Virus record (IMG/VR): IMGVR_UViG_3300030107_006644
Location: 62,001-126,000 of that record
Direction: 5' to 3' (one strand)
DNA: 64,000 nt
Part shown: positions 1 to 64,000 of the stretch, piece by piece
Position numbering within the stretch: position 1 is the first letter of the stretch
Layout: each line of letters starts with the position of its first letter
The notes under the pieces: model-generated
What the model saw: only the letters and a program-made list of their open reading frames with translations
Told to the model about the DNA's origin: nothing
Databases searched by the model: none
Program-made: the position numbers and the translations under genes

Positions 1-2
1 GA

Positions 3-2210
3 GGAAGTGTTGATTCGTTAACAAACACGATTATTAAGGAAAATCTTAGAGACACCGCTGTGCAAGAAAGGCTTATGCGCGAGTATCTTAAGGATTACGA
101 GATTGATGATACTATGATGGAGCGAGTGTTGACGCTGAACTCAAAGTACAACCAGATGGCCGAGCAAGAAGAGGAAGTTAGCAGAAATATCAACTGGAAG
201 CTAAATTCGGTAAAGTTTGATAATCTGTTTAATTATGGCGAAGGCAATTCTATTGACTTTACAAACCTTGCTGGCGTAGTTGGTATTTTTGGGAAGAATT
301 ATAGCGGTAAAAGCAGTATTATCGACTCTATTTTATACACTATGTTCAACTCAACGTCAAAGAATGAGAGAAAGAACTTAAACGTTATCAATCAAAACAA
401 GGAGTTTTGTGCCGGCACTGTTGATATTTCGATTGGCGAGCGTTCTTACGAAATTAGCAGAACTTCAGAAAAGTACGTCAAAAGGCTGAAGGGCGAAGAG
501 ACCTTGGAGGCAAAAACCGACCTAAACTTTGAACAAAGAGATGCGGTCACCAACACCACACGCAGTTTGAATGGTCTTACGAGAATAGAAACAGACAAGC
601 AAATACGAAAGATGTTTGGAACACTTGACGATTTCTTGCTGACCTCTATGGCTAGCCAACTTGACTCGCTAACCTTCATCAATGAGGGCTCAACGAGGCG
701 AAAAGAGATTTTGGCCAAGTTCTTAGATTTGGAGATATTCGAAAAGAAATACAGGCTAGCCAAGGAGGATGCTAGTGACCTTCGCGGAGCACTCAAAAGG
801 CTCGAAAATAGAGAATTTGAGCAAGATATCGCTGCAGCAGCGCTTGAGTTGTGTGAGAGCGAAGATAAGATTGAAAAGCACAAGAGTCGGTGTGAAAAGT
901 ATCAAGTATCGATAGACAAGATAGGCGAAAAGATACAGGATTTAGAGGAGAAAGTGGGCTCTGTGCCGGTTGAACTGATCGATGTGGCGAACACTAGAGC
1001 CGAGATCGAAAAGCTCACAGTACAAGAGCAGTCACTGCAGTCGAAACTTGAGGAAGAGAGTAAGGATTTGAAGATTCGAACGGAACTTTACGAGAAGATT
1101 ATTAACTTTCTGGACACCATGGATATCGAGGAGTTGAGAGAAAAGAAGGAAAAGGTAGAATCACTAAACTCTACAGTGCTTGAGGTTGAATCTATGCTTC
1201 AAAACATAGATCAAAAGGCAAAATTACTCGACGGAATCCCGTGTGGAGATACATATCCCACCTGTAAGTTTATCAGAGATGCCAATGTGGCAGTAGCTAA
1301 CCGCCACCACTCCGTAAAGGAGCTAAAAACAGCCCAAAGCCGACTTGAGGAGCTTGATAGTGTGACTGTTACCGATCACATAGGCAAGTATAACAGCGTA
1401 CTTCAGAGAAAAAACCAAGTTTCTACTGGAATTGCCGAACTTAACCTGTCTATTGAGCGAAATTCTAATACGCTAGAGAAAACTATAGACAAAATACAGG
1501 TTTTAAACGAAAAGGTGGAAGAATACAACAAAAACAAGGACACAATTGACAATTTGGAGGCAATGATGTCGAAATTGTCAAAGATGCGGAACAACGTTGT
1601 GTCCTATAGGGAACAGAAGGCGCAATGTGAGGAGAGTTTGACCTCGCTGTATGTTGAGCACGGCTCTTTAGAGCAAAAATTGCGCAACTTGGAGAGCCAA
1701 AAGCAAGAACTACAAGATTTGCATGAGCAATACTCGTCTTTTGACCTGTATATGCGTTGTATGCATTCTAATGGAATTGCATATGATATCATCAAGAGAA
1801 AACTTCCGATTATTAACGAAGAAATCGCCAAAACTTTGGCAAATATTGTCAACTTTAACGTTTACTTCGAGGATGATGGAAAAAGGCTCAATATCTTTAT
1901 TAAGCACCCCAAACACGATCCGCGACCTATTGGTATGGGCTCTGGTGCCGAGAAAACAATAGCAGCAATGGCTATCAGACTGGCCTTGTTGTCTATATCA
2001 AACTTGCCAAAGGGTGATATCTTCATTTTGGATGAGCCCGGCACTGCTCTTGATGCAGAAAACATGGAAGGGTTTATCAGGATCCTAGACATGATTAAGA
2101 GCTATTACAAAACAGTCTTACTTATATCGCATATGGACGCGCTAAAGGACAATGCAGATATAATAATCAACATAGAGAAGAAAGGAAATTACGCATATGT
2201 CAGACATTAG
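3..2210 (+). CDS. SbcC/Rad50 (T4 gp46-like) SMC-family recombination ATPase, 5'-partial
   Basis: Walker A GKNYSGKSS, long coiled coil with central Cys pair (PCGDTYPTC), signature GSGAE, Walker B IFILDEP, LISH loop. The frame is open back to position 3, so the true start lies outside the window. Confidence 0.92.
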   Translation, partial: GSVDSLTNTIIKENLRDTAVQERLMREYLKDYEIDDTMMERVLTLNSKYNQMAEQEEEVSRNINWKLNSVKFDNLFNYGEGNSIDFTNLAGVVGIFGKNYSGKSSIIDSILYTMFNSTSKNERKNLNVINQNKEFCAGTVDISIGERSYEISRTSEKYVKRLKGEETLEAKTDLNFEQRDAVTNTTRSLNGLTRIETDKQIRKMFGTLDDFLLTSMASQLDSLTFINEGSTRRKEILAKFLDLEIFEKKYRLAKEDASDLRGALKRLENREFEQDIAAAALELCESEDKIEKHKSRCEKYQVSIDKIGEKIQDLEEKVGSVPVELIDVANTRAEIEKLTVQEQSLQSKLEEESKDLKIRTELYEKIINFLDTMDIEELREKKEKVESLNSTVLEVESMLQNIDQKAKLLDGIPCGDTYPTCKFIRDANVAVANRHHSVKELKTAQSRLEELDSVTVTDHIGKYNSVLQRKNQVSTGIAELNLSIERNSNTLEKTIDKIQVLNEKVEEYNKNKDTIDNLEAMMSKLSKMRNNVVSYREQKAQCEESLTSLYVEHGSLEQKLRNLESQKQELQDLHEQYSSFDLYMRCMHSNGIAYDIIKRKLPIINEEIAKTLANIVNFNVYFEDDGKRLNIFIKHPKHDPRPIGMGSGAEKTIAAMAIRLALLSISNLPKGDIFILDEPGTALDAENMEGFIRILDMIKSYYKTVLLISHMDALKDNADIIINIEKKGNYAYVRH

Positions 2211-2445
2211 CATTATGGATTTGCTGGAGATTAAAAAGCATATCGATAACGGCGCCTTTAAAGTCGTCGAAGTGCAGGAAGAAGAAACAGGAGGAGCCAC
2301 AGTCAACGTTGAAGTTACTGAGGATTTCATAAAATGGTTCAAACAGCGCGAAGGATTACAGCGTTGGAGTAACAGGAGGTTCCAGAAATTTTTCGACAAT
2401 AATCTGCAAAAATTCTTGCGTTTAGGGACTCAAACCGAAAAATAA
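2197..2445 (+). CDS. hypothetical protein
   Basis: 82-aa ORF overlapping the upstream stop, AAGGA upstream. Confidence 0.65.
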   Translation: MSDISIMDLLEIKKHIDNGAFKVVEVQEEETGGATVNVEVTEDFIKWFKQREGLQRWSNRRFQKFFDNNLQKFLRLGTQTEK

Positions 2446-2472
2446 ACTAATTATGATTGGGAGGAACAGACT

Positions 2473-2673
2473 ATGAGAAAAGGTACTCTTGATCGTATAT
2501 TAGAAAAAGCAGTTTCACGAAAGCTTTTTACATTTTTAACCGCTACAGGCTTGATGCTTTGGTCCAATCTGGATTCAGAAACATGGGGCATGATAGCGGT
2601 TGTCTATATTGCCGGCCAAAGTGTTGTCGATGTTATGAAAGCATACAGGTTTGGCGATTCTGGGGAAGTATGA
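2473..2673 (+). CDS. small two-TM membrane protein, holin-like
   Basis: GGAGG RBS; basic SRK followed by two hydrophobic helices in 66 aa. Confidence 0.55.
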   Translation: MRKGTLDRILEKAVSRKLFTFLTATGLMLWSNLDSETWGMIAVVYIAGQSVVDVMKAYRFGDSGEV

Positions 2674-3086
2674 TGAGTTGGTTAACATGGGAAGCTACCA
2701 AGCTTTTTGCAAAAAAGGCATGGGTTTGGTGCAAACACCATTGGAAGATTGTTGCTCTTGTTGTATGGACAATTGTTATCTGGTTCGTATCCAGAAAGAA
2801 TAGCCAAGTTGCGCTAAAGGTTCTCGAAACCGCACGCAACAGTTATCAAGAAGAAATTGATGCTGTCAACAAGACGCATGAAGAAGAGATTAGAAAGCGC
2901 GATGAAGCTATTGAGCGGTATAACAATGTGCTCGACTCGATTGAGCAAAATTATGAAGAGAGCAAAGAAAAATTAACATTTGAAAAGCGCGCAAGGATCA
3001 AGGAGCTAATTGATTCGCACGGATCGGATAAATCGGCTCTGAATGATGCCTTAAAGGAGGAGTTTGGATTTGAATATGTTGAGTAA
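2670..3086 (+). CDS. N-terminally anchored coiled-coil membrane protein (i-spanin-like)
   Basis: ATGA overlap with the previous gene; TM segment KIVALVVWTIVIWFV followed by a charged coiled coil. Confidence 0.5.
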   Translation: MMSWLTWEATKLFAKKAWVWCKHHWKIVALVVWTIVIWFVSRKNSQVALKVLETARNSYQEEIDAVNKTHEEEIRKRDEAIERYNNVLDSIEQNYEESKEKLTFEKRARIKELIDSHGSDKSALNDALKEEFGFEYVE

Positions 3087-3525
3087 GCTTTTATCGGCAA
3101 TTATATCAACTAGCTTAGTTTTCACACCAGTTGCGTTAGCAGATGAAGCCCCACAATACACCCATCTGGAGGTGGGGGAGGAAGCGCCCTTCGCAGGCAC
3201 GCTTTTTAATCCAGCGGCTACAGCCCAATTGATTGCTGAAAGTCAATATTCTATGGATTCTTGCGATCTGCAGGTCGAGTTTCAGATTCTACGAACTGAA
3301 GCCAGATTTCAATTGCAATTGGATACACTGCAGGCTAGTTATGATTCGCTTAATGACCGCCATACACTATTAATGGATATAAAAAATCAAGAAATCGACA
3401 CCTATAGGGAGTTGGCGCTAGAGAGGCCCAACAAAAACAACCAGTGGTGGTTGGCCGGCGGTATTATAATCGGTGCAGCATCTTCTATTGGTATTTTTTA
3501 TGCCGCTACGGAGATTTCCCGCTAA
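3076..3525 (+). CDS. exported coiled-coil protein with C-terminal hydrophobic anchor (spanin-like partner?)
   Basis: Signal peptide ending VALA/DE, heptad-rich middle, C-terminal WWLAGGIIIGAASSIGIFYA; alternative TTG start at 3064. Confidence 0.5.
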   Translation: MLSKLLSAIISTSLVFTPVALADEAPQYTHLEVGEEAPFAGTLFNPAATAQLIAESQYSMDSCDLQVEFQILRTEARFQLQLDTLQASYDSLNDRHTLLMDIKNQEIDTYRELALERPNKNNQWWLAGGIIIGAASSIGIFYAATEISR

Positions 3526-3917
3526 TGTCGAAAGATGATCCGAATTACGTTGCTAAACTTGAACGGGCAATTGCCGAAAAGTATGGCGCCGAAACAATTA
3601 GTAATCCGAAAGGTGGCTGGACCGACGAAAAGGAAAAGGAATACTTACAACAACTAAAGAAAATGGCCGCCAAAGAAAGGATAGGTAGAGAAAGTCAGCT
3701 CAAGGTAGAAGTAAATGGTGTTTTGATTCCTAAAAAACTACTTAATAAAGATAGCAAGCGAACTTGCACAATATGTAACGTCTATTCTTTTAGAAGCATG
3801 GATGATGTATATCAAGTTAAGTTTGGGTGTTGCTTCAAGTGCTATGTGCAACACATAGAAGAAAGAGAGGAGAGATGGGAGTCGGGTTGGCGCCCGAAAC
3901 AAGGAACAAATGAGTAA
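3525..3917 (+). CDS. hypothetical protein with Zn-finger
   Basis: TAATG coupling; CxxC (CTIC) and CCFKC motifs. Confidence 0.7.
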   Translation: MSKDDPNYVAKLERAIAEKYGAETISNPKGGWTDEKEKEYLQQLKKMAAKERIGRESQLKVEVNGVLIPKKLLNKDSKRTCTICNVYSFRSMDDVYQVKFGCCFKCYVQHIEEREERWESGWRPKQGTNE

Positions 3918-4413
3918 AAAAAAGAAAAACCTTAAAGAAGAAGAATATCCGCGCTCAAAACATCAAAAGCAGACGGATCCAACTCAACGGATTATTGATC
4001 AAAACGATACTATGATAGAATATCTGGAAAATATGACGAATTCTTTAAATGCCATGGTTTACTACGCAACTAAAAGTCGTGGTGGCAAGGCAGATATAGA
4101 AAAATCCATCGGTTCTTCGTTCGTTAACGAGGGACAACCAACCAACCCAGTGACATCTTCGGTCGATGCTTCCAAACAAGAGAAAGAAGACACTCAGGCG
4201 CTTTACAACATAGAACAGGGAAAGGTGACTGAGGCAACCATGCAGGCCGGAAAAGAGCAGACCTATCCAAGTGTTGACGCGACTGATCAGCGTACTGATT
4301 TTCCGGGTACAGACGATAGAGTGGCAGACCCCAGAAACGAAAGTAAAGTCTCGATAGAAGAATTGAAAGATTTAATCAGAGAGCAACTATTTATAACAAG
4401 GAAGAACAAATAA
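3910..4413 (+). CDS. hypothetical protein
   Basis: AAGGA RBS, 167 aa, acidic/low complexity, C-terminal IEELKDLIREQL helix. Confidence 0.65.
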   Translation: MSKKKKNLKEEEYPRSKHQKQTDPTQRIIDQNDTMIEYLENMTNSLNAMVYYATKSRGGKADIEKSIGSSFVNEGQPTNPVTSSVDASKQEKEDTQALYNIEQGKVTEATMQAGKEQTYPSVDATDQRTDFPGTDDRVADPRNESKVSIEELKDLIREQLFITRKNK

Positions 4414-4976
4414 TGGCCAAATCAAATGTAATAGATATAGTGAGGGGAATTGCGCAAGCCGCTGCAAACTCTTACGATGGCGCTCACGACAAAAGATACT
4501 CTTTTGATGGAGACGAGCGTAAAGTCGGCCTCAAGAGAGAGGAAGGCGATCCGATTATTGACTCAAGGATAATGGATGGATTTAATGTCCGGTTCCAAGG
4601 TCCGTTTCTCTGTATTCATTATCACGGAGACATCAAAGTAAAGGATGTACATGATAAGAATTTTGAGTCAGATATTGAGCAAATGATTTCTGATATAGCC
4701 AAATTCTTAAGAAAAGAATACAAAGCAGTAACTGGCGATAGCCTGACTCTATCAGCAGAAGATGAGATATATATCGATGTGCAGAGCACTTCAAGAGTTA
4801 GAGCGTGGGTACAGGCCTATAGAAAGTATAAAATTGGTGGCATGACCGATGTTGAGGAAACTAGCGTGCCGTCTGAAGATAGACTTGATTCTGCTATTAA
4901 AAAGTTCCTTGCGATAGGAAAGGACAAGTATCCGAACACATCTAAACCAAAAAATGTTAAGAGAAAAGGAGATTAA
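4413..4976 (+). CDS. hypothetical (probable virion/head-associated) protein
   Basis: TAATG coupling, late motif ACTATTTAT at 4386, 187 aa. Confidence 0.65.
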   Translation: MAKSNVIDIVRGIAQAAANSYDGAHDKRYSFDGDERKVGLKREEGDPIIDSRIMDGFNVRFQGPFLCIHYHGDIKVKDVHDKNFESDIEQMISDIAKFLRKEYKAVTGDSLTLSAEDEIYIDVQSTSRVRAWVQAYRKYKIGGMTDVEETSVPSEDRLDSAIKKFLAIGKDKYPNTSKPKNVKRKGD

Positions 4977-4977
4977 T

Positions 4978-5166
4978 ATGATTTTAGAAGAATTACAGCA
5001 AATTATTAGTGACCTTTCCCTAGCGGTTCGCGATGCCGAAAAGTTTGACAAAGGGAATGCTTCAGCAGGCCGTCGAGTTCGCAAATCCGCTATGGAGGCC
5101 AGCAAGCGATTGAAAGAGCTTCGTAGTCAGGTGATGAGAGAACTGCATGAACGAACGAATGGCTGA
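4978..5166 (+). CDS. histone H1-like nucleoid protein (Hc1/HctA family core)
   Basis: AGGAG RBS; DAEKFDKGNASAGRRVRK...LKELR matches the Hc1-family core motif. Confidence 0.8.
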   Translation: MILEELQQIISDLSLAVRDAEKFDKGNASAGRRVRKSAMEASKRLKELRSQVMRELHERTNG

Positions 5167-5175
5167 CGAGGTACG

Positions 5176-6762
5176 ATGTCATATTCCATTTCAAAGCAGC
5201 AAATAATCAAAGAGATAGTTAAGTCAGGTAAAGACCCACAGTACTTTTTGAACAACTATGCCAAGATATCGCACCCTCAAGAGGGTACAATTCCTTTTCG
5301 CACTTACGATTTTCAGTCTGCACTTTTAGATGATTTTAACGATCACCGATTTAATGTTATTCTAAAAGCACGACAGCTTGGAATTTCTACAATTGTTGCT
5401 GGCTACGTGACGTGGCTCATGATGTTCCATCGCGACAAGAACATTCTTGTTGTGGCAACAAAATTTACGACAGCTTCCAACTTGGTAAAAAAGGTTAAAG
5501 CAATTATCAAAAGGCTACCAGAATGGCTACAGATTGCAGATATCACAACAGATAACCGTACTTCTTTTGAGCTATCAAACGGTTCCCAAATTAAAGCTTC
5601 TTCTACGTCCGGGGATGCTGGGCGTTCGGAAGCTCTTTCGCTGTTGGTGGTTGATGAGGCTGCCCACGTTGATGGTTTAGAAGAATTGTGGATGGGTCTT
5701 TATCCCACTCTTTCAACTGGTGGTCGATGCATTGCGCTTTCTACACCAAATGGTGTTGGTAATTGGTTCCACAAGATATTCACAGAGTCGGAGATACAGG
5801 AGAATGATTTTCACCCCACTACGTTAAGATGGGATGTACACCCGGATCGTGACCAAAATTGGTTCGCAAAAGAGACCAAAAATATGTCACGCAGAGAGAT
5901 TGCTCAAGAGCTTGAGTGCAACTTTAACACTTCTGGCGAAACAGTGATCCACCCAGATGACATAGCTTGGATGCAAACTCTAACTAAGGATCCGGAATAC
6001 CGTACAGGGTTTGATAGAAACTTTTGGATTTGGGAAAAACACGATCCGGCATGCTCTTATTTGTTGTCTGCTGATGTTGCTAGGGGCGATGGAGCGGACA
6101 ATTCGTCTTTTCATATAGTCAAGCTGGAAACCATGGAGGTGGTTGCAGAGTACCAAGGGAAGCCAAGTTTGGATATGTATTCCAACATTCTGAATCAAGC
6201 CGGCCGAGAATACGGTAACTGTATGGTCGTTGTTGAAAACGTCGGAGTGGGCATCTCGGTATTGGAAAAATTGATTGATTTGGATTATCCTAATTTATAT
6301 TTCTCCACCAAGGGTGCGCATGAGTTCGTAGAGCAGTATCAAGCCGAATCGATGTCAAACGCAATAGCGGGATTTACGACTTCTTCGAAGACTAGGCCGA
6401 TAATCGTGGCAAAACTAGAGGAATTCATTAGAAATAAACTAATTAAAGTATATTCCCAGAGAGCGATTAAGGAGATTACTACATTTGTTTGGATAAACGG
6501 CAAGCCACAGGCCATGCGAGGATATAACGATGATTTAGTTATGGCTTTAGCAATTGCGTGTTGGGTTAGAGATACTGTTTTACAAACTAGCAAAAGAGAG
6601 GTAGAATATAAAAAAGCGATGCTGAACTCTATGGTGGTGGCTAATACTAAACTTAACACCACTATTAAAGGTATGCATGGCTATCACAAATCGCAAGATT
6701 CGTGGGAAAACAAGGACGAAAGATCCGAAGCACAAGAATTCAAGTGGTTATACAAGGGATAA
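5176..6762 (+). CDS. gp17: terminase large subunit (T4 gp17-like)
   Basis: YDFQ adenine motif, KARQLGIST Walker A, LVVDEAAH Walker B, STPNG, RNase H-like DVARGDG..D and DDLVMALAI. Confidence 0.97.
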   Translation: MSYSISKQQIIKEIVKSGKDPQYFLNNYAKISHPQEGTIPFRTYDFQSALLDDFNDHRFNVILKARQLGISTIVAGYVTWLMMFHRDKNILVVATKFTTASNLVKKVKAIIKRLPEWLQIADITTDNRTSFELSNGSQIKASSTSGDAGRSEALSLLVVDEAAHVDGLEELWMGLYPTLSTGGRCIALSTPNGVGNWFHKIFTESEIQENDFHPTTLRWDVHPDRDQNWFAKETKNMSRREIAQELECNFNTSGETVIHPDDIAWMQTLTKDPEYRTGFDRNFWIWEKHDPACSYLLSADVARGDGADNSSFHIVKLETMEVVAEYQGKPSLDMYSNILNQAGREYGNCMVVVENVGVGISVLEKLIDLDYPNLYFSTKGAHEFVEQYQAESMSNAIAGFTTSSKTRPIIVAKLEEFIRNKLIKVYSQRAIKEITTFVWINGKPQAMRGYNDDLVMALAIACWVRDTVLQTSKREVEYKKAMLNSMVVANTKLNTTIKGMHGYHKSQDSWENKDERSEAQEFKWLYKG

Positions 6763-6768
6763 TAAACA

Positions 6769-8817
6769 ATGGCATCTAGAAATAAGAAGCTAGCACTAAG
6801 AACGCGCCGAAACAACAACCCCAGAAATCAGGAATCTGAACTTTTCAAGAGATTGACTAGATTCTTTTCTGGTCCGGTTGTCAACTACCGCACACAGAAC
6901 ATTCGTCGATATCGTCGTCGCCATCTCGACAAGTTTAATTTTAAGTCAGCCAGCGGCAAACAGTTCAAAAAATCTGATCATAATCCGTTTGCTGCCTTAG
7001 AAGCGGATTTGATGGCGAACCAGAATCGTTCGCAAAGATACACAGACTTTGACCAGATGGAGTATACGCCAGAAATAGCCTCAGCAATGGATATCTATGC
7101 TGATGAGATGACGACATCTAGCGATCTCAAAGCTATGATGGAAATATTGTGCCCAAACGAAGAAATTAAAATTGTCTTACACAATCTTTATTCTAATATT
7201 CTTAACCTAGAGCACAATCTTTTTGGCTGGTGTCGCACAATGTGTAAATATGGCGACTTCTTCTTGTATATTGATATCGATGACGAGGTTGGTGTAAAAG
7301 CGGCAATTGGCTTGCCATCACAAGAGGTTGAGCGCATCGAGGGTGAAGACGAATCTAACCCAAATTACGTACAATTTCAGTGGAACTCGGGTGGAATGAC
7401 TTTCGAGAACTGGCAGGTCGCACATTTTCGTATTTTAGGTAACGATAAGTATTCTCCATACGGCACCTCGATCTTGGAGCCGGCAAGAAGAATCTGGCGA
7501 CAGTTAACAATGCTTGAAGATGCAGTGATGGCATATCGTATTGTTCGCTCCCCAGAACGCCGAGTATTTTACATTGACGTTGGCAATATTCCACCTGAAG
7601 ATGTGGAACAATATATGCAAAAAGTCATGACTCAGATGAAACGCAATCAAGTGATTGACCCTGATACTGGCCGAGTTGATCTGCGGTATAATCCTTTGAG
7701 TATTGAAGAAGATTACTTTATTCCTTTGCGCGGCGGCACCTCTTCTAGGGTGGAAACGCTAGCGGGAGGCACTTATACGGGCGACATTGACGATATTAAA
7801 TACCTAAGAGACAAACTCTTTGCGGCCCTAAAGATTCCGCCCTCTTACTTATCTACAGCAGAAGAGGCAGGAGAGGATAAAACCACCTTAGCGCAGAAAG
7901 ACATCAGATTCGCCAGAACTATTCAGCGACTTCAGAGAGTTGTTGTGTCGGAATTGGAAAAGTTGGGAATTATCCACTTGTATACTTTGGGCTACAGAGG
8001 TGATGATTTAATTTCATTCAGATTGAGGCTGAACAACCCCTCAAAGATTGCAGAACTTCAAGAACTAGAGCACTGGAAGACCAAATTTGATGTGGCTGCT
8101 TCGGCTACTGAAGGCTTCTTTAGTCGTCGCTGGATTGCCGAACACGTATTTAGTATTTCCGATGAAGAGTTCGTCAGAAATCAGAGAGAGATGTTTTACG
8201 ATAAGAAATTCGAAGCAATGCTTGAGGTCGAGGCTGAAGCAATCGTGCAAGCTGGCTCCGTTGAAGCCGAAGCCGGCGCAATGGACATCGCAGAGGAAGA
8301 GGGTCTCATGGGAGGCCCCGGAGGCCCCGAGGAAGGAATGCCGCCCGAGGAGGGAATGCCACCCGAGGAGGGAATGCCCCCAGAAGGCGGACCTGAAGGC
8401 GCCCCACCAGAGGAAGACGGAATGCTTCTCGCCGAACCATCAGCTAAGAGAGAGGATGGTTCTATGTGGCTTAGAGTTGGCAAAGATCCATATGCTCCTC
8501 ACGCAGCAGAAGATCAGGAGGGTGGCCGACGCTATCGAGGACCGCACGGATGGAGCAGCAGATATACTCCCGTTGATGTGGACAATCGCCAACGCGGGGC
8601 CCGCAGGAGATCCTTGGATTCACAAATCAATCCTTTAGGGCGAGCAGATCAAGCTTTTCCCGGATTTCGCGGCCCTCACAGCCTAAGTACAATATCTAGT
8701 GGTATTTATGAGAAGAAGGAAACTATTTATAATGCCGAAGAGCGCCAGTTGTTTGAGGTTAACCAAGAGATTAAGCAACTAATACAAGAATTGGAGACCA
8801 AAGTAGATGAAACTTAA
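6769..8817 (+). CDS. gp20: portal protein (T4 gp20-like) with long low-complexity C-terminal extension
   Basis: PEIASAMDIYADE, MLEDAVMAYRIVRSPERRVFYIDVGN, EEDYFIPLRGG, KLFAALKIP. Confidence 0.96.
   Translation: MASRNKKLALRTRRNNNPRNQESELFKRLTRFFSGPVVNYRTQNIRRYRRRHLDKFNFKSASGKQFKKSDHNPFAALEADLMANQNRSQRYTDFDQMEYTPEIASAMDIYADEMTTSSDLKAMMEILCPNEEIKIVLHNLYSNILNLEHNLFGWCRTMCKYGDFFLYIDIDDEVGVKAAIGLPSQEVERIEGEDESNPNYVQFQWNSGGMTFENWQVAHFRILGNDKYSPYGTSILEPARRIWRQLTMLEDAVMAYRIVRSPERRVFYIDVGNIPPEDVEQYMQKVMTQMKRNQVIDPDTGRVDLRYNPLSIEEDYFIPLRGGTSSRVETLAGGTYTGDIDDIKYLRDKLFAALKIPPSYLSTAEEAGEDKTTLAQKDIRFARTIQRLQRVVVSELEKLGIIHLYTLGYRGDDLISFRLRLNNPSKIAELQELEHWKTKFDVAASATEGFFSRRWIAEHVFSISDEEFVRNQREMFYDKKFEAMLEVEAEAIVQAGSVEAEAGAMDIAEEEGLMGGPGGPEEGMPPEEGMPPEEGMPPEGGPEGAPPEEDGMLLAEPSAKREDGSMWLRVGKDPYAPHAAEDQEGGRRYRGPHGWSSRYTPVDVDNRQRGARRRSLDSQINPLGRADQAFPGFRGPHSLSTISSGIYEKKETIYNAEERQLFEVNQEIKQLIQELETKVDET
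8326..8391 (+). repeat. 18-bp tandem repeat encoding PEEGMP (about 3.5 copies) in the portal tail
   Basis: cccgag(g/a)a(a/g)ggaatgccn repeated. Confidence 0.85.
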
Positions 8818-9649
8818 GCACAACAAGAAGAGAAATACTGCATTCCTATATGAGAGCTTGATTGTGGAGCTTACCAAAGCAATCGTAAGTGGCGCTATTG
8901 TCGACAGAGACCGAATATTAGAAACTATTCGGCACTATTTTAAACCAAGTACGATGTTGTGGGAAGATCTACAGTATTACAAGGCGCTCTCTGAGTCGGA
9001 AGGTCTGGATGTTTATACCGCCGAAAAGCTGATCTTTGAGGTGAAAAAAGATCGCAAAGCAATGGACCACAAACAATTGTTCGTTGAGCAGAGTTCTCTG
9101 ATTAACAGAATCAACAGAAATCTTACAAAATCTGTATATTCTAATTTCGTGCCCGGTTATCGTTCGCTAGCTACAATATCGCAAATTTTCGGAACAGATT
9201 TAACGACTAAACAGAGGGTTTTGCTAGAAAAGGAATTGACCAAGCTTTTAACTTCTCCCTATGAGAAGAAGAGTAATCCCGCGAGAGCAATGATCCCGCT
9301 TGACGACCTTTCTTATGGGGTGTTCGTACAGAAATTTAATAGTGAGTACGATGGAAGCTTGCTTAGCGAGCAAAAGGATTTGTTAAATAACTATATAATG
9401 TCTGTTTCCGACAACGGCAGAATGTTGCGTATATATTTAAATGAAGAGCTGTCTAGATTAAAGGGTGTTCTAACTGAGGCCACATCGCAACCTGACATTA
9501 AACAGGACAGAGGCATGACTGAGGCTACAAATTCGGTCATAGCGATTATTGAGTCTTTCAAAAACGAGCAGACAATAAGCGAGCCTATGATAAAAAGGGT
9601 ACTTAAAATACAAGATTTAGTAAGAGAGATTGAATCCGATGGCGATTAA
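8807..9649 (+). CDS. hypothetical head-cluster protein
   Basis: 280-aa helical ORF overlapping the portal stop; starts KLKHNKKRNTAFLYE. Confidence 0.75.
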   Translation: MKLKHNKKRNTAFLYESLIVELTKAIVSGAIVDRDRILETIRHYFKPSTMLWEDLQYYKALSESEGLDVYTAEKLIFEVKKDRKAMDHKQLFVEQSSLINRINRNLTKSVYSNFVPGYRSLATISQIFGTDLTTKQRVLLEKELTKLLTSPYEKKSNPARAMIPLDDLSYGVFVQKFNSEYDGSLLSEQKDLLNNYIMSVSDNGRMLRIYLNEELSRLKGVLTEATSQPDIKQDRGMTEATNSVIAIIESFKNEQTISEPMIKRVLKIQDLVREIESDGD

Positions 9650-10217
9650 TATCACCGTACAAGATGAAGAGGGCCCCGAGTCTTCTCCAGACGCTAATGA
9701 GGGAGCACCTCCAGAAACTCAAGCATCTATTGAGTTGGTTGCGCGCAGCGCAAATGATGGGAGCATTATGATATTCGACCATCCGGACATCGATATTATT
9801 CTCATTCCAGAAAAGATGAAGGTTGTAACATTAGCCAAAGATCTTATGACGGATGATGTATACGAGACTCAAAACCACTTATTTAAACACTTGACTAGAA
9901 ACGGAATAATTGAGTACGACAGCATTAGGGGTGGAAACGTTTATGGCTCTTTCGAAGCTTCTATGCCAGAATCTGTACATGAGGGTACCAACGCAATTCA
10001 ACTAGCCTTGCTGCAGATTAGCAAGTTTATTGATGATGAGCGTCCCTATTTCGAGTCCGAAAGAGCGTATATGGAGAAAGAAGAAGACCGTCTTCTTGAA
10101 CCCGGCCCAGAAGATTCGACAGAACTGGGAGAAGTTCCACACGCCAGTACGAAAGGTTCGATCCGCCCCGGGTGGATTCGCGGCCCGTTTGGCATCTACG
10201 ACATGTATAGGGTGTAA
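9639..10217 (+). CDS. hypothetical protein
   Basis: ORF overlapping the previous stop; start chosen at ATG MAINITV. Confidence 0.65.
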   Translation: MAINITVQDEEGPESSPDANEGAPPETQASIELVARSANDGSIMIFDHPDIDIILIPEKMKVVTLAKDLMTDDVYETQNHLFKHLTRNGIIEYDSIRGGNVYGSFEASMPESVHEGTNAIQLALLQISKFIDDERPYFESERAYMEKEEDRLLEPGPEDSTELGEVPHASTKGSIRPGWIRGPFGIYDMYRV

Positions 10218-10219
10218 TA

Positions 10220-10540
10220 GTGATAGATTTGCTCTATTTTATTCTTACGGCTTATGGCCTAACTCAAATTTTAGTATACGGCAGCATATTCGACAAAGTA
10301 AGGCCGTCAGAAGGCTTGTTCGGAGAGTTGTTCCGATGCCCCATGTGTTTGGGCTTCTGGGTTGGTGCATTTTTGTTTGGAATAAACGGTTTCACAGAAC
10401 TATTTACATTTGAGTATACAATAGCAAATTTCTTTATTTTGGGTTGGTTATCGTCTGCTACTTCATATGTCTTGAATATGATTATTGGCGATTGTGGGCT
10501 AAAAATTGAAACAATTAGGAGTAAAAACAATGAGCACTAA
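10220..10540 (+). CDS. membrane protein, DUF1360-like
   Basis: GELFRCPMCLGFW motif between hydrophobic helices. Confidence 0.65.
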   Translation: MIDLLYFILTAYGLTQILVYGSIFDKVRPSEGLFGELFRCPMCLGFWVGAFLFGINGFTELFTFEYTIANFFILGWLSSATSYVLNMIIGDCGLKIETIRSKNNEH

Positions 10541-10598
10541 CATTTGGACATCGAAGTGGATGCTGCAGCCTGTTAGACATTGCTGCAAAGGCTCTTAG
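10530..10598 (+). CDS. putative 22-aa peptide MSTNIWTSKWMLQPVRHCCKGS
   Basis: AGGAG RBS upstream of the ATG; fills the gap before the protease; below the ORF-track cutoff. Confidence 0.4.
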   Translation: MSTNIWTSKWMLQPVRHCCKGS

Positions 10599-10633
10599 AT
10601 CACGCGGGTAGCGCCCGCACTTATGGAGTTATT

Positions 10634-11254
10634 ATGAGTAAGAAACTATTAAGAGAATATTATGAGTTGTGCGATGGAGGATCCTGCCCAGACTTGCTTA
10701 CAGAGTCTGAAAAGGAGTTTGTTGCTAAAGGTGGCATAATTTTGTCTGGAAAGCTTCAAGAGGCAGAGGCCAGAAATGGCAATGGGCGAGTTTATCCCAA
10801 GAAAATCTTAGAAAGAGAGATGAAGAATTATCAAAAGCTTGTGAAAGAGCGACGAGCTTTGGGAGAATTAGATCATCCTGATGAATCGGTGATCAATTTG
10901 CGCAACTGTTCTCATGTGGTTACAGAAGTCTGGTGGGATAGCGATAATCCAAACGCAGTAATGGGAAAAATAGAATGTCTCAACACACCATCAGGCAAAA
11001 TACTGCAAGAGCTAGCCAGAGCGGGAGTTAAATTGGGAATCTCCTCTAGAGGTCTGGGATCTGTCAAAGAGGACAAAGGAGACACCATAGTGGAAGACGA
11101 CTTTCAACTAATTTGCTTCGACATGGTATCAGAGCCGTCTACCAATGACGCCTTTATGATGACCGAGGCCAAAGATTACAAAAAGTCTAACATTTTTACC
11201 AAGGCTGATCGAATTAATCGAGCCTTAAACAACGTATTGAGAGATGAGGAATGA
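10634..11254 (+). CDS. gp21: prohead core protease (T4 gp21-like)
   Basis: NGNGRVYP, ALGELDHP, SH, TPSGKIL, GISSRGLGS, FDMVSEPS. Confidence 0.96.
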   Translation: MSKKLLREYYELCDGGSCPDLLTESEKEFVAKGGIILSGKLQEAEARNGNGRVYPKKILEREMKNYQKLVKERRALGELDHPDESVINLRNCSHVVTEVWWDSDNPNAVMGKIECLNTPSGKILQELARAGVKLGISSRGLGSVKEDKGDTIVEDDFQLICFDMVSEPSTNDAFMMTEAKDYKKSNIFTKADRINRALNNVLRDEE

Positions 11255-11703
11255 AAAAGCAAGATTTAAGAGAGACGCTTAAGCCACTAATTCGCGAAGC
11301 TGTTCGCGAAATTGTCTTTGAAGAGGGTCTTTTGGCAGGAATAGTAGCAGAGGTGATCACTGGAGTTAATGCGGTCAGCACGCCAACGCCTCAACCTCGC
11401 CACGCCCCGCGAACCGACGCGCCACCTGTGGTGAACGAGATGCAAAGTCGCCAACGACAACAGGCTGCAGCCGCTCGTTCGGCTCGAATGGAACAACAGA
11501 AGCAACAAGTACTTGAGTCAATCAACAGGGATTCTTATAATGGAGTTGACTTGTTTGAGGGAACTACTCCGATTGGCCGAGCGGGCGTCCCGGGCCAAGC
11601 CAGCGCCCAATCGGGCCCACTATCAGGTCAGGCCTCAAACGACCCCGGTGTTGATATATCGGCTTTCTTCGGCACTTCACAAAATTGGAGCAAGTTGGTG
11701 TAA
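11251..11703 (+). CDS. hypothetical head-cluster protein
   Basis: ATGA overlap; LKPLIREAVREIVFEE N-terminus. Confidence 0.7.
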   Translation: MKKQDLRETLKPLIREAVREIVFEEGLLAGIVAEVITGVNAVSTPTPQPRHAPRTDAPPVVNEMQSRQRQQAAAARSARMEQQKQQVLESINRDSYNGVDLFEGTTPIGRAGVPGQASAQSGPLSGQASNDPGVDISAFFGTSQNWSKLV

Positions 11704-11704
11704 T

Positions 11705-11959
11705 ATGGCAAACAAAGGTATAAATGCGGCAATCTATCCTCGACGTAATGACACGCCAGAAAGGATGATTCGTCGCTTCACCAAAAAGGTTAAAAAATTG
11801 GGCATTATTGACGAGATTAAAAAGAGAAGATATTACGAAAAGCCGTCAATAGCAAAACGTCGAAAAGCAGCCGAGAGAAAAAGAATGCTGGAAAGGTTAG
11901 AGAAAAAAGCAAAAGCGAGAAAGAAGACTAATTATAGAAAGAGGCGTAGGCAATCATGA
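11705..11959 (+). CDS. rpsU: 30S ribosomal protein bS21 (phage-encoded)
   Basis: ERMIRRFTKKVKKLGIIDEIKKRRYYEKPSIAKRRK is the bS21 signature; start at ATG 11705 inside the longer track ORF. Confidence 0.9.
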   Translation: MANKGINAAIYPRRNDTPERMIRRFTKKVKKLGIIDEIKKRRYYEKPSIAKRRKAAERKRMLERLEKKAKARKKTNYRKRRRQS

Positions 11960-11977
11960 TTTGTATGGAGAACAACA

Positions 11978-12391
11978 ATGGCAGAGTATAATAAATTTAG
12001 TACCCCACCCGGGCTTAATCACGTAGGATCTTATCAGGTTTCAGGTATACCGTATTTGACCGGTTCAGCTAGTTTGGCAGCCAACCTTGAAGACCAGATT
12101 AAATTTCCGATGGTTACTAACAATTTTACTGTTATTAATACTGGCGATACGGCGTTAAGGGTTACGTTTGCATCTGTTGCCAACGCCGCCGTCGAGCTTA
12201 AAATGCACTATATTGAGCTTTCCGATAAAAAGGATTCTGTCACATTCAATGTTAAATGCAAGGAAGTATATGTATCTAATGTTGACGGCTCCTCCGCCGG
12301 CTCATACAGCCTGATGGCCGAGTTGACGCAGATTCCAACAGCTAGAATGTATGCTCTGAGCGGCTCTGGCATTAACGAGAATTCGGCATAA
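11978..12391 (+). CDS. virion structural protein (beta-rich)
   Basis: GGAG RBS, late motif at 11927, GSYQVSGIPYLTGS. Confidence 0.6.
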   Translation: MAEYNKFSTPPGLNHVGSYQVSGIPYLTGSASLAANLEDQIKFPMVTNNFTVINTGDTALRVTFASVANAAVELKMHYIELSDKKDSVTFNVKCKEVYVSNVDGSSAGSYSLMAELTQIPTARMYALSGSGINENSA

Positions 12392-12405
12392 GGGAGATAT
12401 CGTAG

Positions 12406-15400
12406 ATGGGTGGTTTTAACAAAGGAGGATTCAGTCCTTCAAGAGTTGTCAACGCAGACTTGGAAGTCGACGGCGGAACTGTTTCTGTTGATGCTGATAA
12501 TGACAAGGTTGGTATTGGAACGACTAGCCCTAAGACCAAGTTGACTGTTCAGGGAGCCGTAACTGTAGCGGAGCAAGACTCCCGTACTGCTGCCGGAGTC
12601 ACCGCCGGTTATGGTCAAATCTGGGTAAAAGATGATAACCCATGCAACCTCTATTACACTGACGACGCCGGCAATAATGTACAGATTACAAGTGGTGGCT
12701 CTTTAGCTGGAGTTGCAGGTAGTCTTTCCGGCCTAGGTAGTACCGATAACGCTATCATGCGAACCAACGGGACCGGCGGCGAGACTGCTCAAGGATCCGG
12801 AATCATTATCGATGACAGCAATAATGTCAGCAGCATGGGCACATTAGGCGTTGGAGCGATTACAACGTCTGGAGTGCTGGATATTACAGACACCACCGAT
12901 TCTTCAAATGCTAGCGGAGACACAGGCGCACTTCGGGTCGAGGGCGGCGCAAGCATCGCCAAAAAGCTTTATGTCGGAACGGATTTAGACGTTGACGGCA
13001 CAACAAACCTTGATGCTGTTGATATTGATGGCAACGTACAGTTAGACGGAACACTTACAATCGGCGCTAATGATGCTGGATATGATGTTATTTTTTATGG
13101 TGACGCCGCCTCAGCTAATATGACGTGGGACACGTCAGCAGACGATCTAATTTTGAATGGCGCCGCGCGAATTGTTGTTCCCGATGGTCAACTGGTCCTC
13201 GCTTCAACGGCTGTATCTTCCACTGCGGCCGAACTTAATAAATTGGACGGCGCCGACTCAAACGTCACCGCAGCCAAGTTGAGCACACTCTCCGCGTTAT
13301 CTGATGCTGAGATTGGTTATGTCGATGGGGCTGGAACATCGGTTGTCGCTTCTAAGGCGGTCGTTGCCGACAGCAACAAAGACGTGGGAACCATTCGGAA
13401 CCTCACGATTGACGGTACCTTTTCGGACGGCAATTACACCTTTGACACTAGCGGCAATGTATCGGGTTTAGGAACGGTAGGCTGTGGAGCAATCACAACG
13501 TCTGGAGTGCTGGATATTACTGATACCACCGACTCTTCAGATGATTCTGGCGATACGGGCGCCCTCCGAGTCGAAGGTGGAGCGAGTATTGCCAAAAAGC
13601 TTTATGTTGGAACAGACTTAGATGTTGACGGTACGACGAATCTTGATGCTGTTGATATTGACGGAAATGTTCAATTGGACGGAACGCTGACAATCGGCGC
13701 TAATGATGCTGGCTATGACGTAATCTTCTACGGCGATGCCGCTTCGGCAAACATGACTTGGGATACGTCGGCTGATGACCTAATTTTCAATGGCGCTGCT
13801 CGTATCGTGGTGCCTGATGGCCAATTGGTTCTCGCCTCAACAGCCGTATCCTCCACCGCAGCAGAACTTAATAAACTGGACGGCGCCGACTCAAACGTCA
13901 CAGCAGCCAAGCTCAGTACTCTGTCTGCTTTGTCGGACACAGAGATTGGCTACGTCGACGGCGCCGGAACTTCGGCGGTGGCATCCAAGGTTCTGGTAGC
14001 TGACGCGAACAAAGACGTAGGTACGATTCGGAACCTCACGATTGACGGCACCTTTTCGGACGGTAACTATACTTTTGACACTAGCGGCAATGTATCGGGC
14101 TTGGGAACGGTAGGCTGCGGAGCAGTTACTTCAACTGGTGCTCTTAAAATTGGCTCCGCTGCAGGCAGCGGTGTGGACGCTTATCTTTATACAGCAGGAA
14201 CAGCCGCACATGTGGGCATCCAGTGGGATGCAGATGGCGAGACCGAGGGTATTTTGATTGGTGGTGCCGATAACCATGGCGTTGATTTCAAATTCTTTGG
14301 CGAGTCATCTGGAAAATATGTACACTGGGATATGTCTGGAGATGAGCTTGTTTTGGCCTCTTCAGCTAAGATTTCTTTCAACGATGCTGGTGGCGGTGAG
14401 AACGTTGTTGCCTCCGCTGATGGTCACTTAGAAATTAACTCTGGTACAACTTTAGATATGACCGCACCAACGGTCGATATTAATGCATCAACAGCTGTTA
14501 CGGTAGATACCCCCGGTGTCACCATAACAGACACTACAGCTACCAGCGCCACCGAGGGCGGCTATGTAAGACTGGCAGCAGATGACGGCGCGGTTATGGC
14601 CAACGGCCACCGACTTGGCGTTATTGAATTTGCCGGAGCAGAAGATACTAGCAGCACCATATCTGTCGGAGCTAGAATTGAGGCTTTATGTCGAGATGCT
14701 TGGGATGGCTCTAATAATGATGCAAATTTGTTATTTTACACTACAGACGGCACTACGCAGTCTGAAGTTCTGAAACTGGACGCTGATAAGAAGGCAACTT
14801 TTGCTGGAGCTACGCAGTTTAATGGCACCGCTACTTTTGGTGTTGATGATACTGGCGTCGATATCAGAGTTTTCAGCGCTACTGCTAGCGAGGGCTTACT
14901 TTATGACGCCTCTCAAGATGAGTTGGGCTTGTTGCTCACCACAAAGCTTTCTTTTCACGATATCGGCGGAGGCGAAAACATTCATGCTTCTGAAGATGGC
15001 ACTCTCGACCTCAATGCTGGTACTTTGCTCGACGTCACTGCGCCAACAATTGATTTAAACGCCTCAACTGCTGTAACTATTGACGGCCCAGTCGTAACAA
15101 TTGCAGATTCAGCAGCCGGCAAGCCTATTCTTACTCTAAAAACTACCCACACAACCAAGACATCTTCTAGCGAACTGCAATTCCTTAAGGACGCGGCAGA
15201 CACAGAAGATGGCGAGGTATTGGGTCAGATTACTTTCTATGGCGAAGACGAAGGAAACAACAACACGCAATTTGTTGGAATTGCAGCTGAAATTGCCGAA
15301 TCAGATGACGGCGCCGAAGGCGGTAAGCTTTCGTTTAGAGTTGCATCTCACGATGGCGAACTGCAGTCTGGCTTAACGATTTTAGATGGCGATGCTGAGG

Positions 15401-16359
15401 ATGAGGTTGATGTCTTTTTGGGCAATACCACTACATCTCTTACAACTGTAGCAGGAAGCCTGAAGACTCAAGGAGATGAAGTCACTTTCGAGTCCGCCAA
15501 TTCGCTAGATCCGCTGGTTATTATCAAAAACACCACAAATGACACAAATGGCGCGCGCCTTCAGTTCGTAAAAGACAAAGGCGGCCCCGGCGCCGACAAC
15601 GATATTATTGGATCAATCCTATTCTATGGTGATGACGATGCGCAGCACAATATTGAATTTGCTTCTATTGTTGGTCAAGTGGCTGATGCTTCGAACAATA
15701 ACGAAGGTGGCCGTCTTCTGCTGAGGGTTGCCTCTCACGATGGAGAAGTGAACAACGGCCTAACGATTGAAGACGGGAGTTCCGAAGACGAAGTTAATGT
15801 TACAATTGCCAATGGACCGGGCTCCTCTACAACCATATCAGGTAACGCGATAGTTAACGGCGACCTCGAATTGGCAGAAAGCGTAGGCCAAGGCATGACT
15901 AAGCACTTGTGGCATCAGTCAGTCGATCTCCGCGCCTCTAGTGGTACCGACAACACGATCATCGCCGGCGGAGGCACTGACTTTAAAATTCCACAGTATT
16001 CAAGAATCGTCAGTGTATATGCGGTACCAACGGTAGCCTCAGATCAGACCAACTGTAATGTTGCAATTGTGTTGGATACAAATGGTTCTATTTCGGCGGG
16101 TAGTGGCGTGACCACCGGGATGAATACTGTAGAGGTTATTGGCGCCGGCGCTGCAGATTCAAGGTCTTACGATACGCAAGCCGGCGCATCGGACATTGAT
16201 TGTAAAAATGACGTTAAGAAGCCATGGTATTCTACCACGGCTAATTGGGCTGGAGCAGACATGTATGTTTATGTTGTCAATGCGGGCACTTCGAATGGTG
16301 GAGGATCACCCAGCGCAGGCTCAATTGAGATTTTCATCGAATATTATGGAATGGACTAG
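12406..16359 (+). CDS. long fibre-like structural protein (1317 aa)
   Basis: VGIGTTSP motif, Gly/Asp/Thr-rich beta repeats, internal duplication. Confidence 0.8.
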   Translation: MGGFNKGGFSPSRVVNADLEVDGGTVSVDADNDKVGIGTTSPKTKLTVQGAVTVAEQDSRTAAGVTAGYGQIWVKDDNPCNLYYTDDAGNNVQITSGGSLAGVAGSLSGLGSTDNAIMRTNGTGGETAQGSGIIIDDSNNVSSMGTLGVGAITTSGVLDITDTTDSSNASGDTGALRVEGGASIAKKLYVGTDLDVDGTTNLDAVDIDGNVQLDGTLTIGANDAGYDVIFYGDAASANMTWDTSADDLILNGAARIVVPDGQLVLASTAVSSTAAELNKLDGADSNVTAAKLSTLSALSDAEIGYVDGAGTSVVASKAVVADSNKDVGTIRNLTIDGTFSDGNYTFDTSGNVSGLGTVGCGAITTSGVLDITDTTDSSDDSGDTGALRVEGGASIAKKLYVGTDLDVDGTTNLDAVDIDGNVQLDGTLTIGANDAGYDVIFYGDAASANMTWDTSADDLIFNGAARIVVPDGQLVLASTAVSSTAAELNKLDGADSNVTAAKLSTLSALSDTEIGYVDGAGTSAVASKVLVADANKDVGTIRNLTIDGTFSDGNYTFDTSGNVSGLGTVGCGAVTSTGALKIGSAAGSGVDAYLYTAGTAAHVGIQWDADGETEGILIGGADNHGVDFKFFGESSGKYVHWDMSGDELVLASSAKISFNDAGGGENVVASADGHLEINSGTTLDMTAPTVDINASTAVTVDTPGVTITDTTATSATEGGYVRLAADDGAVMANGHRLGVIEFAGAEDTSSTISVGARIEALCRDAWDGSNNDANLLFYTTDGTTQSEVLKLDADKKATFAGATQFNGTATFGVDDTGVDIRVFSATASEGLLYDASQDELGLLLTTKLSFHDIGGGENIHASEDGTLDLNAGTLLDVTAPTIDLNASTAVTIDGPVVTIADSAAGKPILTLKTTHTTKTSSSELQFLKDAADTEDGEVLGQITFYGEDEGNNNTQFVGIAAEIAESDDGAEGGKLSFRVASHDGELQSGLTILDGDAEDEVDVFLGNTTTSLTTVAGSLKTQGDEVTFESANSLDPLVIIKNTTNDTNGARLQFVKDKGGPGADNDIIGSILFYGDDDAQHNIEFASIVGQVADASNNNEGGRLLLRVASHDGEVNNGLTIEDGSSEDEVNVTIANGPGSSTTISGNAIVNGDLELAESVGQGMTKHLWHQSVDLRASSGTDNTIIAGGGTDFKIPQYSRIVSVYAVPTVASDQTNCNVAIVLDTNGSISAGSGVTTGMNTVEVIGAGAADSRSYDTQAGASDIDCKNDVKKPWYSTTANWAGADMYVYVVNAGTSNGGGSPSAGSIEIFIEYYGMD
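12853..14118 (+). repeat. 633-bp tandem duplication (211 aa x2) inside the fibre gene
   Basis: Units 12853-13485 and 13486-14118 both begin GAITTSGVLDITDTTDSS and end VSGLGTVGC. Confidence 0.9.
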
Positions 16360-16429
16360 GCAACTTAGCAAGTTCTTGATGCTACTTAGTGATGTCAACA
16401 CTATTTAATAGCAAAGGGAGAACATCTTA

Positions 16430-18076
16430 ATGGCTAGAACTGGTTGGGCTTATGTAGATTTCAGCTATTTGAGTTCTGTAACAGGCCCTACAGGCTCTGT
16501 ACAGTTCTTGGTAGACGAGAGTACACTTAGCGGAAGTCACCTGTTTGTTTATGACACAGGTTCAAATAGAGTTGGTATTGGACTTACCACATTCGACGGT
16601 GTAGGTGCGGGCCTGCCGACTCATCAGTTACATGTTGTCGGTGACGTATCTGTTACCGGCTCAATTTATGCCGATAACCACATCATTAAGAACGTTTCGC
16701 ACTTCTATTCTGACGGATCTAGTAATTTCGGCGATAGCACCGATGATCTTCACGAATTTACAGGATCGGTATCCATTACAAACGATTTGACGGTTGATAC
16801 AACTACCTTTTATGTTGATTCTACTAATAATCGAGTTGGTATCGGTACCGCATCCCCCACTTATGTTCTCGATGCTGCTGTTTCTGCTGCCGAGGCACTT
16901 AGAATTCAAGGCTCTACGGACGGCTTAGATGTAAACTGCGTAATTGAAAACAAAGGGACGTCATCAGGTGACGATACTTTATTGGCACTCTACGCAGAAC
17001 CCAACGCTGGAGATCCTTCACTAAGATTTGCAATTGCTGGCACCGAAACATGGTCTATGGGTATTGATAACTCGGACAACGACAAGCTTAAAATTTCTCA
17101 AGCGTCTACACTGCATACAGATACACGCCTTACAATAAAGCCCATGGGTAACGTAGGCATTGGAACGCCTGATCCTACTGATTTATTAACAGTGTCTGGT
17201 GTCACGTATGGATCCAGTGCGGGAATTCACATCGCCGCTGATCTCAATGATGACGCATATCTGGATTTAACTGAGCATAACGGTTCAGACGTAACGGCGT
17301 TTGGTGCCACGGATACTTTTGGTTTTAGAATTGCTTATGACGGCGCATCAGGAGTAGAGGCTCTGCAATTTAAGACTGGGAACGAAGCTACCGTTTATAC
17401 CAGAATGTCGATTAAGAGAGACACGGGATTTGTTCTCATTGGTGGTGGTGCTGCAACTGGACTATTGCATGTCAATGGCGCTGCAGCAACAGGTGCACCA
17501 ACATTAATAGTAGATCACGATGATGATGACCAGAAAGGCGCAGTCTTTAATATCGCTTCGAAATATGATGTCGGCATAGATATTAATTTATCAAACCTCG
17601 ACGCGAATGGTGTTGACATTTCTGCAGATGACGTAACGACAGCAAGCGCGATGCACATTTCCGCAGATAGCTTAACAACCGGTAATGTCCTCAAAATCAG
17701 CGGCACTGACGGAAAGACCGATTTAAAAATTGTGAGTTCAGCCGATAGCGGCGACTATTTTTCAATAGCAACAACGACGGCTGGTGCAACAACTATAACA
17801 ACAGTCGATGACGACGGCCAAGCAGCCGACCTTACATTTGACGTTGATGGAGATATTGTTTTAGGTCCCGCCGGCGGTGATGTTTTGCCCGATGCAGATA
17901 ACACTAGGAATCTTGGATCTGCTTCAAAACGTTGGGCCAATGTCTACACTGGCGACCTCCATCTTAAGAATGAACGTGGGGATTGGACGGTTGTCGAGGA
18001 ATCCGAATATTTAACCTTAGTAAACAACGCCAATGGTAAAAAATATAAGATTATGATGGAGGAGATTGAAGACTAA
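16430..18076 (+). CDS. fibre-like structural protein (548 aa)
   Basis: Repeated NRVGIGT motifs; C-terminal NLGSASKRWANVYTGDLHLKNERGDWTVVEE module. Confidence 0.8.
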   Translation: MARTGWAYVDFSYLSSVTGPTGSVQFLVDESTLSGSHLFVYDTGSNRVGIGLTTFDGVGAGLPTHQLHVVGDVSVTGSIYADNHIIKNVSHFYSDGSSNFGDSTDDLHEFTGSVSITNDLTVDTTTFYVDSTNNRVGIGTASPTYVLDAAVSAAEALRIQGSTDGLDVNCVIENKGTSSGDDTLLALYAEPNAGDPSLRFAIAGTETWSMGIDNSDNDKLKISQASTLHTDTRLTIKPMGNVGIGTPDPTDLLTVSGVTYGSSAGIHIAADLNDDAYLDLTEHNGSDVTAFGATDTFGFRIAYDGASGVEALQFKTGNEATVYTRMSIKRDTGFVLIGGGAATGLLHVNGAAATGAPTLIVDHDDDDQKGAVFNIASKYDVGIDINLSNLDANGVDISADDVTTASAMHISADSLTTGNVLKISGTDGKTDLKIVSSADSGDYFSIATTTAGATTITTVDDDGQAADLTFDVDGDIVLGPAGGDVLPDADNTRNLGSASKRWANVYTGDLHLKNERGDWTVVEESEYLTLVNNANGKKYKIMMEEIED

Positions 18077-18315
18077 TGTCTATTGAGATCATCAGAAAAA
18101 AGAAAGTAGTACCTGCTTTGGACAACAAGACAGATCTTGGCGTTGACAAGCGCCGCTGGGCTAATATATACGCACACAACGTATATACAAACGATCTACA
18201 CCTTAAAAACGAACGTGGCGACTGGACTATTATCGAAGAGGAAGACTACTTATCTATAACGAACAATAAGACCGGAAAACGGTACAAATTTGTACTAGAG
18301 GAGATTGACGATTAA
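18076..18315 (+). CDS. stand-alone copy of the fibre C-terminal module
   Basis: RWANIY..DLHLKNERGDWTIIEEEDYL...GKRYK paralogous to the end of the upstream gene; TAATG coupling on both sides. Confidence 0.8.
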   Translation: MSIEIIRKKKVVPALDNKTDLGVDKRRWANIYAHNVYTNDLHLKNERGDWTIIEEEDYLSITNNKTGKRYKFVLEEIDD

Positions 18316-21300
18316 TGCCAATTTATACAACACACCTATCTTCGTCTGACGGCGCACAGATTACAGGCTCTTTAACTGTTTCAGGATCTAGTACCCTTAC
18401 GGTATATGGTCCAACTGTGCTTAACGCAGACCAAAACACAAGCCACGATCTGCAAGTAAAATCAGTCAACAAAGCTAATATGCTATATGTCGATTCTAGT
18501 ACCGATAGAGTGGGAATTGCGACTAATTCGCCCGCAGGAACGCTCGGCATCGACGGCGATTTGCACTTCCAACCAACAGCAATTTCCACCTCTCACATCA
18601 CCACTGCAGGCTCTCTGGATATTCGTGCAACCAACAACATGAAGATCGCAACAGATGGTGCAGACAGTGTGCGCATTGGACGAACTAACACGACCGCTGC
18701 AAAAATTTATATTCGTTCTGGTGCTGACAACGATCTCGTAATATCCGACTCTAAGGTTGGCATTGGAACGGATAGCCCTAGCTATAGCTTGGATGTTGAT
18801 CCTACTAGCGCATCCGCATTCAGAGTTAAAAACACTACAGCGGGCCTAGATGTAAACTGTGCAATAGAAAATACAGGCGATGACTCCGACGACGGCGTTT
18901 TGATGTCTTACACCGTTCAAGCCGGCGCCGGAGATCCGTCAGTAAGATTTGCCGTTGCTGGCAATGAAACATGGTCTATGGGCATTGACAATTCGGACAA
19001 CGACAAGCTTAAAATTTCTCAAGCGTCTACGTTGCATACAGATACGCGCCTTACGCTTGCTGGCAACAAAGTTGGCATCGGAGTCACCGATCCTGACACC
19101 ACCCTTGAGGTGTACAACGCTGGTACCCAACTTAAACTATCCTATAACGGTTCCGATCATGCAACTTTTGCTGTTGATGACGACGGAGACTTGACGATTG
19201 ACCCATCTGGTGACGCTGTAGTAATTACAGGAAACTTAACAGTTAATGGTACAACACAGACTATCAACACTACAAATACGGTCGTGAAGGACGGTCTTAT
19301 TGAGTTAAATAACGGCGCCACGTCCAACTCTAATGATTGCGGAATTGTAATTGAAAGAGGAAACACCGGCGACAATGCGATTATTGCATGGGATGAATCT
19401 GCAGATGGATTTGTTGTAGGAACAACTACAGCCACTGGCGCATCTACTGGAAACCTTACAATTAGTGCCGCACCCTTTGTTGCCTCGACAATCGAAGGTA
19501 CAGTTGTGAAGGGTACAACCTCTTTGCAAACCCCGCTGATTGAATATACAGACGGCGACGATGCTATTACGATTGCTGATGGCGGAGGGGTCACTTTCGG
19601 TGCTACTGCTGCTGTAACTGGCGTACTAACAGCTAATGCCGGAGTTGTTGTTGACAATATCACAATCGACGGAACAGAAATAGACCTTTCCTCTGGTGAC
19701 CTCACTCTTGATGTCGCTGGGGATATTATATTAAACGCTGATGGAGGCGAAGTGTCGGTTATAGACGATTCTGCTACGATAGCAGCGATCTCTAATCAGA
19801 GCGGCCAAGGCGAATTGAGACTTCATGAGGCTGCTAATTATGTTGGCTTCAAAGCACCAGCGCTTTCCGCTGATCAAATTTGGACACTACCAGCAGCTGA
19901 TGGCTCAAACGGCCAACAGCTCACTACAAATGGTTCGGGTGTGCTTTCTTGGGCCGCAGCCGGCAGTTCCGGTGGCGGAGCGACAGCTGCAGATGATATT
20001 GGCAACGGTGATGCAGCAGTCAACATTTTGACAACTAGCGGCAATATTACTTTAGATGCACAAGCCAACAATGCTGATATTATTTTCAAGGTTGATGACG
20101 ATGGTACCGCTGTCACTGCGCTCACCCTTGACGGCAGCGACGAAGGCAATGCAGTATTTGTCAACGATATTAAATTATCCTCAGATAGTGCGGCAATTCA
20201 CTTTGGCGCTGATAACGAGGTTACGCTTACTCACGATCACAACGTTGGTCTCAAACTTAAGCATACTGCAACTGCTGATGACAAACCCATTGTTCTTACT
20301 TTCCAGACTGGCGAAACGGACATAGCAGCAAACGATGTGCTTGGAGCCATTAACTTTGCGGCTCCTGACGAAGGTCAAGGAACTGACGCTGTTTTGGTCG
20401 CGGCTGGTATTGATGCAGTATCCGAAGGAGACTTTGCCAATAACAACAACGCAACTAAGCTTTCGTTCAAGACGGCAGCTTCGGAAGCAGCAACTGAAAA
20501 GATGTCATTAAGCTCCGCTGGATTGCTAACAGTTGCAGATGATATAGTGATCAAGGCTGATGGTACAATCGGAGGCGCTGATGATACAGATTTGATGACA
20601 TTAGGTGATGGCATACTTACGGTTGCTGGAGAAGTTCAGATGACTACCTTAGATATTGGCGGAGTCAATGTCACAGCTACCGCTGCCGAAATTAACCTTA
20701 TTGACGGCGGAACATCGAGAGGCACAACCGCCGTTGCTAATGGCGACGGCTTCTTACATAATGATGGTGGCACCATGCGAATGACCAACGTCAGCAAGAT
20801 GGCTGATTTGTTCGCAGGCACAGGAATTTCGGCCTCTAATGCCGTTCTCAGCATTGACGCGGCACAAACAGGGATCACTTCTCTTCTCGCCACAGACATT
20901 AAGATCGGTGAAGATGACCAAACAAAGATCGATTTTGAAACTGCCGATGAGATTCATTTCTATGCAGCAAATGCTCAAGAGATGATAGTGCAGGCAAATG
21001 TTGTCGCCCCCGGCGCCGATGACGGTACCGCTCTAGGGGATGCAAACCAGCGATGGTCTGACTTATTCTTAGCTTCCGGCGCCGTTATAAATTTCGATAA
21101 TGGAGATGTGACTTTAACTCATTCCTCCAATACTTTAACAGCAGCCGGCGGGACAGTCGCAACAGCAGCGTTAACAACGTCAACAATTGTTGCCAGCGGA
21201 ATCGTCAAGACAGACGACACCACAGACGCAACCAGCACTACAGATGGCTCGCTTCAAACCGATGGTGGCCTAAGCGTTGCCAAAGATGCTGTAATTGGCG

Positions 21301-24203
21301 ATGATTTGTACTTATTATCAGACAGTGCCGTGTTGGGCTTAGGCGCTGGCAAGGATGCTACATTTACTCACGATGGCACAACCGGCCTTACAATCGCAGC
21401 AACACCAATCTCAATTGATTCAACCGGCGAACTACACCTCAACTCAACAACTGGAGACATCAAGCTTCAAGATGGCGGCACCGATCAAATCGCATTTGAT
21501 CTAGACGGCACAGCCGGTGAAGTTATTATGAAACCAGCCGTTGATTCGGATGATATGGTTTTCTCTCAATACGATGGCACAGAAGTGATTCGTATTGAGG
21601 ATAATGCTTCTTTAGGCTTAGTGGGAAATAAATTAAATATTGCCAATAGCAGCGGCGATGTTATCATAAAGCCTCTCACAGATGCAAAAGATATTATATT
21701 CCAGCAATACGATGGTACTGAAGCTCTTCGCATCGACGATGACACAACTGTCAAAGTGGCCGTGGGCATCACTCCGGATGACTCCGATGGAGCGTATTTA
21801 GGTACTTCGTCGCTGCAATGGAGCGATCTGTTCTTGGCTGACGCTGCCACAATCAAGTTTGGCGATGATCAAGATATTATCTTAACACATGTTGCAGACA
21901 AAGGTCTCACGTTAAGTTCAGCTGCTTCAGGAATGCCAGAATTCATCTTGAAGAACACCAACAACGATGCTGCTGGTGGTCGAGTGGTCTTCCATAAAGA
22001 CGGAGCAAACGCTGCAGATAACGATATCTTGGGTGTTATTGACGCAGAAGGCGAAAACGACGCTGGCAGTCCCGAAACTATTATTTACGGTCATATCGAG
22101 TTCAGTTCTCCTGACATCAGTGATGGTTCTGAAGATGGTGCAATAGAACTTAAAACCATGGTTGGTGGTAGTGCTACAGCTCTTATAGACCTCAACAAGA
22201 CTCTGGCAGGTGGAGTTGCCGTACTTACTGATTTGCAAGTTGGTGATGATGTTAGCCTTAAATCTGATGGCGCCATCCTCAAGATGGGAGCCAATGAAGA
22301 GATCGCAATAACGCATGTTCATGATACTGGAATCTTGGTTACTGATTCAGGCGGCACACCCACTATCCAACTACATGATGCGAACGAGTCTATATCTTCC
22401 GATGGTTCAAAACTAATCCTTACATCCAATGGTGTTGCATTTTCTATGCCAACAGCTGATGGCTCAAACGGCCAGCAGCTTACTACCAATGGTTCGGGCG
22501 TTCTTTCTTGGGCAGCTGCAGGTTCTGGTGGCGGTACCTCGTTCTTCCTTGAAGACGGCGACGGTACCGAAGTTGAGATTGATGACGCGAAAGAAATTAA
22601 GTTTGTTGAAGGTAACGGAATTAATATTAACTGGACTGATACCTCAACCGGTGACGACGGCGATCCTTTTGATCTGACTTTTGAAGTTGCTGGTGCACTA
22701 ACGGGAGTAACCTCGCTGCTAGCAACTGATATCAAAATTGGTGAAGACGATGAGACCAAGATTGATTTCGCTACAGCAAATAGAATTAGAATTTATGCCA
22801 ACAACGCTGAGGCATTGGTACTTCACGGCGATGGAACGGATAGCACGTTTCGTCCAGCCACAGATGATAAGACGGCTCTCGGAAACGGCAGCTATAAGTT
22901 CTCCGATTTATTTTTGGCATCTGGCGGCGTGATTAACTTCAACAACGGCAATACGGATATTACACACAGTAGCAATACGATAACAATGAATGCAAACTCT
23001 GTTGTTACATCTGCCGACTTTACGGTTGGCGATGACTTGAGTGTCACGGATAATGTATCGCTAACTTCCGACTCCAGTTTTATTCAAATGGGCGCCGGCA
23101 ACGATGTTACGATTACTCACGACGGAACAACTGGTGTGACCATTGCGGCAAGTCCAATTATTCTCGATTCTGGCGCCGCTATTGAACTTGATACAGCAAC
23201 GGGAGATATAAAGCTTTCTGATGCGGGAACCGAACAATATCACATTGATTTGGATAGTTCCGCAGGCGCAATTATATTCGAACACTTAATTGATGGGGAT
23301 GATACTGTCTTCCGTCGCCATGGATCCGATGAAATAGCTCGCTTTACGGATGAAAGAAGTTTGGACTTCTTGCACGACGACCTAACTGTTATGAATTTTG
23401 GCGCAAACAAAGACATCACGCTATCGCACAATCACGATGTTGGCTTGACAATCACGAATACTCTCACTGGCGCCAGTAAGCCGATTATTTTAACTCTCAA
23501 GTCGTCTGAAGCCAATGTTGCAACGGGAGATACGGTTGGCGAAATTCACTTTAAGGGCAGCGACAACAGCAACGGGGATGCCCTCTTGACCTGTGCGGCC
23601 ATTTCGGCGATGGCTACGGCCAACCACACGGCTAGCAGCAACGCAGCTGCCCTGCTTTTCAAAACGGGTAATTCCGAGGCGGCCACCACAAAAATGTCGA
23701 TTGGGTCTAACGGCCGTGTTGGAATCGGTACAGACGCTGAGAACATGACACCGGATAATGCTCTGGAAATTGTGGATGATGGCGTTGCTTCCGGCCAGCT
23801 TAAACTATCTTACGATGCTAGCAACGGTGTGACAGCAGGTTCCGACTCAGTTGGTAACTGTGCAATTGCTCCCATGGGCACGATGATCTTCAATTCGTAT
23901 GCTGCTGTTAACGCAGCCGGCGACGATCAGGGAAGTGCGGCTGACTTAACAAAGTATTATAATGGTATCTCTGGAGCAGATGGAACTAAGGGTGTAGAAC
24001 TTCCAACCGGAGCTATTACCGGAATGACAATTCATGTCATGAATCAGGGAGGCTCTAACTTAAAGGTGTATCCTCCTACCGGCCAAGCAATTAATGCTGG
24101 AAACGCTAATGCGGCCTGCACTCTGAGCGGCGGTGCGTGGGTCATGTTCATCTACAGCGGCAACAATACGTGGAACAGTTTCGGCGCCGTAACCGGTCCA
24201 TAA
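18315..24203 (+). CDS. very long fibre-like structural protein (1962 aa)
   Basis: VGIGT repeats, duplicated ADGSNGQQLTTNGSGVLSW and TSLLATDIKIGEDD modules. Confidence 0.8.
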   Translation: MPIYTTHLSSSDGAQITGSLTVSGSSTLTVYGPTVLNADQNTSHDLQVKSVNKANMLYVDSSTDRVGIATNSPAGTLGIDGDLHFQPTAISTSHITTAGSLDIRATNNMKIATDGADSVRIGRTNTTAAKIYIRSGADNDLVISDSKVGIGTDSPSYSLDVDPTSASAFRVKNTTAGLDVNCAIENTGDDSDDGVLMSYTVQAGAGDPSVRFAVAGNETWSMGIDNSDNDKLKISQASTLHTDTRLTLAGNKVGIGVTDPDTTLEVYNAGTQLKLSYNGSDHATFAVDDDGDLTIDPSGDAVVITGNLTVNGTTQTINTTNTVVKDGLIELNNGATSNSNDCGIVIERGNTGDNAIIAWDESADGFVVGTTTATGASTGNLTISAAPFVASTIEGTVVKGTTSLQTPLIEYTDGDDAITIADGGGVTFGATAAVTGVLTANAGVVVDNITIDGTEIDLSSGDLTLDVAGDIILNADGGEVSVIDDSATIAAISNQSGQGELRLHEAANYVGFKAPALSADQIWTLPAADGSNGQQLTTNGSGVLSWAAAGSSGGGATAADDIGNGDAAVNILTTSGNITLDAQANNADIIFKVDDDGTAVTALTLDGSDEGNAVFVNDIKLSSDSAAIHFGADNEVTLTHDHNVGLKLKHTATADDKPIVLTFQTGETDIAANDVLGAINFAAPDEGQGTDAVLVAAGIDAVSEGDFANNNNATKLSFKTAASEAATEKMSLSSAGLLTVADDIVIKADGTIGGADDTDLMTLGDGILTVAGEVQMTTLDIGGVNVTATAAEINLIDGGTSRGTTAVANGDGFLHNDGGTMRMTNVSKMADLFAGTGISASNAVLSIDAAQTGITSLLATDIKIGEDDQTKIDFETADEIHFYAANAQEMIVQANVVAPGADDGTALGDANQRWSDLFLASGAVINFDNGDVTLTHSSNTLTAAGGTVATAALTTSTIVASGIVKTDDTTDATSTTDGSLQTDGGLSVAKDAVIGDDLYLLSDSAVLGLGAGKDATFTHDGTTGLTIAATPISIDSTGELHLNSTTGDIKLQDGGTDQIAFDLDGTAGEVIMKPAVDSDDMVFSQYDGTEVIRIEDNASLGLVGNKLNIANSSGDVIIKPLTDAKDIIFQQYDGTEALRIDDDTTVKVAVGITPDDSDGAYLGTSSLQWSDLFLADAATIKFGDDQDIILTHVADKGLTLSSAASGMPEFILKNTNNDAAGGRVVFHKDGANAADNDILGVIDAEGENDAGSPETIIYGHIEFSSPDISDGSEDGAIELKTMVGGSATALIDLNKTLAGGVAVLTDLQVGDDVSLKSDGAILKMGANEEIAITHVHDTGILVTDSGGTPTIQLHDANESISSDGSKLILTSNGVAFSMPTADGSNGQQLTTNGSGVLSWAAAGSGGGTSFFLEDGDGTEVEIDDAKEIKFVEGNGININWTDTSTGDDGDPFDLTFEVAGALTGVTSLLATDIKIGEDDETKIDFATANRIRIYANNAEALVLHGDGTDSTFRPATDDKTALGNGSYKFSDLFLASGGVINFNNGNTDITHSSNTITMNANSVVTSADFTVGDDLSVTDNVSLTSDSSFIQMGAGNDVTITHDGTTGVTIAASPIILDSGAAIELDTATGDIKLSDAGTEQYHIDLDSSAGAIIFEHLIDGDDTVFRRHGSDEIARFTDERSLDFLHDDLTVMNFGANKDITLSHNHDVGLTITNTLTGASKPIILTLKSSEANVATGDTVGEIHFKGSDNSNGDALLTCAAISAMATANHTASSNAAALLFKTGNSEAATTKMSIGSNGRVGIGTDAENMTPDNALEIVDDGVASGQLKLSYDASNGVTAGSDSVGNCAIAPMGTMIFNSYAAVNAAGDDQGSAADLTKYYNGISGADGTKGVELPTGAITGMTIHVMNQGGSNLKVYPPTGQAINAGNANAACTLSGGAWVMFIYSGNNTWNSFGAVTGP

Positions 24204-24253
24204 TAGTTCCAAATACTTTCTTCTTGTAAAATCGGCATTTAGCCAATCGAGGC

Positions 24254-24262
24254 ACTATTTAT
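24254..24262 (+). promoter_or_regulatory. phage late-promoter motif ACTATTTAT (representative copy before scaffold/MCP)
   Basis: CTA(T/C/A)TTA recurs before many structural genes, e.g. 2446, 4386, 8722, 11927, 16400, 27586, 28365, 28662, 31444, 36980, 39722, 41610, 52994, 56916. Confidence 0.7.
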
Positions 24263-24326
24263 TTGTGATAAAACAATTTTATATACGACGAAACGTATAT
24301 AGTACAATTTGGATCGGGAGAAAATA

Positions 24327-25574
24327 ATGTCTACAATGCTGGAGCAAGCGATAGTTGATGCGAAAGCGCTGAAAGAAGCCGCAGTTAAGAGTGCTGAACA
24401 AGCGATAATAGAAAAATACGCACCTGAAGTTAAACAAGCTGTTGAGAGTTTGCTTGAGCAAGGTCCGCCACCGGGAATGCCGATGGATCCCATGGGGATG
24501 CCCCCCGGAGATCCGGCTATGATGGGTGGTATGCCAATGGATCCCATGGGGGCGCCTCCTCCTGCCCCCGGCGCGGGAGCCGATCCGGCCGCCGCCATGG
24601 GTTCTCTCGTTCCACCCCCTGTTGCAGGCACGCAAGGAGAAAATCTTTGCCCCTGCCCCGAAGAAGGTAAACCCGTGAATCTTGATTTGACACAGCTGGT
24701 CCATGCAATAAACGGAGAAGCAGCTATGCAAGATGCAGCTATGGGAATGGCGGCCGGCGGAATGCCTCCAATGCCTCCCGGCGGAATGCCTCCAATGCCT
24801 CCCGGAATGGGAATGGCACCTCCCCCAATGCCAGCCGCAGGACAGAGCCCGATGGCTCCCGGTGGCGGAATGGGCTTACCGCCCGGAATGATGGCAGAGG
24901 GTCAAGTCCTCGCTCTAACGCAAGAGGCTTTACAAGAAATCATTGATGAGTCCAACGACCTCGGTATTGACGAGGAAATGTTGAGCAGCATCGCAGAAGA
25001 AGTTATGGCCGGCCTTAAGGAAGAGGCCAACTTCGAAACTAGAGCAAACTTTAGTTCTCCCTCGACAGGTATGGGTGGAAACACCACGCCAGTCGGAGTT
25101 CACCAAGAGGCTGATGATATCGCATGTGCAGAACTCGCCTTGGCTGAGAAAAATGAAGCTCTCCGTCAGGACAATACGAATATCAGAGAATATGCAATTG
25201 CTCTAGAGCAAAAAAATGAACAGATTACCCAAATGTTACAGCATTTAAATGAGAGGTTGTACGTAGTTAACCTTTCGAATGCTAAACTACTATACACGAA
25301 CCGTGTCTTAAGTGATAACTCCTTGAATGAGCGGCAACGCATAAAGATTGTCGAAACCATCTCAAAGTCCGGTTCACCCGAAGAGGCGAAAGCACTTTAC
25401 GAAACTCTTCTAAGCGCAGTGGGGACACAAGTCAAACCTAAAAAGACTCCCAAATCACTTCGTGAAGCAGTCAGTAGAGACCGGTCTCTTCAGATGCCGA
25501 GAAGGCAAAAACCAAGTTCTCCCGATGCGAAAGCTATGGATAGAATGAGGATGCTTGCTGGTATCAAAAAGTGA
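24327..25574 (+). CDS. prohead scaffold/core protein (T4 gp22-like position)
   Basis: Directly upstream of the MCP; coiled coil, VNLSNAKLLYTNRVL, C-terminal DRMRMLAGIK; Pro/Met/Gly-rich insert. Confidence 0.8.
   Translation: MSTMLEQAIVDAKALKEAAVKSAEQAIIEKYAPEVKQAVESLLEQGPPPGMPMDPMGMPPGDPAMMGGMPMDPMGAPPPAPGAGADPAAAMGSLVPPPVAGTQGENLCPCPEEGKPVNLDLTQLVHAINGEAAMQDAAMGMAAGGMPPMPPGGMPPMPPGMGMAPPPMPAAGQSPMAPGGGMGLPPGMMAEGQVLALTQEALQEIIDESNDLGIDEEMLSSIAEEVMAGLKEEANFETRANFSSPSTGMGGNTTPVGVHQEADDIACAELALAEKNEALRQDNTNIREYAIALEQKNEQITQMLQHLNERLYVVNLSNAKLLYTNRVLSDNSLNERQRIKIVETISKSGSPEEAKALYETLLSAVGTQVKPKKTPKSLREAVSRDRSLQMPRRQKPSSPDAKAMDRMRMLAGIKK
24756..24803 (+). repeat. perfect 24-bp tandem repeat x2 (GGMPPMPP)
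   Basis: ggcggaatgcctccaatgcctccc twice. Confidence 0.9.
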
Positions 25575-25605
25575 AAACGACAAATAAAAGGAGTAAAATT
25601 ACAAA

Positions 25606-27516
25606 ATGTCTGTATTACAAAAACTAACCGAGGGGATTGTTGACAGAGATCTTGGAAAGGAAGGCGCCGCCCTGCTTAGTAAGTGGGAACGTACCGGTCT
25701 TTTAGAGGGTCTTAACAATGATCATACTCGTTCTAGCATGGCTAGACTGCTTGAAAATCAAGCAAAGGAGCTTCTCCGAGAGGCTTCTACTATGGCCGGC
25801 GGTGACGTTGAAGGCTTCGCATCTGTTGCGTTCCCGATTGTCCGTCGTGTCTTTGGAGGCCTTATCGCCAACGATCTGGTTTCCGTGCAGCCTATGAGCT
25901 TGCCTTCTGGTCTGATCTTCTTCTTAGACTTTCAGGTCACACCCGGTACCGCTCCTAGACTTGGCGCCAGCGATGACGATTCGTTATTCGGCGGTGGCCG
26001 CGTCGGTTCTGCAATCACTGGCGGTGTCAGTCTCGTCGACAATGACATTGAGAAGGGTTTCTACAACCTTAATCAAGGTTATTCGTCTCCGACTGGATCG
26101 CTTCAGCTTACGCTGGTTCCGATTGCTTCCGGTACTGTTGGTAGTGGTATCCTTGATGATGCCGTAGGGGCAGTGTCCCACTCTAGCTGGAAGAACAGCA
26201 AGGCAACCTCGCTTAGCGAGCTTTGCCAGTACGATCCCGATCTTTCTGGATCTTGCGTTGTTGTTGCAACCGCTGCGGGTAATGCCCTTCTGGGCGCAGC
26301 CGGCACTGGTAGTTTGAATCGTGATAACTTAGTTGCGATGATGATTTCATACAATGCATCGGATACCGCCTCCGCAGATGGTCTCTATACGGGTGTCGGA
26401 GGTGCTGCTCGCATGCATCGTCGTCTTACTCGCTTAGTCGGCAGATCTGCAACCACTGCTGAGTACAGCAACCAAGCTTTGGATCCGGGTGATAGCACCA
26501 ACACATCTCTTTTGTTCGTGTTTGAGTCTACGGGTTCGGCAGCCGGCGCAGGAGCTACTGCGGTCAGTCATGAGACAGGCCTCAAGAACCTCTTGACTCG
26601 GGTTGGTTCTGGTGCAAGTGCTACGGTTAGAGCCAAGGCTTTCGACTATCCAATTAGAGATAATCTCAACAATGTTGGAGAAAGAGCACTTGGATCGCTC
26701 GTCGGTGCTGACCAGTGGGGACTGGAAGCCAATGAGGAAATCCCTGAGATCGACATCAAGGTCGATTCCGTGGCGATTACCGCTGTAACCAAGAAGCTCA
26801 AGGCCAAGTGGACGCCTGAGTTGGGACAGGATCTTAATGCCTATCACAACTTGGACGCCGAGGTTGAGTTAACCGGTATTCTTTCCGAGCAGATTGCGCT
26901 GGAGATTGATCGCGAAATCGTGAACGATCTTGTTGTCAACGCATCGGCTGGAACGTACTACTGGTCTCGTTCGCCCGGTATGTTCCTTCGCAGGGACACT
27001 GGTGCTGAGATTGGAGCTAGCTCTGCTGCTCCGGACTTCACCGGTACCGTTAGCGAGTGGTATGAGACTCTTGTCGAAACCATCAACGATGTGTCTGCAC
27101 AGATTCACCGTAAAACTCTCCGTGGTGGAGCAAACTTTATCGTCTGCGGACCTGAAGTTGCTAACATCCTTGAGTTCACCAGTGGATTCCGTGCCAACAT
27201 CACTCATGATGATGACAAGGGAACTGTCGGCGCTGTGAACGCTGGCTCTATCTCGAAGAAGTGGGATGTCTGGGTTGACCCATACTTCCCCCGCAACGTG
27301 ATCCTTGTGGGTCGCCGTGGTAACAGCTTCCTTGAGAGCGGCTATGTTTACGCTCCGTATGTACCACTGCAGACTACCCCCACAATCTTCGGAACGGAAG
27401 ACTTCGTGCCACGTAAGGGTGTTATGACCCGCTACGGCAAGAAGATGGTCCGTCCTGATATGTATGGGCTAGTTATTGTTCGCGGTCTACTTGGTGAGGC
27501 TGGCGCTACAAGCTAA
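25606..27516 (+). CDS. gp23: major capsid protein (T4 gp23-like)
   Basis: LVSVQPMSLPSGLIFFLDF, KLKAKWTPELGQDLNAYHNLDAEVELT, YAPYVPL, GVMTRYG. Confidence 0.98.
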   Translation: MSVLQKLTEGIVDRDLGKEGAALLSKWERTGLLEGLNNDHTRSSMARLLENQAKELLREASTMAGGDVEGFASVAFPIVRRVFGGLIANDLVSVQPMSLPSGLIFFLDFQVTPGTAPRLGASDDDSLFGGGRVGSAITGGVSLVDNDIEKGFYNLNQGYSSPTGSLQLTLVPIASGTVGSGILDDAVGAVSHSSWKNSKATSLSELCQYDPDLSGSCVVVATAAGNALLGAAGTGSLNRDNLVAMMISYNASDTASADGLYTGVGGAARMHRRLTRLVGRSATTAEYSNQALDPGDSTNTSLLFVFESTGSAAGAGATAVSHETGLKNLLTRVGSGASATVRAKAFDYPIRDNLNNVGERALGSLVGADQWGLEANEEIPEIDIKVDSVAITAVTKKLKAKWTPELGQDLNAYHNLDAEVELTGILSEQIALEIDREIVNDLVVNASAGTYYWSRSPGMFLRRDTGAEIGASSAAPDFTGTVSEWYETLVETINDVSAQIHRKTLRGGANFIVCGPEVANILEFTSGFRANITHDDDKGTVGAVNAGSISKKWDVWVDPYFPRNVILVGRRGNSFLESGYVYAPYVPLQTTPTIFGTEDFVPRKGVMTRYGKKMVRPDMYGLVIVRGLLGEAGATS

Positions 27517-27543
27517 TCAGCTAGAAACAAGTAAAGTAAAGTT

Positions 27544-27575
27544 AAGCCCCCGGCTAGAAAGTCGGGGGCTTTCCT
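27544..27575 (+). terminator. rho-independent terminator after the MCP
   Basis: AAGCCCCCGGCT-agaa-AGTCGGGGGCTT followed by a short T tract. Confidence 0.8.
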
Positions 27576-27657
27576 ATTGGTGAGCACTACTTAGGGGTGA
27601 GAGCAGGTGTATGCTTGCTCTCGCTTGTTTAACATATTATATAAGGAGGAAAAAAAT

Positions 27658-28293
27658 ATGGGAGGAAGAAGATTATCTTCTGGCAGGATTGAAAACTTGC
27701 TAGAAAACATGAAGAGAGAGCTTAAATTTAAGCCTAGCACTAAATTAAACTGGGAGGCGCAAGATGCCAGCAATTCGGGGGAATATACCCACGGAGCAGG
27801 CATGGTCGGTACAGGTGGATCGTGCGAAGTTTTTGTTCACGAAGTGGGCAAAGATATCACCACGACTGTCGAGATCGATTTAACTGGCCTTAAAAAGAAA
27901 AGTGATGTAGGTGATGCTATTGGTGTCGATGGCACTGACGGTTCTTATTTGTTTCAGTACAAAGCGGCTACTCACGGTATTCTTTATAGAATTGAGGTTA
28001 TTTGTATTGAGTTGCCCACTGCGGCTAGTAACGTGCTTTTGGATTTTGACATTATTTCGCAATCCGCAGCGGATGTTGCGTATGATGATGACGTTTCTGG
28101 TGGTACCGCGCTGTTCGCGATGGCTGGCAATATTGCAAAAGGTTCAATCTTGAGCGACGAAGCTATTGGTACGCAGCCAACGGAAAGCCACTATGTGTGT
28201 CTTGCCGATGGAGCCACATCGACAGCTGCTGACGTTTTTACTGGTGGAAAACTTGTTATCAAGTTCTACGGCAGACACGACATCAACACTTGA
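27658..28293 (+). CDS. virion structural protein (possible capsid decoration)
   Basis: AAGGAGG RBS, own late motif at 27586, immediately after the MCP, beta-rich. Confidence 0.6.
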   Translation: MGGRRLSSGRIENLLENMKRELKFKPSTKLNWEAQDASNSGEYTHGAGMVGTGGSCEVFVHEVGKDITTTVEIDLTGLKKKSDVGDAIGVDGTDGSYLFQYKAATHGILYRIEVICIELPTAASNVLLDFDIISQSAADVAYDDDVSGGTALFAMAGNIAKGSILSDEAIGTQPTESHYVCLADGATSTAADVFTGGKLVIKFYGRHDINT

Positions 28294-28325
28294 TCTCTTT
28301 GATCAAATTAAACCTTTAAAGTTTT

Positions 28326-28360
28326 GCCCCCCTTCTTCGGAAGGGGGGTTTTTCCTTTTT
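28326..28360 (+). terminator. rho-independent terminator with UUCG loop
   Basis: GCCCCCCTTC-TTCG-GAAGGGGGGT followed by T-rich tract. Confidence 0.88.
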
Positions 28361-28393
28361 GGCAACTATTTATTACAACAAGGAGGCCATATT

Positions 28394-28624
28394 ATGGGCA
28401 AAAAAAGACGAATTATGAACAGCAATAAGTTTAAGAGTAAAAACGCTTATCTTAGAGATGCACTGGTTAGAACTAGAGAATTATCTGAAAGGGTAGAAGA
28501 GGTTGCAGAGGCAGTAGTGGCTCCGAAGCCGAAGGTTGTAAAGCCAAAAGCTACCAAGAAAGCTAAGAGCACTAAAACGAGCACGACTCGACACAAGACT
28601 ACAAAGACCGCCAAGGCAAAATAA
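28394..28624 (+). CDS. small basic Lys/Ala/Pro/Thr-rich protein
   Basis: AAGGAGG RBS, late motif at 28365; PKPKVVKPKATKKAK tail. Confidence 0.65.
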   Translation: MGKKRRIMNSNKFKSKNAYLRDALVRTRELSERVEEVAEAVVAPKPKVVKPKATKKAKSTKTSTTRHKTTKTAKAK

Positions 28625-28688
28625 TATTAATCTATTAATAGGCCGGTTTCCCCTTCGCGCAACTATTTATGCATAGGAGGATCTATGT

Positions 28689-29960
28689 ATGTCGTACCCA
28701 ACTTTAACACCGACAAGTCAAACAAGCGCGGTGGTATTAACTTCAACCGGCTCAGCAGCGTTGGTCGCAGCATCGTGTCCGTATGGCATTTATACAGGAT
28801 CCGTCGACTTTCTTAGTGGAGCTTCTGAGCAAGTAGCCTATACTTATAAGAAACTTGGCGGTGATATACTCGATATTGAGTTGACTCCCGGCAATGTTTA
28901 CGCCGCATACGAAGAGGCGGTCTTAGAGTATTCATACATAGTCAACATCCACCAATCAAAGAATGTGCTCTCCAATATGCTCGGGGCGACGACAGGTACG
29001 TTCGATCATCACGGAAATATGAAAGACGGCGCACTCAAGACGAGCTTGGGTGACGATAAGGTTGCTTTAAAGTTTCCAAAGTTTAAGTTTACATACGCAG
29101 AAAGAATTGCTGATGCTCTTGCCGGCCGAGCAGGCCTTGGCGACAACAAGACGGAGTACTCTGCCTCGTTCACCACCACTGACAATGTACAAGATTACGA
29201 TCTACAAAGCATCATCTCATCTTCAGCTGCCACAGACACAACTCAAGATTATTATGATAAAGTTGGCAACAAGAAGGTTAGAATTAAAAAGGTTTTTTAC
29301 AAATCTAGCCATGCTATGTGGAGGTTTTTTGGATACTATGGCGGAGTCAACACGGTTGGCAACTTGTCTAACTATGGCATGTACGCCGACGATACAACCT
29401 TTGAATTGATTCCTTCTTGGCATAACCGGCTGCAGGCGATGACATTCGAAGATAATATTTATGTTAGAATTTCGCACTATTCATACGAGATCAAAAACAA
29501 CAAGATAAGACTCTTTCCGGCACCCAGTCCGACAAGCCCCAGTAAAATTTATTTCCAATTCACAGTCGAGGAGGATCCTTGGGAAGAGGAATCGGATAGA
29601 ACAGTCGGCGTCGACGGCGTGAATAACATGAATACGTTGCCTTTTGATAATTTGCCGTATGCAAATATCAACGCAATCGGTAAACAGTGGATCCGAAGAT
29701 TTGCACTAGCTATCACAAAAGAGATGCTTGGACAAGTGAGAAGCAAGTTTGGCTCAATTCCAATTCCGGGCGATCAGGTTCAACTAAATGGGGCAAACCT
29801 GATCCAAGACGGAAGAGCGGAACAGGAAAGTCTGCGCGAAGAGCTTAAAACAACGCTAGACGAGCTTACATATACTGCCTTAAATGACAAGGATGTGCAA
29901 GCCGTCGAAACAACTAACAAGATGCAGGAAAGAATTCCACTGCCAATCATTGTAGGATAA
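28689..29960 (+). CDS. neck/head-tail adaptor protein (T4 gp13-like)
   Basis: YKKLGGDILDIELT, WIRRFALAITKEMLGQVRSKFGSIPIPGDQVQLNG; position. Confidence 0.85.
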   Translation: MSYPTLTPTSQTSAVVLTSTGSAALVAASCPYGIYTGSVDFLSGASEQVAYTYKKLGGDILDIELTPGNVYAAYEEAVLEYSYIVNIHQSKNVLSNMLGATTGTFDHHGNMKDGALKTSLGDDKVALKFPKFKFTYAERIADALAGRAGLGDNKTEYSASFTTTDNVQDYDLQSIISSSAATDTTQDYYDKVGNKKVRIKKVFYKSSHAMWRFFGYYGGVNTVGNLSNYGMYADDTTFELIPSWHNRLQAMTFEDNIYVRISHYSYEIKNNKIRLFPAPSPTSPSKIYFQFTVEEDPWEEESDRTVGVDGVNNMNTLPFDNLPYANINAIGKQWIRRFALAITKEMLGQVRSKFGSIPIPGDQVQLNGANLIQDGRAEQESLREELKTTLDELTYTALNDKDVQAVETTNKMQERIPLPIIVG

Positions 29961-29972
29961 GGGAGGTAAGAG

Positions 29973-30461
29973 ATGGGTGATAGCAAATGGAAACAGCCAA
30001 CTCAGCCGCCTCCCCCCTTGTTCACGGGCAAGAAAGAGCGAGACTTAGTAAAGCAGGTTAACGATGAACTGATTGAGAGAGTCATTGGTCAACAGGTCCT
30101 CTATTATCCTATTGATATCGAGAGGACCAACTACCACGACATCTATGGCGAGGCCATTGAGAAGACCTTTTTGCCCCCAGTGCGAGTTTATGCGCTGGTT
30201 AACTGGGGCGGCATAAAGACCGCCGCTACAAACATCGGCCTAGATAAAGATATTAGATTAACTGTACACTTTCACAAGAGAAGGTTAACCGAAGATCAAA
30301 ACCTGTTTGTCCGCGAGGGCGACTTTATATTATATGGTGATACTTTTTATGAGATTACAACATTAGCTGAGCCAAAACAGATTTTTGGCCAAATCGATCA
30401 CAAAATGGAGATCAGCGCAGAATGCGTGCGCGCCCGCGAGGGTCTTTTTGACGCATCGTAA
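29973..30461 (+). CDS. head-closure/neck protein (T4 gp14-like)
   Basis: ELIERVIGQQVLYY, IYGEA, REGDFI; position. Confidence 0.75.
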   Translation: MGDSKWKQPTQPPPPLFTGKKERDLVKQVNDELIERVIGQQVLYYPIDIERTNYHDIYGEAIEKTFLPPVRVYALVNWGGIKTAATNIGLDKDIRLTVHFHKRRLTEDQNLFVREGDFILYGDTFYEITTLAEPKQIFGQIDHKMEISAECVRAREGLFDAS

Positions 30462-30475
30462 CAAAGGATAAGAAA

Positions 30476-31384
30476 ATGGCAAAGCAGACAGAATACGAAA
30501 TACAGCCCTCTACGATAGAAACCATTGATCGAGCGTTTTTTACGTGGCTCAAGGAGGAAATGAACGTACACACGACCACAAACAAGGGCTGGAACAAGGT
30601 GCCAGTCGTCTGGCTAGCTTCAGAGCGCAACTTTCATATTAAACATGATAAAGACTTAAGAGATTCCAAGGGCGTGCTTAAGCTTCCCTTGATTTCTATT
30701 GAAAAAGTCACCATGGCTAAAGATCTTACAAACAAGGGAGGCTATTATGCGGCAATTCCAGCAGGCACCGACTACAAAGGTCGTGCACTGACCATATCTA
30801 GGAGAATAAATCAGCTAAAAAGTTCCAAATACGCGCATAATGATGCGAAAAGCCGAGGCCTCAACAATACTGATAAACCTAAAGGTGCATACGTTAGGGG
30901 CCCCTATGAAACAGGCACCGTGTATGAGAATATTTCGATTCCGCTGCCCACGTACATTAATGTGCAGTACTCTGTGATCATTAGAGCCGACTATCAGCAG
31001 CAGATGAACGAGATCATATCAGCTTTCTATACTGTGCCAAATAGTTCGGCTCTGAATTCGTTTTTTGTATGTGCTGATGGGCATTGCTATGAGGTGTTCC
31101 TTGATGGCAACTTTGGACAAGCAAACAACACCACTAGTATCGGAGATTCAGAAAAAGTCTATCAATCAAACTTAACGTTTCGAGTTCAAGGCTATATTCT
31201 TGGTGCAGAGAAGAACGATTCGATGCCTAAAGTGGTGGTAAGGGAGAACAAAGTAGATGTGGTTATGTTGAGGGAAAGAGTGATGATAGGGGAGATTCCA
31301 CAATACCCGACATCTGTCGAGTCAGATCCCGATCCGAATGATGATGCGGATTCTTCAGAAGTGTCAGAAGAAACAGACGATTAA
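30476..31384 (+). CDS. tail terminator/sheath stabiliser (T4 gp15-like)
   Basis: VPVVW..SER, LPLISI, PTYINVQYSVII...QQQMNEII; precedes the sheath gene. Confidence 0.7.
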   Translation: MAKQTEYEIQPSTIETIDRAFFTWLKEEMNVHTTTNKGWNKVPVVWLASERNFHIKHDKDLRDSKGVLKLPLISIEKVTMAKDLTNKGGYYAAIPAGTDYKGRALTISRRINQLKSSKYAHNDAKSRGLNNTDKPKGAYVRGPYETGTVYENISIPLPTYINVQYSVIIRADYQQQMNEIISAFYTVPNSSALNSFFVCADGHCYEVFLDGNFGQANNTTSIGDSEKVYQSNLTFRVQGYILGAEKNDSMPKVVVRENKVDVVMLRERVMIGEIPQYPTSVESDPDPNDDADSSEVSEETDD

Positions 31385-31526
31385 GACACGCCATAAACCA
31401 AAAAAAGTAAATAAAGGAATTTTGGATTTTCGCTATCCTATGGACTATTTATTCATGATAGTACAGCATACTAGTAAGAACCAGAATACTAAGTAGCAGT
31501 TAATATTTCAAGGAGACACAAACAGA

Positions 31527-34500
31527 ATGTCAAACACACTTTCAGAATTAAGAGGCCGGTTTAACTTCGTATCTCCGGGTATTTACGTTAACGAGGTCGA
31601 CCAGTCCCAGCCATCGGTTGAGCGGTTGGCCCAAGGCCCGGTTATTATTGGCCGATTCCCCAAGGGCCCCATGATGCGCCCCGTGGTTGTTAAATCCAAA
31701 GCACAATTTATGAGCCTTTTTGGCGCTCCACACCCCGGCGGAGCCGGCGGCGATCCGTGGAGAGGCGATGCTCATGGCGGCCCAACGTATGCCGCATATG
31801 CTGCTGAGGCGCATTTACATTCTGCTGGCGGTACTGCTCCTGCTACAATTTTTAGACTTGCAGGCGAGAAGGCTTCTGGAGCAACTGGCAACTATTCCGC
31901 TGCCGGCTGGACAACCCGAGCTAGTTCTGGTGCCCAAGTTAATCCGAATGCTGCTGTCGCTAGCAACGGTGGGGCTTACGGACTGTTCGTCATGGGTCCC
32001 CCAATGGCCGGCCTAGGCAGCGACTCGCTTAACTTCGGAAGCCTTGGGTGGCAAGGCAGCCACGCCGTCACCGGCACGCTAGCCGCTGTCTTTTATCTTA
32101 CCGAGGGCTCGATTCAGCTTGTTGGTAACGGATATAGTCCCGATGGCACCGTGGGGGATCAGACAGCCAGTCTTGGCTCTCTCATTAGGTCTCACTCGCA
32201 TGTTGGCGGCACCTATTATGATGGTGTCGGTGCGGATGCAGCCCCGTGCACATTTAAATTTAGGGTTTTAAACTCTGCGGGAACTGAAGTTTCGAATCAT
32301 ATTGCATCCTTCATCCCAAGTGCCGATCTGGACTCCTACTCCGGCATAGCCGGCGCACGCGATTCGTTCAACTGCGATCCAACCAAGACCAACGCCAGCA
32401 TCAATACTTCGGCGAACACCAAGACTTACTGGCTTGGCGAGACGTATCAGCAAAGTGTCAAGGACATGGTTTCGCTGACCGGATCCAACGCTGCGGATGC
32501 GGGCCAGCAATGGGGAGTGCTTGTAGCACTACACGACGGTGCCAATAACTTTGCAGATCATCGCGAAGATTGGCAAAACCCTTCAACAGGCTGGTTCTTT
32601 TCGCAGGACCAAGGTGCGTATGCAAGCTATCATGTAAATAACATGGAGAAATTGTTTAAGTTTCACGCGCTTGATCACGGCGAATGGGCCCAAAATAACT
32701 TGCGCATTACGATTAGCAACATTGAGCAATATACCAGCAGCAAGTATAAATATGGAAGTTTCGATGTATCAGTTGAGTCGCTTTTCGGAAGAGAGAGTAG
32801 CGTATCGGTTATCGAAACCTTTTCAAATTGTAACTTAGATAGAAATTCGCCCAACTACATTTGTAAGAAGATTGGTGATAGATACTTAGAGTGGAATTCG
32901 GATGCCAATACCGGCGGGCAACATATTGACAAGGGTAGCGAACAAAACAAATCTAGCTACATTCGTGTAGAAGTTTCGGATCTAGTGAAGTACGGCGATC
33001 CCTCGACACTCCTGCCTTGGGGTGTTTATGGGCCCTCGCGCCTTCGTTCTTGGCATGCCAACTCTGGCTCGTCTGGATTCTTTTCTAGCTCTGCCGGCGT
33101 ATTCAACCCGAGTGAGGTGTCGTGTGAAGGTGTCGCTGGATTCTATGCCACGGGAGATGCTTCGGGAATGCCCGCAACGCACCCCGTTGACTCTACCGTT
33201 TCTGGTGTCGCTGCAACCGCAACAATTACTTTTACTGGCAGTCAAACTGTCAACAGGCTTATAACCATTACATCAGCGGACGGTACCGCGAGAACCTATA
33301 CAGGTAAAACTACAGGAACTCCGGGCTCCAACACCTTTGATTGTAACAATGGTGCCGCAGTTTGCGCGACATCGTTAATGGCTGCGATAAACAACGCCGC
33401 CGGCCATTCGGGCAAAATAACTGCTACGAACCCATCATCGGGCGTCGTACTGTTAACACAAGATGTGGTCGGAATAGCCGGAAACACGACTATAACTAAC
33501 GATTTCGACGCCGCAACTGTGCCGGCAGGATTCTCCGGCGGCTCTGCAGGTGAAATCTGGTTCGGTGCCAGTGGAGCTTCACAGATGAACGGCGCCAACT
33601 TTAAGATTGAATACCCCAGTGTTCGCTTGGTAGCTACAGCCTCTATTGGCGGATCCGGCGATAGATATCACAATAGATTTGGTATCGACTGGTCAGACTA
33701 TACTTTATCAGGCGGAAACCACAAGATGACAAGCACCAATGGTGAAGCAGAACTCAGTGTTGTTGATGCGTTACGCCGACTTCCTAAAGCGGTCGCTGGT
33801 AATAGCCCAGATGATTCTGGCAATGTTGAATACTCTTGGGTGTTCACTCTGGATGACATCGTTTGTAGTAACTCTACCGATACCTCTCCAATTGGCACCT
33901 ATACTTCCGGCTCTCGCGCCGGAGGTACAAGCTATACGGCAGCTAGCGGATCGTCTGCTCTTCTTGATATCGGAGATGGCAAGGGATTCCACCAGTTCAG
34001 CACATGTCTAGCTGGCGGACACGATGGTCTCGATATCTGCGAGAGAGAGCCTTTCAGAAACACGCTTTTGGATGACGCTAGCGGAGACAAAACCGTTATT
34101 GCCATGTATAATACGATGGTCCGTGCGCTAGATACCGTTAAGGATCCGGAGTATGTTGAGTGTAATATTATAACTGCCCCCGGTCTTACGGAAAACAACC
34201 TTACCGACATGTTGATTTCGCATTGCGAAAGTCGCGGTGACGCGTTGGGTATCATTGATGTTGACGGCGGATATATTCCGGGCGGTACTGAGCAGGCCAC
34301 AATCTCGCGAGGCTCCGTAAAGGCTGTCTGGCAGAATATGCGAGACCGCACACTGGACTCAAGCTATGGCTGCGCCTACTATCCGTGGGTTCAAGTTAGA
34401 AGTTCTCAAAACAAGGATAGCGTTTGGGTTCCACCCTCTGTCGTAGCCTTGGGAACAATGGCGTCCTCAACAAAGGCTTCGAAAGTCTGGTTTGCTCCCG

Positions 34501-35021
34501 CAGGGTTTACTCGCGGCGGATTGGATTCTGTCGGAACGCGCGCAGGCTCAGCAGGCCTTAAGGTAATGGATGTTAGAGATCGCCTTACTTCCACACAGAG
34601 AGATAGAATGTACGAGAATCGGATTAATCCAATTGCCAAGTTCCCAGCAGAAGGAATCGTGGTGTTCGGACAAAAGACTTTACAAGTTCCGGCCTCCGCC
34701 TTGGACCGGATCAACGTTCGCAGACTTCTGCTGCACGTCAAGAAGCAGACCTCTATCATTGCTGCTACAACCATGTTTAGCCCGAACGATGCAACTACTT
34801 GGGCCGCTTTCAAGGGGTCGATGGATTCGTTCTTAGACGACATTAAGAGCGAGTACGGCCTTCAAGATTACAAGGTTGTGTTAGATGAGACTACCACGAC
34901 GGACGACTTGATCGATGCCAACGTTCTATACGCTCAAGTATACCTGAAGCCGACCAAGGCAATCGAATTTATCCTTGTCGACTTTATCGTTACAAGCCAA
35001 GGAGCATCTTTCGACGATTAA
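31527..35021 (+). CDS. gp18: contractile tail sheath protein
   Basis: VSPGIYVNEVD, YYPWV, WFAPAGFTRG, INPIAKF..EGIVVFGQKTL, RINVRRLL, KPTKAIEFI. Confidence 0.96.
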   Translation: MSNTLSELRGRFNFVSPGIYVNEVDQSQPSVERLAQGPVIIGRFPKGPMMRPVVVKSKAQFMSLFGAPHPGGAGGDPWRGDAHGGPTYAAYAAEAHLHSAGGTAPATIFRLAGEKASGATGNYSAAGWTTRASSGAQVNPNAAVASNGGAYGLFVMGPPMAGLGSDSLNFGSLGWQGSHAVTGTLAAVFYLTEGSIQLVGNGYSPDGTVGDQTASLGSLIRSHSHVGGTYYDGVGADAAPCTFKFRVLNSAGTEVSNHIASFIPSADLDSYSGIAGARDSFNCDPTKTNASINTSANTKTYWLGETYQQSVKDMVSLTGSNAADAGQQWGVLVALHDGANNFADHREDWQNPSTGWFFSQDQGAYASYHVNNMEKLFKFHALDHGEWAQNNLRITISNIEQYTSSKYKYGSFDVSVESLFGRESSVSVIETFSNCNLDRNSPNYICKKIGDRYLEWNSDANTGGQHIDKGSEQNKSSYIRVEVSDLVKYGDPSTLLPWGVYGPSRLRSWHANSGSSGFFSSSAGVFNPSEVSCEGVAGFYATGDASGMPATHPVDSTVSGVAATATITFTGSQTVNRLITITSADGTARTYTGKTTGTPGSNTFDCNNGAAVCATSLMAAINNAAGHSGKITATNPSSGVVLLTQDVVGIAGNTTITNDFDAATVPAGFSGGSAGEIWFGASGASQMNGANFKIEYPSVRLVATASIGGSGDRYHNRFGIDWSDYTLSGGNHKMTSTNGEAELSVVDALRRLPKAVAGNSPDDSGNVEYSWVFTLDDIVCSNSTDTSPIGTYTSGSRAGGTSYTAASGSSALLDIGDGKGFHQFSTCLAGGHDGLDICEREPFRNTLLDDASGDKTVIAMYNTMVRALDTVKDPEYVECNIITAPGLTENNLTDMLISHCESRGDALGIIDVDGGYIPGGTEQATISRGSVKAVWQNMRDRTLDSSYGCAYYPWVQVRSSQNKDSVWVPPSVVALGTMASSTKASKVWFAPAGFTRGGLDSVGTRAGSAGLKVMDVRDRLTSTQRDRMYENRINPIAKFPAEGIVVFGQKTLQVPASALDRINVRRLLLHVKKQTSIIAATTMFSPNDATTWAAFKGSMDSFLDDIKSEYGLQDYKVVLDETTTTDDLIDANVLYAQVYLKPTKAIEFILVDFIVTSQGASFDD

Positions 35022-35071
35022 AGATGAAAAACAAAATGCAAGACTATATACAACAAGGAGACATACTATAA

Positions 35072-35752
35072 ATGGCTAAATTTTGGAGAAACGCAACAGC
35101 AGAGCCCAAGAGAGCATATCGATGGTTTATTACCTTTGGCGGCCTTGGGACCAACACGTCAGGTGGGAACGCCGGGGCCTCGGACAATCCCGCTGTGGCA
35201 ACCACAGACTTAACTTATGCGGTTAAGCGTGTTGACAAGCCATCAATCAGTATTTCTGAAACAGAGCACACCTTTATTAATCACAAGTTTTACTATCCCG
35301 GCCGAGTCGACTGGTCTGACGTTTCTGTCAGTTTTGTTGATGTCGTCGGTGCGGGTTCTGCAACTGATAGTGTTCTTGTTGCACTGGCCGCAGCAGGGTA
35401 TGACGTGCCTTCGAACGCTAGTGCACCCGCGTCAAACACCGACACGGCGGGTGCCGCGAATTTTACCACCGTCAGCAAGCATTCGATGTCGACAGCTCTC
35501 GGCTCTGTTATAATTACTCAAGTTAATTCCGAAGGTATACCCGTTGAGACGTGGACCTTGAACAACCCTTGGATCAAAAGCATCAATGTTGGTTCTCTCG
35601 ACTACGGCAGTGAGGAACTTCTATCGGTCGATATCAGCTTGAGGTACGACTGGGCTACTTTTGCAAGACCATCAGGCGCCAAAGGTGTCGCCCCCGACGA
35701 TACCGATACTCCAGATGCAGGCGGCGGAGAACTCTTCACCCTTTGGGAATAA
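35072..35752 (+). CDS. gp19: tail tube protein
   Basis: EPKRAYRW, YYPGRVDW, ETWTLNNPWIKSINVGSLDY, LRYDWA; follows the sheath gene. Confidence 0.9.
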   Translation: MAKFWRNATAEPKRAYRWFITFGGLGTNTSGGNAGASDNPAVATTDLTYAVKRVDKPSISISETEHTFINHKFYYPGRVDWSDVSVSFVDVVGAGSATDSVLVALAAAGYDVPSNASAPASNTDTAGAANFTTVSKHSMSTALGSVIITQVNSEGIPVETWTLNNPWIKSINVGSLDYGSEELLSVDISLRYDWATFARPSGAKGVAPDDTDTPDAGGGELFTLWE

Positions 35753-35772
35753 GACGATACGGTAATAAACCT

Positions 35773-35801
35773 TTAACAAAACGCGCAGCTTACGATATAT
35801 T
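35773..35801 (+). promoter_or_regulatory. sigma70-like promoter TTAACA-17-TATATT
   Basis: Same -10 element and spacing as the TTGACA promoters in the replication block. Confidence 0.5.
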
Positions 35802-35841
35802 AATAAAGCTAGCGAAGCACAAACTAAAATACGAGGTATAA

Positions 35842-36708
35842 ATGGCTAGAAATAATGAGTTAAGAACCGGCGCCAGTGCGGCCGGAGACTCTACGGGTGC
35901 AGTATCTGAAGCGGTTGCAAATGCAAGCCCGCTGTCTTTTGTTGTGCCAACGGAGTTTGTTGAGTTGCCAAGCAGGGGGAGATACTATCCAGAAGATCAC
36001 CCGCTATGCAATCAGGAAGTGGTAGAGATTCGCCACATGACGGCAAAGGATGAAGATATATTAACATCAGCATCGCTCTTGAAGAAAGGCTTGGCAATTG
36101 ATAGGCTGATCGCTAGCATATTGGTGGATAAAAACATAAGTCCAGATACGCTACTCATCGGAGATAGGAATGCCATTCTGCTACAAGCTAGAATCCACGC
36201 ATACACATCTAATTATGGTGTAACTGTTGGCTGTCCAGCATGCGGAGAGTCTTCAGAGCAAACTTTCGACTTAGCAGAGTGCGGCTTAAACTATGGAGAA
36301 GATTTGGGTGCTTTAACGGATGATATTTCGGGCCCAGATTCACAGAACATGTTTGATATCAGGCTACCCGTCACACAAGTCGTGGCTAAAGTTAGACTTC
36401 TTAATGCTGGCTTAGAGAAATCTATTGCAAATGAACAGGCAAGAAGGCAGAAGATGAAGCTCCCAGAAGCACCGGTGACCTTTCAACTGAAGCAAATTAT
36501 TTACTCGCTAAACGGCGAAACAGATCGAAACCAAGTTAACACCTTCATCGAGTCGATGCCGACTGCAGATACGCATTATTTGCGCGCATCATACAACAAG
36601 TTGGTGCCAAATGTGGATATGACGCAGAGCTTTACGTGTCCAAACTGTGAGAAGGAGTCACAACTGGAGGTTCCGTTTACTGCGGAGTTTTTTTGGCCTA
36701 ACCGATGA
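35842..36708 (+). CDS. baseplate hub/tail assembly chaperone (T4 gp26-like)
   Basis: VELPSRG..Y, MTAKDEDIL, GDRNAIL, CPAC and CPNC, ends FFWPNR. Confidence 0.85.
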   Translation: MARNNELRTGASAAGDSTGAVSEAVANASPLSFVVPTEFVELPSRGRYYPEDHPLCNQEVVEIRHMTAKDEDILTSASLLKKGLAIDRLIASILVDKNISPDTLLIGDRNAILLQARIHAYTSNYGVTVGCPACGESSEQTFDLAECGLNYGEDLGALTDDISGPDSQNMFDIRLPVTQVVAKVRLLNAGLEKSIANEQARRQKMKLPEAPVTFQLKQIIYSLNGETDRNQVNTFIESMPTADTHYLRASYNKLVPNVDMTQSFTCPNCEKESQLEVPFTAEFFWPNR

Positions 36709-36712
36709 CTAC

Positions 36713-36916
36713 ATGGGATCTGTATACGAGCACTTTTTTGCTCTAAAGCAGCACGGTGGCTGGAGTTTTATTGAGATGTACAATTTGCCGGTTTCTCTGC
36801 GAAGATGGTTCGTGGAAAGGCTAGCACAACACTTTGAAGAGCAGAATGAGGCCATGAAAAAAGCAAACACTGGCTCCAAAAGCTCTTCTTCCACAAAATA
36901 TGGTCCTCAAGGCTAA
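36713..36916 (+). CDS. tail chaperone downstream module (gp51-like), probably expressed as a frameshift fusion
   Basis: FFALKQHGGWSFIEMYNLPVSLRRWFVERL; no RBS; frame open upstream through the T7 run at 36688. Confidence 0.75.
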   Translation: MGSVYEHFFALKQHGGWSFIEMYNLPVSLRRWFVERLAQHFEEQNEAMKKANTGSKSSSSTKYGPQG

Positions 36917-36943
36917 ATAACACAACGCGGCGCCGGGGATTTT

Positions 36944-36973
36944 AAGCTGGGATAATTCCCAGCTTTTCTTTTT
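36944..36973 (+). terminator. rho-independent terminator
   Basis: AAGCTGGG-ataatt-CCCAGCTT followed by TTCTTTTT. Confidence 0.8.
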
Positions 36974-37003
36974 GTCAGAACTATTTACTTTAAGGTGATA
37001 TAA

Positions 37004-37351
37004 ATGCGTAATCTTAACGAAGACAAGATGGTACCAATCGTACTTGACTTGAATGCTGCAAAATCGGGCAATCTGCAAGAAGGTGGTCCGTTGCGTATTT
37101 TGGGCTGGGCTGTCGAAAACATTTTAAAGAAGATGTTCGGTTCAGGAGGGGCCGTTCCGGTTGAAGTTCGTGGAACCCCGGGACAGGTTAACTCTTTTAC
37201 AAAGGTTCTGGCGTCAGAGAAAAACTACATGCAGAATTGGCAAAAATACGGTTTAGATGATCCGAAAACATACAAAAGCAAAGGCTTTTTGCAGAAGTCA
37301 ATCAATGGCTTCGAGAGAGCCACAGGTCTCAGGTGGCCATTTTCAAGATAG
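37004..37351 (+). CDS. hypothetical protein
   Basis: AAGGTG RBS, late motif at 36980; ends FERATGLRWPF. Confidence 0.7.
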   Translation: MRNLNEDKMVPIVLDLNAAKSGNLQEGGPLRILGWAVENILKKMFGSGGAVPVEVRGTPGQVNSFTKVLASEKNYMQNWQKYGLDDPKTYKSKGFLQKSINGFERATGLRWPFSR

Positions 37352-37364
37352 GGGGTAAACATCA

Positions 37365-39701
37365 ATGAGCGGTGGAGGCGGTGGAGATCCCGGAGATATA
37401 CCAAGGTACGAAGAGCTAATAGAAGTAATCCAGCAGAGTGCGGATGAAGCGGACAGAGCCGCAGCGGCTTATGAGAGAATGTCGCAAACGTTGTCTAGCT
37501 CTTCTATGAAGGCTGAATATTTTGCGAAAGCAAACGAGCAGAACGTAAAGGCTATGGAAGCCAGCATTCAGGCTACTCAGCTTATGATCGAGGCTCTTGC
37601 CGAACAGGGTCAGGAAACCGCCGAACTAGAGCAAAAGCTTGCTGCCTACGAAGCTAGATTAAAGTCGTTAAAGGGAGAGACAGAAGCTGTTAATGCGCTC
37701 AATCAAGGCGCTAAAGACGGATTTAGAAGTTTGGCCGGCATGATTGGTATGTCGACAGACTCCAGTCAAAACTTTGTTTACCAGTTAGGGCTTATGACCA
37801 ATTCCTTGGTCGCAAACAGAAAAGAATTGATCCAAGCGCCGGCTATATTTAATGGTTTTGCCAGCGCCATGAACTCGGCAGCTAGCTGGATCGAACAAGG
37901 CTTTATTGTGTTGTTGAAGAAGGGGATAGATATAGTTCTCGACATGAACAGTGCCCAAATGACCTTTAATCGAACGATGGGCATCGCGGTAAGCCAACAA
38001 CAGCGATACGCAGATAGTATTAAGAGGACATCTAACTCGCTCTTGCTAGCCGGTGTCTCTGTTAGAGAGTCAGGTGAGGCGTGGAATCAGCTGTACACTA
38101 GCGTTACTCGTTTTTCGCATATGACTACCGAGATGCAAGAAGATTTGATGAGGACCACAGCTTTGCTGGAAAGAAACGGAATGGCCGCTCAACAAACCAC
38201 GCAATCTGTTGAAATGTTGTCAAGAGTTTATGGAATGACCGGAATGGAAGCAGCCCAGCAGATGCGAAATTTAAGAGATTTTGCAGAAGCTGCTCGAATC
38301 CCGCCGGAAATCATTTCTCGCGACTTTGCAGAGGCCAGTAGACAACTAGCTGTACATGGCAAGAGAATGGTGTCGGTATTTAAAGATTTGGAACTAGCGG
38401 CCAAAGGTACTGGTATCGGAATTCAACAGCTATTGTCGATTACTTCGCGATTTGATACGTTTGAGGGAGCCGCTGAAGCTGCCGGTCGATTGAACGCTAT
38501 TTTAGGCAGAGACTTGTTCAATTCGCTTGACATGTTAATGACGGTAGATCCGACAGAGAGATTTCGTCGCTTACGTCAAGGTATTTTGCAAGCTGCTGGA
38601 AGCTTTCAGCAGTTAAGTTATTATGAAAAGCGCGCGATTGCAGACGCAGCAGGGTTAGAAGACGTAGCTCAGCTAGCAATGCTTATGAGCGGTAGGTTAG
38701 AACAGAGTGCCGGCGCAATGGGCCAAAATGCAATGTCAGCCGAAGACCTAGCAAAGAGAACCGAAAATCTCGCTTCACTGCAAGAGAAATTTGCCAATAC
38801 GTTGTCTGCTCTTGCGCCGCAATTCCATGCGTTCATGGACTGGCTTGTAAACATGACCTCAAATACGAGAGAGTTCAAAGAATGGATCGAGAGTTGGATC
38901 CAGACTGGAATCAAGTGGTATGGAGGACTTAAGATAGGCGCTGCGATATTGTCTCTTTATAGGCTGAGGCTAATGGCGGTTACTGCTGCAGCAGGACAAG
39001 CTACAATGGCCACGCGAGGTCTTTCTTTGGCTATGGTAGGCGCCGGAGGACTGGGAGTCATGGGCCTCATGTGGGCAACTAAAAAGGTCAATGAAGCTTT
39101 TAATGAGCCCGGCTCGCCGTCCTTTTTGCAGAGCTTAGGGATCATAGGGCGAGAAGCCGGCAAATCGGCTACCCCACTCAGAAGCTTGGCATCAAGCATG
39201 GGGGAGATCGGCGCCCAAGTGGGAGCGATGCAGGTAGCCAGCAATCTTTCTATGGCTTTGCGCTCGCTTGAACAGGTTGATTCAACTGGCATAAGAGGAA
39301 TGGCAGCAGCGATTAGAGACGTAGCTTCAGCCATGAACGATATCGATCCAAATAAGAGTTTAGAGTTCCGAGCCACCATACAGGCCTTTGGCACGTCACA
39401 GATAGCACAGGCTGTTGCTGCAGCCAACAGTTTGCGAGATTCTGATGTGAACAGGATCAAAGATCTGGTTACACAGGCAAATGAGCTTGCCGCAGCCAGT
39501 AGAACTTCTGAAGGAGATCAGTTAAACGCTCTAGTTAGATCTGTAGCGCAGTTGGCTCAAGTGCAAGCCGGCGCCGGCGCAGCAGGCGGTGGTTATGCCG
39601 GCCCAAGCAAGGTCGAATCAGTGTTGAAGCTCGACGGTCGGACACTCGACAGGCACATTGTTAATGTTGTAAGCAGAAGATTCGGCAGCAGAGAAAGGTA
39701 G
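37365..39701 (+). CDS. tape measure protein
   Basis: Ala/Gly/Met-rich helical protein, FDTFEGAAEAAGRLNAILG, hydrophobic segments, C-terminal LKLDGRTL; after the chaperones. Confidence 0.8.
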   Translation: MSGGGGGDPGDIPRYEELIEVIQQSADEADRAAAAYERMSQTLSSSSMKAEYFAKANEQNVKAMEASIQATQLMIEALAEQGQETAELEQKLAAYEARLKSLKGETEAVNALNQGAKDGFRSLAGMIGMSTDSSQNFVYQLGLMTNSLVANRKELIQAPAIFNGFASAMNSAASWIEQGFIVLLKKGIDIVLDMNSAQMTFNRTMGIAVSQQQRYADSIKRTSNSLLLAGVSVRESGEAWNQLYTSVTRFSHMTTEMQEDLMRTTALLERNGMAAQQTTQSVEMLSRVYGMTGMEAAQQMRNLRDFAEAARIPPEIISRDFAEASRQLAVHGKRMVSVFKDLELAAKGTGIGIQQLLSITSRFDTFEGAAEAAGRLNAILGRDLFNSLDMLMTVDPTERFRRLRQGILQAAGSFQQLSYYEKRAIADAAGLEDVAQLAMLMSGRLEQSAGAMGQNAMSAEDLAKRTENLASLQEKFANTLSALAPQFHAFMDWLVNMTSNTREFKEWIESWIQTGIKWYGGLKIGAAILSLYRLRLMAVTAAAGQATMATRGLSLAMVGAGGLGVMGLMWATKKVNEAFNEPGSPSFLQSLGIIGREAGKSATPLRSLASSMGEIGAQVGAMQVASNLSMALRSLEQVDSTGIRGMAAAIRDVASAMNDIDPNKSLEFRATIQAFGTSQIAQAVAAANSLRDSDVNRIKDLVTQANELAAASRTSEGDQLNALVRSVAQLAQVQAGAGAAGGGYAGPSKVESVLKLDGRTLDRHIVNVVSRRFGSRER

Positions 39702-39736
39702 ATAAAGAATTTATCAAATCTCTATTTATAGTTATA

Positions 39737-40519
39737 ATGGCTTTACTTGTACCAAAATTAATAACGCTGAAGTGCAACTTGGAAGTTGTCCACCCGGCAC
39801 CGTTCGGATGGGATAGTACAACCAGAACCATAGCGAAAACTCACGGCACAAGCGAGGCTTTTAAAAGGTTTCCTTATGGTCTAGACTATTCCGACGAGGA
39901 TACATATGGCGAAACAACTCACTCAAAAACTTTAGAAAAAATGAGCCAAGGCGCCGAGCAAGACAACTCAGAAGAACCTATTGGCACAAATGTAACTGAC
40001 GAACTCAAAGTGACTTATGAAGCTGGTACTTTTGGCAACGGCGACCCGCACCAATCGACTTACGCAAATACCACAGGCCTGCACCTTTCTTTCAAACATA
40101 TCTCCTCTGGACTGACTGTGTTCTTTAAAGCTTTTCTAACTGATATGAGCGATAACTATTCTATTACGTGGAGTGAAGACGCCGCTATAGGCAGAATGGA
40201 TCCCCTTGTATCTTATCAGGGGATCAGAAGAACGGTTTCTATAACATGGGACCTGCCATCGTGGGATGTCAACGAGGGGGTGGAGAATTTACAGAAGTGC
40301 ACTAACTTGTTTAAAATGTTGTACCCCATGTATCAGGAGCACGGCCACTCTTTGTCGATGTTTTCTCCGCCCATGTTGGGAATTAAGATGTCTAATTTGG
40401 TGGCCTTTCATGACAGTCCTTTTGGCGGTTCCGGAGGATATCTCACAGGTACAGTTCAGGGGTTTGACTTTTCTCCCAACTTAGATGTTGGGTTTTGGGA
40501 TCCGAATGTAGATGAGTAG
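39737..40519 (+). CDS. baseplate/tail-tube initiator-like protein, circularly permuted
   Basis: FKAFLTDMSDNYSITW...GRMDP...RTVSITWDLP, LYP, PPMLGIKMSNL. Confidence 0.7.
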   Translation: MALLVPKLITLKCNLEVVHPAPFGWDSTTRTIAKTHGTSEAFKRFPYGLDYSDEDTYGETTHSKTLEKMSQGAEQDNSEEPIGTNVTDELKVTYEAGTFGNGDPHQSTYANTTGLHLSFKHISSGLTVFFKAFLTDMSDNYSITWSEDAAIGRMDPLVSYQGIRRTVSITWDLPSWDVNEGVENLQKCTNLFKMLYPMYQEHGHSLSMFSPPMLGIKMSNLVAFHDSPFGGSGGYLTGTVQGFDFSPNLDVGFWDPNVDE

Positions 40520-40532
40520 GAGATTAACTTAA

Positions 40533-41591
40533 ATGGGACAAGAAACAACCCCGCTTTTCTCGACAACGGTCATGAATCAGACGGGCTCTTCAGGGACAGC
40601 CGAGACCAATTATGCGAACAACAAAGGCTTTTACATAACGTTTAATAGCATGTTCGTTGCAGGCCGCGTGGACTTTAAAGCTTATCTCAACCAATATCAT
40701 GATAACTTTACCAGCGACTGGTCATCCGAAATACCATACGGCCGCGTGGACAGTATCAAAACCTTTAATAGAACAACTAGAATGATAGATATATCATTTT
40801 CAATACCAGCATATACAGCCGAAGAGGCCATACAAAACTTGGCAAAAGTTTCCGCCTTGATCAAGATGGTTTACCCTTCATATGAGAACAGGGCGTGGGG
40901 AACCACAAAAGGTCACACCGGCACCGGTGATGACGCACTCTCGACCACAGTATTGGCATCCAGTCGCACGACAAACGCATCTAACGATAGGTTCTGCTTG
41001 TCGGCGCCTCCACTAATAACGGTCAAGTTCGCAAACCTAATTAAGTCGATCCGACCAGATACCACTGCCTTACCCGGCGGGCCCGAGTTGGAAAAGACAT
41101 TTCTGGAAGGCAAAATGGACGGTATAATATCTGCAGTCACCAACTTATCTGTCAACCCGCGCGTCGACGCCGGCTTTTTTCACCTTAAAGATGGTACAGG
41201 GTGGATGTACCCCAAGGTGATAGATGTTGCTGTACAGTTTAATGTTCTTCATCAGGTGTCTCCGGGAATAGCTGCTGCTGATTTTACAACTGCAGCCGCC
41301 GCAGCTACTTATGGAGATCTTTATGGAGTCGGATACGGTAAAGTCGACGGCACCAAGGGAGATCCGGCCTATTCTGAGACTCCAGCACTTTCAATTGCTG
41401 GGGCGAGAGCGGCCCTTGAGGCAGCTGGAAGGAACAAGGCAATGGTTACAAACCCTGATGTCGCTGGGCCCACCCAAACCCCCCCTCCCGGCGTTTCAAC
41501 TGCGGCCGGCACTACTCCCGGCGGACACAGCACCGATGACTATGTGCAAATTGCCGGCGACAAAAACGAAGACGGTCAGGGCAGCCCCTAG
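40533..41591 (+). CDS. baseplate/tail-tube initiator-like protein (paralogue of the previous gene)
   Basis: FKAYLNQYHDNFTSDW...GRVD...RMIDISFSIP, VYP, PPLITVKFANL, YPKVIDVAVQFNVLH. Confidence 0.7.
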   Translation: MGQETTPLFSTTVMNQTGSSGTAETNYANNKGFYITFNSMFVAGRVDFKAYLNQYHDNFTSDWSSEIPYGRVDSIKTFNRTTRMIDISFSIPAYTAEEAIQNLAKVSALIKMVYPSYENRAWGTTKGHTGTGDDALSTTVLASSRTTNASNDRFCLSAPPLITVKFANLIKSIRPDTTALPGGPELEKTFLEGKMDGIISAVTNLSVNPRVDAGFFHLKDGTGWMYPKVIDVAVQFNVLHQVSPGIAAADFTTAAAAATYGDLYGVGYGKVDGTKGDPAYSETPALSIAGARAALEAAGRNKAMVTNPDVAGPTQTPPPGVSTAAGTTPGGHSTDDYVQIAGDKNEDGQGSP

Positions 41592-41636
41592 ACAATAACA
41601 AAACAGCAAACTACTTATTAACAAGAGGAACTAATT

Positions 41637-41981
41637 GTGGCAAAATCAAGAAACAGTAATCGTGGAATTCTCAACAATCAGCTAGAGAGGGATGTAGATT
41701 TGCGAATTGCGCGAGGCAGGCCAAACCTACGGCACTATATGTCTCCTCGCATGAAGTATCCATCAAAAGCTTTGAGAGATTCTCTTCATAAGACTGTGCA
41801 TGTGTGGTCTTCTGGAGATAGATACTGGAAGTTAGCAGCGAGATACTATAGCGACCCGACTCTTTGGTGGGTAATCGCATGGTATAACTTAAAGCCAACT
41901 GATGCTCATTGTTCGATAGGTGACAACATCATAATCCCGGGCCCCGTTGGCAAAATAATTCAATACTACTCTACCTCTTAG
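41637..41981 (+). CDS. LysM-like baseplate wedge protein (gp53-like)
   Basis: GDRYWKLAARYYSDPTLWWVIAWYN...IGDNIIIP. Confidence 0.85.
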   Translation: MAKSRNSNRGILNNQLERDVDLRIARGRPNLRHYMSPRMKYPSKALRDSLHKTVHVWSSGDRYWKLAARYYSDPTLWWVIAWYNLKPTDAHCSIGDNIIIPGPVGKIIQYYSTS

Positions 41982-42021
41982 AGTAGAGCAAAGCAAAAGA
42001 CAATTTAAATAGAGAGTTGAT

Positions 42022-45000
42022 ATGAGCATACATGAAGGCCAGCAATATACAGTAGCCCAAATTGCAGAAGAGAGAAGAACACAAGAGCAGTGCTTCTTGC
42101 TGCATTGGCTAGAAATAATTTCTGCCGCAAACAGACACATAAACTATTCCGGAAACAAGGACGATCTCGTCGCCGGCACCCCCGGAAACAGTGCGTCCTT
42201 CTATCCCATTGATGGAGATCCGGCAAAACTAGTTAGTGTGCTCACTGGAAAGATGGGCCTAGGTCCGCTCTTAACGCTGTCTCCATATAAGATGTCGTAC
42301 TTGGTACCCAAGGTGAGGCTGTATAAGGTTTTCAAAGAATACACGCCACGCACTGACACTGATCCCGGCGGAGCCCTCGAAAAAGAGTATGACGTTGAGT
42401 TTATATTTCCAGACAACATTTTAGGTATCTCGCAATATGATTACGCATCGGGAGAAAGCGGCTTTTCGAAAATAGAGCGCATGCTGACAAACAAGGTTGG
42501 TCGTGGTACCGGCGTGGGTCTACAAGAGTTTAGTTGGGAGTATCAGGGCACAAACCCAGCCGAAGCAACAAACCAACTTCTTTCCACCATATCTTTAACC
42601 TTTTCAGATCTACAAGAACTCTATGTTAAGAGAGGTCCGGTACCCGTTTCTTCTTATAAGGATGGCACGGGTCAAATAGTGAGCGAATCTCTGGAAAACG
42701 TATACTATAGCTACATCGATCTGATAATGCGAACTGTGGCTGGCGATAACGATGCTAGTGCCAGTGAGAATGCTACGGATAAGTGTATGAGGTATCGTTC
42801 TTTTGATCCAAAGTACTATGAAATTAAAGCTTTGGTTGGCTGGGCATACAAAGACGGGCACCCTTTTACAGTAGAGGAAAGAGAAGCGCTGGAATCAAGC
42901 AATATAGGACTTTACTTAACTTTGGTTGACCACGTTATATCGTTTCAAGAAGATGGTACCGTGAAGCTTGATTGCACATACCGTGCAGCGGTTGAGGGAC
43001 TTTTAGATAGCGATTTTACAGATCTGTTTACCTCTCCATACGAGCGCGCACGCCAAGCACAGATAGAGGCAGCGATGAATGCTATTCGTTCCGGCTCTTC
43101 CGCAGACGTCGATGAGGGCGTTGGCAGTACTAGCAACAATGCAGGGGGCGGAAGTGGAGGCACTGGACGATACACCGCTACCTCTACCGAGACGCCAGAA
43201 CAGGGAGCTACGCAGTCGGAACAGAATTCTCGCGCACTCTCCGCATTACAGGACGAACTAGAGCGCCTTAGAAACGACGCTCGCGGAATGGGATTCCATC
43301 AACTGGCGCAATGGCTAGCAAATTCGCCTGCCAACTCCACACTCGCTTATGAGCGCAGGTCTGAAGATTATATGCCGCTTCATGCTGGTGGAGACTCCTC
43401 CGCCCGGACAGCTACCACAAACGCGCTCAATCAAATGCCTCGAATTAAATATATTATGGCCAAGCCTTTGGCTGTTGGCGCAACCGGCGCCGCCGACGAG
43501 GATGTGACAGTTCGACTTGAGCAAGGAGATCGTTGGGGCGATGAAACCGTTACCGAAGCACTTGATAAGCAGGCGGTACGTTATGATACTTCAGGAAATG
43601 ATCGCGCTTTGGGCCCGGGCGAACACGGCTCTATCGATCCACGGACTAGAGATATGGGCCAAGCAACAGACTGGGTTAGAGAGGCGCGAGAAGAAGATGC
43701 AAGCGATAACAGTTCAACTCCTGCAGATAGCGAGGTGGGCTTTTACCAACTAGGCACAGATCCGCAAGCCCCAATCGATCAAGCTGGTATTTTGACATCG
43801 ACCGAAGTCGGCGGCGACTATAACCTCACCGCAACTGCAGGAATAGGCGATTCTCTTGTCGACGCGTCGGCCGACTCGCGCAGATATAGTCAGAACCACG
43901 AGTCTTCGAACTCCACGATTGAGTATACAGAGGACTTTGAACAGCGGCTAGATCTACAAGCCACGCGCCCAGTGCTAGTGGAGTTCACAGACTCTGCCGG
44001 CAACGCGACATCGCGACTAGTTTATCCAACTGCATTTGTTTACTATGGGGACATCATAGATTGGGCATGTCGCAAGGCTTTGTGGATCAAGCCATACGAT
44101 GCCGATTCCCAATACCCCGGCGCCGCAGGAGCGGGCGCCCCGCAGACTTCAGTTACAGCTGCGAGAGCAGAAGATGAGCGCGTCGGAGCCACAGAAACAG
44201 CCCAATCTGCCGGCTGGACACAGGGTGAAGATGGGCCGGCGCCCTCTTTGCCTCCCGTTGATGAGTTTAGAAATGCTGCCCGTGAAGGTGAGCAAAGACT
44301 GAAGCAGATTAAGGTTATATTGGGTTCGCTGCGATACTATAACCCTTCAAGCGGAGAATATCAAAACGTCAATTTGGCCGATATCCCTGTTTCGTACAAC
44401 ATGTTTGCTACATGGTTTATGAACAGAATTATGCGCCCGGGCGTTTATTCATATAGTTTGCGTACATTTATCAAGGAAACAATGCAGACGCTTATCTTGG
44501 ATGTTCTTGGGGGCACTAGCTGTATCGATGATACTGCTTATGAAGATCCCAACGGCGGAGGCTCCAGCGCAACTTTTACTAGAACCGTATTTGATATCGG
44601 CATGCTCAATGTGCAGGTGCCAAATCGCTCGATGGGTGCTGACAAGCCATCTGTAGATCCGATTAGCTATATATGGAGCGAAGAGTACAAAGCCGGCCAA
44701 TTCGGAACCTCAAATGCGGTGCATCAAAACGCGAACTACAGACTTAGCCTTGACAGGATATCGACATATATTGGGAAGAATGCTGACAACACAGACAGAG
44801 CCTTTCCCGAAGGTTTGACTTACTGCGATGAAAGCTACATCGGAAACATGACGACATATTACATTGTTTATGCAAAGGGGTACAACGTTAAAGATTTGCG
44901 AGGCGTGGAAACAAAGGAGGAAGCCGATGCCCTGTTTCCTGATGAGGGGGGTTCAGCAAAGTATGCAGATAATGAGAAAGGAATATATCACTTCTACATA

Positions 45001-45591
45001 GGACAGAATGCCGGCATGGTTAAGTCTGTATCTTTTAACAGAACCGATCAGGCGTACTTAGCGGAAGCTAGAATGATGGCCGGCGGCCATTTCGGATATG
45101 GTCAGTTGCGCGGCCGATATGAGGCTAGCATAATCATGCATGGGAACACATTCTTTTTGCCCGGCCAGATGATCTATATAAATCCAACGACAATTGGGAG
45201 CGGAAACATGTACGAAAGACGGTTGGATGCTCTCCTTCTTGGCTTGGGTGGCTATTATGTTGTTTTGGGAGTAGACAGTTCGATCACTGAAGACACGTTT
45301 GAAACCAGATTACGCGCCGTGTGGCACGGGATGGGTTCGTACTTTGATGGAAACGATTGGGTGGTGTTGAACTGCGGAGAGAGCACCGAGGACAACAACA
45401 GCATTAGTACATCAACTGCGTATGATATGGCCGAGACCGCAATGCAAGGATCTTCAGGCACGCATCAATCGATATATCCGTCGCCAGATGGAGATGATAA
45501 CGAGCGTGGAGCCACACGCGGAGTTCATGGAGACACCGGACTTCAGGATCACCAGCATCCGGGACACAACTCTAGAGAGGTAGACGAATAA
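42022..45591 (+). CDS. large baseplate hub-like protein (gp27/VgrG-type C-terminus)
   Basis: C-terminal YEASIIMHGNTFFLPGQMIYI...GGYYVVLGV...FETRLRA; position after the LysM gene. Confidence 0.65.
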   Translation: MSIHEGQQYTVAQIAEERRTQEQCFLLHWLEIISAANRHINYSGNKDDLVAGTPGNSASFYPIDGDPAKLVSVLTGKMGLGPLLTLSPYKMSYLVPKVRLYKVFKEYTPRTDTDPGGALEKEYDVEFIFPDNILGISQYDYASGESGFSKIERMLTNKVGRGTGVGLQEFSWEYQGTNPAEATNQLLSTISLTFSDLQELYVKRGPVPVSSYKDGTGQIVSESLENVYYSYIDLIMRTVAGDNDASASENATDKCMRYRSFDPKYYEIKALVGWAYKDGHPFTVEEREALESSNIGLYLTLVDHVISFQEDGTVKLDCTYRAAVEGLLDSDFTDLFTSPYERARQAQIEAAMNAIRSGSSADVDEGVGSTSNNAGGGSGGTGRYTATSTETPEQGATQSEQNSRALSALQDELERLRNDARGMGFHQLAQWLANSPANSTLAYERRSEDYMPLHAGGDSSARTATTNALNQMPRIKYIMAKPLAVGATGAADEDVTVRLEQGDRWGDETVTEALDKQAVRYDTSGNDRALGPGEHGSIDPRTRDMGQATDWVREAREEDASDNSSTPADSEVGFYQLGTDPQAPIDQAGILTSTEVGGDYNLTATAGIGDSLVDASADSRRYSQNHESSNSTIEYTEDFEQRLDLQATRPVLVEFTDSAGNATSRLVYPTAFVYYGDIIDWACRKALWIKPYDADSQYPGAAGAGAPQTSVTAARAEDERVGATETAQSAGWTQGEDGPAPSLPPVDEFRNAAREGEQRLKQIKVILGSLRYYNPSSGEYQNVNLADIPVSYNMFATWFMNRIMRPGVYSYSLRTFIKETMQTLILDVLGGTSCIDDTAYEDPNGGGSSATFTRTVFDIGMLNVQVPNRSMGADKPSVDPISYIWSEEYKAGQFGTSNAVHQNANYRLSLDRISTYIGKNADNTDRAFPEGLTYCDESYIGNMTTYYIVYAKGYNVKDLRGVETKEEADALFPDEGGSAKYADNEKGIYHFYIGQNAGMVKSVSFNRTDQAYLAEARMMAGGHFGYGQLRGRYEASIIMHGNTFFLPGQMIYINPTTIGSGNMYERRLDALLLGLGGYYVVLGVDSSITEDTFETRLRAVWHGMGSYFDGNDWVVLNCGESTEDNNSISTSTAYDMAETAMQGSSGTHQSIYPSPDGDDNERGATRGVHGDTGLQDHQHPGHNSREVDE

Positions 45592-45639
45592 CGGTACGCC
45601 GGAGCGGACAAATGTTGCTTGAGAACCTAATTACTTATC

Positions 45640-47001
45640 ATGAGCGATAAAACAAACTACAATGATGCAGAGATGTGGCCAAAGCATGAATATGATTTCC
45701 GCGCAGCCAACTCCCAAAGCACGCGAACGTTGTTTGATCAGCGCAAGAGCTATCGTGACAGGGCTCTTTATGATGGGGCACAATTGTCCTTTCACCAAGG
45801 TACGATTGACTTGCTGGCTGATGAAAAGATGACCTTCTATGGTCGCATCGATAACGACGACACGCCTAGGTACCTTAAATTTTCGCATATGAAGTCGTTC
45901 GACCTTTCGGTTCTTGAGCCCGGCGCTGGGCTCTCCGGAAAGATCCATGCGATTAATTTTGCTGTTGATGCGTTTACAGACATGGTAGCCGAACTTCGAA
46001 AAATGGTTACCGTATCGCATTGCGGACTGCAGGAAGGAGATCTCTCTCTAAAACCCAAACAAGGGAGAGTTGACAGCTACGAATCAGCACAGAGAATATT
46101 TGGAACACAAGTGTTGAGAGACTTCAACAATTATTCAACTCGCCCAACACAGGAGTTGACCGGCGCCGGTAAGCTTGATAAGATTAGAACTTTCGATGAT
46201 CTGGTTAAGCATTTTCTTGAATTTTTGGATTCGAAAAGCGGACTCTCGATGCCGGTCACACACACGGGCACCATGCTACACCCAGCCGGCTCTATACAGA
46301 TGACCGGCTTGGCGATCTTGCTAGAGGTCGACGACCAGTCGAACGATGCAAACAAAACAACGTTCTTGAATAGTGAGTTTTTCGACCTATATCGCAGATT
46401 GGCTATCAAGTACGGGTTCCTTGTTGACCGCAATTGCCCATGGCGACTGATTGCAGATATACAATCGCCGCAAATGAAAAAGTATATGGACAACTATGAG
46501 ATCACGGTAAACAACTTGTTCGATGAATGCTATATTAAAGCTTATGATTTAGATCTTGAACTTATCAAGAAGCAACTTCTTTCCTTGTGGAACACCTTGG
46601 CGACCAACTATCCAAAATATTCGTTGCGAAGCAATGGTTGCGGCTCCGGATTAGCCCATAGAGAGAGGCTTACGGCCGACGAACTCGACAAGACATACGG
46701 TGATGCTTATTGGATTCCAGTTTATGTCAAACTTAGAAACGCAGAGGCTCAGTCGAACCTGAGTAAGGTTTCGATAGCAAGGATTCAAAAACATGCAGCA
46801 GAGTTAACAAAAGCACTTGACATATCGGCCGCAATGGAGTATATTAATAGTCAGTTCCAGCGATTTTTCCTCAAACAGAGAATGGGTGGGAGAAAATTCA
46901 TGCCTTTTAACAACTTGGAAGCGGAAGAACAAAGTGACCAAGAACTCAAACGACAAATCGCTATAAGTTCCGGAGGAAATGGTGCTATTTCAGGTTATTG
47001 A
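45640..47001 (+). CDS. hypothetical (probably virion) protein
   Basis: 453 aa; FYGRID, NFAVDAF, YGFLVDRNCPWRLIAD; late-like motif directly upstream. Confidence 0.7.
   Translation: MSDKTNYNDAEMWPKHEYDFRAANSQSTRTLFDQRKSYRDRALYDGAQLSFHQGTIDLLADEKMTFYGRIDNDDTPRYLKFSHMKSFDLSVLEPGAGLSGKIHAINFAVDAFTDMVAELRKMVTVSHCGLQEGDLSLKPKQGRVDSYESAQRIFGTQVLRDFNNYSTRPTQELTGAGKLDKIRTFDDLVKHFLEFLDSKSGLSMPVTHTGTMLHPAGSIQMTGLAILLEVDDQSNDANKTTFLNSEFFDLYRRLAIKYGFLVDRNCPWRLIADIQSPQMKKYMDNYEITVNNLFDECYIKAYDLDLELIKKQLLSLWNTLATNYPKYSLRSNGCGSGLAHRERLTADELDKTYGDAYWIPVYVKLRNAEAQSNLSKVSIARIQKHAAELTKALDISAAMEYINSQFQRFFLKQRMGGRKFMPFNNLEAEEQSDQELKRQIAISSGGNGAISGY
46817..46845 (+). promoter_or_regulatory. sigma70-like promoter for polA-like gene (within upstream CDS)
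   Basis: TTGACA-17-TATATT. Confidence 0.7.
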
Positions 47002-48169
47002 TAACAAAGATGAATGCTTGGGTTATTATGCTGATGATAAGATTACGATAGACCAGACGGTACCAGAGAGTCTGTTTCAAACGTGGAACTATTCTGGCAT
47101 TTTATCAGATCGCACAGATATTGAGTACGCAAAGTTGTTTTGCGGAGGCTTGAACTTGGATGAGGCATGCCCAGAAGACTATATGGACAAATGGCTGTCC
47201 ACAAACGAAAGGTTGAAGGCTTACTTTAGATCCTTTATTGAGGCGAAGGTTTCGATGGATGATAACTGCTTTTTTCAGTTAGTGCCTCATACGTTTCTGC
47301 AGCAATACTATGAGGGACGCAATAGAATTACGGAACATGTCTTCGACACGTACCAGAGGCCAGAAAACTACAGCTTCTTGGTGGAGTTGTCGAAAATGAC
47401 CACAGAAATATCTAAACAAAGGATCAACGTTGATCACGCTAGATTGGTCGAGTATATGCACACAACTGCAGGCCGAAATTTTGTCAACAAGATCAAAAGA
47501 ACAGAGCCATACTGCAAGTACAACATATTTGGCACAAAGACCGGTCGACTGTCTACTGCTAAAGATAGTTTCCCCATTCTGACGATGAATAAGTTGTTTA
47601 GGGGAATCATAAAAGCCAATAATGATTTTCTTATCGAACTCGACTTTAATGCTGCAGAGTTGCGTACTCTTTTATCGCTCTGCGGAGAAGACCAGCCGCA
47701 AGAAGACTTGCATGACTGGAATCTCAAAAAGCTATACAAGGGGAAGGGCACCAGAGAGGAGGCAAAGAAGAAGATCTTTGCTTGGCTCTACAATCCGGAC
47801 TCTGAAGCGGGAGTGGCGGATAAATTTTATGATCGCGAGTACGTAAAGATGATTTACTGGAACAAGGACAAAGTTCACACTCCGTTTCAAAGAGTGATAC
47901 CTTGCGATGAACACCACTCTATTTCCTACATCATACAAAGTACGTGTTCTGACAACACCTTAAGGCAGATGATAAAGCTATGGAAACTTCTTGAGGGGCG
48001 CAAGTCTTATGTAGCTTTCACTATGCACGATAGCGTAGTTGTTGATTTTTCGAAGGAAGACCGAGATCTTCTATATGACATCCTTATGGAATTTAGAGAA
48101 ACCGATCTGGGCGAGTATGTCATTAACGTCAAGTGTGGCGAGAACTACGGAGAAATGAGGGAACTATAA
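46979..48169 (+). CDS. family A DNA polymerase, compact (polymerase domain only)
   Basis: TGRLS, motif A DFNAAELR, motif B REEAKKKIFAWLY, IQST, motif C HDS; GGAGG RBS. Confidence 0.85.
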   Translation: MVLFQVIDNKDECLGYYADDKITIDQTVPESLFQTWNYSGILSDRTDIEYAKLFCGGLNLDEACPEDYMDKWLSTNERLKAYFRSFIEAKVSMDDNCFFQLVPHTFLQQYYEGRNRITEHVFDTYQRPENYSFLVELSKMTTEISKQRINVDHARLVEYMHTTAGRNFVNKIKRTEPYCKYNIFGTKTGRLSTAKDSFPILTMNKLFRGIIKANNDFLIELDFNAAELRTLLSLCGEDQPQEDLHDWNLKKLYKGKGTREEAKKKIFAWLYNPDSEAGVADKFYDREYVKMIYWNKDKVHTPFQRVIPCDEHHSISYIIQSTCSDNTLRQMIKLWKLLEGRKSYVAFTMHDSVVVDFSKEDRDLLYDILMEFRETDLGEYVINVKCGENYGEMREL

Positions 48170-49023
48170 TGAATCTAATAGCACTAGGAGATACAGCAAC
48201 TAAAATAGCGGAGGCCTTTTTACAATACCCTCAGTACAAGGTGCGCACAATTAGTTCGTCGCAGAATACCAAGACGCCCCATTATAAGTTGTCTAGTTTT
48301 TCAACACCGGAAGAGTATGAGGAGCGTTGCCCCATGCAAGAGATAGGATTCTTTCTTGGAAACGTTGAAGCTGAAACAATCTTTGTTACATGCGGTGCAG
48401 ATTATGAGTCTGCGTGCTCTTTGCGTATCCTTGAGCAGGTGACCAAGGGATCCTCTGTAAAGGTTTTATATATTGAACCAGAGGTAGAGACTTTGCAGGA
48501 TACTGCAATCTTATTAGAGAGAAGTGTCCGGTCGGTTCTGCAGGAGTATGCTCGTTCCGGAGTGTTCAGTGAAATAGTGCTTGTCTCTGTGCCTCAAGCC
48601 CGCTTAGTACTCGGAGATGTGTCGATCTTGGAGTACGAACAAAAGCTAAATGAATTGGTGGCATCCACGATTCACATGATAAACGTTTTTAGGCATTCGG
48701 ATCCGATATACAATAGCCAACTTAAACATAAGGATGTTTCAAGGATCTCTACTATTGGCATGGCCTCGCTTAAAAATAATGAAGAAAGTTTGCTTTACCC
48801 CCTTGACAACGTGAAGGAAAAGAGATATATTTATTCTATATCCAAAGATTCGTTGGAGAACGACAACAAGCTTATGAGCAAGATAACAGAGCAGGTCAAA
48901 AATTCTGCAGAAAAAGATAAAATAAAAGCTGGATTTGAGGTATACTCATCAGAGTACGATGACAATTATGTGTACGTGGTAGCGCGTACATCTTTTATAC
49001 AAGAACAGTGGGAGAAAGCATGA
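48169..49023 (+). CDS. divergent tubulin/FtsZ-superfamily protein
   Basis: MNLIALGDTATKIAEAF (T1 loop-like), IFVTCG, VLYIEP, IVLVS, LNELVASTI follow the FtsZ fold order; GGGTG motif absent. Confidence 0.6.
   Translation: MNLIALGDTATKIAEAFLQYPQYKVRTISSSQNTKTPHYKLSSFSTPEEYEERCPMQEIGFFLGNVEAETIFVTCGADYESACSLRILEQVTKGSSVKVLYIEPEVETLQDTAILLERSVRSVLQEYARSGVFSEIVLVSVPQARLVLGDVSILEYEQKLNELVASTIHMINVFRHSDPIYNSQLKHKDVSRISTIGMASLKNNEESLLYPLDNVKEKRYIYSISKDSLENDNKLMSKITEQVKNSAEKDKIKAGFEVYSSEYDDNYVYVVARTSFIQEQWEKA
48803..48831 (+). promoter_or_regulatory. sigma70-like promoter (intragenic)
   Basis: TTGACA-17-TATATT upstream of 49020. Confidence 0.65.
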
Positions 49024-49274
49024 AAACATACACCGGCGTTTTTATAAAGAAGAACGGTGAAGAAAGAGAGATGAACTTCGTTAAGGTAGAAGACCTGCCA
49101 AGCGAGTTCTTGGAAACCAAGATTACTGGCAAGCGAAAGAAGGTCAACTTGTCGGAAGGTTTGGAGTTGGTTTGGGATCTGGAACATTCTGAGTTTCGAA
49201 TCTTTAACTGGAACACAGTAAGGGGGAATGTAGTTGAAAAAGATCTGGAAAACGATACAAGATTCTTGGTTTAG
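49020..49274 (+). CDS. WYL_2/DUF2693-like SH3-barrel protein
   Basis: FIKKNGEEREM...VWDLEHSEFRIFNW. Confidence 0.7.
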   Translation: MKTYTGVFIKKNGEEREMNFVKVEDLPSEFLETKITGKRKKVNLSEGLELVWDLEHSEFRIFNWNTVRGNVVEKDLENDTRFLV

Positions 49275-49563
49275 TCTTTGCTTTAAGATTGCATGGCTCA
49301 ACTGGACGAAGATACTAAAGGTATTGCTCGCCATCGTTCTTACGCTGGCGCTAGTTGCTGCTCTGTACTTTGGGTTCGACCAAACTTATAAGACAGGTTT
49401 TGATCGTGGCAGATCCGCAGGCCAGTGTGAGGTAGCTTGTGCTACATTCGGCGTCAGCTATGGTCAGGTCACGGATGAGGGAGACTGTTGGTGCAAGATT
49501 GCAGACGGAAATTATTGGTATCTTCCTTTATCAGAAAAGTTTGAAAAAGAGCTTGACAACTAA
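49234..49563 (+). CDS. membrane-anchored Cys-containing hypothetical protein
   Basis: TM helix followed by CxxxC...CWC. Confidence 0.55.
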   Translation: MKKIWKTIQDSWFSLCFKIAWLNWTKILKVLLAIVLTLALVAALYFGFDQTYKTGFDRGRSAGQCEVACATFGVSYGQVTDEGDCWCKIADGNYWYLPLSEKFEKELDN

Positions 49564-49581
49564 ACCAAAGTAGGATATATT
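49553..49581 (+). promoter_or_regulatory. sigma70-like promoter for SSB
   Basis: TTGACA-17-TATATT. Confidence 0.75.
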
Positions 49582-49661
49582 TATAGACAGTAGAGCGAAA
49601 TATTTGTCGTTCTAACTTTAGGCTAAACAGCCACAACCATTAAAACAAGGAGAAAATAATA

Positions 49662-50438
49662 ATGGCAATTGACATGAAGAAAATTCGAGCCCGCAAGGTG
49701 GCTCTTGAGAGTCGAGGAGGGGGGTCGTCTAACTTTTGGCGTCCGCAAGATGGCGAACAGACAATTCGTATCGTCCCGACTGCGGACGGAGATCCTTTTA
49801 AGGATTATTGGTTCCACTATAATGTTGGAAACAACTCGGGCTTTTTGAGTCCCAAGAAGAACTACGGAGAAGACGATCCTCTTGATGCGTTTGTCCGTAA
49901 GCTTTTCAATGAGGGCACGGAGGACAGCGTGAAGATGGCCAAGAGTCTTATGGCTCGCCAACGTTTCTTTGCTCCCGTTATTGTGCGGGGTGAGGAAGAT
50001 AAAGGTGTGCGAGTCTGGGGATTCGGCAAGACTGTGTACGAGCAGTTGATTAATCTCGTACTAAACCCAGAGTATGGAGACATCACAGATTCGGATACGG
50101 GTACGGATTTGGTTCTCCATTATGGCAAGCCCCCGGGCGCGTCATTTCCACTCACCAAGATCACTCCCCGGCGCCGCCCAAGTGTGTTATGCGATGAGGC
50201 CGTAGGAGGATCCGCTCGGTGTGCTGAGCTGTTGGAAAATATTCCAGACTTTACCAATCTGTTTGAGCGTAAGACTCCTGCAGAGGTCGGTGGATTGCTG
50301 GATGCTTTCCTGCTCGGGGATGACGGTGCGGAGGAAAACTCCACTGAGACCACTAAGTATGGTGGTACCACGGAGACTACTCCCCCGACTACGACGAGTA
50401 GCGTAGATCGTGCGTTCGATGAGCTAATGAGCGTTTAG
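49662..50438 (+). CDS. single-stranded DNA-binding protein (gp32-like)
   Basis: FWRPQDGEQTIRIVP, WFHY, VRVWGFGKTVYEQL, YGDITD..TG.D, acidic VDRAFDELM tail. Confidence 0.85.
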   Translation: MAIDMKKIRARKVALESRGGGSSNFWRPQDGEQTIRIVPTADGDPFKDYWFHYNVGNNSGFLSPKKNYGEDDPLDAFVRKLFNEGTEDSVKMAKSLMARQRFFAPVIVRGEEDKGVRVWGFGKTVYEQLINLVLNPEYGDITDSDTGTDLVLHYGKPPGASFPLTKITPRRRPSVLCDEAVGGSARCAELLENIPDFTNLFERKTPAEVGGLLDAFLLGDDGAEENSTETTKYGGTTETTPPTTTSSVDRAFDELMSV

Positions 50439-50455
50439 GGCTGCTGTCCCACAGG

Positions 50456-50489
50456 GAGGCACAGGGTTATCAGGTGCCTCACTTTTTTT
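50456..50489 (+). terminator. terminator/attenuator between SSB and RecA
   Basis: GAGGCAC...GTGCCTC followed by a T7 tract. Confidence 0.6.
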
Positions 50490-50505
50490 AACCAAAGAGG
50501 AATGA

Positions 50506-51618
50506 ATGGCTAGGACCAAAAATAAGGCCGGCAAACTTTCCATTGCCGATATGCGCTCGCTGATTAACAAGAAGGCGGGCCAAGTTGTAGCCCACAACTT
50601 AAACGAGGAGAATCCAACCGAAGTTGTTGACTGGATTCCGACTGGCTCTCGCTGGCTGGACTCCATTACATGTCGCGGCAGACTGGCTGGGATTCCCGTG
50701 GGTAAAATTGCTGAAATCGCAGGACTAGAAGCTACTGGTAAATCATATATGGCTGCACAAGTGGCGGCCAACGCACAGAAGATGGGTATTGACGTGGTGT
50801 ATTTTGATAGCGAGTCCGCTATTGACCCGTCGTTCCTTGAGCGCGCCGGCTGTAAACTAGATGAACTACTATATGTGCAGGCTTCTTCTGTAGAATTCGT
50901 ATTGGAAACCATTGAAGAACTGTTGGGCTCCAATGATAATCGCATGCTGTTTGTATGGGATTCGTTAGCCCTGACCCCATCGGTTTCCGATGTTGAGGGA
51001 GACTTCAACCCTCTCTCGTCCATGGCGGTTAAAGCCCGCATCTTGGCTAAGGGAATGTCTAAGCTCACAGTACCGATTGCGAACTCTCAGAGCACGTTCC
51101 TTGTACTCAACCAGCTTAAGACTAACATTACTCGTTCTCCATCTGAAGCTATGACAACGCCCTATATGACGCCGGGAGGAAAGGCTATGATTTATGCATA
51201 CTCCCTTCGAATCTGGCTCACCGGCCGAAAGGCCAAGGCTAGTTTCATTGTCGATGACAATGGTTATCGAATAGGTTCAGAGGTCAAGGTCAAACTAGAG
51301 AAATCGCGGTTTGGAACGCAAGGAAGGCAGTGCAACTTTAAGATCCTGTGGGGCGATGAAATCGGAGTACAGGATGAGGAGTCATGGTTCGATGCAATTG
51401 CAGGATCGTCCAGACTGCAGCGTTCGGGTGCATGGTATACCCTGTTGGACAAGGATGGCAAGCCTCTTGGCAGCAAATTCCAAGCAACCAAGTGGACGGA
51501 GAGGCTTCAGGATGAAACGTTTCGCAAGACCGTGCTGGATATTATGGACGAAGAGGTGATCTTAAAGTTCGATCAGAGAGTTGGGCCTGCAGAAGAATTT
51601 TACGGAGACGTTGAATAA
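50506..51618 (+). CDS. recA: RecA/UvsX recombinase
   Basis: IPTGSRWLD, GLEATGKS, YFDSESA, WDS, NQL, TPGGKA. Confidence 0.95.
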   Translation: MARTKNKAGKLSIADMRSLINKKAGQVVAHNLNEENPTEVVDWIPTGSRWLDSITCRGRLAGIPVGKIAEIAGLEATGKSYMAAQVAANAQKMGIDVVYFDSESAIDPSFLERAGCKLDELLYVQASSVEFVLETIEELLGSNDNRMLFVWDSLALTPSVSDVEGDFNPLSSMAVKARILAKGMSKLTVPIANSQSTFLVLNQLKTNITRSPSEAMTTPYMTPGGKAMIYAYSLRIWLTGRKAKASFIVDDNGYRIGSEVKVKLEKSRFGTQGRQCNFKILWGDEIGVQDEESWFDAIAGSSRLQRSGAWYTLLDKDGKPLGSKFQATKWTERLQDETFRKTVLDIMDEEVILKFDQRVGPAEEFYGDVE

Positions 51619-51669
51619 ACCTGCTTCTTATTCGTCTAATATTATAAGAAGCACCAAAGGAGAACCAAA

Positions 51670-51969
51670 ATGACTTCGTTACTAGCAAGCCTGCTGTTAT
51701 CTACATCAATAAATATAGCCGAGGCTCATCCAAATCGCCACAGGCATCACGCACATCGGCCACACCGGCCCGCTGTACATCGCCCGGTCCAGACCGCCCC
51801 GGTTAGGCCACCTCGTGCAGCAGTCAATCATCGTGTCACGCAACGTCATGGCCATTGGGTATATCCTCACAGTAACCCAGCCTTTATTTGGCGCTACACT
51901 CCCGGCCACTACACTCGCCGAGGAGCTTGGGTACCCGGGCACTGGCGCGTTGTGATTCGATTGCGTTAA
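51670..51969 (+). CDS. secreted His/Arg/Pro-rich protein with WXXGXW repeats
   Basis: AAGGAG RBS, signal peptide ending AEA, YTPGHY and WVPGHW. Confidence 0.7.
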   Translation: MTSLLASLLLSTSINIAEAHPNRHRHHAHRPHRPAVHRPVQTAPVRPPRAAVNHRVTQRHGHWVYPHSNPAFIWRYTPGHYTRRGAWVPGHWRVVIRLR

Positions 51970-51977
51970 AAAACCAC

Positions 51978-52006
51978 TTGACTTTAGGGCCTCTACATGC
52001 TATTGT
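51978..52006 (+). promoter_or_regulatory. sigma70-like promoter
   Basis: TTGACT-17-TATTGT with TG extension. Confidence 0.6.
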
Positions 52007-52028
52007 ATAGTGTGTGGAGGTTTTTATT

Positions 52029-52988
52029 ATGAAAAGAGTACTGATTATCGATGCCCTTAATATGTATTTTAGGGCTTACATTGTAGATCCAAGTTTGTCG
52101 ACTAACGGACAGCCGATTGGCGGCGTCAAGGGTTTTCTCAAGATACTGCAGAAGCAGATTAGAGAAAGCAAGCCCGATGAGGTTGTCATCTGCTGGGATG
52201 GCGAAGGTGGAAGCCAACGTCGGAAGAGTCAAGACAAGGGTTACAAGCAGGGTCGCAAACCAATTCGTCTCAACCGGGACATACGCAACTTGTCCGAGGT
52301 TGAAGAAATGGAAAACAAGGTTTGGCAGCAAACACAATTGTTTGAATACTTAAACCAACTACCAGTGATCCAAACAATGCTTCCAGCGGTTGAGGCCGAC
52401 GATGTTATCTCGTTTGTGACCCAATACCACAAGTATGATGACTGGCAAAAGGTTATTGTCTCCTCAGATAAGGATTTCTTTCAGCTTTGCGATGAGCACA
52501 CCGTATTATATCGGCCCATCCAGAAGCAGGTGCTAAATTCGAAGAGGATTACGGAGGATTTTGGCATCCATCCAGTTAATTTTGCTTTGGCTAGAGCTAT
52601 TGTGGGTGATCGTAGCGACAACCTTCCCGGCATTGCAGGTATTGGCTTGTCTACCGTTTCTAAACGCTTGCCGTTTTTAATTGAGGGCAAGTCCTACACT
52701 ATTGATGAGGTTATAGAGTACTGCGAGAACACTGATGCTAAAATTAAAGCTTATGGGACAATTGTAGAGCAACGAGAAGTGATCGAACACAACTATAAGA
52801 TGATGCAACTGTATGCTCCGTCGATTAGCGTGCAAGGCAAGCAAAAAGTGCGCCACGCTCTCGATAACTTTGTTCCAGAACTTAACCAGACTGAGTTCAA
52901 GAAGATGATGGTTAACGATGGCTTCGGAGTGGTCGACTTCTCAGATTTATTTGCATCCATGAAAAGAATTGTGGCCAACAACGCTTAG
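52029..52988 (+). CDS. 5'-3' exonuclease/flap endonuclease (T4 RNase H-like)
   Basis: LIIDALN, WDG, YKQGR, EADDVI, SSDKDFFQL, GDRSDNLPGIAGIG. Confidence 0.94.
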   Translation: MKRVLIIDALNMYFRAYIVDPSLSTNGQPIGGVKGFLKILQKQIRESKPDEVVICWDGEGGSQRRKSQDKGYKQGRKPIRLNRDIRNLSEVEEMENKVWQQTQLFEYLNQLPVIQTMLPAVEADDVISFVTQYHKYDDWQKVIVSSDKDFFQLCDEHTVLYRPIQKQVLNSKRITEDFGIHPVNFALARAIVGDRSDNLPGIAGIGLSTVSKRLPFLIEGKSYTIDEVIEYCENTDAKIKAYGTIVEQREVIEHNYKMMQLYAPSISVQGKQKVRHALDNFVPELNQTEFKKMMVNDGFGVVDFSDLFASMKRIVANNA

Positions 52989-53008
52989 AAATAACTATTT
53001 ATTATGCT

Positions 53009-55645
53009 ATGCCGATTTATCATGATAAGTGGCGCCAATTTCTGAAAGAAGAGGAAGAGTTTCAGAAGAACGTAGTGCGCCCCCGACTTAAACGAAACCG
53101 CTCTGCCCTCATAGACTCTGGACCCCATAATCACAATGGAGGTGGCGAATCCGGCGCCAAACCTAAGCCTCGCGGAGACTTGCCGCACGATGCTGGTCCA
53201 CTAAAAGAAGGGTTACAGCCTCAGCCTCGTTTGTTGCGCGAGATATCCGAAGACGAGGTGGAGCATATCCGCACAGCCATTGATGAAATGGGTCCAGAAG
53301 AACTCGCCTTCAATGATGCATTCGAAGGTAAGACGCGCAAGGTTATTGATTTTGCAGCCATTGACGTGGACTCTGAGCTTGGAAAGTTCATGGAGTTCTT
53401 TAGAAAGCAGGAGTACGAAGTAGATTGGAAGCGCGGGCTCGTCACAGCACTGCGAGATGTAACAACTTCGGAAGACTTAATAGATCAGCTTTTCGGACCC
53501 GGCCAGCCACCCAAAAAGAAGTACAAGAAAATTCAGATGAAGATCGGCAAGCTGTTTCCGAAGATAGCAGAAGTAGGAAAGAATCAGGCCGTACTCTTTA
53601 AGAAGGTCGTGGAACATGCCAAAATCCATCACGCGAATCGCATACCAAACCATCCGGGTAATGTCAGCGACCACCAATTGAAACAAGCACTGCCAGACGA
53701 AGAAGAATACAAGAGATACCAACAATTGTATCAACAAATGAGATTGTATGTGCCGAACTCCGGCTATTTTCAGCCGTCATGGTGGGAGGTTCCAGATTGG
53801 GCAACTAAGATGTCTAAGTATTGGCAAGAGAATGCAGCATACATTAAAGATGAGATCGATGAACTAAAAGGAGACCAGTACTCCATTATCCTCACGCGAG
53901 ATCCGATTGACATCCTTCGCATGAGCGATTTTAATAACATCACCTCCTGCCACACTCCGCCATCCAGAGGCGGGGGCGACACCTACTATAAGTGCGCAGT
54001 TGCTGAAGCTCACGGCCACGGAGCTATTGCATATGTTGTTGAAACACAAGAGCTATTAGAGGCTACTGAGACCGACACAATTGAGGCTGCTGAAGCTGTC
54101 ATCGAGCAGCTTGGAGGAGAGATCTTTCCAGACGATGTTAGGGGAAGCCATGTCGGACTCAGCACGGAGTTGAATCCAGTCTCTAGGCTACGTCTCAGAA
54201 AGTTTGTGTATGACACTCCAGATCCAGAGGGTGGTTACGATATCGGCACACAGCTAGCGGTACCGGAGAAGCGTGTGTACGGAAAGAAGATTCCCGGCTT
54301 CGTTGAGCGTGTAGTTCAGTGGGCGAGAGATAATCAGGAAGAGGCTCTTCAGAACATGCCAGTGGATGCATACGGTGATGGCATCGATTTAGGCAAGTTT
54401 AATATTGTGGGTGCTTCCTATGAAGATACTCAAGGCTATTCCGGCCGCCGGGCTCTTATGGTGCAACTAACTGGCCGGCCAAACGAAGACTTTGATGGCC
54501 AGATCGAGCAAGATGCAAGCGCGGAACATGACTTAGACACCTCTATGTTTACCGCTGGCCAAATTGAAGATGCCCAACTCCGCGCCGATGAGATAGCTGA
54601 AGACTGGAACCGTCGCTACCAAGCTGCGGAAATTCAGGCAACTGCTGAAGACGACGATGGCCAAGTCATCATCATGCTCAGAGCATATATGAAGGTTGAC
54701 TGGGGCGAAGAAGAGTGGAACAAGCTTCCGCTTCCAAGCACTGCGCGCTGGGCAGTCTCGGAGCTTAACGACTTGGGTTGGTCTTGGGCCGATGAAGGCA
54801 CGGCTTGGCTTAGGCGGGACACGCACAGACAAACAATATCTTTGGGCTTCCGTATCAACCCCGAGCATATACCAGAGTGGACCGGCATGCCGTTCACTGC
54901 AGACCCAGAAGAGATCGAAGACTTTGGCGTAGCCGTCAACGCTATTGATGACATGTACGACGGAATTAAACATTACCTCACCAGACACTACAAACTCCAA
55001 GGCATTATGGCCGGCGGTGCATTTTTAAACATGGCCATGGAGATCTCAAACAATGATATTGATCCATATGAGTGGACGCTTGAACTTGATGACCGGTGGG
55101 ATCCGGAGGAAGCTAACATTGCAATAGGTCAAGTAGAGTTCTTCTTTGATGCCGAGGAGCTTCAGTGGAACCCACAAGTTCTACAGCAGGTGCTAGACTC
55201 CCACGATTTTAGAACTGCGATTCGGAACAAAATGTTGGCAGATGCCAAAGAAGAGGTCGGAACACAGTACAACGTAGACATTTGGACGCAGGGGACGGGG
55301 GCTTTGATAGTTGATAATGGCGTAAACTACGAATTTGCACTTGTTGTTAGCAATGAGGATCCGGATGAAGTGATCGAATTGTTTCAGACAGCAGTCTGGC
55401 AACCCGGTACTGTCGATGACGAAGATAAGCTTCGCGAAATCTTTTTGGGAACACTGGAAACGATGCAGAGAGCGCGGATGCCATCTGGTATGAGAGATCC
55501 AGAGCCTATCGAACAATCTGGTCCCGACCAGCCAGATCCGCCGCCGGCCCAAAATTCTGAAGATGAGAATCTACCAAGCAGTAGATTAGATGAGAGTAGA
55601 AATATGCATAGGATGTACAAGAAATGGAGAAGCTTTATAAAATGA
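53009..55645 (+). CDS. large acidic hypothetical protein with leader-like motifs at both ends
   Basis: Late motif at 52994; N-terminal DKWRQFLKE, C-terminal KKWRSFIK; central DILRMSDF..ITSCH. Confidence 0.75.
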   Translation: MPIYHDKWRQFLKEEEEFQKNVVRPRLKRNRSALIDSGPHNHNGGGESGAKPKPRGDLPHDAGPLKEGLQPQPRLLREISEDEVEHIRTAIDEMGPEELAFNDAFEGKTRKVIDFAAIDVDSELGKFMEFFRKQEYEVDWKRGLVTALRDVTTSEDLIDQLFGPGQPPKKKYKKIQMKIGKLFPKIAEVGKNQAVLFKKVVEHAKIHHANRIPNHPGNVSDHQLKQALPDEEEYKRYQQLYQQMRLYVPNSGYFQPSWWEVPDWATKMSKYWQENAAYIKDEIDELKGDQYSIILTRDPIDILRMSDFNNITSCHTPPSRGGGDTYYKCAVAEAHGHGAIAYVVETQELLEATETDTIEAAEAVIEQLGGEIFPDDVRGSHVGLSTELNPVSRLRLRKFVYDTPDPEGGYDIGTQLAVPEKRVYGKKIPGFVERVVQWARDNQEEALQNMPVDAYGDGIDLGKFNIVGASYEDTQGYSGRRALMVQLTGRPNEDFDGQIEQDASAEHDLDTSMFTAGQIEDAQLRADEIAEDWNRRYQAAEIQATAEDDDGQVIIMLRAYMKVDWGEEEWNKLPLPSTARWAVSELNDLGWSWADEGTAWLRRDTHRQTISLGFRINPEHIPEWTGMPFTADPEEIEDFGVAVNAIDDMYDGIKHYLTRHYKLQGIMAGGAFLNMAMEISNNDIDPYEWTLELDDRWDPEEANIAIGQVEFFFDAEELQWNPQVLQQVLDSHDFRTAIRNKMLADAKEEVGTQYNVDIWTQGTGALIVDNGVNYEFALVVSNEDPDEVIELFQTAVWQPGTVDDEDKLREIFLGTLETMQRARMPSGMRDPEPIEQSGPDQPDPPPAQNSEDENLPSSRLDESRNMHRMYKKWRSFIK

Positions 55646-55824
55646 ACTATAAGTTGTGGCTAATTGTTTTGCTTTTGCTATTGGCGTGCGCACCAAAGAA
55701 AGAGGTGCGCGTACCTGAGCAGACACCGGTTGAGTTTATTCGATACGAAGAGATAGACTTTCCGGACGACGAAGAGTTGGAAGACTTGCCTGAAGCCGGC
55801 GAGGAAACAGAGGACGAAGAATAA
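55642..55824 (+). CDS. small lipoprotein with acidic tail
   Basis: ATGA overlap; lipobox LLAC after a hydrophobic stretch. Confidence 0.65.
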   Translation: MNYKLWLIVLLLLLACAPKKEVRVPEQTPVEFIRYEEIDFPDDEELEDLPEAGEETEDEE

Positions 55825-55825
55825 G

Positions 55826-56266
55826 ATGGAACTTATATCGACACACATATGCAAAGGCCAGAACATTGGCGTGCATGGAAATCTTTTTGGAGGCGTTATG
55901 CTATCGTGGCTGGATGAGGCCGGCGCAGCATACGCATGTCAGGTTTGCGATACCCCGCGAATGGTGACTGTGAAGATGGCAGAGACTGTATTTAATAGAC
56001 CAGTGCGGCCGGGACAATTAATCAAAGTGTATGGCGAGGTGTTGGAGATAGGCAACTCCTCATGCAAAGTTAAACTTCAGGCTAGAAGACACAGCGTGTA
56101 CAACGGCACGCAGAAGCCGGTATGCCAGACTGAATTAACTTACGTCAGAATCGATGGCGATGGTGAGGCGATACCGATCAGCAAAAAGGTTAAAGACGCT
56201 TATCGCCGAAAACTTGAGGAAGAGGAAGACGATTCAGAACTGTATGAGATTCACGGAGGAGATTAG
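55826..56266 (+). CDS. hotdog-fold acyl-CoA thioesterase (YciA-like)
   Basis: HGNLFGGVMLSWLDEAG, MVTV, F.RPV..G, GNSS, YVRID. Confidence 0.9.
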   Translation: MELISTHICKGQNIGVHGNLFGGVMLSWLDEAGAAYACQVCDTPRMVTVKMAETVFNRPVRPGQLIKVYGEVLEIGNSSCKVKLQARRHSVYNGTQKPVCQTELTYVRIDGDGEAIPISKKVKDAYRRKLEEEEDDSELYEIHGGD

Positions 56267-56353
56267 AAAATCTGAGATCCAAAACGGATCGAAAATGTCG
56301 AAATTCCAAAATTTCGTCGCAAGCAATTTTTCCAGATTTTCACTTTTAGTTAT

Positions 56354-56776
56354 ATGAAGCTTTTGTTAGAAAAATGGCGCAGATTCTTATTTGAAGAAAG
56401 AGAGGAAGATATGGACAGCAAGAAAATAGCGAAAATTGTCTTATATGACGGAAACAAGGTTCTATTATTAAGGAGATCGAGACATTTAAAGAAGTATCCC
56501 GGAGAATGGGATCTGCCCGGCGGCCACTTAATTGTTGGAGAAGAAGTTACAGACGGCCTCCAGAGAGAGGTTTGGGAAGAGACTGGCTTAACGATTAGAA
56601 GCCCAGAAAAGGTGTATTCCCAGAGTAGATACACCTATTTTAAGGCGCCTATGCCAACTGGTGGAATTAAACTTAGTCAGGAACACACCGAGCACGAAAT
56701 GGTAGATATGGCAAACTTGTCTAATTATGAACTACCGGAAAAATACCGAACTGCAGTGGAGAGGGCTATGAAGTGA
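56354..56776 (+). CDS. Nudix hydrolase with shared leader
   Basis: WDLPGGHLIVGEEVTDGLQREVWEETGL Nudix box; LSQEH. Confidence 0.93.
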   Translation: MKLLLEKWRRFLFEEREEDMDSKKIAKIVLYDGNKVLLLRRSRHLKKYPGEWDLPGGHLIVGEEVTDGLQREVWEETGLTIRSPEKVYSQSRYTYFKAPMPTGGIKLSQEHTEHEMVDMANLSNYELPEKYRTAVERAMK

Positions 56777-56991
56777 GAAATTTGATTAGAAAATCGCAAC
56801 AGCATATTGGCTCGCGAAATGAAACTTACTTTCAACATATGAAAGCGGCATGGAAGATTATTTACCTGCTAAAGACCCTAGAGCTAAAATGTTTCATACA
56901 TTCCTTTATTCCGGGACTATTTACAGATGCAGTATCTGAAAAGATTGAGTGTTTGCAAAAAATGGCAAGCAGAAACAAGGAGCAGCAATGA
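56773..56991 (+). CDS. DUF6356-like small protein
   Basis: ETYFQHM...IHSFIPGLF. Confidence 0.6.
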   Translation: MRNLIRKSQQHIGSRNETYFQHMKAAWKIIYLLKTLELKCFIHSFIPGLFTDAVSEKIECLQKMASRNKEQQ

Positions 56992-58346
56992 AATTAATAC
57001 TTGAAAAATGGCGAAAATACGAAGAAGAGCAGAGATTAGATGAGGTTGCCGAAATGGGCGATGAGTATGGTAGCCGATCAGATTCAGAACCCGGCCCTAG
57101 GGTCAGCGACGCCCTCCGCCGCTTCACGAGCCCGGAGTCAGCCGGAGGCCAACTCGGCAACATCGCCGGTGGCAAAGCGGCAAGCCGAAGTGTTCCGTCA
57201 CAGGTTGCAGGATTCGCCGGCGATATTCTCAATACCTATCAACAGTCTGGAGAGCACGACACTGCAGGCCACGATCCTGCCGGATCCGCCCGAACAGCCA
57301 TCGAATCTGGCGTGATCGAGCGAATTCCAAAACTTGGTCATGTCGGGTTAGCCACAGATATAGGGAATACCATACAACACCTGACTCAAGGCCGAGGAGC
57401 AGAAGCTGGCCGCACCGCCATGGCCGGCGCAGGTGATGCTCTCGGAGGTATTCTCGGCACAGCGCTCCTTGGCCCGGGCGTCGGCACTGCCATTGGAGCT
57501 ACAGCCGGCGACTGGGCTGGTCGGAGCTTAGGTCCGGGATCGGTGGCACACCGCAGATGGTCAGACCCGGGGCGTCTGATGAGTGATTTTGGCTACGAGG
57601 TCGGCGCTTTGGCCCCCGGAGGGGAAACGGCGATGCAACGATATGGCGACCGTGGCGTCGGCCAGACTTTGGATGATTTTGGCTACGAGGTCGGCGATGT
57701 TGTAGACCGCCGCGTTATCCAGCCGGCTGCTGAAGCAGCTGAATCGTTCCGGTCTGGAGAGATGTTCGGCCCACGAGGAACAGCAATTGCAAATTCGCCA
57801 TGGAACCCTCTTAGTCGAAATTTTGCTTTGTACGAGGGAGAAAGTATGGCAACACATCAAAAAACAGATCTACTAACAGAAGCGCAAGTTTTAAGAATGC
57901 GGCAATTATCGGGAATCAGTTCGAAAAGGAGGGTTGTTTTGAACGAAGAGGTAGCCACTGGCATGTGGGCCGTTGGTCTAATTGTTTATTTTCTCGTCCT
58001 CGGTGAAATGACTGACCGATGGCAAGTCGGAAAGCCGGAGGGGGGCCCACTTAGTGCTCTCGGTCGAGGCGTAAAGTCTGCATGGCAGAAGCTCAAGTCT
58101 TCCGCCGAATCCAAAGCTCAGCAAGGAGACGAAAGTCTTGAATCTGTTGTTGATGCTGTCGAATCTGAAGGAGCCCGCGCCGCTCAGTCCGCAAATTTGT
58201 CGGAAGAAGACATCGCCAGAATTCAATCAGAATTTGGAGATGACGAGCAGTTGGCAGCACTTCTCTCGCAACTTGAGGAAGCTCCACCAGAAGCATATGA
58301 GCAGGTTCTTATGCAAATTGAACAATACGTTAAATCAAAGCTATAG
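56988..58346 (+). CDS. leader-bearing hypothetical protein with glycine zipper and TM helix
   Basis: AAGGAG RBS; MKLILEKWRKY; GGILGTALLGPGVGTAIGATAG; MWAVGLIVYFLVLG. Confidence 0.75.
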   Translation: MKLILEKWRKYEEEQRLDEVAEMGDEYGSRSDSEPGPRVSDALRRFTSPESAGGQLGNIAGGKAASRSVPSQVAGFAGDILNTYQQSGEHDTAGHDPAGSARTAIESGVIERIPKLGHVGLATDIGNTIQHLTQGRGAEAGRTAMAGAGDALGGILGTALLGPGVGTAIGATAGDWAGRSLGPGSVAHRRWSDPGRLMSDFGYEVGALAPGGETAMQRYGDRGVGQTLDDFGYEVGDVVDRRVIQPAAEAAESFRSGEMFGPRGTAIANSPWNPLSRNFALYEGESMATHQKTDLLTEAQVLRMRQLSGISSKRRVVLNEEVATGMWAVGLIVYFLVLGEMTDRWQVGKPEGGPLSALGRGVKSAWQKLKSSAESKAQQGDESLESVVDAVESEGARAAQSANLSEEDIARIQSEFGDDEQLAALLSQLEEAPPEAYEQVLMQIEQYVKSKL

Positions 58347-58359
58347 TGGTAGGTAGGCA

Positions 58360-58998
58360 ATGAAACTCTTAATGGAAAATTGGCGAAGGTTTATAAACGA
58401 GGGCGCGGATCCGGAAGTCGTCCGCGATGCGTTCGCAAACACGCCTCCCGACTATATGGAGGCGTCCGTAAAGCAGAGAAACCCGGGCCCCGGATCTGCA
58501 GGTAGTACATTTTCGTCGCCAACTTCGGTACAAGAACTGGTTTCTGCTAACTGGGTACCTTACAATCATCCAGATATACAGAGCCCGGCAGTTGGGTTTA
58601 AAGCGCCGATATCTGGTGAGTTAGGAATTGCAGAAATAAGCGGACTACCAGACGATCAGGTTGTCAGATTTCAGCCCGCACACGGAGGCAAGGTGACCGT
58701 TAAAGACGAGAGCAGTCCTAAATTTGGCCAACAATTGGCAGAAGTGGCCACGGACATACCTGCTGGCAATAGAAATGTCAGTCATACAACTCTTATTTTA
58801 GGCCCATCACAAGAAGACCCAAACAAATTAAGGGTTTGGACCTTTTTCCCGGGCGATCCCACTCCAAAATTTCCAGACATTACGATGGACGATGTTCGAC
58901 GCGCTCTTGGCTCAAAAGAAGAGGAGGTCGTCGCCACTGTTGCTGATGCTAAGCAAATGGGTTACACTTTTGTCAAGCATGCCGAGGGTATTGCGTGA
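58360..58998 (+). CDS. leader-bearing hypothetical protein
   Basis: MKLLMENWRRFINE; C-terminal LILGP...VWTFFPGDP. Confidence 0.75.
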   Translation: MKLLMENWRRFINEGADPEVVRDAFANTPPDYMEASVKQRNPGPGSAGSTFSSPTSVQELVSANWVPYNHPDIQSPAVGFKAPISGELGIAEISGLPDDQVVRFQPAHGGKVTVKDESSPKFGQQLAEVATDIPAGNRNVSHTTLILGPSQEDPNKLRVWTFFPGDPTPKFPDITMDDVRRALGSKEEEVVATVADAKQMGYTFVKHAEGIA

Positions 58999-59456
58999 AG
59001 CTCCTACTTGAAAATTGGCGGAAGTATTTGAAAGAGGTTTCTATGGGCCGCGATATGACAAGCTCTATAGAATACACAGCCTTAGTGCTCGACAACGATT
59101 CGCATGAGAGGCTAGCCGTATACGCTCCAGAAGGGTGGAAAGTTATTGCCCACCATATGACAATCATCAGGCCTCACGAAATGAAAAGTGGTCGGCTACC
59201 AAGCCAATGGCTGGACTTTGAGGGATGCTTTGAAGTAACGCATATCGCTCAAAATGAGCAAGTCATGACTGCTCTGGTTGATCTTGGAGATACACCAATA
59301 CCGATGAAAGGGCCAGTCATGCCGCATGTCACTATTGCCACCAACCCGGAAACAGGTGGGAAGGCGTACATGTCCAACGATATTCCAATTACAAGCTTTG
59401 AAGAATTGTCGGAACCAATCAGCATATGCGGCGCCGTCGAGGAGGTGTTTAGATGA
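58995..59456 (+). CDS. 2H phosphoesterase-family protein with shared leader
   Basis: Two HxT motifs, HHMTI and PHVTI. Confidence 0.75.
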   Translation: MKLLLENWRKYLKEVSMGRDMTSSIEYTALVLDNDSHERLAVYAPEGWKVIAHHMTIIRPHEMKSGRLPSQWLDFEGCFEVTHIAQNEQVMTALVDLGDTPIPMKGPVMPHVTIATNPETGGKAYMSNDIPITSFEELSEPISICGAVEEVFR

Positions 59457-60427
59457 AGCTCCTATTTGAAAATTGGCGAAGGTTTATAACTGAAGAAACA
59501 GATGCAACAGGCGCTATGCCTGCACATCTTGACACAAAGAAGATCGAGGCTGCGAACCAAGAGCTTTTAGGCCAACAGGGTTATACTATCTTGCGTGAGC
59601 TTGGTAGAGGACACTACGGGGTTGTGTACGAGGTTCAGAATGAACAGAGCGGTGAGCGACTCGCAGCGAAAGTTGTCAGAAAGAGTGATAGAGAAACAGA
59701 GAATTACGAATTTGCGATGAAAAACAAGGGCTCAATGCCTCCTGAATATGCAAAATACTTGCCAGAGGTTAAAGAAATTATACCCGGAGCCTCAGACCGC
59801 AACATCATATTCATGGAGCTACTTAAACCTTTGCCAGACAGAGTGGCGCAGGAACTGTTTGCAATGGAAGATAAACCCGATGCATCGCAAAAAACAGAAA
59901 AGATCTTAAAAAGCCCCGAAGCGGTGGCTGAGTTAGTTCAAAGAATTGTCAACAATAATAGAATTTTAAACCAAATGCGCGACTTCTTAGTTAATCGGAA
60001 AGAGGTTACAAAAGCTGCCGTTAACGCAGCGACTAAATCTTCGCACTCGGATCCTGAAGGCCTCCTGAAGGCTGTGTATGGTGCCGTAGTCCGAGAACTT
60101 GAATTTCAAAGTGTTGGAGTTTACAAGTCTTTCGAGTCTGCTTTGAAGAATGATCTGCTGTTTTACTTAGATAAACAGGTTGTACCTGTTCACCAGCCAG
60201 AGCCAGACGATCCAGATGCGGATGATTTGTGGACAGGCCCGGCCATGGCAAAGACACAAGAGTTGTTCCCCGAGGCCGAGAACCTAATTAATGCTATGAG
60301 GTATTTTATGCAAGACCAGCAGTGGCGGCCTAAAGATGTGCACATAAAGAACGTTATGATGAGGCCATCGACTAATGATTTTGTAATTGTAGATCTGGGC
60401 TTGTTCCAGAGAGGGATATTTGAATGA
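59453..60427 (+). CDS. Ser/Thr protein kinase-like protein with shared leader
   Basis: LGRGHYGVVY, AAK, IFMELL, DVHIKNVM, IVDLG. Confidence 0.85.
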   Translation: MKLLFENWRRFITEETDATGAMPAHLDTKKIEAANQELLGQQGYTILRELGRGHYGVVYEVQNEQSGERLAAKVVRKSDRETENYEFAMKNKGSMPPEYAKYLPEVKEIIPGASDRNIIFMELLKPLPDRVAQELFAMEDKPDASQKTEKILKSPEAVAELVQRIVNNNRILNQMRDFLVNRKEVTKAAVNAATKSSHSDPEGLLKAVYGAVVRELEFQSVGVYKSFESALKNDLLFYLDKQVVPVHQPEPDDPDADDLWTGPAMAKTQELFPEAENLINAMRYFMQDQQWRPKDVHIKNVMMRPSTNDFVIVDLGLFQRGIFE

Positions 60428-61203
60428 AAGATTTATTAGATGCTTGGTCGAAATACGCCGATAGGCCCATGTTTGAAGAGATTATGCCTTCCGACGTCGA
60501 CACCGCCAGTTTTAGAATAAACGATGAACTTGAACACAGGGTATGGGATAAGGACGATAAATTGAAGCCAGAAATCCGCCAACGTCTTTTGGAAATAGCC
60601 TCGGAAGCTTGGGCCATTATGGGTCTTCCTACCGTAGCTGTTGACGACATAACTTTTACGGGCTCCTTGGCCAACTATAATTGGTCGTCATATTCTGATG
60701 TTGACTTGCATATACTGGTTGATTTTGGAAGCTTGCCGGGCCCCGAAGATTTGGCAGAAGTAATGATGAACGCAAAACGCGCCGCATGGAACAACAAGCA
60801 CGATATCACAATACACGGCTACGAGGTAGAGATATACATTCAGGATTCCAACGAAGTGCACCATTCTACCGGCGTATATTCGGTGCTGCATGATAGCTGG
60901 CTTGTCAAGCCCGAGAAAAAAAGGTTTACGATTGACTACGACAATGTTAAGCTTAAGGCTGCTCACATAATGAATCAAATTGATAAGATTGAAAATGTAT
61001 ATGAGCGCGGCGGCTATGAAGAGGCGATGCAAGATGTTGACAGGCTGAAAGAAAAGATCAGAAAGTTTAGAAAGTGTGGACTTGAACAAGGTGGCGAATA
61101 CTCATCGGAAAATATCGCATTTAAAGCACTTAGGAGAAATGGCTATCTGAAAAAGCTTTCGGATTTAAAGACAACCTCCTATGACAACTTAAGATCTATT
61201 TAG
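60424..61203 (+). CDS. Pol beta-superfamily nucleotidyltransferase
   Basis: TGSLANYNWSSYSDVDLH (GS..DxD), EVEIY, GEYSSENIAFKALRRNG. Confidence 0.85.
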   Translation: MKDLLDAWSKYADRPMFEEIMPSDVDTASFRINDELEHRVWDKDDKLKPEIRQRLLEIASEAWAIMGLPTVAVDDITFTGSLANYNWSSYSDVDLHILVDFGSLPGPEDLAEVMMNAKRAAWNNKHDITIHGYEVEIYIQDSNEVHHSTGVYSVLHDSWLVKPEKKRFTIDYDNVKLKAAHIMNQIDKIENVYERGGYEEAMQDVDRLKEKIRKFRKCGLEQGGEYSSENIAFKALRRNGYLKKLSDLKTTSYDNLRSI

Positions 61204-61212
61204 AAAATTCGC

Positions 61213-61241
61213 TTGACATTCTGGCCCGAATTGGCTATATT
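61213..61241 (+). promoter_or_regulatory. sigma70-like promoter for helicase
   Basis: TTGACA-17-TATATT. Confidence 0.75.
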
Positions 61242-61270
61242 AGTATTGGTGTATAACTATAACATTTGGA

Positions 61271-62653
61271 GTGCCCGTGTCTGAGACCCGTAGTGCAGAC
61301 TTTTCTAGATTTGGCAAATCCTTCCAAGAAGGCTTGTGTCAACTGATCATGCAAGATCGCCCGTTTGCTGATCAGATAGGCGAAGTATTAGATATAGGGT
61401 ATTTTGAACTCAAATATTTGCAAGTCTTTGTGCAGTGTGTGTTGTCGTATAAAGAGAAGTACAACGTACATCCCACGTCGAAGATTATGACAACCCTGCT
61501 TCGTACCGAAATAGATGATCAAAACGAGGCAACAAAAAAGCAGGTCCGAGACTTCTTTGCCCGGATTTACGAAACGGAGGTTGACGGCAACCAGTATATT
61601 AAAGAGACGGCGCTTGATTTTTGCAGGAAGCAGAACCTCAAGAACGCCATGATTAAATGTGTGCCGCTGCTGGAAGAGTCGTCTTTTGACGAAATCAGTT
61701 CGATTCTCAACTCATCACTAAAGCTTGGCCTGTGTAACGACTATGGATACGATTACCTAAAAGATTTCGAAGAGAGGTTCAAGTTTAAGCCAAGAAATCA
61801 AGTAAATACAGGATTTGAAGAGATTGATACGATTTCTAAGGGTGGCCTAGGGCAGGGCGAGTTGGGCGTAATCATTGCTCCCACTGGGGCTGGAAAATCT
61901 ATGGTGCTGGTGCACTTGGGCACTGAAGCGTTAAAAGCAGGTAAGACTGTCGTACATTATACGCTTGAGCTACAGGATGTTTCTATTGCCTCTAGGTACG
62001 ACAGTTGCCTTTCGGGGGTTCCGCTATCGGATCTGAATTCCTTTAAAGAAATGATATATGAAAAGGTGCAAGACACTCCGGGCCGACTAATTATTAAAGA
62101 GTATCCAACAAAGTCTGCGTCAGCTAAGACGTTAGGGGCTCATTTAGAGAAGCTAAAACAGCGCGGCGTAGAGGTGGATATGATAATTGTTGACTACGGG
62201 GACTTGCTGAGACCCAGTACCGCACATAGAGAAAGGAGGCATGACTTGCAGTCAATTTATGAAGAGTTAAGAGCTATTGCACAAGAGGTTCGCGCTCCGG
62301 TCTGGACCGCTTCACAAACCAATCGCTCTGGACTTAACGCAGAAGTTATCACGATGGAATCGATTAGCGAAGCTTTCAGCAAGTGTTTTGTTGCTGATTT
62401 TATCTTTTCGCTATCCAGAACAATCGAGGATAGAAACAGCAATGTAGGCAGAGTGTTCGTTGCAAAGAATAGATTTGGACCAGATGGGATAATCTATCCA
62501 ATTTATATGGATACTTCGCGCGTAAAGATAAAGGTGTATCCGAGCAACGGAGATACGCCCGGGGATGTGATGGCGAAGAGCGCGAAAGAACAGTCAGAAC
62601 TTCTCAAAGAGAAGTACAAAAAATTTAGAAAGGAAGAAAACGGGAGCAAATGA
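61271..62653 (+). CDS. replicative DnaB-like helicase (T4 gp41-like)
   Basis: APTGAGKS, YTLE, IIKEYPT, IVDYGDL, WTASQTNR, KNRFG. Confidence 0.95.
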   Translation: MPVSETRSADFSRFGKSFQEGLCQLIMQDRPFADQIGEVLDIGYFELKYLQVFVQCVLSYKEKYNVHPTSKIMTTLLRTEIDDQNEATKKQVRDFFARIYETEVDGNQYIKETALDFCRKQNLKNAMIKCVPLLEESSFDEISSILNSSLKLGLCNDYGYDYLKDFEERFKFKPRNQVNTGFEEIDTISKGGLGQGELGVIIAPTGAGKSMVLVHLGTEALKAGKTVVHYTLELQDVSIASRYDSCLSGVPLSDLNSFKEMIYEKVQDTPGRLIIKEYPTKSASAKTLGAHLEKLKQRGVEVDMIIVDYGDLLRPSTAHRERRHDLQSIYEELRAIAQEVRAPVWTASQTNRSGLNAEVITMESISEAFSKCFVADFIFSLSRTIEDRNSNVGRVFVAKNRFGPDGIIYPIYMDTSRVKIKVYPSNGDTPGDVMAKSAKEQSELLKEKYKKFRKEENGSK

Positions 62654-62656
62654 TTA

Positions 62657-64000
62657 ATGTATGACAAGCAGACTGTGATCGATAAGACACTGGAGTATTT
62701 TAATGGCGACGAATTAGCGACTAACGTGTGGACTACGAAGTACGCACTAAAAGATAAGGACGGCAACTACTTAGAGCAGAGCCCTGATGATATGCACCGA
62801 CGCATGGCTAAGGAATTTGCCCGGATAGAGGCAAAGTTTAACAGCGAGCGCGCACTTTCAGAAGAGGCAGTTTATGAATATTTGAAAGGGTTTAAGTATA
62901 TCGTTCCCCAAGGTTCGCCCATGATGGGCATAGGAAATAATCATGTTAACGTATCCTTATCAAATTGTGTCGTGGTGGATGCCCCAAGAGACAATATCTC
63001 AGATATCATTAACGCCGGAAGAGATCTTGCTAATTTATTTAAGCGGCGTTGTGGCGTCGGTGTTGATATCAGCAATCTACGCCCTGAAGGAACAGTAGTC
63101 AACAACTCAGCCGGCACCACCACTGGAGCGTGGTCTTTCGCAGATTTTTACTCGTATGTCTGTCGAATGATAGGCCAGAATGGTCGCCGTGGAGCCCTGA
63201 TGATCACAATGGATATTCGGCATCCCGATGTTGAAAAGTTTGTAAGCATGAAGCATGATCTCACAAAGGTGACCGGCGCAAACGTCTCGGTTAAGATCAG
63301 TGACAGCTTCATGGAGGCTGTAGAGAAGAATCAGAAATTCACCTTGCAGTTCCCGGTCGACTCAGATACTCCAACTTATACGTCCGAAATTGACGCAAAA
63401 GAACTATGGAATACTATTGTCGAATCTGCTACAAAGACAGCTGAACCCGGCTTGTTGATGTGGGATAATATCGTCAACACTCTACCGGCAGAATGCTATG
63501 CCGATGATGGCTTTAAGACCGTTACCACTAATCCGTGTGGGGAGATTCCTCTTTCCGCAAATGATTCATGCAGGCTGATTTCTGTAAATCTAAAAACTTT
63601 TGTAGAGCAGAAGTTTCAAAAAACTGCATCCTTTAATTTTTCTAAGTTTTCGGAAGTCGCAGCTATGGCAATGAGGCTTTCCGATGATCTTGTTGAATTG
63701 GAGTTGGAAAAGTTAGATAATATTCTTGAGGTTTGCGATACTGATGACGAAAAGGTGCTCTGGAACAAGCTCAGAAAAGCCTGCTCTGATGGCCGCAGAA
63801 CTGGTCTCGGTACTCACGGTCTGGCAGATGCAATAGCGTGTCTGGGGCTCAAATATGACTCCAAGAAGGCCATCACAGTCATAGAGCAGATATATGAAAC
63901 ATTGCGCAACGCAGCCTATATGGAGAGTGCACGCCTCGCCGAAGAGCGCGGCGCTTTCGAAGTGTTCGATTGGGAGAAGGAAAAGGACAACGAGTATATA
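62657..64000 (+). CDS. nrdJ: class II (adenosylcobalamin-dependent) ribonucleotide reductase, 3'-partial
   Basis: Translated by hand (missing from the track because no stop is reached): YFNGDELATNVWTTKYALKD, PQGSPM.GIGN, SLSNC, GRRGALM, TNPCGEIPL. Confidence 0.9.
   Translation, partial: MYDKQTVIDKTLEYFNGDELATNVWTTKYALKDKDGNYLEQSPDDMHRRMAKEFARIEAKFNSERALSEEAVYEYLKGFKYIVPQGSPMMGIGNNHVNVSLSNCVVVDAPRDNISDIINAGRDLANLFKRRCGVGVDISNLRPEGTVVNNSAGTTTGAWSFADFYSYVCRMIGQNGRRGALMITMDIRHPDVEKFVSMKHDLTKVTGANVSVKISDSFMEAVEKNQKFTLQFPVDSDTPTYTSEIDAKELWNTIVESATKTAEPGLLMWDNIVNTLPAECYADDGFKTVTTNPCGEIPLSANDSCRLISVNLKTFVEQKFQKTASFNFSKFSEVAAMAMRLSDDLVELELEKLDNILEVCDTDDEKVLWNKLRKACSDGRRTGLGTHGLADAIACLGLKYDSKKAITVIEQIYETLRNAAYMESARLAEERGAFEVFDWEKEKDNEYI

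What the first reader, a model, noticed from the sequence alone, without database searches (positions are those of the whole stretch)
36680..36916. Probable programmed +1 (or -2) frameshift in the tail chaperone at a T7 run
The gp26-like ORF ends GAG TTT TTT TGG CCT AAC CGA TGA (EFFWPNR*), with T7 at 36688-36694. The +1 frame reads TTT TTT GGC CTA ACC GAT GAC TAC ATG (FFGLTDDYM) and runs directly into the gp51-like module, whose ATG has no RBS. The location between tube and tape measure matches lambda G/GT and Mu chaperone frameshifts, which are -1 and -2 respectively. A Phe-Phe slip in a T4-like gp26/gp51 pair would link the two systems.
Basis: partly seen in the sequence, partly recalled or inferred. 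Interest (0 to 1): 0.65.

Follow-up and report, generated by a model that had tools for sequence, protein, structure and literature searches.

The report
Programmed frameshift in tail chaperone gene
A marine phage most likely makes two versions of its tail-assembly chaperone from one gene, by letting some ribosomes slip one base forward at a short, strictly conserved TTT-TGG motif, which ties the T4 proteins gp26 and gp51 to the frameshifted chaperone pair known from phage lambda.

Summary
The 288-aa gp26-like ORF (35842-36708, PF12322) ends GAG TTT TTT TGG CCT AAC CGA TGA, and the +1 frame is open from 36623 to 36916.

Comparison strongly supports a programmed +1 ribosomal frameshift:
- All 79 readable related viral contigs (42-71% protein identity) carry YTT TGG CCT at the same place, with the downstream module always in the +1 frame.
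- In 62 non-redundant copies the slip codon is TTT 59, CTT 3, TTC 0. The next +1 codon is GGC in 62 of 62, while ordinary Phe and Gly codons nearby vary freely.
- The window's ATG (36713) is Ile or another residue in 27 of 62.
- Residues upstream of that ATG (G, L, Y) are conserved with synonymous changes.
- A +1-frame stop lies as close as five codons before the motif.
- The T7 run itself is not conserved, which argues against -2 slippage and transcriptional slippage.
- No RNA structure was found.

The added 73-aa helical module is homologous to cyanophage gp51 and, through it, to the C-terminal extension of T4 gp51. T4-like cyanophages join the same two modules by a -1 shift at T_TTT_TTC, and T4 uses two paralogous genes.

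No protein or RNA data exist. I rate it a new variant of the lambda G/GT principle.

The parts
35842..36708 (+). 0-frame ORF of 288 aa: the gp26-like tail or hub assembly chaperone, the short 'G-like' product
   Evidence: PF12322 T4_baseplate at 2.8e-16 and phrog_150 'baseplate hub' at 5.3e-19. It is the only PF12322 gene in the 205.5-kb genome. The AlphaFold model has pLDDT 85. Its three best VIA-align matches are the three solved tail assembly chaperones, at Z 4.3-5.3.
36688..36699 (+). Shift motif TTT TTT TGG CCT. The invariant core YTT TGG CCT lies at 36691-36699.
   Evidence: Present in all 79 readable related loci. In 62 non-redundant copies the first Phe codon is TTT 57 / TTC 5 and the slip codon is TTT 59 / CTT 3 / TTC 0. 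The bases T, GGC and CT are invariant.
36691..36694 (+). Proposed slip: the P-site tRNA on TTT (36691-36693) re-pairs on 36692-36694, so the next codon read is GGC (36695-36697) instead of TGG
   Evidence: Inferred. TTT_T and CTT_T both allow +1 re-pairing on TTT. TTC never occurs at this codon, although TTC is the commoner Phe codon at control positions (35 of 58 and 34 of 61). A +1-frame stop five codons upstream in L041, L043, L044, L048, L072 and L075 bounds the shift window to about 23 nt.
36695..36916 (+). +1-frame extension of 73 codons plus stop: the gp51-like 'T-like' module. The fusion product is 284 + 73 = 357 aa (P0003).
   Evidence: Conserved peptide GL..xY[MI]..VYE.FF.LK.HGGWSF.EAYNLP...R.WF. 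hhalign against cyanophage gp51 gives E = 1.2e-6. The model has three helices, pLDDT 83.
36706..36708 (+). 0-frame stop TGA, four codons after the slip codon
   Evidence: Sequence. In relatives the 0-frame tail after WP is mostly 1-3 codons (7 in L017) and is not conserved.
36713..36715 (+). ATG in the +1 frame: the apparent start of a 67-aa ORF, not a conserved start
   Evidence: Codon usage in 62 relatives: ATG 35, ATA 11, ATC 7, ATT 6, AGA 2, other 1. No SD-like motif upstream. The Tyr codon just before it is invariant as an amino acid, with TAC 31 / TAT 31.
36944..36975 (+). Terminator-like hairpin and T tract, 28 nt after the stop of the +1 module
   Evidence: 9-bp stem with 5 G-C pairs, a 4-nt loop and a T-rich tail. 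This is a consensus match only.
35072..35752 (+). Tail tube gene (context)
   Evidence: phrog_4542 'tail tube' at 4e-24. PF06841 gp19 gives a weak match.
37365..39701 (+). Tape-measure-like gene of 778 aa (context)
   Evidence: Assigned by position and length. The homologous position is annotated as tape measure in phages immuto, HSE3 and LIS04. No family hit here.

Best explanation
The gp26-like gene is a tail (hub and tape-measure) assembly chaperone gene that is decoded in two ways.

Most ribosomes read TTT TTT TGG CCT AAC CGA TGA and release a 288-aa protein.

A fraction pause with peptidyl-tRNA(Phe) on the second TTT (36691-36693) while the A site holds the sense codon UGG. The P-site tRNA slips one base forward onto the identical UUU (36692-36694), the ribosome then reads GGC CTA ACC.., and continues for 73 codons. 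This gives a 357-aa fusion with the junction ..TAEFF-GLTDDYM.., whose C-terminal three-helix module corresponds to gp51.

By analogy with lambda gpG/gpGT and T4 gp26/gp51, both forms would act as non-virion chaperones of the tape measure and hub, and the extension would add a second contact.

What is shown: the conserved motif, the frame offset, coding selection in the +1 frame upstream of any start codon, and the homology of the modules.

What is inferred: the ribosomal +1 P-site mechanism, its efficiency, and the chaperone function.
For: 1. All 79 readable loci at 42-71% identity keep YTT TGG CCT and a +1-frame module. So do Microcystis phage Mel-JY01 and Flavobacterium phage immuto, at 30-34% identity.
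2. Synonymous constraint in 62 non-redundant copies:
- Slip codon: TTT 59 / CTT 3 / TTC 0, against TTC 35 / TTT 23 and TTC 34 / TTT 27 at two control Phe codons.
- First +1 codon: GGC 62 of 62, against GGT 28 / GGA 16 / GGC 12 / GGG 5 and GGC 23 / GGA 13 / GGT 12 / GGG 9 at two invariant control Gly codons.
3. The +1 frame is under protein-level selection before any start codon:
- Leu is invariant, with CTA 49 / CTC 9 / CTG 4.
- Tyr is invariant, with TAC 31 / TAT 31.
- The overlapping 0-frame tail varies in both sequence and length.
4. The ATG is replaced in 27 of 62 copies. Five loci have no ATG in the module. The window's ATG has no SD-like motif.
5. +1-frame stops five codons upstream exclude an upstream +1 start and bound the shift site.
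6. The genome has a single PF12322 gene, whereas T4 has two:
- gp26 is the domain alone.
- gp51 is the domain (residues 1-201, 3.9e-52) plus a 48-aa extension.
- That extension aligns with the cyanophage module, which aligns with the window module.
7. No in-frame fusions were found among the 120 best relatives listed (of 3379 hits), nor in a search for the module within 196-625-aa proteins. The two-product layout therefore appears to be maintained.
8. In metagenome assemblies, contigs of other phages align to the window only at 36665-36716. Depth there is 580 against 6.7 in run X2.
9. Both CUU_U and UUU_U are known +1-prone P-site contexts (PRFect paper, PMC10885494).
Against: - There is no direct evidence. 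No RNA run holds the sequence, there is no proteomics, and the phage is uncultured.
- In-frame TTT TGG is not avoided elsewhere in the genome (22 observed, 20.4 expected). So either the motif alone is weak and efficiency is low, or an unrecognised context element is needed.
- The A-site codon is an ordinary sense codon. No stop, no demonstrably rare codon and no conserved SD-like stimulator was found.
- No RNA structure was found. RNAalifold predicts 0 pairs and the window fold has z = +0.47.
- In the window itself the 0-frame TGA lies 4 nt before an ATG, so termination-reinitiation could add a separate 67-aa product.
- The invariance of GGC-CT can be partly explained by dual coding (WP in frame 0, GL in frame +1) rather than by a signal.
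Confidence: 0.8

Rival explanations
1. There are two separate genes. The downstream module is made on its own as a 67-aa protein starting at ATG 36713, by translational coupling or reinitiation after the TGA four bases upstream. This matches how gp51 is annotated in public cyanophage records.
For: The window has an ATG 4 nt after the 0-frame stop. 35 of 62 relatives keep ATG there. Databases annotate the homologous cyanophage gp51 as a separate CDS.
Against: - 27 of 62 relatives have ATA, ATC, ATT, AGA or another codon at that position, and five loci have no ATG in the module.
- The six +1-frame codons before it are under protein-level selection. G, L and Y are invariant, with synonymous variation.
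- There is no SD-like motif.
- This model does not explain the strict TTT/CTT and GGC codon choice at the junction.
- It may still occur alongside frameshifting in this particular phage.
Confidence: 0.08
2. A -2 ribosomal slip on the T7 run. The P-site tRNA(Phe) moves back two bases, giving a fusion with an extra Phe (..EFFFGL..).
For: -2 lands in the same frame as +1. In the T7 context TTT re-pairs perfectly two bases back. 54 of 62 copies have the full run (57 TTT-first minus the 3 CTT copies).
Against: In the TTC TTT TGG variants (L018-20, L032-33, L052, L072, L075; 5 of 62 non-redundant copies), a -2 move puts tRNA(Phe) on TCT, a central mismatch. The layout is nevertheless kept. +1 explains every variant with one rule.
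Confidence: 0.05
3. Transcriptional slippage. RNA polymerase drops one U in the U7 run, so that a fraction of the mRNAs carries the fusion in a single frame.
For: A homopolymer of 7 T is present in most copies, and the first Phe codon is biased to TTT (57 of 62).
Against: The run is cut to 4 T (TTC TTT T) or 3+3 (TTT CTT T) in 8 of 62 copies without loss of the arrangement. More distant +1 relatives use TTC TTT C or other short motifs. It could not be tested directly, because no RNA reads exist.
Confidence: 0.05
4. An artefact or a decaying gene. Either an assembly indel in a homopolymer splits one ordinary ORF, or this is a pseudogene.
For: Homopolymers are prone to sequencing error.
Against: The same frame break occurs in 79 independent contigs and in two cultured phages. 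An independent assembly (run X2, record 9) has the same T7, and no indel is reported at 36688-36694. No intact in-frame version was found.
Confidence: 0.01

Closest known systems
Phage lambda gpG / gpGT tail assembly chaperones (-1 frameshift), and the conserved 'G-T' frameshift of long-tailed phages
   Same: - The gene sits between the tube (major tail) gene and the tape measure gene.
- A short product and a C-terminally extended product share their N-terminal part.
- The second ORF has no conserved start.
- The shift site lies a few codons before the 0-frame stop.
- The best structural matches of the gp26-like model are the solved tail assembly chaperones 3FGX, 3KLU and 2OB9.
- The function is described in PMC5009743.
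   Different: - The direction is +1, not -1.
- There is no X XXY YYZ heptamer.
- The protein family is different (PF12322, about 280 aa with two chaperone-like halves and Cys pairs, against about 130 aa).
- Fold similarity is weak (Z 4.3-5.3).
- Binding partners are untested.
Phage T4 gp26 and gp51 (hub assembly chaperones)
   Same: The window ORF belongs to the same Pfam family as both. T4 gp51 is the domain plus a 48-aa C-terminal extension, and that extension aligns with the cyanophage gp51 module. The window fusion has the same architecture. Both T4 proteins are listed as hub assembly chaperones, and gp51 is absent from the virion (PMC3004832).
   Different: T4 encodes the short and long forms as two diverged, divergently transcribed genes with no frameshift. 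The window phage has one gene. A direct profile match between the window module and T4 gp51 was not obtained, so the link is transitive.
gp26 / gp51 of T4-like cyanophages and relatives (Kyanoviridae, Pelagibacter phage Mosig, Sinorhizobium phage phiM12)
   Same: The same two modules are joined at the same Phe-Phe position at the end of the gp26 domain. The module profiles are homologous.
   Different: - The module lies in the -1 frame, after a canonical T_TTT_TTC (or T_TTT_TTT) heptamer. This was invariant in all rows printed for about 80 loci, and a -1-frame stop sits directly before the heptamer in some.
- Public records annotate two genes or omit gp51: 60 of 492 records were sampled by product name, and two were examined in detail.
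prfB (release factor 2) +1 frameshift, CUU UGA C
   Same: The P-site tRNA slips +1 onto UUU. The CTT TGG variant (3 of 62) has the same CUU_U slip. In the window, GGAG lies 3 nt before the slip codon, the same spacing as the prfB Shine-Dalgarno stimulator (sequence; prfB details are from general knowledge and PMC10885494).
   Different: The A-site codon is a sense codon (UGG), not a stop. The GGAG is present in only 8 of 62 copies (the codon before the Phe pair is GAG in 8). There is no autoregulatory logic.
Yeast Ty1 +1 frameshift, CUU AGG C (from general knowledge)
   Same: A seven-base linear signal with no RNA structure. The P-site Leu or Phe tRNA slips +1, and the next +1 codon is GGC.
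   Different: Ty1 depends on a rare Arg codon (AGG) in the A site. Here the A-site codon is UGG, and whether it is slowly decoded in the unknown host is unknown.
Archaeal myovirus HSTV-2 tail assembly chaperone (annotated joined CDS, 'very likely +1')
   Same: It is a precedent for a +1 shift in a myovirus chaperone gene lying between tube and tape measure.
   Different: Its chaperone has no Pfam match and is not PF12322. It has a different host domain and a different site.

Membership tests
Pfam PF12322 T4_baseplate (T4 gp26 / gp51 family) | HMM match above the curated cut-off, covering most of the model | tested here: met
   60.3 bits against a cut-off of 24.5, model positions 12-219 of 219. 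Confirmed on the genome.
gp51-type C-terminal module ('baseplate hub assembly catalyst') | Sequence or profile similarity of the +1 module to gp51 | tested here: met
   - phrog_634 at E = 0.005 (weak).
- hhalign of 39 window-clade modules against 29 cyanophage gp51 modules: probability 90.7%, E = 1.2e-6, 54 columns.
- Cyanophage profile against T4 gp51: residues 210-244, E = 6.9e-4.
- The direct window-clade profile against T4 gp51 found nothing.
G/GT-type frameshifted tail assembly chaperone system | Position between the tube or major tail gene and the tape measure gene | tested here: met
   Order tube, gp26-like, module, 115-aa ORF, 778-aa ORF. Same order in Mel-JY01, immuto, HSE3, LIS04, SP-15 and phiM12.
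G/GT-type frameshifted tail assembly chaperone system | Second ORF overlaps the end of the first in another frame, has no conserved start, and the offset is conserved | tested here: met
   The +1 offset holds in all 79 readable loci. The ATG is replaced in 27 of 62 copies.
G/GT-type frameshifted tail assembly chaperone system | Canonical -1 slippery heptamer X XXY YYZ | tested here: not met
   The base before the in-frame TTT TTT is G (A or C in some relatives), and the A-site codon is TGG. The -1 frame closes after 14 codons. The shift here is +1, so this is a variant and not a canonical member.
G/GT-type frameshifted tail assembly chaperone system | Chaperone fold (the spiral fold of HK97 gp13, YqbN and Rbstp2171) | tested here: inconclusive
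   - Of 48,161 chains, the top three are 3FGX (Z 5.3, model residues 32-130), 3KLU (Z 4.8, residues 167-255) and 2OB9 (Z 4.3). The unrelated rows that follow score Z 3.0 or less.
- PMC9603447 names all three as tail assembly chaperones.
- The Z values are low by the tool's own yardstick, and Foldseek found nothing.
G/GT-type frameshifted tail assembly chaperone system | Both products bind the tape measure, the extension binds the tube or hub protein, and neither is in the virion | not testable with these tools
   One complex prediction (module plus tube protein) gave no verdict. It counts neither for nor against.
prfB-type +1 frameshift | P-site CUU or UUU followed by U | tested here: met
   TTT_T in 59 and CTT_T in 3 of 62 copies. 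TTC never occurs.
prfB-type +1 frameshift | Stop codon in the A site and a conserved SD-like stimulator 3 nt upstream | tested here: not met
   The A-site codon is TGG in all copies. GGAG at -7 to -4 is present in the window but in only 8 of 62 copies.
Transcriptional slippage site | Conserved long homopolymer | tested here: not met
   The run is interrupted in 8 of 62 non-redundant copies (TTC TTT T or TTT CTT T), and the arrangement is kept.

The most novel reading that the evidence does not exclude
The T4 gp26/gp51 family is the long-missing T4-type counterpart of lambda G/GT, and its Phe-Phe junction is a recoding point that evolution has resolved in three ways:
- a +1 slip at YUU_UGG_C (this marine clade, Mel-JY01 and immuto; other short +1 motifs in Firmicute phages);
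- a -1 slip at U_UUU_UUC/U (hundreds of cyanophage, pelagiphage and rhizobiophage genomes, where gp51 is annotated as a separate gene or missed);
- gene duplication with an in-frame long copy (T4 itself).

In addition, UUU_UGG_C would be a bacterial +1 signal that needs no stop codon, no SD-like stimulator and no RNA structure.
Probability: 0.55. Interest if true: 0.8.

Novelty: new variant of a known kind. Interest (0 to 1): 0.68.

Why it matters
Frameshift-linked chaperone pairs are regarded as nearly universal in long-tailed phages, with T4 stated as the exception (review PMC5009743). This locus and its relatives indicate that the T4-type hub chaperones gp26 and gp51 are that missing pair.

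- The window phage has one gene and a +1 shift.
- T4-like cyanophages have the same two modules and a -1 shift.
- T4 has two paralogous genes.

If confirmed, three things follow:
1. [quoted passage not shown]
2. It corrects the annotation of several hundred public phage genomes.
3. It offers a compact natural +1 signal with a sense codon in the A site for studying how ribosomes keep frame.

It also shows that the need for a fixed ratio of short to long chaperone is conserved while the direction of the slip is not.

Tried and rejected
- **Stimulatory RNA structure.** RNAalifold on 38 diverse sequences (-24 to +96) predicted no pairs. The window fold over 36660-36800 is no more stable than shuffled sequence (z = +0.47).
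- **RNA evidence.** No RNA run holds the window.
- **Natural in-frame fusions.**
  - None among the 120 best hits to the fusion. All are 265-300 aa and cover 71-80% of it.
  - None in a search with the module region restricted to 196-625-aa proteins.
- **Solved structures.** The sequence search found no hit. Foldseek against the PDB found nothing for the gp26-like model or the module.
- **Complex prediction.** Module plus tube protein gave no answer (score 0.00). This is not evidence either way.
- **Bacterial relatives.** A scan of bacterial genomes with the SP-15 homologue found nothing. The weak DUF6760 match of the module (E = 0.002, below cut-off) was not followed further.
- **Avoidance of the motif elsewhere in the genome.** Not seen (22 in-frame TTT TGG against 20.4 expected).
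- **Literature.** Ten searches found no paper describing a gp26/gp51 frameshift. Subscription journals are not covered.
- **Not used.** The large representative-protein search.
- **Genetic code.** The four-letter word TGGC=G was only a way to write the +1 product by reference. No alternative genetic code is claimed.
Full report
**1. The observation**

- The ORF 35842-36708 (288 aa) ends GAG TTT TTT TGG CCT AAC CGA TGA, with seven T at 36688-36694.
- The +1 frame is open from 36623 to 36916 and reads ..FFGLTDDYMGSVYEH.. The ATG is at 36713.
- The -1 frame closes after 14 codons.
- The ATG has no Shine-Dalgarno-like motif in the 21 bases before it. Nine of 13 neighbouring genes do have one.

The window is the structural module of a 205,517-bp viral genome that CheckV rates as complete.
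- It carries terminase, portal and major head protein genes.
- They are followed by sheath (31527-35021), tube (35072-35752), the gp26-like ORF, the small ORF, a 115-aa ORF and a 778-aa tape-measure-like ORF.
- The metagenome runs that hold it are marine.

**2. Identity of the two modules**

The 288-aa protein is a member of PF12322 (T4_baseplate, 60.3 bits against a cut-off of 24.5) and of phrog_150 'baseplate hub'. It is the only such gene in the genome.

T4 has two members of this family:
- gp26 (208 aa) is the domain alone.
- gp51 (249 aa) is the whole domain (residues 1-201, 3.9e-52) plus a 48-residue C-terminal extension.

The window's +1 module matches gp51 only weakly on its own (phrog_634 'baseplate hub assembly catalyst', E = 0.005; DUF6760 below cut-off). 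Profiles give a stronger link:
- A profile of 39 such modules matches a profile of 29 cyanophage gp51 modules at 90.7% probability (E = 1.2e-6, 54 columns).
- The cyanophage profile aligns to T4 gp51 residues 210-244, that is, to the extension (E = 6.9e-4).
- The direct comparison of the window-clade profile with T4 gp51 found nothing, so this link is transitive.

**3. Comparative evidence for recoding**

Eighty related viral contigs (42-71% identity) were fetched. One runs off its contig end before the motif.

*The motif and the frame*
- All 79 others have TTY TTT TGG CCT or TTT CTT TGG CCT a few codons before the 0-frame stop, and in all of them the module lies in the +1 frame.
- Microcystis phage Mel-JY01 (34% identity) has the same TTT TTT TGG CCT.
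- Flavobacterium phage immuto (30%) has TTT CTT TGG CCT.

*Codon choice in 62 non-redundant copies*

| Position | Usage | Control positions |
|---|---|---|
| Slip codon | TTT 59, CTT 3, TTC 0 | Two conserved Phe codons 15 codons downstream: TTC 35 / TTT 23 and TTC 34 / TTT 27 |
| First +1 codon | GGC 62 of 62 | Two invariant Gly codons downstream use all four synonyms |

*Selection in the +1 frame before any start*
- The +1-frame Leu is invariant (CTA 49, CTC 9, CTG 4).
- The Tyr that lies between the 0-frame stop and the ATG is invariant (TAC 31, TAT 31).
- The overlapping 0-frame tail after Trp-Pro varies in sequence and in length: mostly one to three residues, seven in one locus.
- Selection therefore acts on the +1 reading upstream of any possible start.

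*No conserved start*
- The 'start' codon is ATG in only 35 of 62 copies. The rest are ATA 11, ATC 7, ATT 6, AGA 2 and one other.
- Five loci have no ATG anywhere in the module.
- In six loci a +1-frame stop lies five codons before the T run. This excludes an upstream +1 start and confines the shift to about 23 bases.

*No intact single-frame version*
- A search with the fusion returned 3379 relatives. The 120 best are all 265-300 aa and cover only the first 71-80% of the fusion.
- A search for the module inside 196-625-aa proteins found nothing.

*Independent assemblies*
- Metagenome assemblies from other samples keep the T7 run without indels.
- Dozens of contigs from other phages align to the window only at 36665-36716, which marks this stretch as an island of nucleotide conservation.

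**4. Mechanism**

One rule fits every variant: the P-site tRNA on YUU slips one base forward onto UUU. The ribosome then reads GGC instead of UGG.
- UUU_U re-pairs perfectly.
- CUU_U is the slip used in prfB.
- UUU is reported among the most +1-prone P-site codons after CUU (PMC10885494).

The alternatives fit less well:
- A -2 slip would re-pair well on the full T7 run, but would put tRNA(Phe) on TCT in the TTC TTT TGG variants.
- Transcriptional slippage needs a homopolymer, which 8 of 62 copies lack.

I therefore favour +1, while noting that in the T7-bearing majority the other two cannot be excluded without a junction peptide or RNA data.

No stimulator was identified:
- RNAalifold predicts no conserved pairs, and the window sequence folds no better than shuffles.
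- GGAG lies 3 nt before the slip codon in the window, the prfB spacing, but only 8 of 62 copies have it.
- In-frame TTT TGG is not avoided elsewhere in the genome (22 observed, 20.4 expected). Only this site has TGG CCT after it.

Efficiency is thus probably low, as for lambda, or it depends on context I could not recognise.

In this genome GGC is twice as frequent as TGG (28.9 against 14.3 per 1000 codons). The phage also carries a tRNA-Gly(GCC) gene. Both would favour capture of the +1 codon, but this is inference.

**5. Function**

T4 gp26 and gp51 are listed as hub assembly chaperones, and gp51 is required for assembly but absent from the particle (PMC3004832).

Structure predictions:
- The AlphaFold model of the 288-aa protein is confident (pLDDT 85.2).
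- Foldseek found nothing for it.
- The exhaustive aligner ranked three chains first out of 48,161:
  - 3FGX: Z 5.3, model residues 32-130.
  - 3KLU (YqbN): Z 4.8, residues 167-255.
  - 2OB9 (HK97 tail assembly chaperone): Z 4.3.
- After a fourth chain of unknown function at Z 4.1, the remaining rows score Z 3.0 or less.
- A published comparison names those three as the solved tail assembly chaperones (PMC9603447).
- The Z scores are low, so this is supportive rather than proof. It suggests that the gp26 domain consists of two chaperone-like halves, each followed by a Cys-x-x-Cys pair.
- The module is predicted as three helices (pLDDT 83) with no structural match.

A predicted complex of the module with the tube protein gave no verdict.

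The chaperone role, and the idea that the extension supplies a second contact as lambda's T domain does, remain inference from position and homology.

**6. Beyond the window**

*T4-like cyanophages and relatives*
- In Pelagibacter phage Mosig, P-SSM2 and about 80 related contigs, gp26 ends NNT TTT TTC followed by one or more codons and a stop.
- The gp51 module always lies in the -1 frame.
- In some loci a -1-frame stop sits directly before the heptamer.
- Sinorhizobium phiM12 has T_TTT_TTT.
- This is a canonical -1 slippery heptamer at the homologous Phe-Phe position.
- A tblastn of the module finds 492 phage records. In the 60 sampled, the products are named as two genes or gp51 is missing. 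P-SSM2 and phiM12 carry two unjoined CDS.

*Other clades*
- Thornevirus, Bacillus HSE3, Streptococcus GXN1, a megaphage and several uncultured contigs have the module in the +1 frame after TTT TTT, TTC TTT C or similar.
- In one small group (L177, L180, L181) a Phe slip is poor or impossible. A CCC_A slip is the only candidate I see there.
- Stenotrophomonas phage RAS14 uses -1 on T_TTT_TTT.

*Tree*
- A quick tree (unfinished careful search, SH-aLRT only) separates the +1 clades from a group of Kyanoviridae plus T4 gp26 and gp51 (99).
- It pairs the two T4 proteins (85), but both sit on long branches, so this is tentative.

**7. Comparison with the literature, and novelty**

[quoted passage not shown] It also mentions a likely +1 case in the archaeal myovirus HSTV-2 (PMC5009743).
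- The HSTV-2 chaperone is annotated as a joined CDS, but it has no Pfam match.
- None of ten literature searches found a description of a gp26/gp51 frameshift. The library lacks most subscription journals, so prior mention cannot be excluded.

I therefore rate this as a new variant of a known kind. The principle (frameshift-linked short and long tail chaperones) is known. What appears to be new is the protein family, the +1 signal with a sense codon in the A site, and the link to T4.

**8. Verdict**

- Confidence that a frameshifted fusion is made is about 0.8.
- Within that, +1 P-site slippage is the most likely route.

What is missing is any direct RNA or protein evidence. The decisive experiments are simple and are listed above.

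Noticed in passing
L086-L169, L182, L183 (Kyanoviridae and relatives): In T4-like cyanophages, Pelagibacter phage Mosig and Sinorhizobium phiM12, gp26 ends at an invariant T_TTT_TTC (or T_TTT_TTT) heptamer, and the gp51 module lies in the -1 frame. 492 phage records hold the module. Sampled annotations show two separate genes or no gp51 at all.
   Followed up: partly
L085:5480-6229 (T4 gene 51) and L085:4803-5429 (gene 26, minus strand): T4 gp51 is a complete PF12322 domain (residues 1-201) plus a 48-aa tail that aligns with cyanophage gp51. T4 thus encodes the short and long chaperone forms as two paralogous genes instead of one frameshifted gene.
   Followed up: partly
window 35842-36708 (model of P0002): The predicted fold has two halves (about residues 32-130 and 167-255). 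Each resembles a solved tail assembly chaperone, and each is followed by a Cys-x-x-Cys pair (C131/C134 and C265/C268). This may be one zinc site bridging an internal duplication.
   Followed up: partly
window 36666-36671: The Glu codon 21 nt before the Phe pair is GAG in 50 of 62 relatives and never GAA, which creates GGAGGT (a perfect Shine-Dalgarno core) 19 nt upstream of the slip codon. It is absent in one subclade (GTA AAT GTG..). The spacing seems too long for a prfB-like effect. Unexplained.
   Followed up: partly
window 36944-36975: A terminator-like hairpin (9-bp stem) with a T tract lies 28 nt after the module's stop, between the chaperone gene and the 115-aa ORF and tape measure gene.
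   Followed up: no
G000:C1:195888-199744 (outside the window): The phage genome carries a tmRNA-like gene and four tRNA genes: Arg(tct), Leu(taa), Lys(ttt) and Gly(gcc). tRNA-Gly(GCC) reads GGC, the invariant first codon of the +1 frame.
   Followed up: no
window 36651-36731 (reads tool, runs X1-X3): Contig depth rises from about 7-17 to 108-580 only over about 50 nt around the shift site, because contigs of many other phages in the same samples match just this stretch at 85% or more.
   Followed up: partly
L177, L180, L181; L004, L172, L176, L179; L170, L171; L001; L173: More distant PF12322 genes also have the module out of frame. It is +1 after TTC TTT C, TTT TTT C/A or AAC TTT C. In L181 it follows TTA TTC AAT CCC A, where no Phe slip is possible and CCC_A is the only candidate. 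It is -1 after T_TTT_TTT in Stenotrophomonas phage RAS14.
   Followed up: partly
window 39737-40519 and 40533-41591: The two ORFs after the tape-measure-like gene (260 and 352 aa) have no family match but share a similar stretch by eye (FKAFL..D.YS..WSED / FKAYL..D.F.SDWSSE). They may be paralogues.
   Followed up: no
window 31527-35021: The sheath protein is unusually long (1164 aa). Only residues from about 540 onward match sheath families, so the N-terminal half is an unassigned insertion or extension.
   Followed up: no
window 37004-37351: A 115-aa ORF with a good Shine-Dalgarno motif lies between the chaperone and the tape-measure-like gene and has no family match. Relatives also have one or two small ORFs at this place (71 aa in Mel-JY01, 139 aa in phiM12).
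   Followed up: no

What the first reader, a model, noticed from the sequence alone, without database searches (positions are those of the whole stretch)
39737..41591. Tandem baseplate paralogues related by circular permutation
The two ORFs share a core in the same order (FKA.L..DN...W / GR.D / R.I.I....P / NL.K...L.KM.YP / PP....K..NL / P..D.GF). In 40533 the core continues into WMYPKVIDVAVQFNVLHQVSPG. ORF 39737 stops just after PNLDVGFWDP but begins with MALLVPKLITLKCNLEVVHPAPFGW, which resembles that missing final strand. One paralogue therefore appears to have moved its last beta-strand to the N-terminus. An alternative is strand donation between subunits, which could chain the two rings together.
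Basis: partly seen in the sequence, partly recalled or inferred. Interest (0 to 1): 0.7.

Follow-up and report, generated by a model that had tools for sequence, protein, structure and literature searches.

The report
Circularly permuted tail-tube initiator paralogue
In an uncultured 205-kb marine T4-like phage, one of two neighbouring baseplate-to-tube adaptor genes has moved its last ~48 residues to the front, and related phages carry the single, doubled and fused forms of this gene that such a rearrangement would pass through.

Summary

- **The genes.** ORF1 (39737-40519, 260 aa) and ORF2 (40533-41591, 352 aa) are paralogues of a large, unnamed family with at least 2,730 cluster representatives. 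The family has the tail-tube fold. Its best structural matches are tube-initiator proteins of contractile systems: Afp7/Pvc7-type chains, phage P1, and a T4 5iv5 chain that is probably gp48.
- **The permutation.** ORF1 residues 4-76 match the C-terminal part of the family profile (E 1.2e-10; 2.7e-11 with a profile built only from unpermuted members). The match covers the last beta-strand and the GW and FPYG motifs. ORF1 ends where that segment normally begins. A poorly conserved linker (residues 49-99) joins the old termini.
- **Distribution.** Of 253 family proteins classified, 7 have this order and they form one clade. Wherever context is known, a permuted gene is followed by an unpermuted one.
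- **Other forms.** Related phages carry, between tape measure and LysM gene, one unpermuted gene, two tandem unpermuted genes (L017), or one fused two-domain gene (L012).
- **3D placement is only partly shown.** AlphaFold left the N-segment unplaced. A split-chain prediction (0.62 versus 0.00 for controls) put residues 3-19 beside the expected strands.

Whether the strand inserts into its own or a neighbouring subunit, and how the rings are arranged, is unresolved.

The parts
39737..40519 (+). ORF1, 260 aa: circularly permuted tube-initiator paralogue (order: C-segment, linker, core)
   Evidence: Six homologues (P0001-P0005 and P0109) show the same architecture.
39737..39880 (+). ORF1 residues 1-48: relocated C-terminal segment. 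Last beta-strand of the tube fold at residues 4-19 (39746-39793), GW at 24-25, FPYG at 45-48.
   Evidence: The family C-terminal consensus is LYPKxIxLSCxFTVLHxHxLGW, then about 12 residues, then FPYG. Profile hits E 1.2e-10 and 2.7e-11. M1, P6, K7, H19, G24, W25 and F45-G48 are invariant in the clade. Residues 3-19 dock on the core in the split-chain prediction.
39881..40033 (+). ORF1 residues 49-99: linker joining the old C-terminus to the old N-terminus. Acidic, variable, with indels.
   Evidence: 25% identity across the clade, against 52% for the N-segment and 57% for the core. pLDDT mostly below 55. Indels in alignments A1 and A5.
40034..40507 (+). ORF1 residues 100-257: tube-fold core lacking the final strand. 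Ends in the loop after P..D.GF.
   Evidence: Matches family profile positions 27-185, E 2e-62. pLDDT 83-95 over most of the core. VIA-align to 6j0n_b Z 8.1, model 112-254 to chain 6-141; ORF2 reaches chain 161 on the same target.
40533..41591 (+). ORF2, 352 aa: unpermuted tube-initiator paralogue. Core at residues 18-219 (40584-41189), C-segment at 223-252 (41199-41288) with the last strand at 229-239 (41217-41249), then a low-complexity Ala/Gly/Pro-rich tail at 253-352.
   Evidence: strand 229-239 falls in blocks with mean pLDDT about 91; Foldseek E 1.5e-6 to CIS tube initiators; Z 11.9-10.1.
37365..39701 (+). 778-aa tape-measure-like protein directly upstream (the position of T4 gp29)
   Evidence: Size, coiled-coil-type weak hits and synteny with the T4 order 26-51-27-28-29-48-54. 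The same neighbour is seen in all related loci.
41637..41981 (+). 114-aa LysM-like baseplate protein directly downstream (gp53-like)
   Evidence: phrog_7145 'baseplate wedge subunit' E 6.4e-8; weak LysM Pfam hit. Conserved downstream neighbour in the related loci examined.
35842..36708 (+). gp26-like baseplate hub subunit (context)
   Evidence: PF12322 E 2.8e-16; phrog_150 E 5.3e-19.
31527..35752 (+). Tail sheath (31527-35021, 1164 aa) and gp19-like tail tube (35072-35752, 226 aa) (context)
   Evidence: PF17482 and PF04984 for the sheath. PF06841 for the tube at E 1e-4, 22.6 bits, below Pfam's 28.2-bit cut-off.

Best explanation
ORF1 and ORF2 are two paralogues of the tail-tube-fold 'tube initiator'. 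This protein makes the ring or rings that join the baseplate hub to the first ring of the tail tube, as gp48/gp54 do in T4 and Afp7/Pvc7 do in contractile injection systems.

ORF2 has the ancestral order: core, then C-terminal segment. ORF1 is a circular permutant. The last ~48 residues of the ancestral protein now open the protein. They comprise the final beta-strand, which sits beside three core strands and the helix, plus the GW and FPYG tail. A variable linker of about 50 residues bridges the old termini. The chain stops in the surface loop that formerly preceded the last strand.

The most likely origin (inferred) is permutation by duplication: tandem copies were fused in frame, then the 5' part of the first copy and the 3' part of the second were lost, next to a further intact copy. 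The most likely function (inferred) is that the N-terminal strand folds back into the vacant slot of an ORF1 core, so that ORF1 still forms a tube-like ring. Together with ORF2 this would give this phage lineage a two-component hub-to-tube adaptor, where most relatives use one protein.

Shown: homology, permuted order, fold class, synteny, and the distribution of architectures. Inferred: ring formation, whether insertion is in cis or in trans, ring order, and the evolutionary route.
For: Homology and order
- Core homology of the two ORFs: E 1e-19.
- The ORF1-family profile finds 2,730 relatives. Most top hits have two matched stretches.
- In 72 of 72 re-examined cases, ORF1 profile positions ~4-30 match a stretch lying a median of 5 residues after the core match.
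- Own-genome search with a mostly unpermuted profile: ORF1 N-terminus matches model positions 177-250 (E 1.2e-10) and ORF1 core matches 27-185.
- C-segment HMM from unpermuted members only: ORF1 4-76, 2.7e-11.
- The C-segment lies before the core in 7 proteins (one clade, SH-aLRT 94-97), after it in 246, and in both places in none.

Fold
- ORF2 model against CIS and phage tube initiators: Foldseek 1.5e-6, VIA Z up to 11.9. T4 chain 5iv5_BE, probably gp48, Z 10.1.
- The ORF1 core matches the same targets but stops 16-25 target residues earlier.

Placement
- Split-chain prediction: ipSAE 0.62 against 0.00 for the best of 3 controls. That mark was reached by 58 of 80 solved complexes and 2 of 110 mismatched pairs. 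Because my own alignments were used, these calibration counts hold only roughly.
- Residues 3-19 touch ORF1 164-175, 213-216 and 236-248. These correspond to ORF2 strands 82-93, 161-164 and 198-210.

Selection
- The N-segment is 52% conserved and the linker 25%.

Evolutionary series at the same slot between tape measure and LysM gene
- A single gene (L001, L006, L013 and others).
- Two tandem unpermuted genes (L017).
- A fused two-domain gene, P0173 in L012.
- Permuted plus unpermuted genes (window, L003, L004/5).
Against: - The AlphaFold2 monomer model of ORF1 did not place residues 1-50 (pLDDT 36-48, no strand). The 3D equivalence therefore rests on a split-chain ESMFold2 prediction in which the partner's own fold is uncertain (pLDDT 46-48). 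That output lists contact residues, not pairs or coordinates.
- No virion or expression data exist for this uncultured phage.
- There is no sequence-level link to T4 gp48 or gp54 (hhalign E 0.25 and 0.52) and no Pfam or PHROG hit. The 'tube initiator' assignment rests on fold and synteny.
- The fused (L012) and tandem (L017) forms are independent duplications, not direct ancestors.
- The sister relation of the ORF1 and ORF2 clades is unresolved (support 37).
- The proposed route needs at least three copies or two rounds of duplication, and no DNA remnants survive. Only 35 and 13 bases flank ORF1.
Confidence: 0.8

Rival explanations
1. The permutation is the same, but the N-terminal strand is donated in trans. 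The ~80-residue connection would let each ORF1 subunit insert its strand into the vacant slot of the neighbouring ORF1 subunit. That gives a strand-swapped, interlocked ring. Less likely, the strand goes into another baseplate protein.
For: AlphaFold did not fold the strand back in the monomer. The split-chain test shows that the strand binds the core as a separate chain, which fits trans as well as cis. The linker is long and unconstrained.
Against: Nothing tested here tells trans from cis. ORF2 keeps its own well-predicted last strand, so ORF2 has no vacant slot and cross-ring donation into it is unlikely.
Confidence: 0.25
2. ORF1 and ORF2 do not form two stacked homohexameric rings. They form one mixed ring, for example three of each alternating, which would match the six-fold tube to a three-fold hub.
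For: A relative encodes a single fused two-domain protein at the same slot (P0173). From my own knowledge, fused tube domains such as T4 gp27 and T5 pb6 form pseudo-hexamers from trimers.
Against: The closest solved analogues use separate stacked rings (T4 gp48 and gp54, Afp7 with Afp5; general knowledge and the entries). No oligomer model could be run here.
Confidence: 0.25
3. The N-terminal resemblance is chance or convergence of amphipathic beta-strands, or ORF1 is an assembly or gene-calling artefact or a decaying duplicate.
For: The pairwise BLAST for the strand alone gives E 0.36. A 23-column HMM in HMMER local mode did not pick it up. There is no Shine-Dalgarno motif before ORF1.
Against: Profile E-values of 1.2e-10 and 2.7e-11 cover about 70 residues with three separate motifs in the right order and spacing. 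The same architecture, with an invariant N-terminus, occurs in six further proteins down to 41% identity, from ENA, JGI and Logan assemblies. The reading frame is intact and the linker-versus-strand conservation contrast points to selection.
Confidence: 0.03

Closest known systems
Tube-initiator / tube-baseplate adaptor proteins of contractile injection systems (Afp7, Pvc7, Cis7-type chains: PDB 6rao_G, 6j0n_b, 9qgl_7A, 7b5h_AK, 7aeb_M) and of phages (P1 9vzk_2, A-1(L) 8kea_R, pyocin R2 6u5b_g)
   Same: The same tail-tube fold covers the whole ORF2 domain: VIA Z 9.2-11.9, Foldseek E 1.5e-6 to 4e-4. The ORF1 core matches the same chains at Z 6.6-8.1. The gene sits beside the tape measure and a LysM protein.
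   Different: There is no detectable sequence similarity. ORF1 has the last strand at its N-terminus. The solved proteins align sequentially with ORF2 and so share its unpermuted order.
Phage T4 gp48 (tail tube cap) and gp54 (tail tube initiator)
   Same: Two adjacent genes follow the tape-measure gene directly (T4 order 29-48-54). T4 chain 5iv5_BE, whose numbering runs to 357 and which is therefore probably gp48, aligns with ORF2 at Z 10.1 and with the ORF1 core at Z 7.5. The phage is T4-like in other genes: gp23, gp19, gp26, gp32 and a RecA-family recombinase.
   Different: hhalign gives E 0.25 and 0.52, and there are no Pfam hits. The duplication here is lineage-specific, since most relatives have one copy. 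It therefore appears independent of the gp48/gp54 pair. The aligned T4 chain has ORF2's unpermuted order.
Circular permutation by gene duplication and fusion (general mechanism, known for example from saposin/swaposin and DNA methyltransferases; from my own knowledge)
   Same: The new termini lie in a variable surface loop. The old termini are joined by a linker. Tandem and fused duplicates of the same gene exist in relatives.
   Different: I found no paper describing such a case in the tail-tube fold. Here the permutant coexists with an unpermuted paralogue next to it.
Tandem-fused tube-domain proteins (T4 gp27, T5 pb6; from my own knowledge)
   Same: P0173 in L012 fuses two tube-initiator domains in one chain at the same genomic slot.
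   Different: The window's genes are separate, and one is permuted rather than fused.

Membership tests
Tail-tube-fold tube initiator (Afp7 / Pvc7 / T4 gp48-gp54 class) | Tube fold (beta-sandwich with one flanking helix) spanning the domain | tested here: met
   ORF2: Foldseek E 1.5e-6, probability 1.00; VIA Z 11.9-10.1 over model 21-245. ORF1 core: same targets at Z 8.1-6.6, Foldseek E about 1e-2, weaker because one strand is missing from the model.
Tail-tube-fold tube initiator (Afp7 / Pvc7 / T4 gp48-gp54 class) | Gene in the hub module, next to the tape measure and a LysM/baseplate gene | tested here: met
   Order is gp26-like, then a 115-aa ORF, tape measure, ORF1, ORF2, LysM. The same order is seen in the related loci examined. 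T4 order.
Tail-tube-fold tube initiator (Afp7 / Pvc7 / T4 gp48-gp54 class) | Forms a hexameric ring between hub/spike and the first tube ring in the virion | not testable with these tools
   The phage is uncultured, and no oligomer model with coordinates was available.
T4 gp48 / gp54 sequence families | Significant sequence or profile similarity to gp48 or gp54 | tested here: not met
   No Pfam hit at E <= 0.1 for either ORF, and none at E <= 0.01 for the 103 relatives. hhalign of A3 against T4 gp48 gives E 0.25 and against gp54 E 0.52.
Circular permutant of its own family | N-terminal segment homologous to the C-terminal segment of unpermuted relatives, with the core in unchanged order | tested here: met
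   E 1.2e-10; 2.7e-11; 72 of 72 two-stretch hits in permuted order; unique peak at z 6.2.
Circular permutant of its own family | That segment is absent from its usual C-terminal place | tested here: met
   ORF1 stops 8 residues after the GF of P..D.GF, and ORF2 starts 13 bases later. No protein has the C-segment on both sides. On shared targets the ORF1 core ends 16-25 residues earlier than ORF2's.
Circular permutant of its own family | The relocated segment occupies the same 3D position | tested here: inconclusive
   The AlphaFold monomer left residues 1-50 unplaced. In the split-chain prediction (ipSAE 0.62 vs best control 0.00; mark reached by 58/80 solved and 2/110 mismatched pairs, counts holding only roughly because my own alignments were used), residues 3-19 contact the equivalents of ORF2 strands 82-93, 161-164 and 198-210. 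No coordinates were available for a permutation-aware superposition.
Circular permutant of its own family | Duplicated or fused forms exist among relatives (permutation-by-duplication route) | tested here: met
   L017 has two tandem unpermuted genes. L012 has the fused two-domain P0173. Both sit at the same slot, but both are independent duplications.

The most novel reading that the evidence does not exclude
The permutation may not be neutral. Putting the core-completing strand on a long N-terminal tether could let each ORF1 subunit insert it into its neighbour. That would make a strand-swapped, topologically interlocked ring at the hub-tube junction. Such a ring could act as a clasp that holds, or times the release of, the tube and tape measure. 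It would be a new assembly principle for the tube fold.
Probability: 0.2. Interest if true: 0.75.

Novelty: new variant of a known kind. Interest (0 to 1): 0.55.

Why it matters
The tail-tube fold is the shared building block of phage tails, tailocins, type VI secretion systems and other contractile injection systems. Its known diversification is by duplication, fusion and domain insertion. I found no report of a circularly permuted member.

This locus gives a natural, statistically secure example. Related phages also carry the neighbouring evolutionary states (single, tandem and fused genes) at one syntenic slot. That makes it a compact model for how permutation by duplication arises in an obligate ring-forming protein.

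It also shows that the number and form of tube-initiator components varies repeatedly within one phage group, with at least three independent duplications. It flags a large structural family, at least 2,730 cluster representatives, that no Pfam or PHROG model covers.

Tried and rejected
- **Short-profile HMMER search.** A 23-column last-strand HMM in local mode against the six-frame window did not rank ORF1 (E 11). Gapless scoring-matrix and profile-profile scans and longer profiles resolved this.
- **Databases with no hit for either ORF.** Pfam and PHROGs, PDB sequences by phmmer and by profile, and GenBank phages by blastn and tblastn. One weak hit was found for P0152.
- **hhalign to T4 gp48 and gp54.** Not significant.
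- **AlphaFold2 monomer of ORF1.** An alignment deep on the core but only 7 rows on the N-segment left residues 1-101 at low confidence.
- **IMG/VR scan with the ORF1 family.** It found 14 loci, all unpermuted. No further permuted members were found.
- **Tree.** It could not resolve whether the ORF1 and ORF2 clades are sisters (support 37).
- **Fused and tandem relatives as direct ancestors.** Rejected: the pairs in L012 and L017 each group with themselves.
- **Literature.** Four searches found only genome-level 'circular permutation'.
- **Chance and artefact explanations.** Rejected; see the rival explanations.
Full report
**1. What is there**

The window is bases 62001-126000 of a 205,517-bp IMG/VR virus record rated 100% complete. 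It encodes distant T4-like functions:
- a gp23-type capsid protein, a 1164-aa sheath and a gp19-like tube protein (the tube hit is below Pfam's cut-off);
- a family-A DNA polymerase piece, gp32 and a RecA-family recombinase.

The finding lies in the baseplate-hub module. In order, this module holds:
- a gp26-like hub protein (35842-36708; PF12322 E 2.8e-16);
- a 115-aa ORF;
- a 778-aa tape-measure-like protein (37365-39701);
- ORF1 (39737-40519, 260 aa);
- ORF2 (40533-41591, 352 aa);
- a 114-aa LysM-like 'baseplate wedge' protein (phrog_7145);
- a 1189-aa protein.

This is the T4 order 26-51-27-28-29-48-54, with ORF1 and ORF2 in the place of genes 48 and 54.

**2. The observation**

BLASTP aligns ORF1 100-203 with ORF2 18-121 at 30% identity, E 1e-19. 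The strand resemblance taken alone is weak in a pairwise comparison (ORF1 4-19 vs ORF2 225-240, E 0.36), so I tested it with family information.

ORF1 has only five close homologues (54-98% identity). Their first 27 residues are almost invariant. ORF2 belongs to a wide marine family of proteins mostly about 200-280 aa long (103 hits). The conserved C-terminal strand of that family reads YPKVISLSxxFNVLH.

Four tests agree:
- A gapless profile-profile scan of the ORF1-family N-terminus along the ORF2-family profile has one peak, exactly at that strand (z 6.2; next best 2.7).
- A scoring matrix of the strand, built without ORF2 and its close relatives, was scanned over all 54,508 six-frame positions of the window. 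It ranks ORF2's own strand first and ORF1 residues 5-19 second (z 5.9).
- An exhaustive HMMER search with the ORF1-family profile finds 2,730 representatives at E <= 1e-3, most with two matched stretches. Re-run locally, 72 of 149 representatives show a separate match of ORF1 profile positions ~4-30(45). In all 72 it lies just after the core match, with a median gap of 5 residues.
- This is the signature of a circular permutation, and the reverse searches confirm it. A profile dominated by unpermuted members matches ORF1's core to its positions 27-185 and ORF1's first ~75 residues to its positions 177-250, E 1.2e-10. A C-segment HMM built only from 141 unpermuted members hits ORF1 4-76 at 2.7e-11 and P0109 4-92 at 4e-12.

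The family's C-terminal consensus is LYPKxIxLSCxFTVLHxHxLGW, then about 12 residues, then FPYG. ORF1 has the strand at residues 4-19, GW at 24-25 and FPYG at 45-48. All of these are invariant in its clade.

**3. Anatomy of the permutant**

- ORF1 residues 1-48 are the old C-terminal segment.
- Residues 49-99 are an acidic linker full of indels. It is 25% conserved, against 52% for the N-segment and 57% for the core.
- Residues 100-257 are the core.
- The chain ends 8 residues after the GF of the P..D.GF motif. In ORF2 and its relatives this is the variable loop that precedes the last strand.

So the new termini lie in a loop and the old termini are joined by a linker, which is the textbook layout.

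**4. Fold and family**

Neither ORF nor its relatives hit Pfam, PHROGs or PDB sequences.

The AlphaFold model of ORF2 has a core mostly at pLDDT 83-94, and the last strand (229-239) sits in blocks averaging about 91. By Foldseek it matches tube-initiator chains of contractile injection systems and phages:
- E 1.5e-6 to 1e-4: Anabaena CIS, PVC, AFP, AlgoCIS, cyanophage A-1(L) 'baseplate-initiators' and pyocin R2.

By VIA-align it matches:
- P1 baseplate, Z 11.9;
- the PVC baseplate chain 6j0n_b, Z 11.8;
- the AFP baseplate chain 6rao_G, Z 11.5;
- a T4 baseplate chain numbered 40-357, hence probably gp48, Z 10.1.

The ORF1 model has a good core but leaves residues 1-101 at low confidence. Its core hits the same chains at Z 8.1-6.6.

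On every shared target, ORF1's aligned range stops 16-25 target residues before ORF2's:
- 6j0n_b: 141 versus 161;
- 6rao_G: 140 versus 157;
- T4 5iv5_BE: 336 versus 357;
- 6u5b_g: 269 versus 286.

The strand that ORF1 lacks at its C-terminus is therefore a canonical element of the solved tube-initiator fold. Sequence-level membership in the T4 gp48 or gp54 families is not met (hhalign E 0.25 and 0.52).

**5. Does the N-terminal strand fill the slot?**

The score was 0.62 against 0.00 for the best of three controls. That mark was reached by 58 of 80 solved complexes and 2 of 110 mismatched pairs; because my own alignments were used, these counts hold only roughly. The partner's own fold is uncertain (pLDDT 46-48).

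The confident interface is N-segment residues 3-19 against core residues 164-175, 213-216, 236-248 and 251-256, plus the helix. These map onto ORF2 strands 82-93, 161-164 and 198-210 and the following hairpin. From ORF2's strand order I infer that its last strand pairs with the 198-210 strand; this could not be checked without model coordinates.

It also cannot tell insertion into the same subunit from insertion into a neighbour.

**6. Relatives and history**

The results:
- 246 have the C-segment after the core;
- 7 have it before the core (ORF1, P0001-P0005 and P0109);
- none have it on both sides.

The seven form one clade (SH-aLRT 94-97). In each case with known context, an unpermuted gene of the ORF2 clade follows, and then the LysM gene (window; L003; L004/L005). 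The two clades branch in parallel: P0109 and the 282-aa protein of L003 (its neighbour) branch deep in their respective clades. This suggests the pair is old and inherited together.

Elsewhere, the same slot between tape measure and LysM gene holds three other arrangements:
- one unpermuted gene (L001/2, L006/7, L013-16, L018-25);
- two separate unpermuted tandem genes (L017: 438 and 410 aa, 52% identical, sisters at support 99);
- one fused two-domain protein (P0173, 443 aa, in L012), with the order core, weak C-segment, a linker of about 70 residues, core, C-segment.

A cut of P0173 from its first C-segment to the end of its second core would have ORF1's architecture. These duplications are independent of the window's. 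They therefore illustrate the route rather than being its ancestors.

Whether the ORF1 and ORF2 clades are sisters is unresolved (support 37). The route to 'permuted plus intact' needs three copies or two rounds of duplication, and no remnants are left in the 35-base and 13-base spacers.

**7. Mechanism proposed**

ORF1 and ORF2 are the tube-initiator components of this phage. ORF2 keeps the ancestral topology but has a degenerate C-segment (20 bits, against 38 for ORF1) and a low-complexity tail of about 100 residues. ORF1 keeps a canonical strand-GW-FPYG segment, but at its N-terminus.

I infer that the strand completes an ORF1 core, with cis somewhat more likely than trans. I also infer that the two proteins give a two-component junction, either stacked rings as with T4 gp48/gp54 or a mixed ring.

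Rivals, with the confidence I give each:
- trans strand swap within the ORF1 ring: 0.25;
- a mixed ring: 0.25;
- chance or artefact: 0.03.

**8. Novelty**

The fold, the role and the general mechanism of permutation by duplication are all known. A circularly permuted tube-fold protein, and the full natural series of single, tandem, fused and permuted forms at one locus, was not found in four literature searches. I rate it a new variant of a known kind, with interest 0.55.

Noticed in passing
L012:6001-7332 (protein P0173): A natural fused two-domain tube-initiator protein (443 aa: core, weak C-segment, ~70-aa linker, core, C-segment). It sits in the same slot between tape measure and LysM gene and was seen on 3 contigs.
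   Followed up: yes
L017:3896-6444: Two separate tandem unpermuted copies (438 and 410 aa, 52% identical) at the same slot. With L012 and the window's lineage, this gene has been duplicated at least three independent times.
   Followed up: yes
window 41289-41588 (ORF2 residues 253-352): ORF2 and its close relatives carry a ~100-residue Ala/Gly/Pro/Thr-rich, low-confidence C-terminal tail with one predicted helix (288-299). The wider family lacks it. ORF2's GW/FPYG tail is degenerate; the motif YGDLYGVGYG stands in its place.
   Followed up: partly
window 39702-39736 and 40520-40532: ORF2 is preceded by a GGAG Shine-Dalgarno motif. ORF1 is preceded by an AT-rich 35-base spacer with no such motif, so how ORF1 translation starts is unclear.
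   Followed up: no
window 40226-40279 (ORF1 residues 164-181) vs T4 gp48 residues 202-219 (L011): A local resemblance: RRTVSITWDLPS in ORF1 against NRTKVFTWDLTP in T4 gp48. hhalign aligns the family profile to this gp48 stretch, but it is not significant (E 0.25). It may be a trace of very remote homology to gp48.
   Followed up: partly
window 42022-45591: The 1189-aa protein after the LysM gene has no Pfam or PHROG hit. Its nearest ESM-Atlas clusters (scores 0.79-0.85, leads only) are large phage proteins carrying cell-wall hydrolase domains, so it may be a hub or spike-associated protein.
   Followed up: partly
window 46979-49023: The family-A DNA polymerase signal sits in a 396-aa ORF, followed by an overlapping 296-aa ORF. 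The related loci also show a ~400-aa PolA-like gene, so the polymerase may be split.
   Followed up: no
window 25606-27516 and 31527-35021: The gp23-type capsid protein is 636 aa, with the Pfam domain only in residues 351-620. The sheath is 1164 aa, against 964-976 aa in relatives with a single-copy initiator gene. Both carry large extra regions.
   Followed up: no
L001:845-2142: The 131-kb relative has two small genes (219 and 209 aa) between sheath and gp26-like gene, where the window and L006 have one (the tube). The extra gene was not identified.
   Followed up: no
whole family: A structural protein family with at least 2,730 cluster representatives at 50% identity has no Pfam or PHROG model. 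The three queries tried against the GenBank phage collection gave one weak hit, in an uncultured 484-kb phage record.
   Followed up: partly

Follow-up and report, generated by a model that had tools for sequence, protein, structure and literature searches.

A near-invariant 14-residue terminal peptide on unrelated enzymes of uncultured T4-like phages as a candidate capsid-targeting signal

We analyzed a 64,000-nucleotide stretch (hereafter, the window) of an uncultured, T4-like phage of 205 kb and found that one peptide of 14 residues, the leader, stands at the ends of otherwise unrelated proteins in a gene island of this phage and in related loci. The motif is confined to protein termini, at either end. 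Judging from the sequence and from analogy with the T4 internal proteins, we consider it somewhat probable that the leader is a capsid-targeting propeptide cut by the prohead protease. The initial annotation had put forward such a packaging tag, and all the sequence-level predictions that we tested came out: the motif is terminal, the leader has 14 residues with [LIVM]-x-E, the phage encodes an S77 protease, late-type motifs lie upstream, the cargo is varied, the window replication proteins lack the motif, the modelled helix is detached, and a leader-like motif opens the protease.

A six-frame scan of the window with the core pattern [EDK][KNA]W[RSK][KRQS][FY] gave eight matches in 64 kb, all on the + strand between 53006 and 60421, compared with a mean of 0.07 and a maximum of 2 in 300 block shuffles. 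Seven were located at ORF starts and one at the end of an 878-aa ORF. The five near-identical leaders and the weaker copies at 53009 and 60424 that had been described initially were all recovered at those positions; the eighth copy, missed at that time, forms the last 14 residues of the 878-aa ORF (...YKKWRSFIK and the stop codon). The claim that most leaders end in [LI]-x-E was true of 5/7 copies, the exceptions being 56988 and 60424 (2/7). The sequences after the leader were indeed unrelated, as the seven leader-stripped proteins showed no pairwise similarity (best E = 0.24). The genes of the island are as follows.

53009..55645, + strand: conserved 878-aa protein, fold without match; weak N-terminal leader MPIYHDKWRQFLKE and a second, C-terminal copy (55601-55642) after L-D-E
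55826..56266, + strand: hotdog (4HBT) thioesterase (PF03061, E = 5.6e-15), island member without leader
56354..56776, + strand: Nudix hydrolase (PF00293) with leader MKLLLEKWRRFLFE
56988..58346, + strand: 452-aa Gly/Ala-rich protein with leader MKLILEKWRKYEEE and one hydrophobic segment (residues 322-339)
58360..58998, + strand: 212-aa protein with leader MKLLMENWRRFINE, family without assignment in profile searches
58995..59456, + strand: 2H phosphoesterase related to the tRNA-ligase CPD domain; GTG start overlapping the preceding stop codon, then leader KLLLENWRKYLKE
59453..60427, + strand: protein-kinase-like protein (N-lobe match only) with leader MKLLFENWRRFITE
60424..61203, + strand: nucleotidyltransferase-fold protein (phrog_36119) with degenerate leader MKDLLDAWSKYADR (MKDLLDAWSKY)

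The genes from 56988 to 61203 form a tightly packed operon. The family calls made initially stood for the Nudix hydrolase (PF00293) and for the 2H protein, which has two H-x-T motifs; the kinase call stood in part, as only the N-lobe of the protein kinase model was matched, and the nucleotidyltransferase matched Pfam models weakly and phrog_36119 strongly. The 2H motifs are H53-H54-M-T56 and H111-V-T113, and across 30 sequences H54, H111, and T113 were invariant and T56 nearly so; an orthologue matched PF08302. In the AF2 model of the 2H protein, the core had a pLDDT >90 and the leader (residues 1-20) approximately 50. Leader-bearing orthologues of the kinase-like protein were found in six loci, and the 4HBT thioesterase was kept at 53-69% identity in four relatives. 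The 452-aa protein weakly matched the tape-measure family phrog_167 (E = 4.2e-6). Relatives of the nucleotidyltransferase within this phage family keep the degenerate W-x-x-[FY] N-terminus; for the homologues from Lak phages, cyanophages, Cr30, and Molly, the alignments begin only at residue 16-36.

The 878-aa protein had homologues in more than 25 loci (27-42% identity), nearly all complete ones ending in ...E-x-[LI]-V-x-x-W-[KR]-x-[FY]-[LI]. In these C-terminal copies, a Glu precedes the motif and so lies toward the cargo, mostly within [LI]-x-E, with Thr in place of Leu/Ile two residues before it in approximately half of the homologues. The AF2 model placed terminal helices at residues 3-35 and 858-877, set off by disordered linkers. 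This protein belonged to no Pfam, PHROG, NCBIfam, or PADLOC family; it had no sequence match in the PDB and no tblastn match in cultured phages, and a fold search gave no meaningful match (TM below 0.12).

The consensus of the leader is M-K-L-L-[LFM]-E-N-W-R-[KRQ]-[YF]-[LIV]-x-E, in which E6, N7, W8, and R9 are almost invariant. Residues 12-14 lay outside the search pattern, and residue 12 was [LIVM] in 149/154 leaders (97%), residue 13 was any residue, and residue 14 was E in 129/154 (84%); conservation stops after residue 14. A second class, M-[NK]-LLREYIRELL-x-E, also has 14 residues, with E14 in 35/37; the two classes differ in sequence and share length, heptad pattern, and E14. No 878-aa homologue was found in the class 2 loci. 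Among the loci listed, 209 copies were N-terminal, 29 C-terminal, and 23 scored internal, and 21 of these 23 were N-terminal copies preceded by an upstream in-frame Met. The leader helix is amphipathic, with a hydrophobic moment of approximately 0.6 against 0.3 in shuffles, and AF2 models predicted it as a low-confidence helix detached from confident cargo cores. A signal-peptide reading was rejected, since the leader has no hydrophobic core. The [LIV]-x-E motif is short and its residues suit the amphipathic helix as well, which counts against the packaging reading.

A degenerate DNA pattern representing the leader was used to scan IMG/VR, species genomes, and GenBank phages. In IMG/VR, more than 120 stretches matched, a lower bound among the matches listed; the 185,579 species genomes contributed only 12 MAG contigs, and GenBank phages gave no match. 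Likewise, a tblastn search with the leader as query in 50,697 GenBank phage records, a set that includes T4-type phages, gave no N-terminal match at E <= 10, and the island DNA had no similarity to GenBank phages. The carriers are all uncultured contigs of marine 'far-T4' phages of approximately 200 kb, three long contigs having both leader and prohead protease genes. Searching the literature for the leader letters returned chance strings only, and searches on capsid targeting returned work on T4 and giant phages only.

It had been suggested initially that the cargo might vary in relatives while the leader is conserved. This was the case: among the matches listed, at least 156 tagged ORFs fell into at least 81 unrelated cargo clusters behind one leader. 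The same cargo has different neighbours in different phages, in arrays with ATGA start/stop overlaps. Where a family could be annotated, the cargo enzymes act on nucleotides or RNA (Nudix, 2H/CPD, kinases, DEDD exonucleases, nucleotidyltransferase), and the 81 clusters listed included no structural or core replication protein. The leader occurring equally on replication proteins had been named as evidence against packaging, and the six-frame scan found the core motif on none of those in the 64-kb window. By sequence, some cargo looks like ordinary cytoplasmic nucleotide enzymes, which counts against packaging; these are P-loop kinases, DEDD exonucleases, and HAD-like phosphatases, the last recognised by DxD sequence motifs only, without a family match.

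The gp21 homologue that had been noted in this phage is a clear member of its family, and the head module of the window is of T4 type (portal PF07230, protease PF03420, capsid protein PF07068). Two of its genes bear on the leader.

10634..11254, + strand: prohead protease of the T4 gp21 family (Peptidase_S77, PF03420, E = 3.5e-30)
25606..27516, + strand: gp23-type major capsid protein, propeptide with LLSKW...LLE

The protease scored 105.4 bits against a Pfam cut-off of 27 and is 34% identical to T4 gp21, and its gene lies between the portal and capsid-protein genes. Its N-terminus, M-S-K-K-LLREYYEL, is leader-like, with L-T-E at residues 22-24; M-x-K-K-LLREYYEL opens the protease in 80/80 homologues, and this N-terminus is the only occurrence of LL[RK]E[YF] in the whole window. 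T4 gp21 starts ...LLIETW, and LL[NS]KW...LLE is found in the capsid-protein propeptides of both T4 and the study phage. The likeness of the leader to these protease and capsid propeptides covers 3-5 residues and was spotted post hoc. In the major capsid protein, residues 57-60 (L-R-E, then A) are a likely maturation site.

The island sits inside a replication module, and its promoter motifs differ from those of its neighbours.

51978..52006, + strand: sigma-70-type promoter-like site TTGACT-N17-TATTGT, preceding the left-flank 5'-3' exonuclease gene
52994..53001, + strand: late-type promoter motif ACTATTTA, 8 nt ahead of the start codon at 53009
56916..56923, + strand: second late-type motif ACTATTTA, upstream of the operon 56988-61203
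61213..61241, + strand: sigma-70-type promoter-like site TTGACA-N17-TATATT, preceding the right-flank DnaB-type helicase gene

The late motif reported ahead of 53009 and 56988 was thus present at both places. It occurred 11 times in the window, all on the + strand, against 2.1 expected; 9/11 copies precede head or tail genes and the other two precede the island, the label 'late' being drawn from this location alone. The flanking replication genes have the promoter type TTGAC[AT]-N17-TATATT. In 1.1 Mb of related loci, CTATTTA favoured the leader-gene strand by 345:33, and the nearest upstream promoter-like motif was CTATTTA for 95 leader genes and of sigma-70 type for 6. CTATTTA was not enriched within 120 nt of leader genes (11.9% vs 10.7%). 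Most leader genes are operon-internal, and the strand-asymmetry and nearest-motif test is more informative than the 120-nt test.

What the sequences show directly is a widespread motif at protein ends, joined to diverse cargo, together with a prohead protease and the layout of promoter motifs; core binding, cleavage, packaging, and injection are our inference, as follows. The amphipathic leader helix would bind the scaffolding core of a T4-type prohead, so that tagged proteins would be trapped inside during shell assembly. The S77 prohead protease would then cut behind E14, the Glu that closes [LIV]-x-E, possibly also at L-L-E6, and free the enzyme from the core; the mature cargo would remain in the head and be delivered to the host along with the DNA. 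In the 878-aa protein, the same helix would act from the C-terminal end, its Glu then facing the cargo. In addition, the cassettes open with the same stretch of approximately 40 nt and are joined in ATGA arrays; therefore, we propose that the leader doubles as a junction for exchange of cargo between phages.

A wider reading is tentative, and we regard it as possible but somewhat doubtful: an abundant uncultured T4-like jumbo lineage may have made a core-binding motif its universal loading tag of 14 residues, giving a combinatorial arsenal, at least 81 families strong, that would be injected before any transcript is made, and a sister lineage may have a second, co-evolved tag. The tag would be derived from the motif also found on the prohead protease and capsid-protein propeptide of the phage itself, and recombination behind the leader would suffice to turn any enzyme gene into capsid cargo. 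Should the tag load capsids, the injected protein set would be far larger and more enzymatic than that of T4, changing the view of the first seconds of infection by environmental phages; on sequence evidence alone, dozens of uncharacterised protein families could be labelled as host-takeover or counter-defence factors that are injected, and the leader would be a portable natural packaging tag. The peptide occurs in viruses only, and neither cultured phages nor the literature searched contain it. Even with another role, a near-invariant peptide on at least 81 unrelated families is a sorting signal not described before, and one that experiments can readily address.

The codons of the leader are biased relative to the cargo background (CTC 59% vs 9%, CTA 64% vs 12%, CGA 46% vs 15%), and a pure peptide signal or packaging model does not predict this bias. 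Synonymous-site identity between leaders was 0.68 across loci and 0.74 within a locus; from this comparison, gene conversion within the genome was rejected as the cause. The strong, position-specific bias, the synonymous-site identity, the ATGA overlaps, and the same cargo having different neighbours would fit a nucleotide-level element serving translation initiation or coupling, a translational-repressor site on many mRNAs, or recombination homology, the peptide being a by-product. We consider this very unlikely, since one residue wins while codons vary: where the pattern allowed either, Asn (AAT in 108 cases, AAC in 45) prevailed over Lys (one case), and Arg, with all six of its codons in use, over Ser (no case). 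Moreover, class 2 differs in sequence and keeps length, heptad pattern, and E14, and C-terminal copies are unable to act in initiation. A conserved upstream promoter/RBS cassette was rejected, as only a weak purine-rich stretch precedes the leader, and an RNA hairpin spanning the start was rejected as well (mean z = +0.11); neither conserved upstream DNA nor RNA structure supports such an element.

Most of the facts behind the packaging reading could also be accounted for by a docking helix that gathers the enzymes on a common phage or host platform outside the capsid, such as a replication/nucleotide-metabolism assembly, an RNA-repair complex, or a self-associated multi-enzyme body, without cleavage or packaging. 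The amphipathic helix (moment approximately 0.6 vs 0.3), the strictly terminal motif working at either protein end, cargo acting on nucleotides or RNA, and an island inside the replication module would agree with such a hub. However, it leaves unaccounted for the [LIVM]-x-E endpoint at residue 14 in two leader classes, the cargo-side Glu of the C-terminal copies, and the likeness to the prohead protease N-terminus; the island promoters are of the head/tail-gene type and not of the neighbouring replication-gene type, and none of the window replication proteins has the motif. We therefore judge the hub unlikely. An N-terminal degron handing the enzymes to ClpXP or a similar host or phage protease for timed removal appears extremely unlikely. 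One ClpX degron class, attributed to Flynn et al. in 2003, is said to read Met-basic-three hydrophobic-X5-hydrophobic, which the leader fits as a pattern resemblance only. Degrons are usually unstructured and loosely defined, unlike the leader with its predicted helix and almost invariant E6, N7, W8, and R9. ClpX is known to recognise N-terminal degron classes (PMC12723719), and a ClpX gene adjoins the leader island in loci L004, L069, and L005; nevertheless, ClpX occurs in only 4 of approximately 130 loci listed and is absent from the window. Late-type promoters also sit poorly with removal of early proteins, and the C-terminal copies and E14 are left unaccounted for.

Returning to the capsid-targeting propeptide, we compared the leader with known systems. 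The T4 prohead protease gp21 cuts after L/I-x-E. The T4 internal proteins (IPI, IPII, IPIII, Alt) likewise share a short N-terminal propeptide on otherwise unrelated proteins, ending in the L/I-x-E motif of a gp21-type protease encoded by the same phage, and their cargo set differs from one related phage to another. Each system also has one large cargo with a signal at either end, namely T4 Alt, trimmed by gp21 at both ends (PMC9026906), and the 878-aa protein here. In T4, a 10-residue N-terminal propeptide suffices to package unrelated and foreign proteins (PMC9026906, PMC3012670). In contrast, the leader has 14 residues with no detectable similarity to T4 N-termini and is nearly invariant across phages whose orthologues are only 40-50% identical; its cargo, known from sequence alone, is mostly enzymes of at least 81 families in ATGA-overlapped arrays, whereas that of T4 is small basic proteins.

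In the giant phages phiKZ, 201phi2-1, and SPN3US, many proteins inside the head are cut after Glu by a protease related to gp21, and giant phages eject large amounts of protein with their DNA (PMC9026906, PMC7411985). Their propeptides are long and protein-specific, with an S/A-x-E motif, whereas one short invariant tag is reused here. To our knowledge, no single portable leader has been described in phiKZ, 201phi2-1, or SPN3US. T4-family proteases and capsid propeptides share the arrangement 'two hydrophobic, x, x, W or Y' in LLIETW, LLREYY, and LL[NS]KW, all in protein parts that the protease removes or is proposed to remove (PMC9026906); these motifs differ in standing on essential structural proteins and in not being portable. 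Encapsulin cargo-loading peptides are alike by description, as a short terminal peptide sends diverse enzymes into an HK97-fold shell, but are usually C-terminal and uncleaved and serve a cellular nanocompartment rather than a virion.

The leader, a 14-residue N-terminal helix, was confined to one island of the window (53009-61203). A six-frame scan of the 64 kb for the leader core yielded 8 matches, compared with 0.07 in shuffled sequences, and all 8 lay inside the island on the coding strand. As the initial annotation had listed, the helix stands at the start of seven ORFs between 53009 and 60424; the seven proteins showed no relatedness to one another beyond it, in agreement with that description. 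The eighth match was new and forms the C-terminal 14 residues of the 878-aa ORF (53009-55645). Two of the seven leader proteins had no family match. The + strand carries all genes of the window, in which a T4-type head and tail module is accompanied by a replication module with DNA polymerase fragments.

Main features of the window
5176-6762, +, large terminase
6769-8817, +, portal (PF07230)
10634-11254, +, prohead protease (Peptidase_S77)
24327-25574, +, putative scaffold
25606-27516, +, gp23-type capsid protein (636 aa)
31527-35021, +, tail sheath
49662, +, SSB
50506, +, UvsX-like recombinase
52014, +, 5'-3' exonuclease
61271, +, DnaB-type helicase
island, leader-bearing, Nudix hydrolase
island, leader-bearing, 2H phosphoesterase with two H-x-T motifs
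island, leader-bearing, protein-kinase-like protein
island, leader-bearing, nucleotidyltransferase-fold protein (phrog_36119)
island, leader-bearing, Gly/Ala-rich 452-aa protein with one hydrophobic segment
55826-56266, +, hotdog thioesterase, an island gene without the leader

A 66-aa ORF (55624-55824, +) overlaps the 3' end of the 878-aa gene and encodes a lipoprotein-type signal (a Leu run, then A-C) as well as an acidic tail. The leader island of L004, a fetched locus of a relative, also contains a small lipoprotein gene of this kind (6449-6871).

We searched IMG/VR with a degenerate DNA pattern for M-K-L-L-x-E-[NK]-W-R-x-[FY] (class 1) and obtained more than 120 matching stretches. The matches listed lay on contigs 5-204 kb in length, where 2-4 tagged genes were often adjacent, and contained 176 leader ORF starts, 154 of them unique. 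The same pattern matched 12 stretches in 185,579 bacterial and archaeal species (one genome each), all of which were metagenome-assembled contigs, 6 binned as Bacteroidota; tblastn found no leader copy in 50,697 GenBank phage records. After removal of the leader, the 156 cargo sequences among the matches listed fell into at least 81 BLAST clusters, unrelated behind one leader, as expected from the proposal that cargo varies in related phages while the leader is conserved. Pfam identified few of these clusters, namely Nudix, protein kinase, tRNA-ligase-type CPD, PGDYG, zeta-toxin/AAA_33 kinases, RNase T and other DEDD exonucleases, RNase H-like and DUF5591 proteins, and no structural or core replication protein was present among the cargo of the matches listed. 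The leader genes form arrays with ATGA overlaps at their junctions, and a given cargo cluster had different neighbours from contig to contig. In another fetched locus (L028), a 719-aa ORF carries an internal leader copy (KIFNNWRKFLTE) at residue 483, and the segment directly after it begins a cargo that a separate tagged gene encodes in a third locus (L036). Judging from these sequences, the 719-aa ORF appears to be two cassettes joined when a stop codon was lost.

Among orthologues of the 2H protein, some begin with the class-1 leader and the others with a second one, M-[NK]-LLREYIRELL-x-E. This class-2 leader, also of 14 residues, was found in 30 IMG/VR stretches (L224-L253; contigs up to 293 kb) and in 37 unique ORFs, 35 with Glu at residue 14, and its arrays hold up to five genes. 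No fetched locus carried both classes. Leader type therefore tracks the phage lineage rather than the cargo. The class-1 lineage conserves the gene for the 878-aa protein, and homologues at 27-42% identity were found in more than 25 loci. Nearly every complete homologue has the C-terminus E-x-[LI]-V-x-x-W-[KR]-x-[FY]-[LI]-x-x, and in most this Glu lies six residues upstream of the Trp, usually in an [LI]-x-E context with Thr at the [LI] position in about half. In six-frame ORFs totalling 477,000 residues, 209 copies of the motif were N-terminal, 29 were C-terminal and 23 were internal, and 21 of the 23 internal copies were N-terminal copies preceded by an upstream in-frame Met, indicating that the signal is terminal, with the Glu always between tag and cargo.

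The contig (IMG/VR 3300030107_006644; 205,517 bp, of which the window is 62,001-126,000) has as its nearest cultured relatives by capsid protein Flavobacterium phage immuto (45% identity), Microcystis phage Mel-JY01 and Rhodothermus phage RM378. These relatives place the phage among the T4-like myoviruses, as a distant member. In T4, the prohead protease cleaves after L/I-x-E; the 10 N-terminal residues of IPIII are enough for packaging, foreign proteins can be loaded likewise, and Alt is shortened at both termini (PMC9026906, PMC3012670). The gp21 homologue that the initial annotation attributed to this phage was recovered as the Peptidase_S77 protease. Its N-terminus, M-S-K-K-LLREYYEL followed by L-T-E at residues 22-24, is a close match to the class-2 leader, was kept in all 80 homologues fetched, and holds the window's sole LL[RK]E[YF], all frames considered. 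In a T4 GenBank record, gp21 starts with ...LLIETW and the gp23 propeptide contains ...LLNKW..LLE; the capsid protein of this phage has LLSKW...LLE, with L-R-E|A at the place of the T4 maturation site. The element common to the leader, the protease and the capsid propeptides is two hydrophobic residues, two of any kind, and W or Y. This short likeness, spotted after the fact, is treated as a lead and not a proof.

Other features of the head module were also observed. The gp23 model matched the 636-aa capsid protein in two stretches, which implies that about 250 residues are inserted behind the propeptide region. Between the protease and capsid-protein genes lie two very large ORFs (12406-16359, 1317 aa; 18315-24203, 1962 aa; both +) with no PHROG match, which may be internal head or decoration proteins. 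Directly 3' of the protease, a 150-aa ORF (11251-11703, +) has four close [LIV]-x-E motifs at its start (LRE, IRE, VRE, VFE), as would be expected of a core protein chopped by the protease.

The window has 11 copies of the motif ACTATTTA, each on the + strand, compared with 2.1 expected on both strands. Nine of them precede a head or tail gene by 15-90 nt; this position suggests that it is a late promoter. Copies at 52994 and 56916 precede the two halves of the island, which bears out the late motif previously noted ahead of 53009 and 56988, and the flanking replication genes have TTGAC[AT]-N17-TATATT-type sites, not ACTATTTA. Over the class-1 loci (1.1 Mb), CTATTTA favoured the leader-gene strand 345:33, and the nearest upstream promoter-like motif of the leader genes was CTATTTA in 95 cases vs a sigma-70 type in 6. 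The near-consensus sites at the replication genes (49553, 51978 and 61213, +) are of the classical sigma-70 type and not the Bacteroidota -33/-7 type, which sits oddly beside the Bacteroidota binning of half of the metagenome-assembled contigs.

The conservation of the leader extends over residues 12-14, which were outside the search pattern: among the matches listed, residue 12 was [LIVM] in 149 of 154, residue 13 was any, and residue 14 was Glu in 129 of 154. Beyond residue 14 the sequence is no longer conserved and becomes an acidic, variable linker. Where the pattern allowed a choice, Asn was found 153 times vs Lys once and Arg 154 times vs Ser 0 times among the matches listed, with varying codons; one residue thus dominates while its codons vary, indicating selection on the peptide. 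Codon preference in the class-1 loci was also strong and position-specific over codons 2-11 (consensus ATG AAA CTC CTA CTT GAA AAT TGG CGA AAG TAT), with leader vs cargo background frequencies among synonymous codons of 59% vs 9% for CTC, 64% vs 12% for CTA, 46% vs 15% for CGA and 76% vs 30% for AAG. We consider a mainly nucleotide-level element improbable. Three sources of the codon bias were rejected: within-genome gene conversion, because leaders within one locus are only slightly more similar than those between loci; RNA structure, because none was found in the leader region; and upstream signals, because the upstream DNA of leader genes showed no conservation except a weak purine-rich stretch.

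The leader helix is amphipathic, and AF2 models predicted it as a low-confidence appendage on confident cores. That it docks the cargo to some other hub is an unlikely reading. A role as a degron is very improbable, as ClpX adjoins the island in few loci only: a phage ClpX homologue lies on the opposite strand beside it in L004 (7848-9137, -), L005 (about 6675-7880, -), L069 and L050, and none was found in the window. The best available reading, for which we hold slightly better than even confidence, is that the leader would be a capsid-targeting or packaging tag, which agrees with the sequence-level tests run. The nearest known kind is the T4 capsid-targeting/internal-protein system, of which the finding is a variant; compared with T4, the leader is different, the cargo is much wider and enzymatic, and the carriers have an uncultured host range.

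Other recurrent N-termini were also seen. In L004, the neighbouring genes 835-1416 and 1688-1954 have the N-termini MKITESKLKSIIEEE and MKLTKSRLKQIIKEE, and in the cultured Maribacter phage Molly_1 (L222), the neighbouring genes 5923-6720 and 9114-9623 start with MNLKTLVET and MNLKSLVES. Leader sharing may be more widespread among marine phages.
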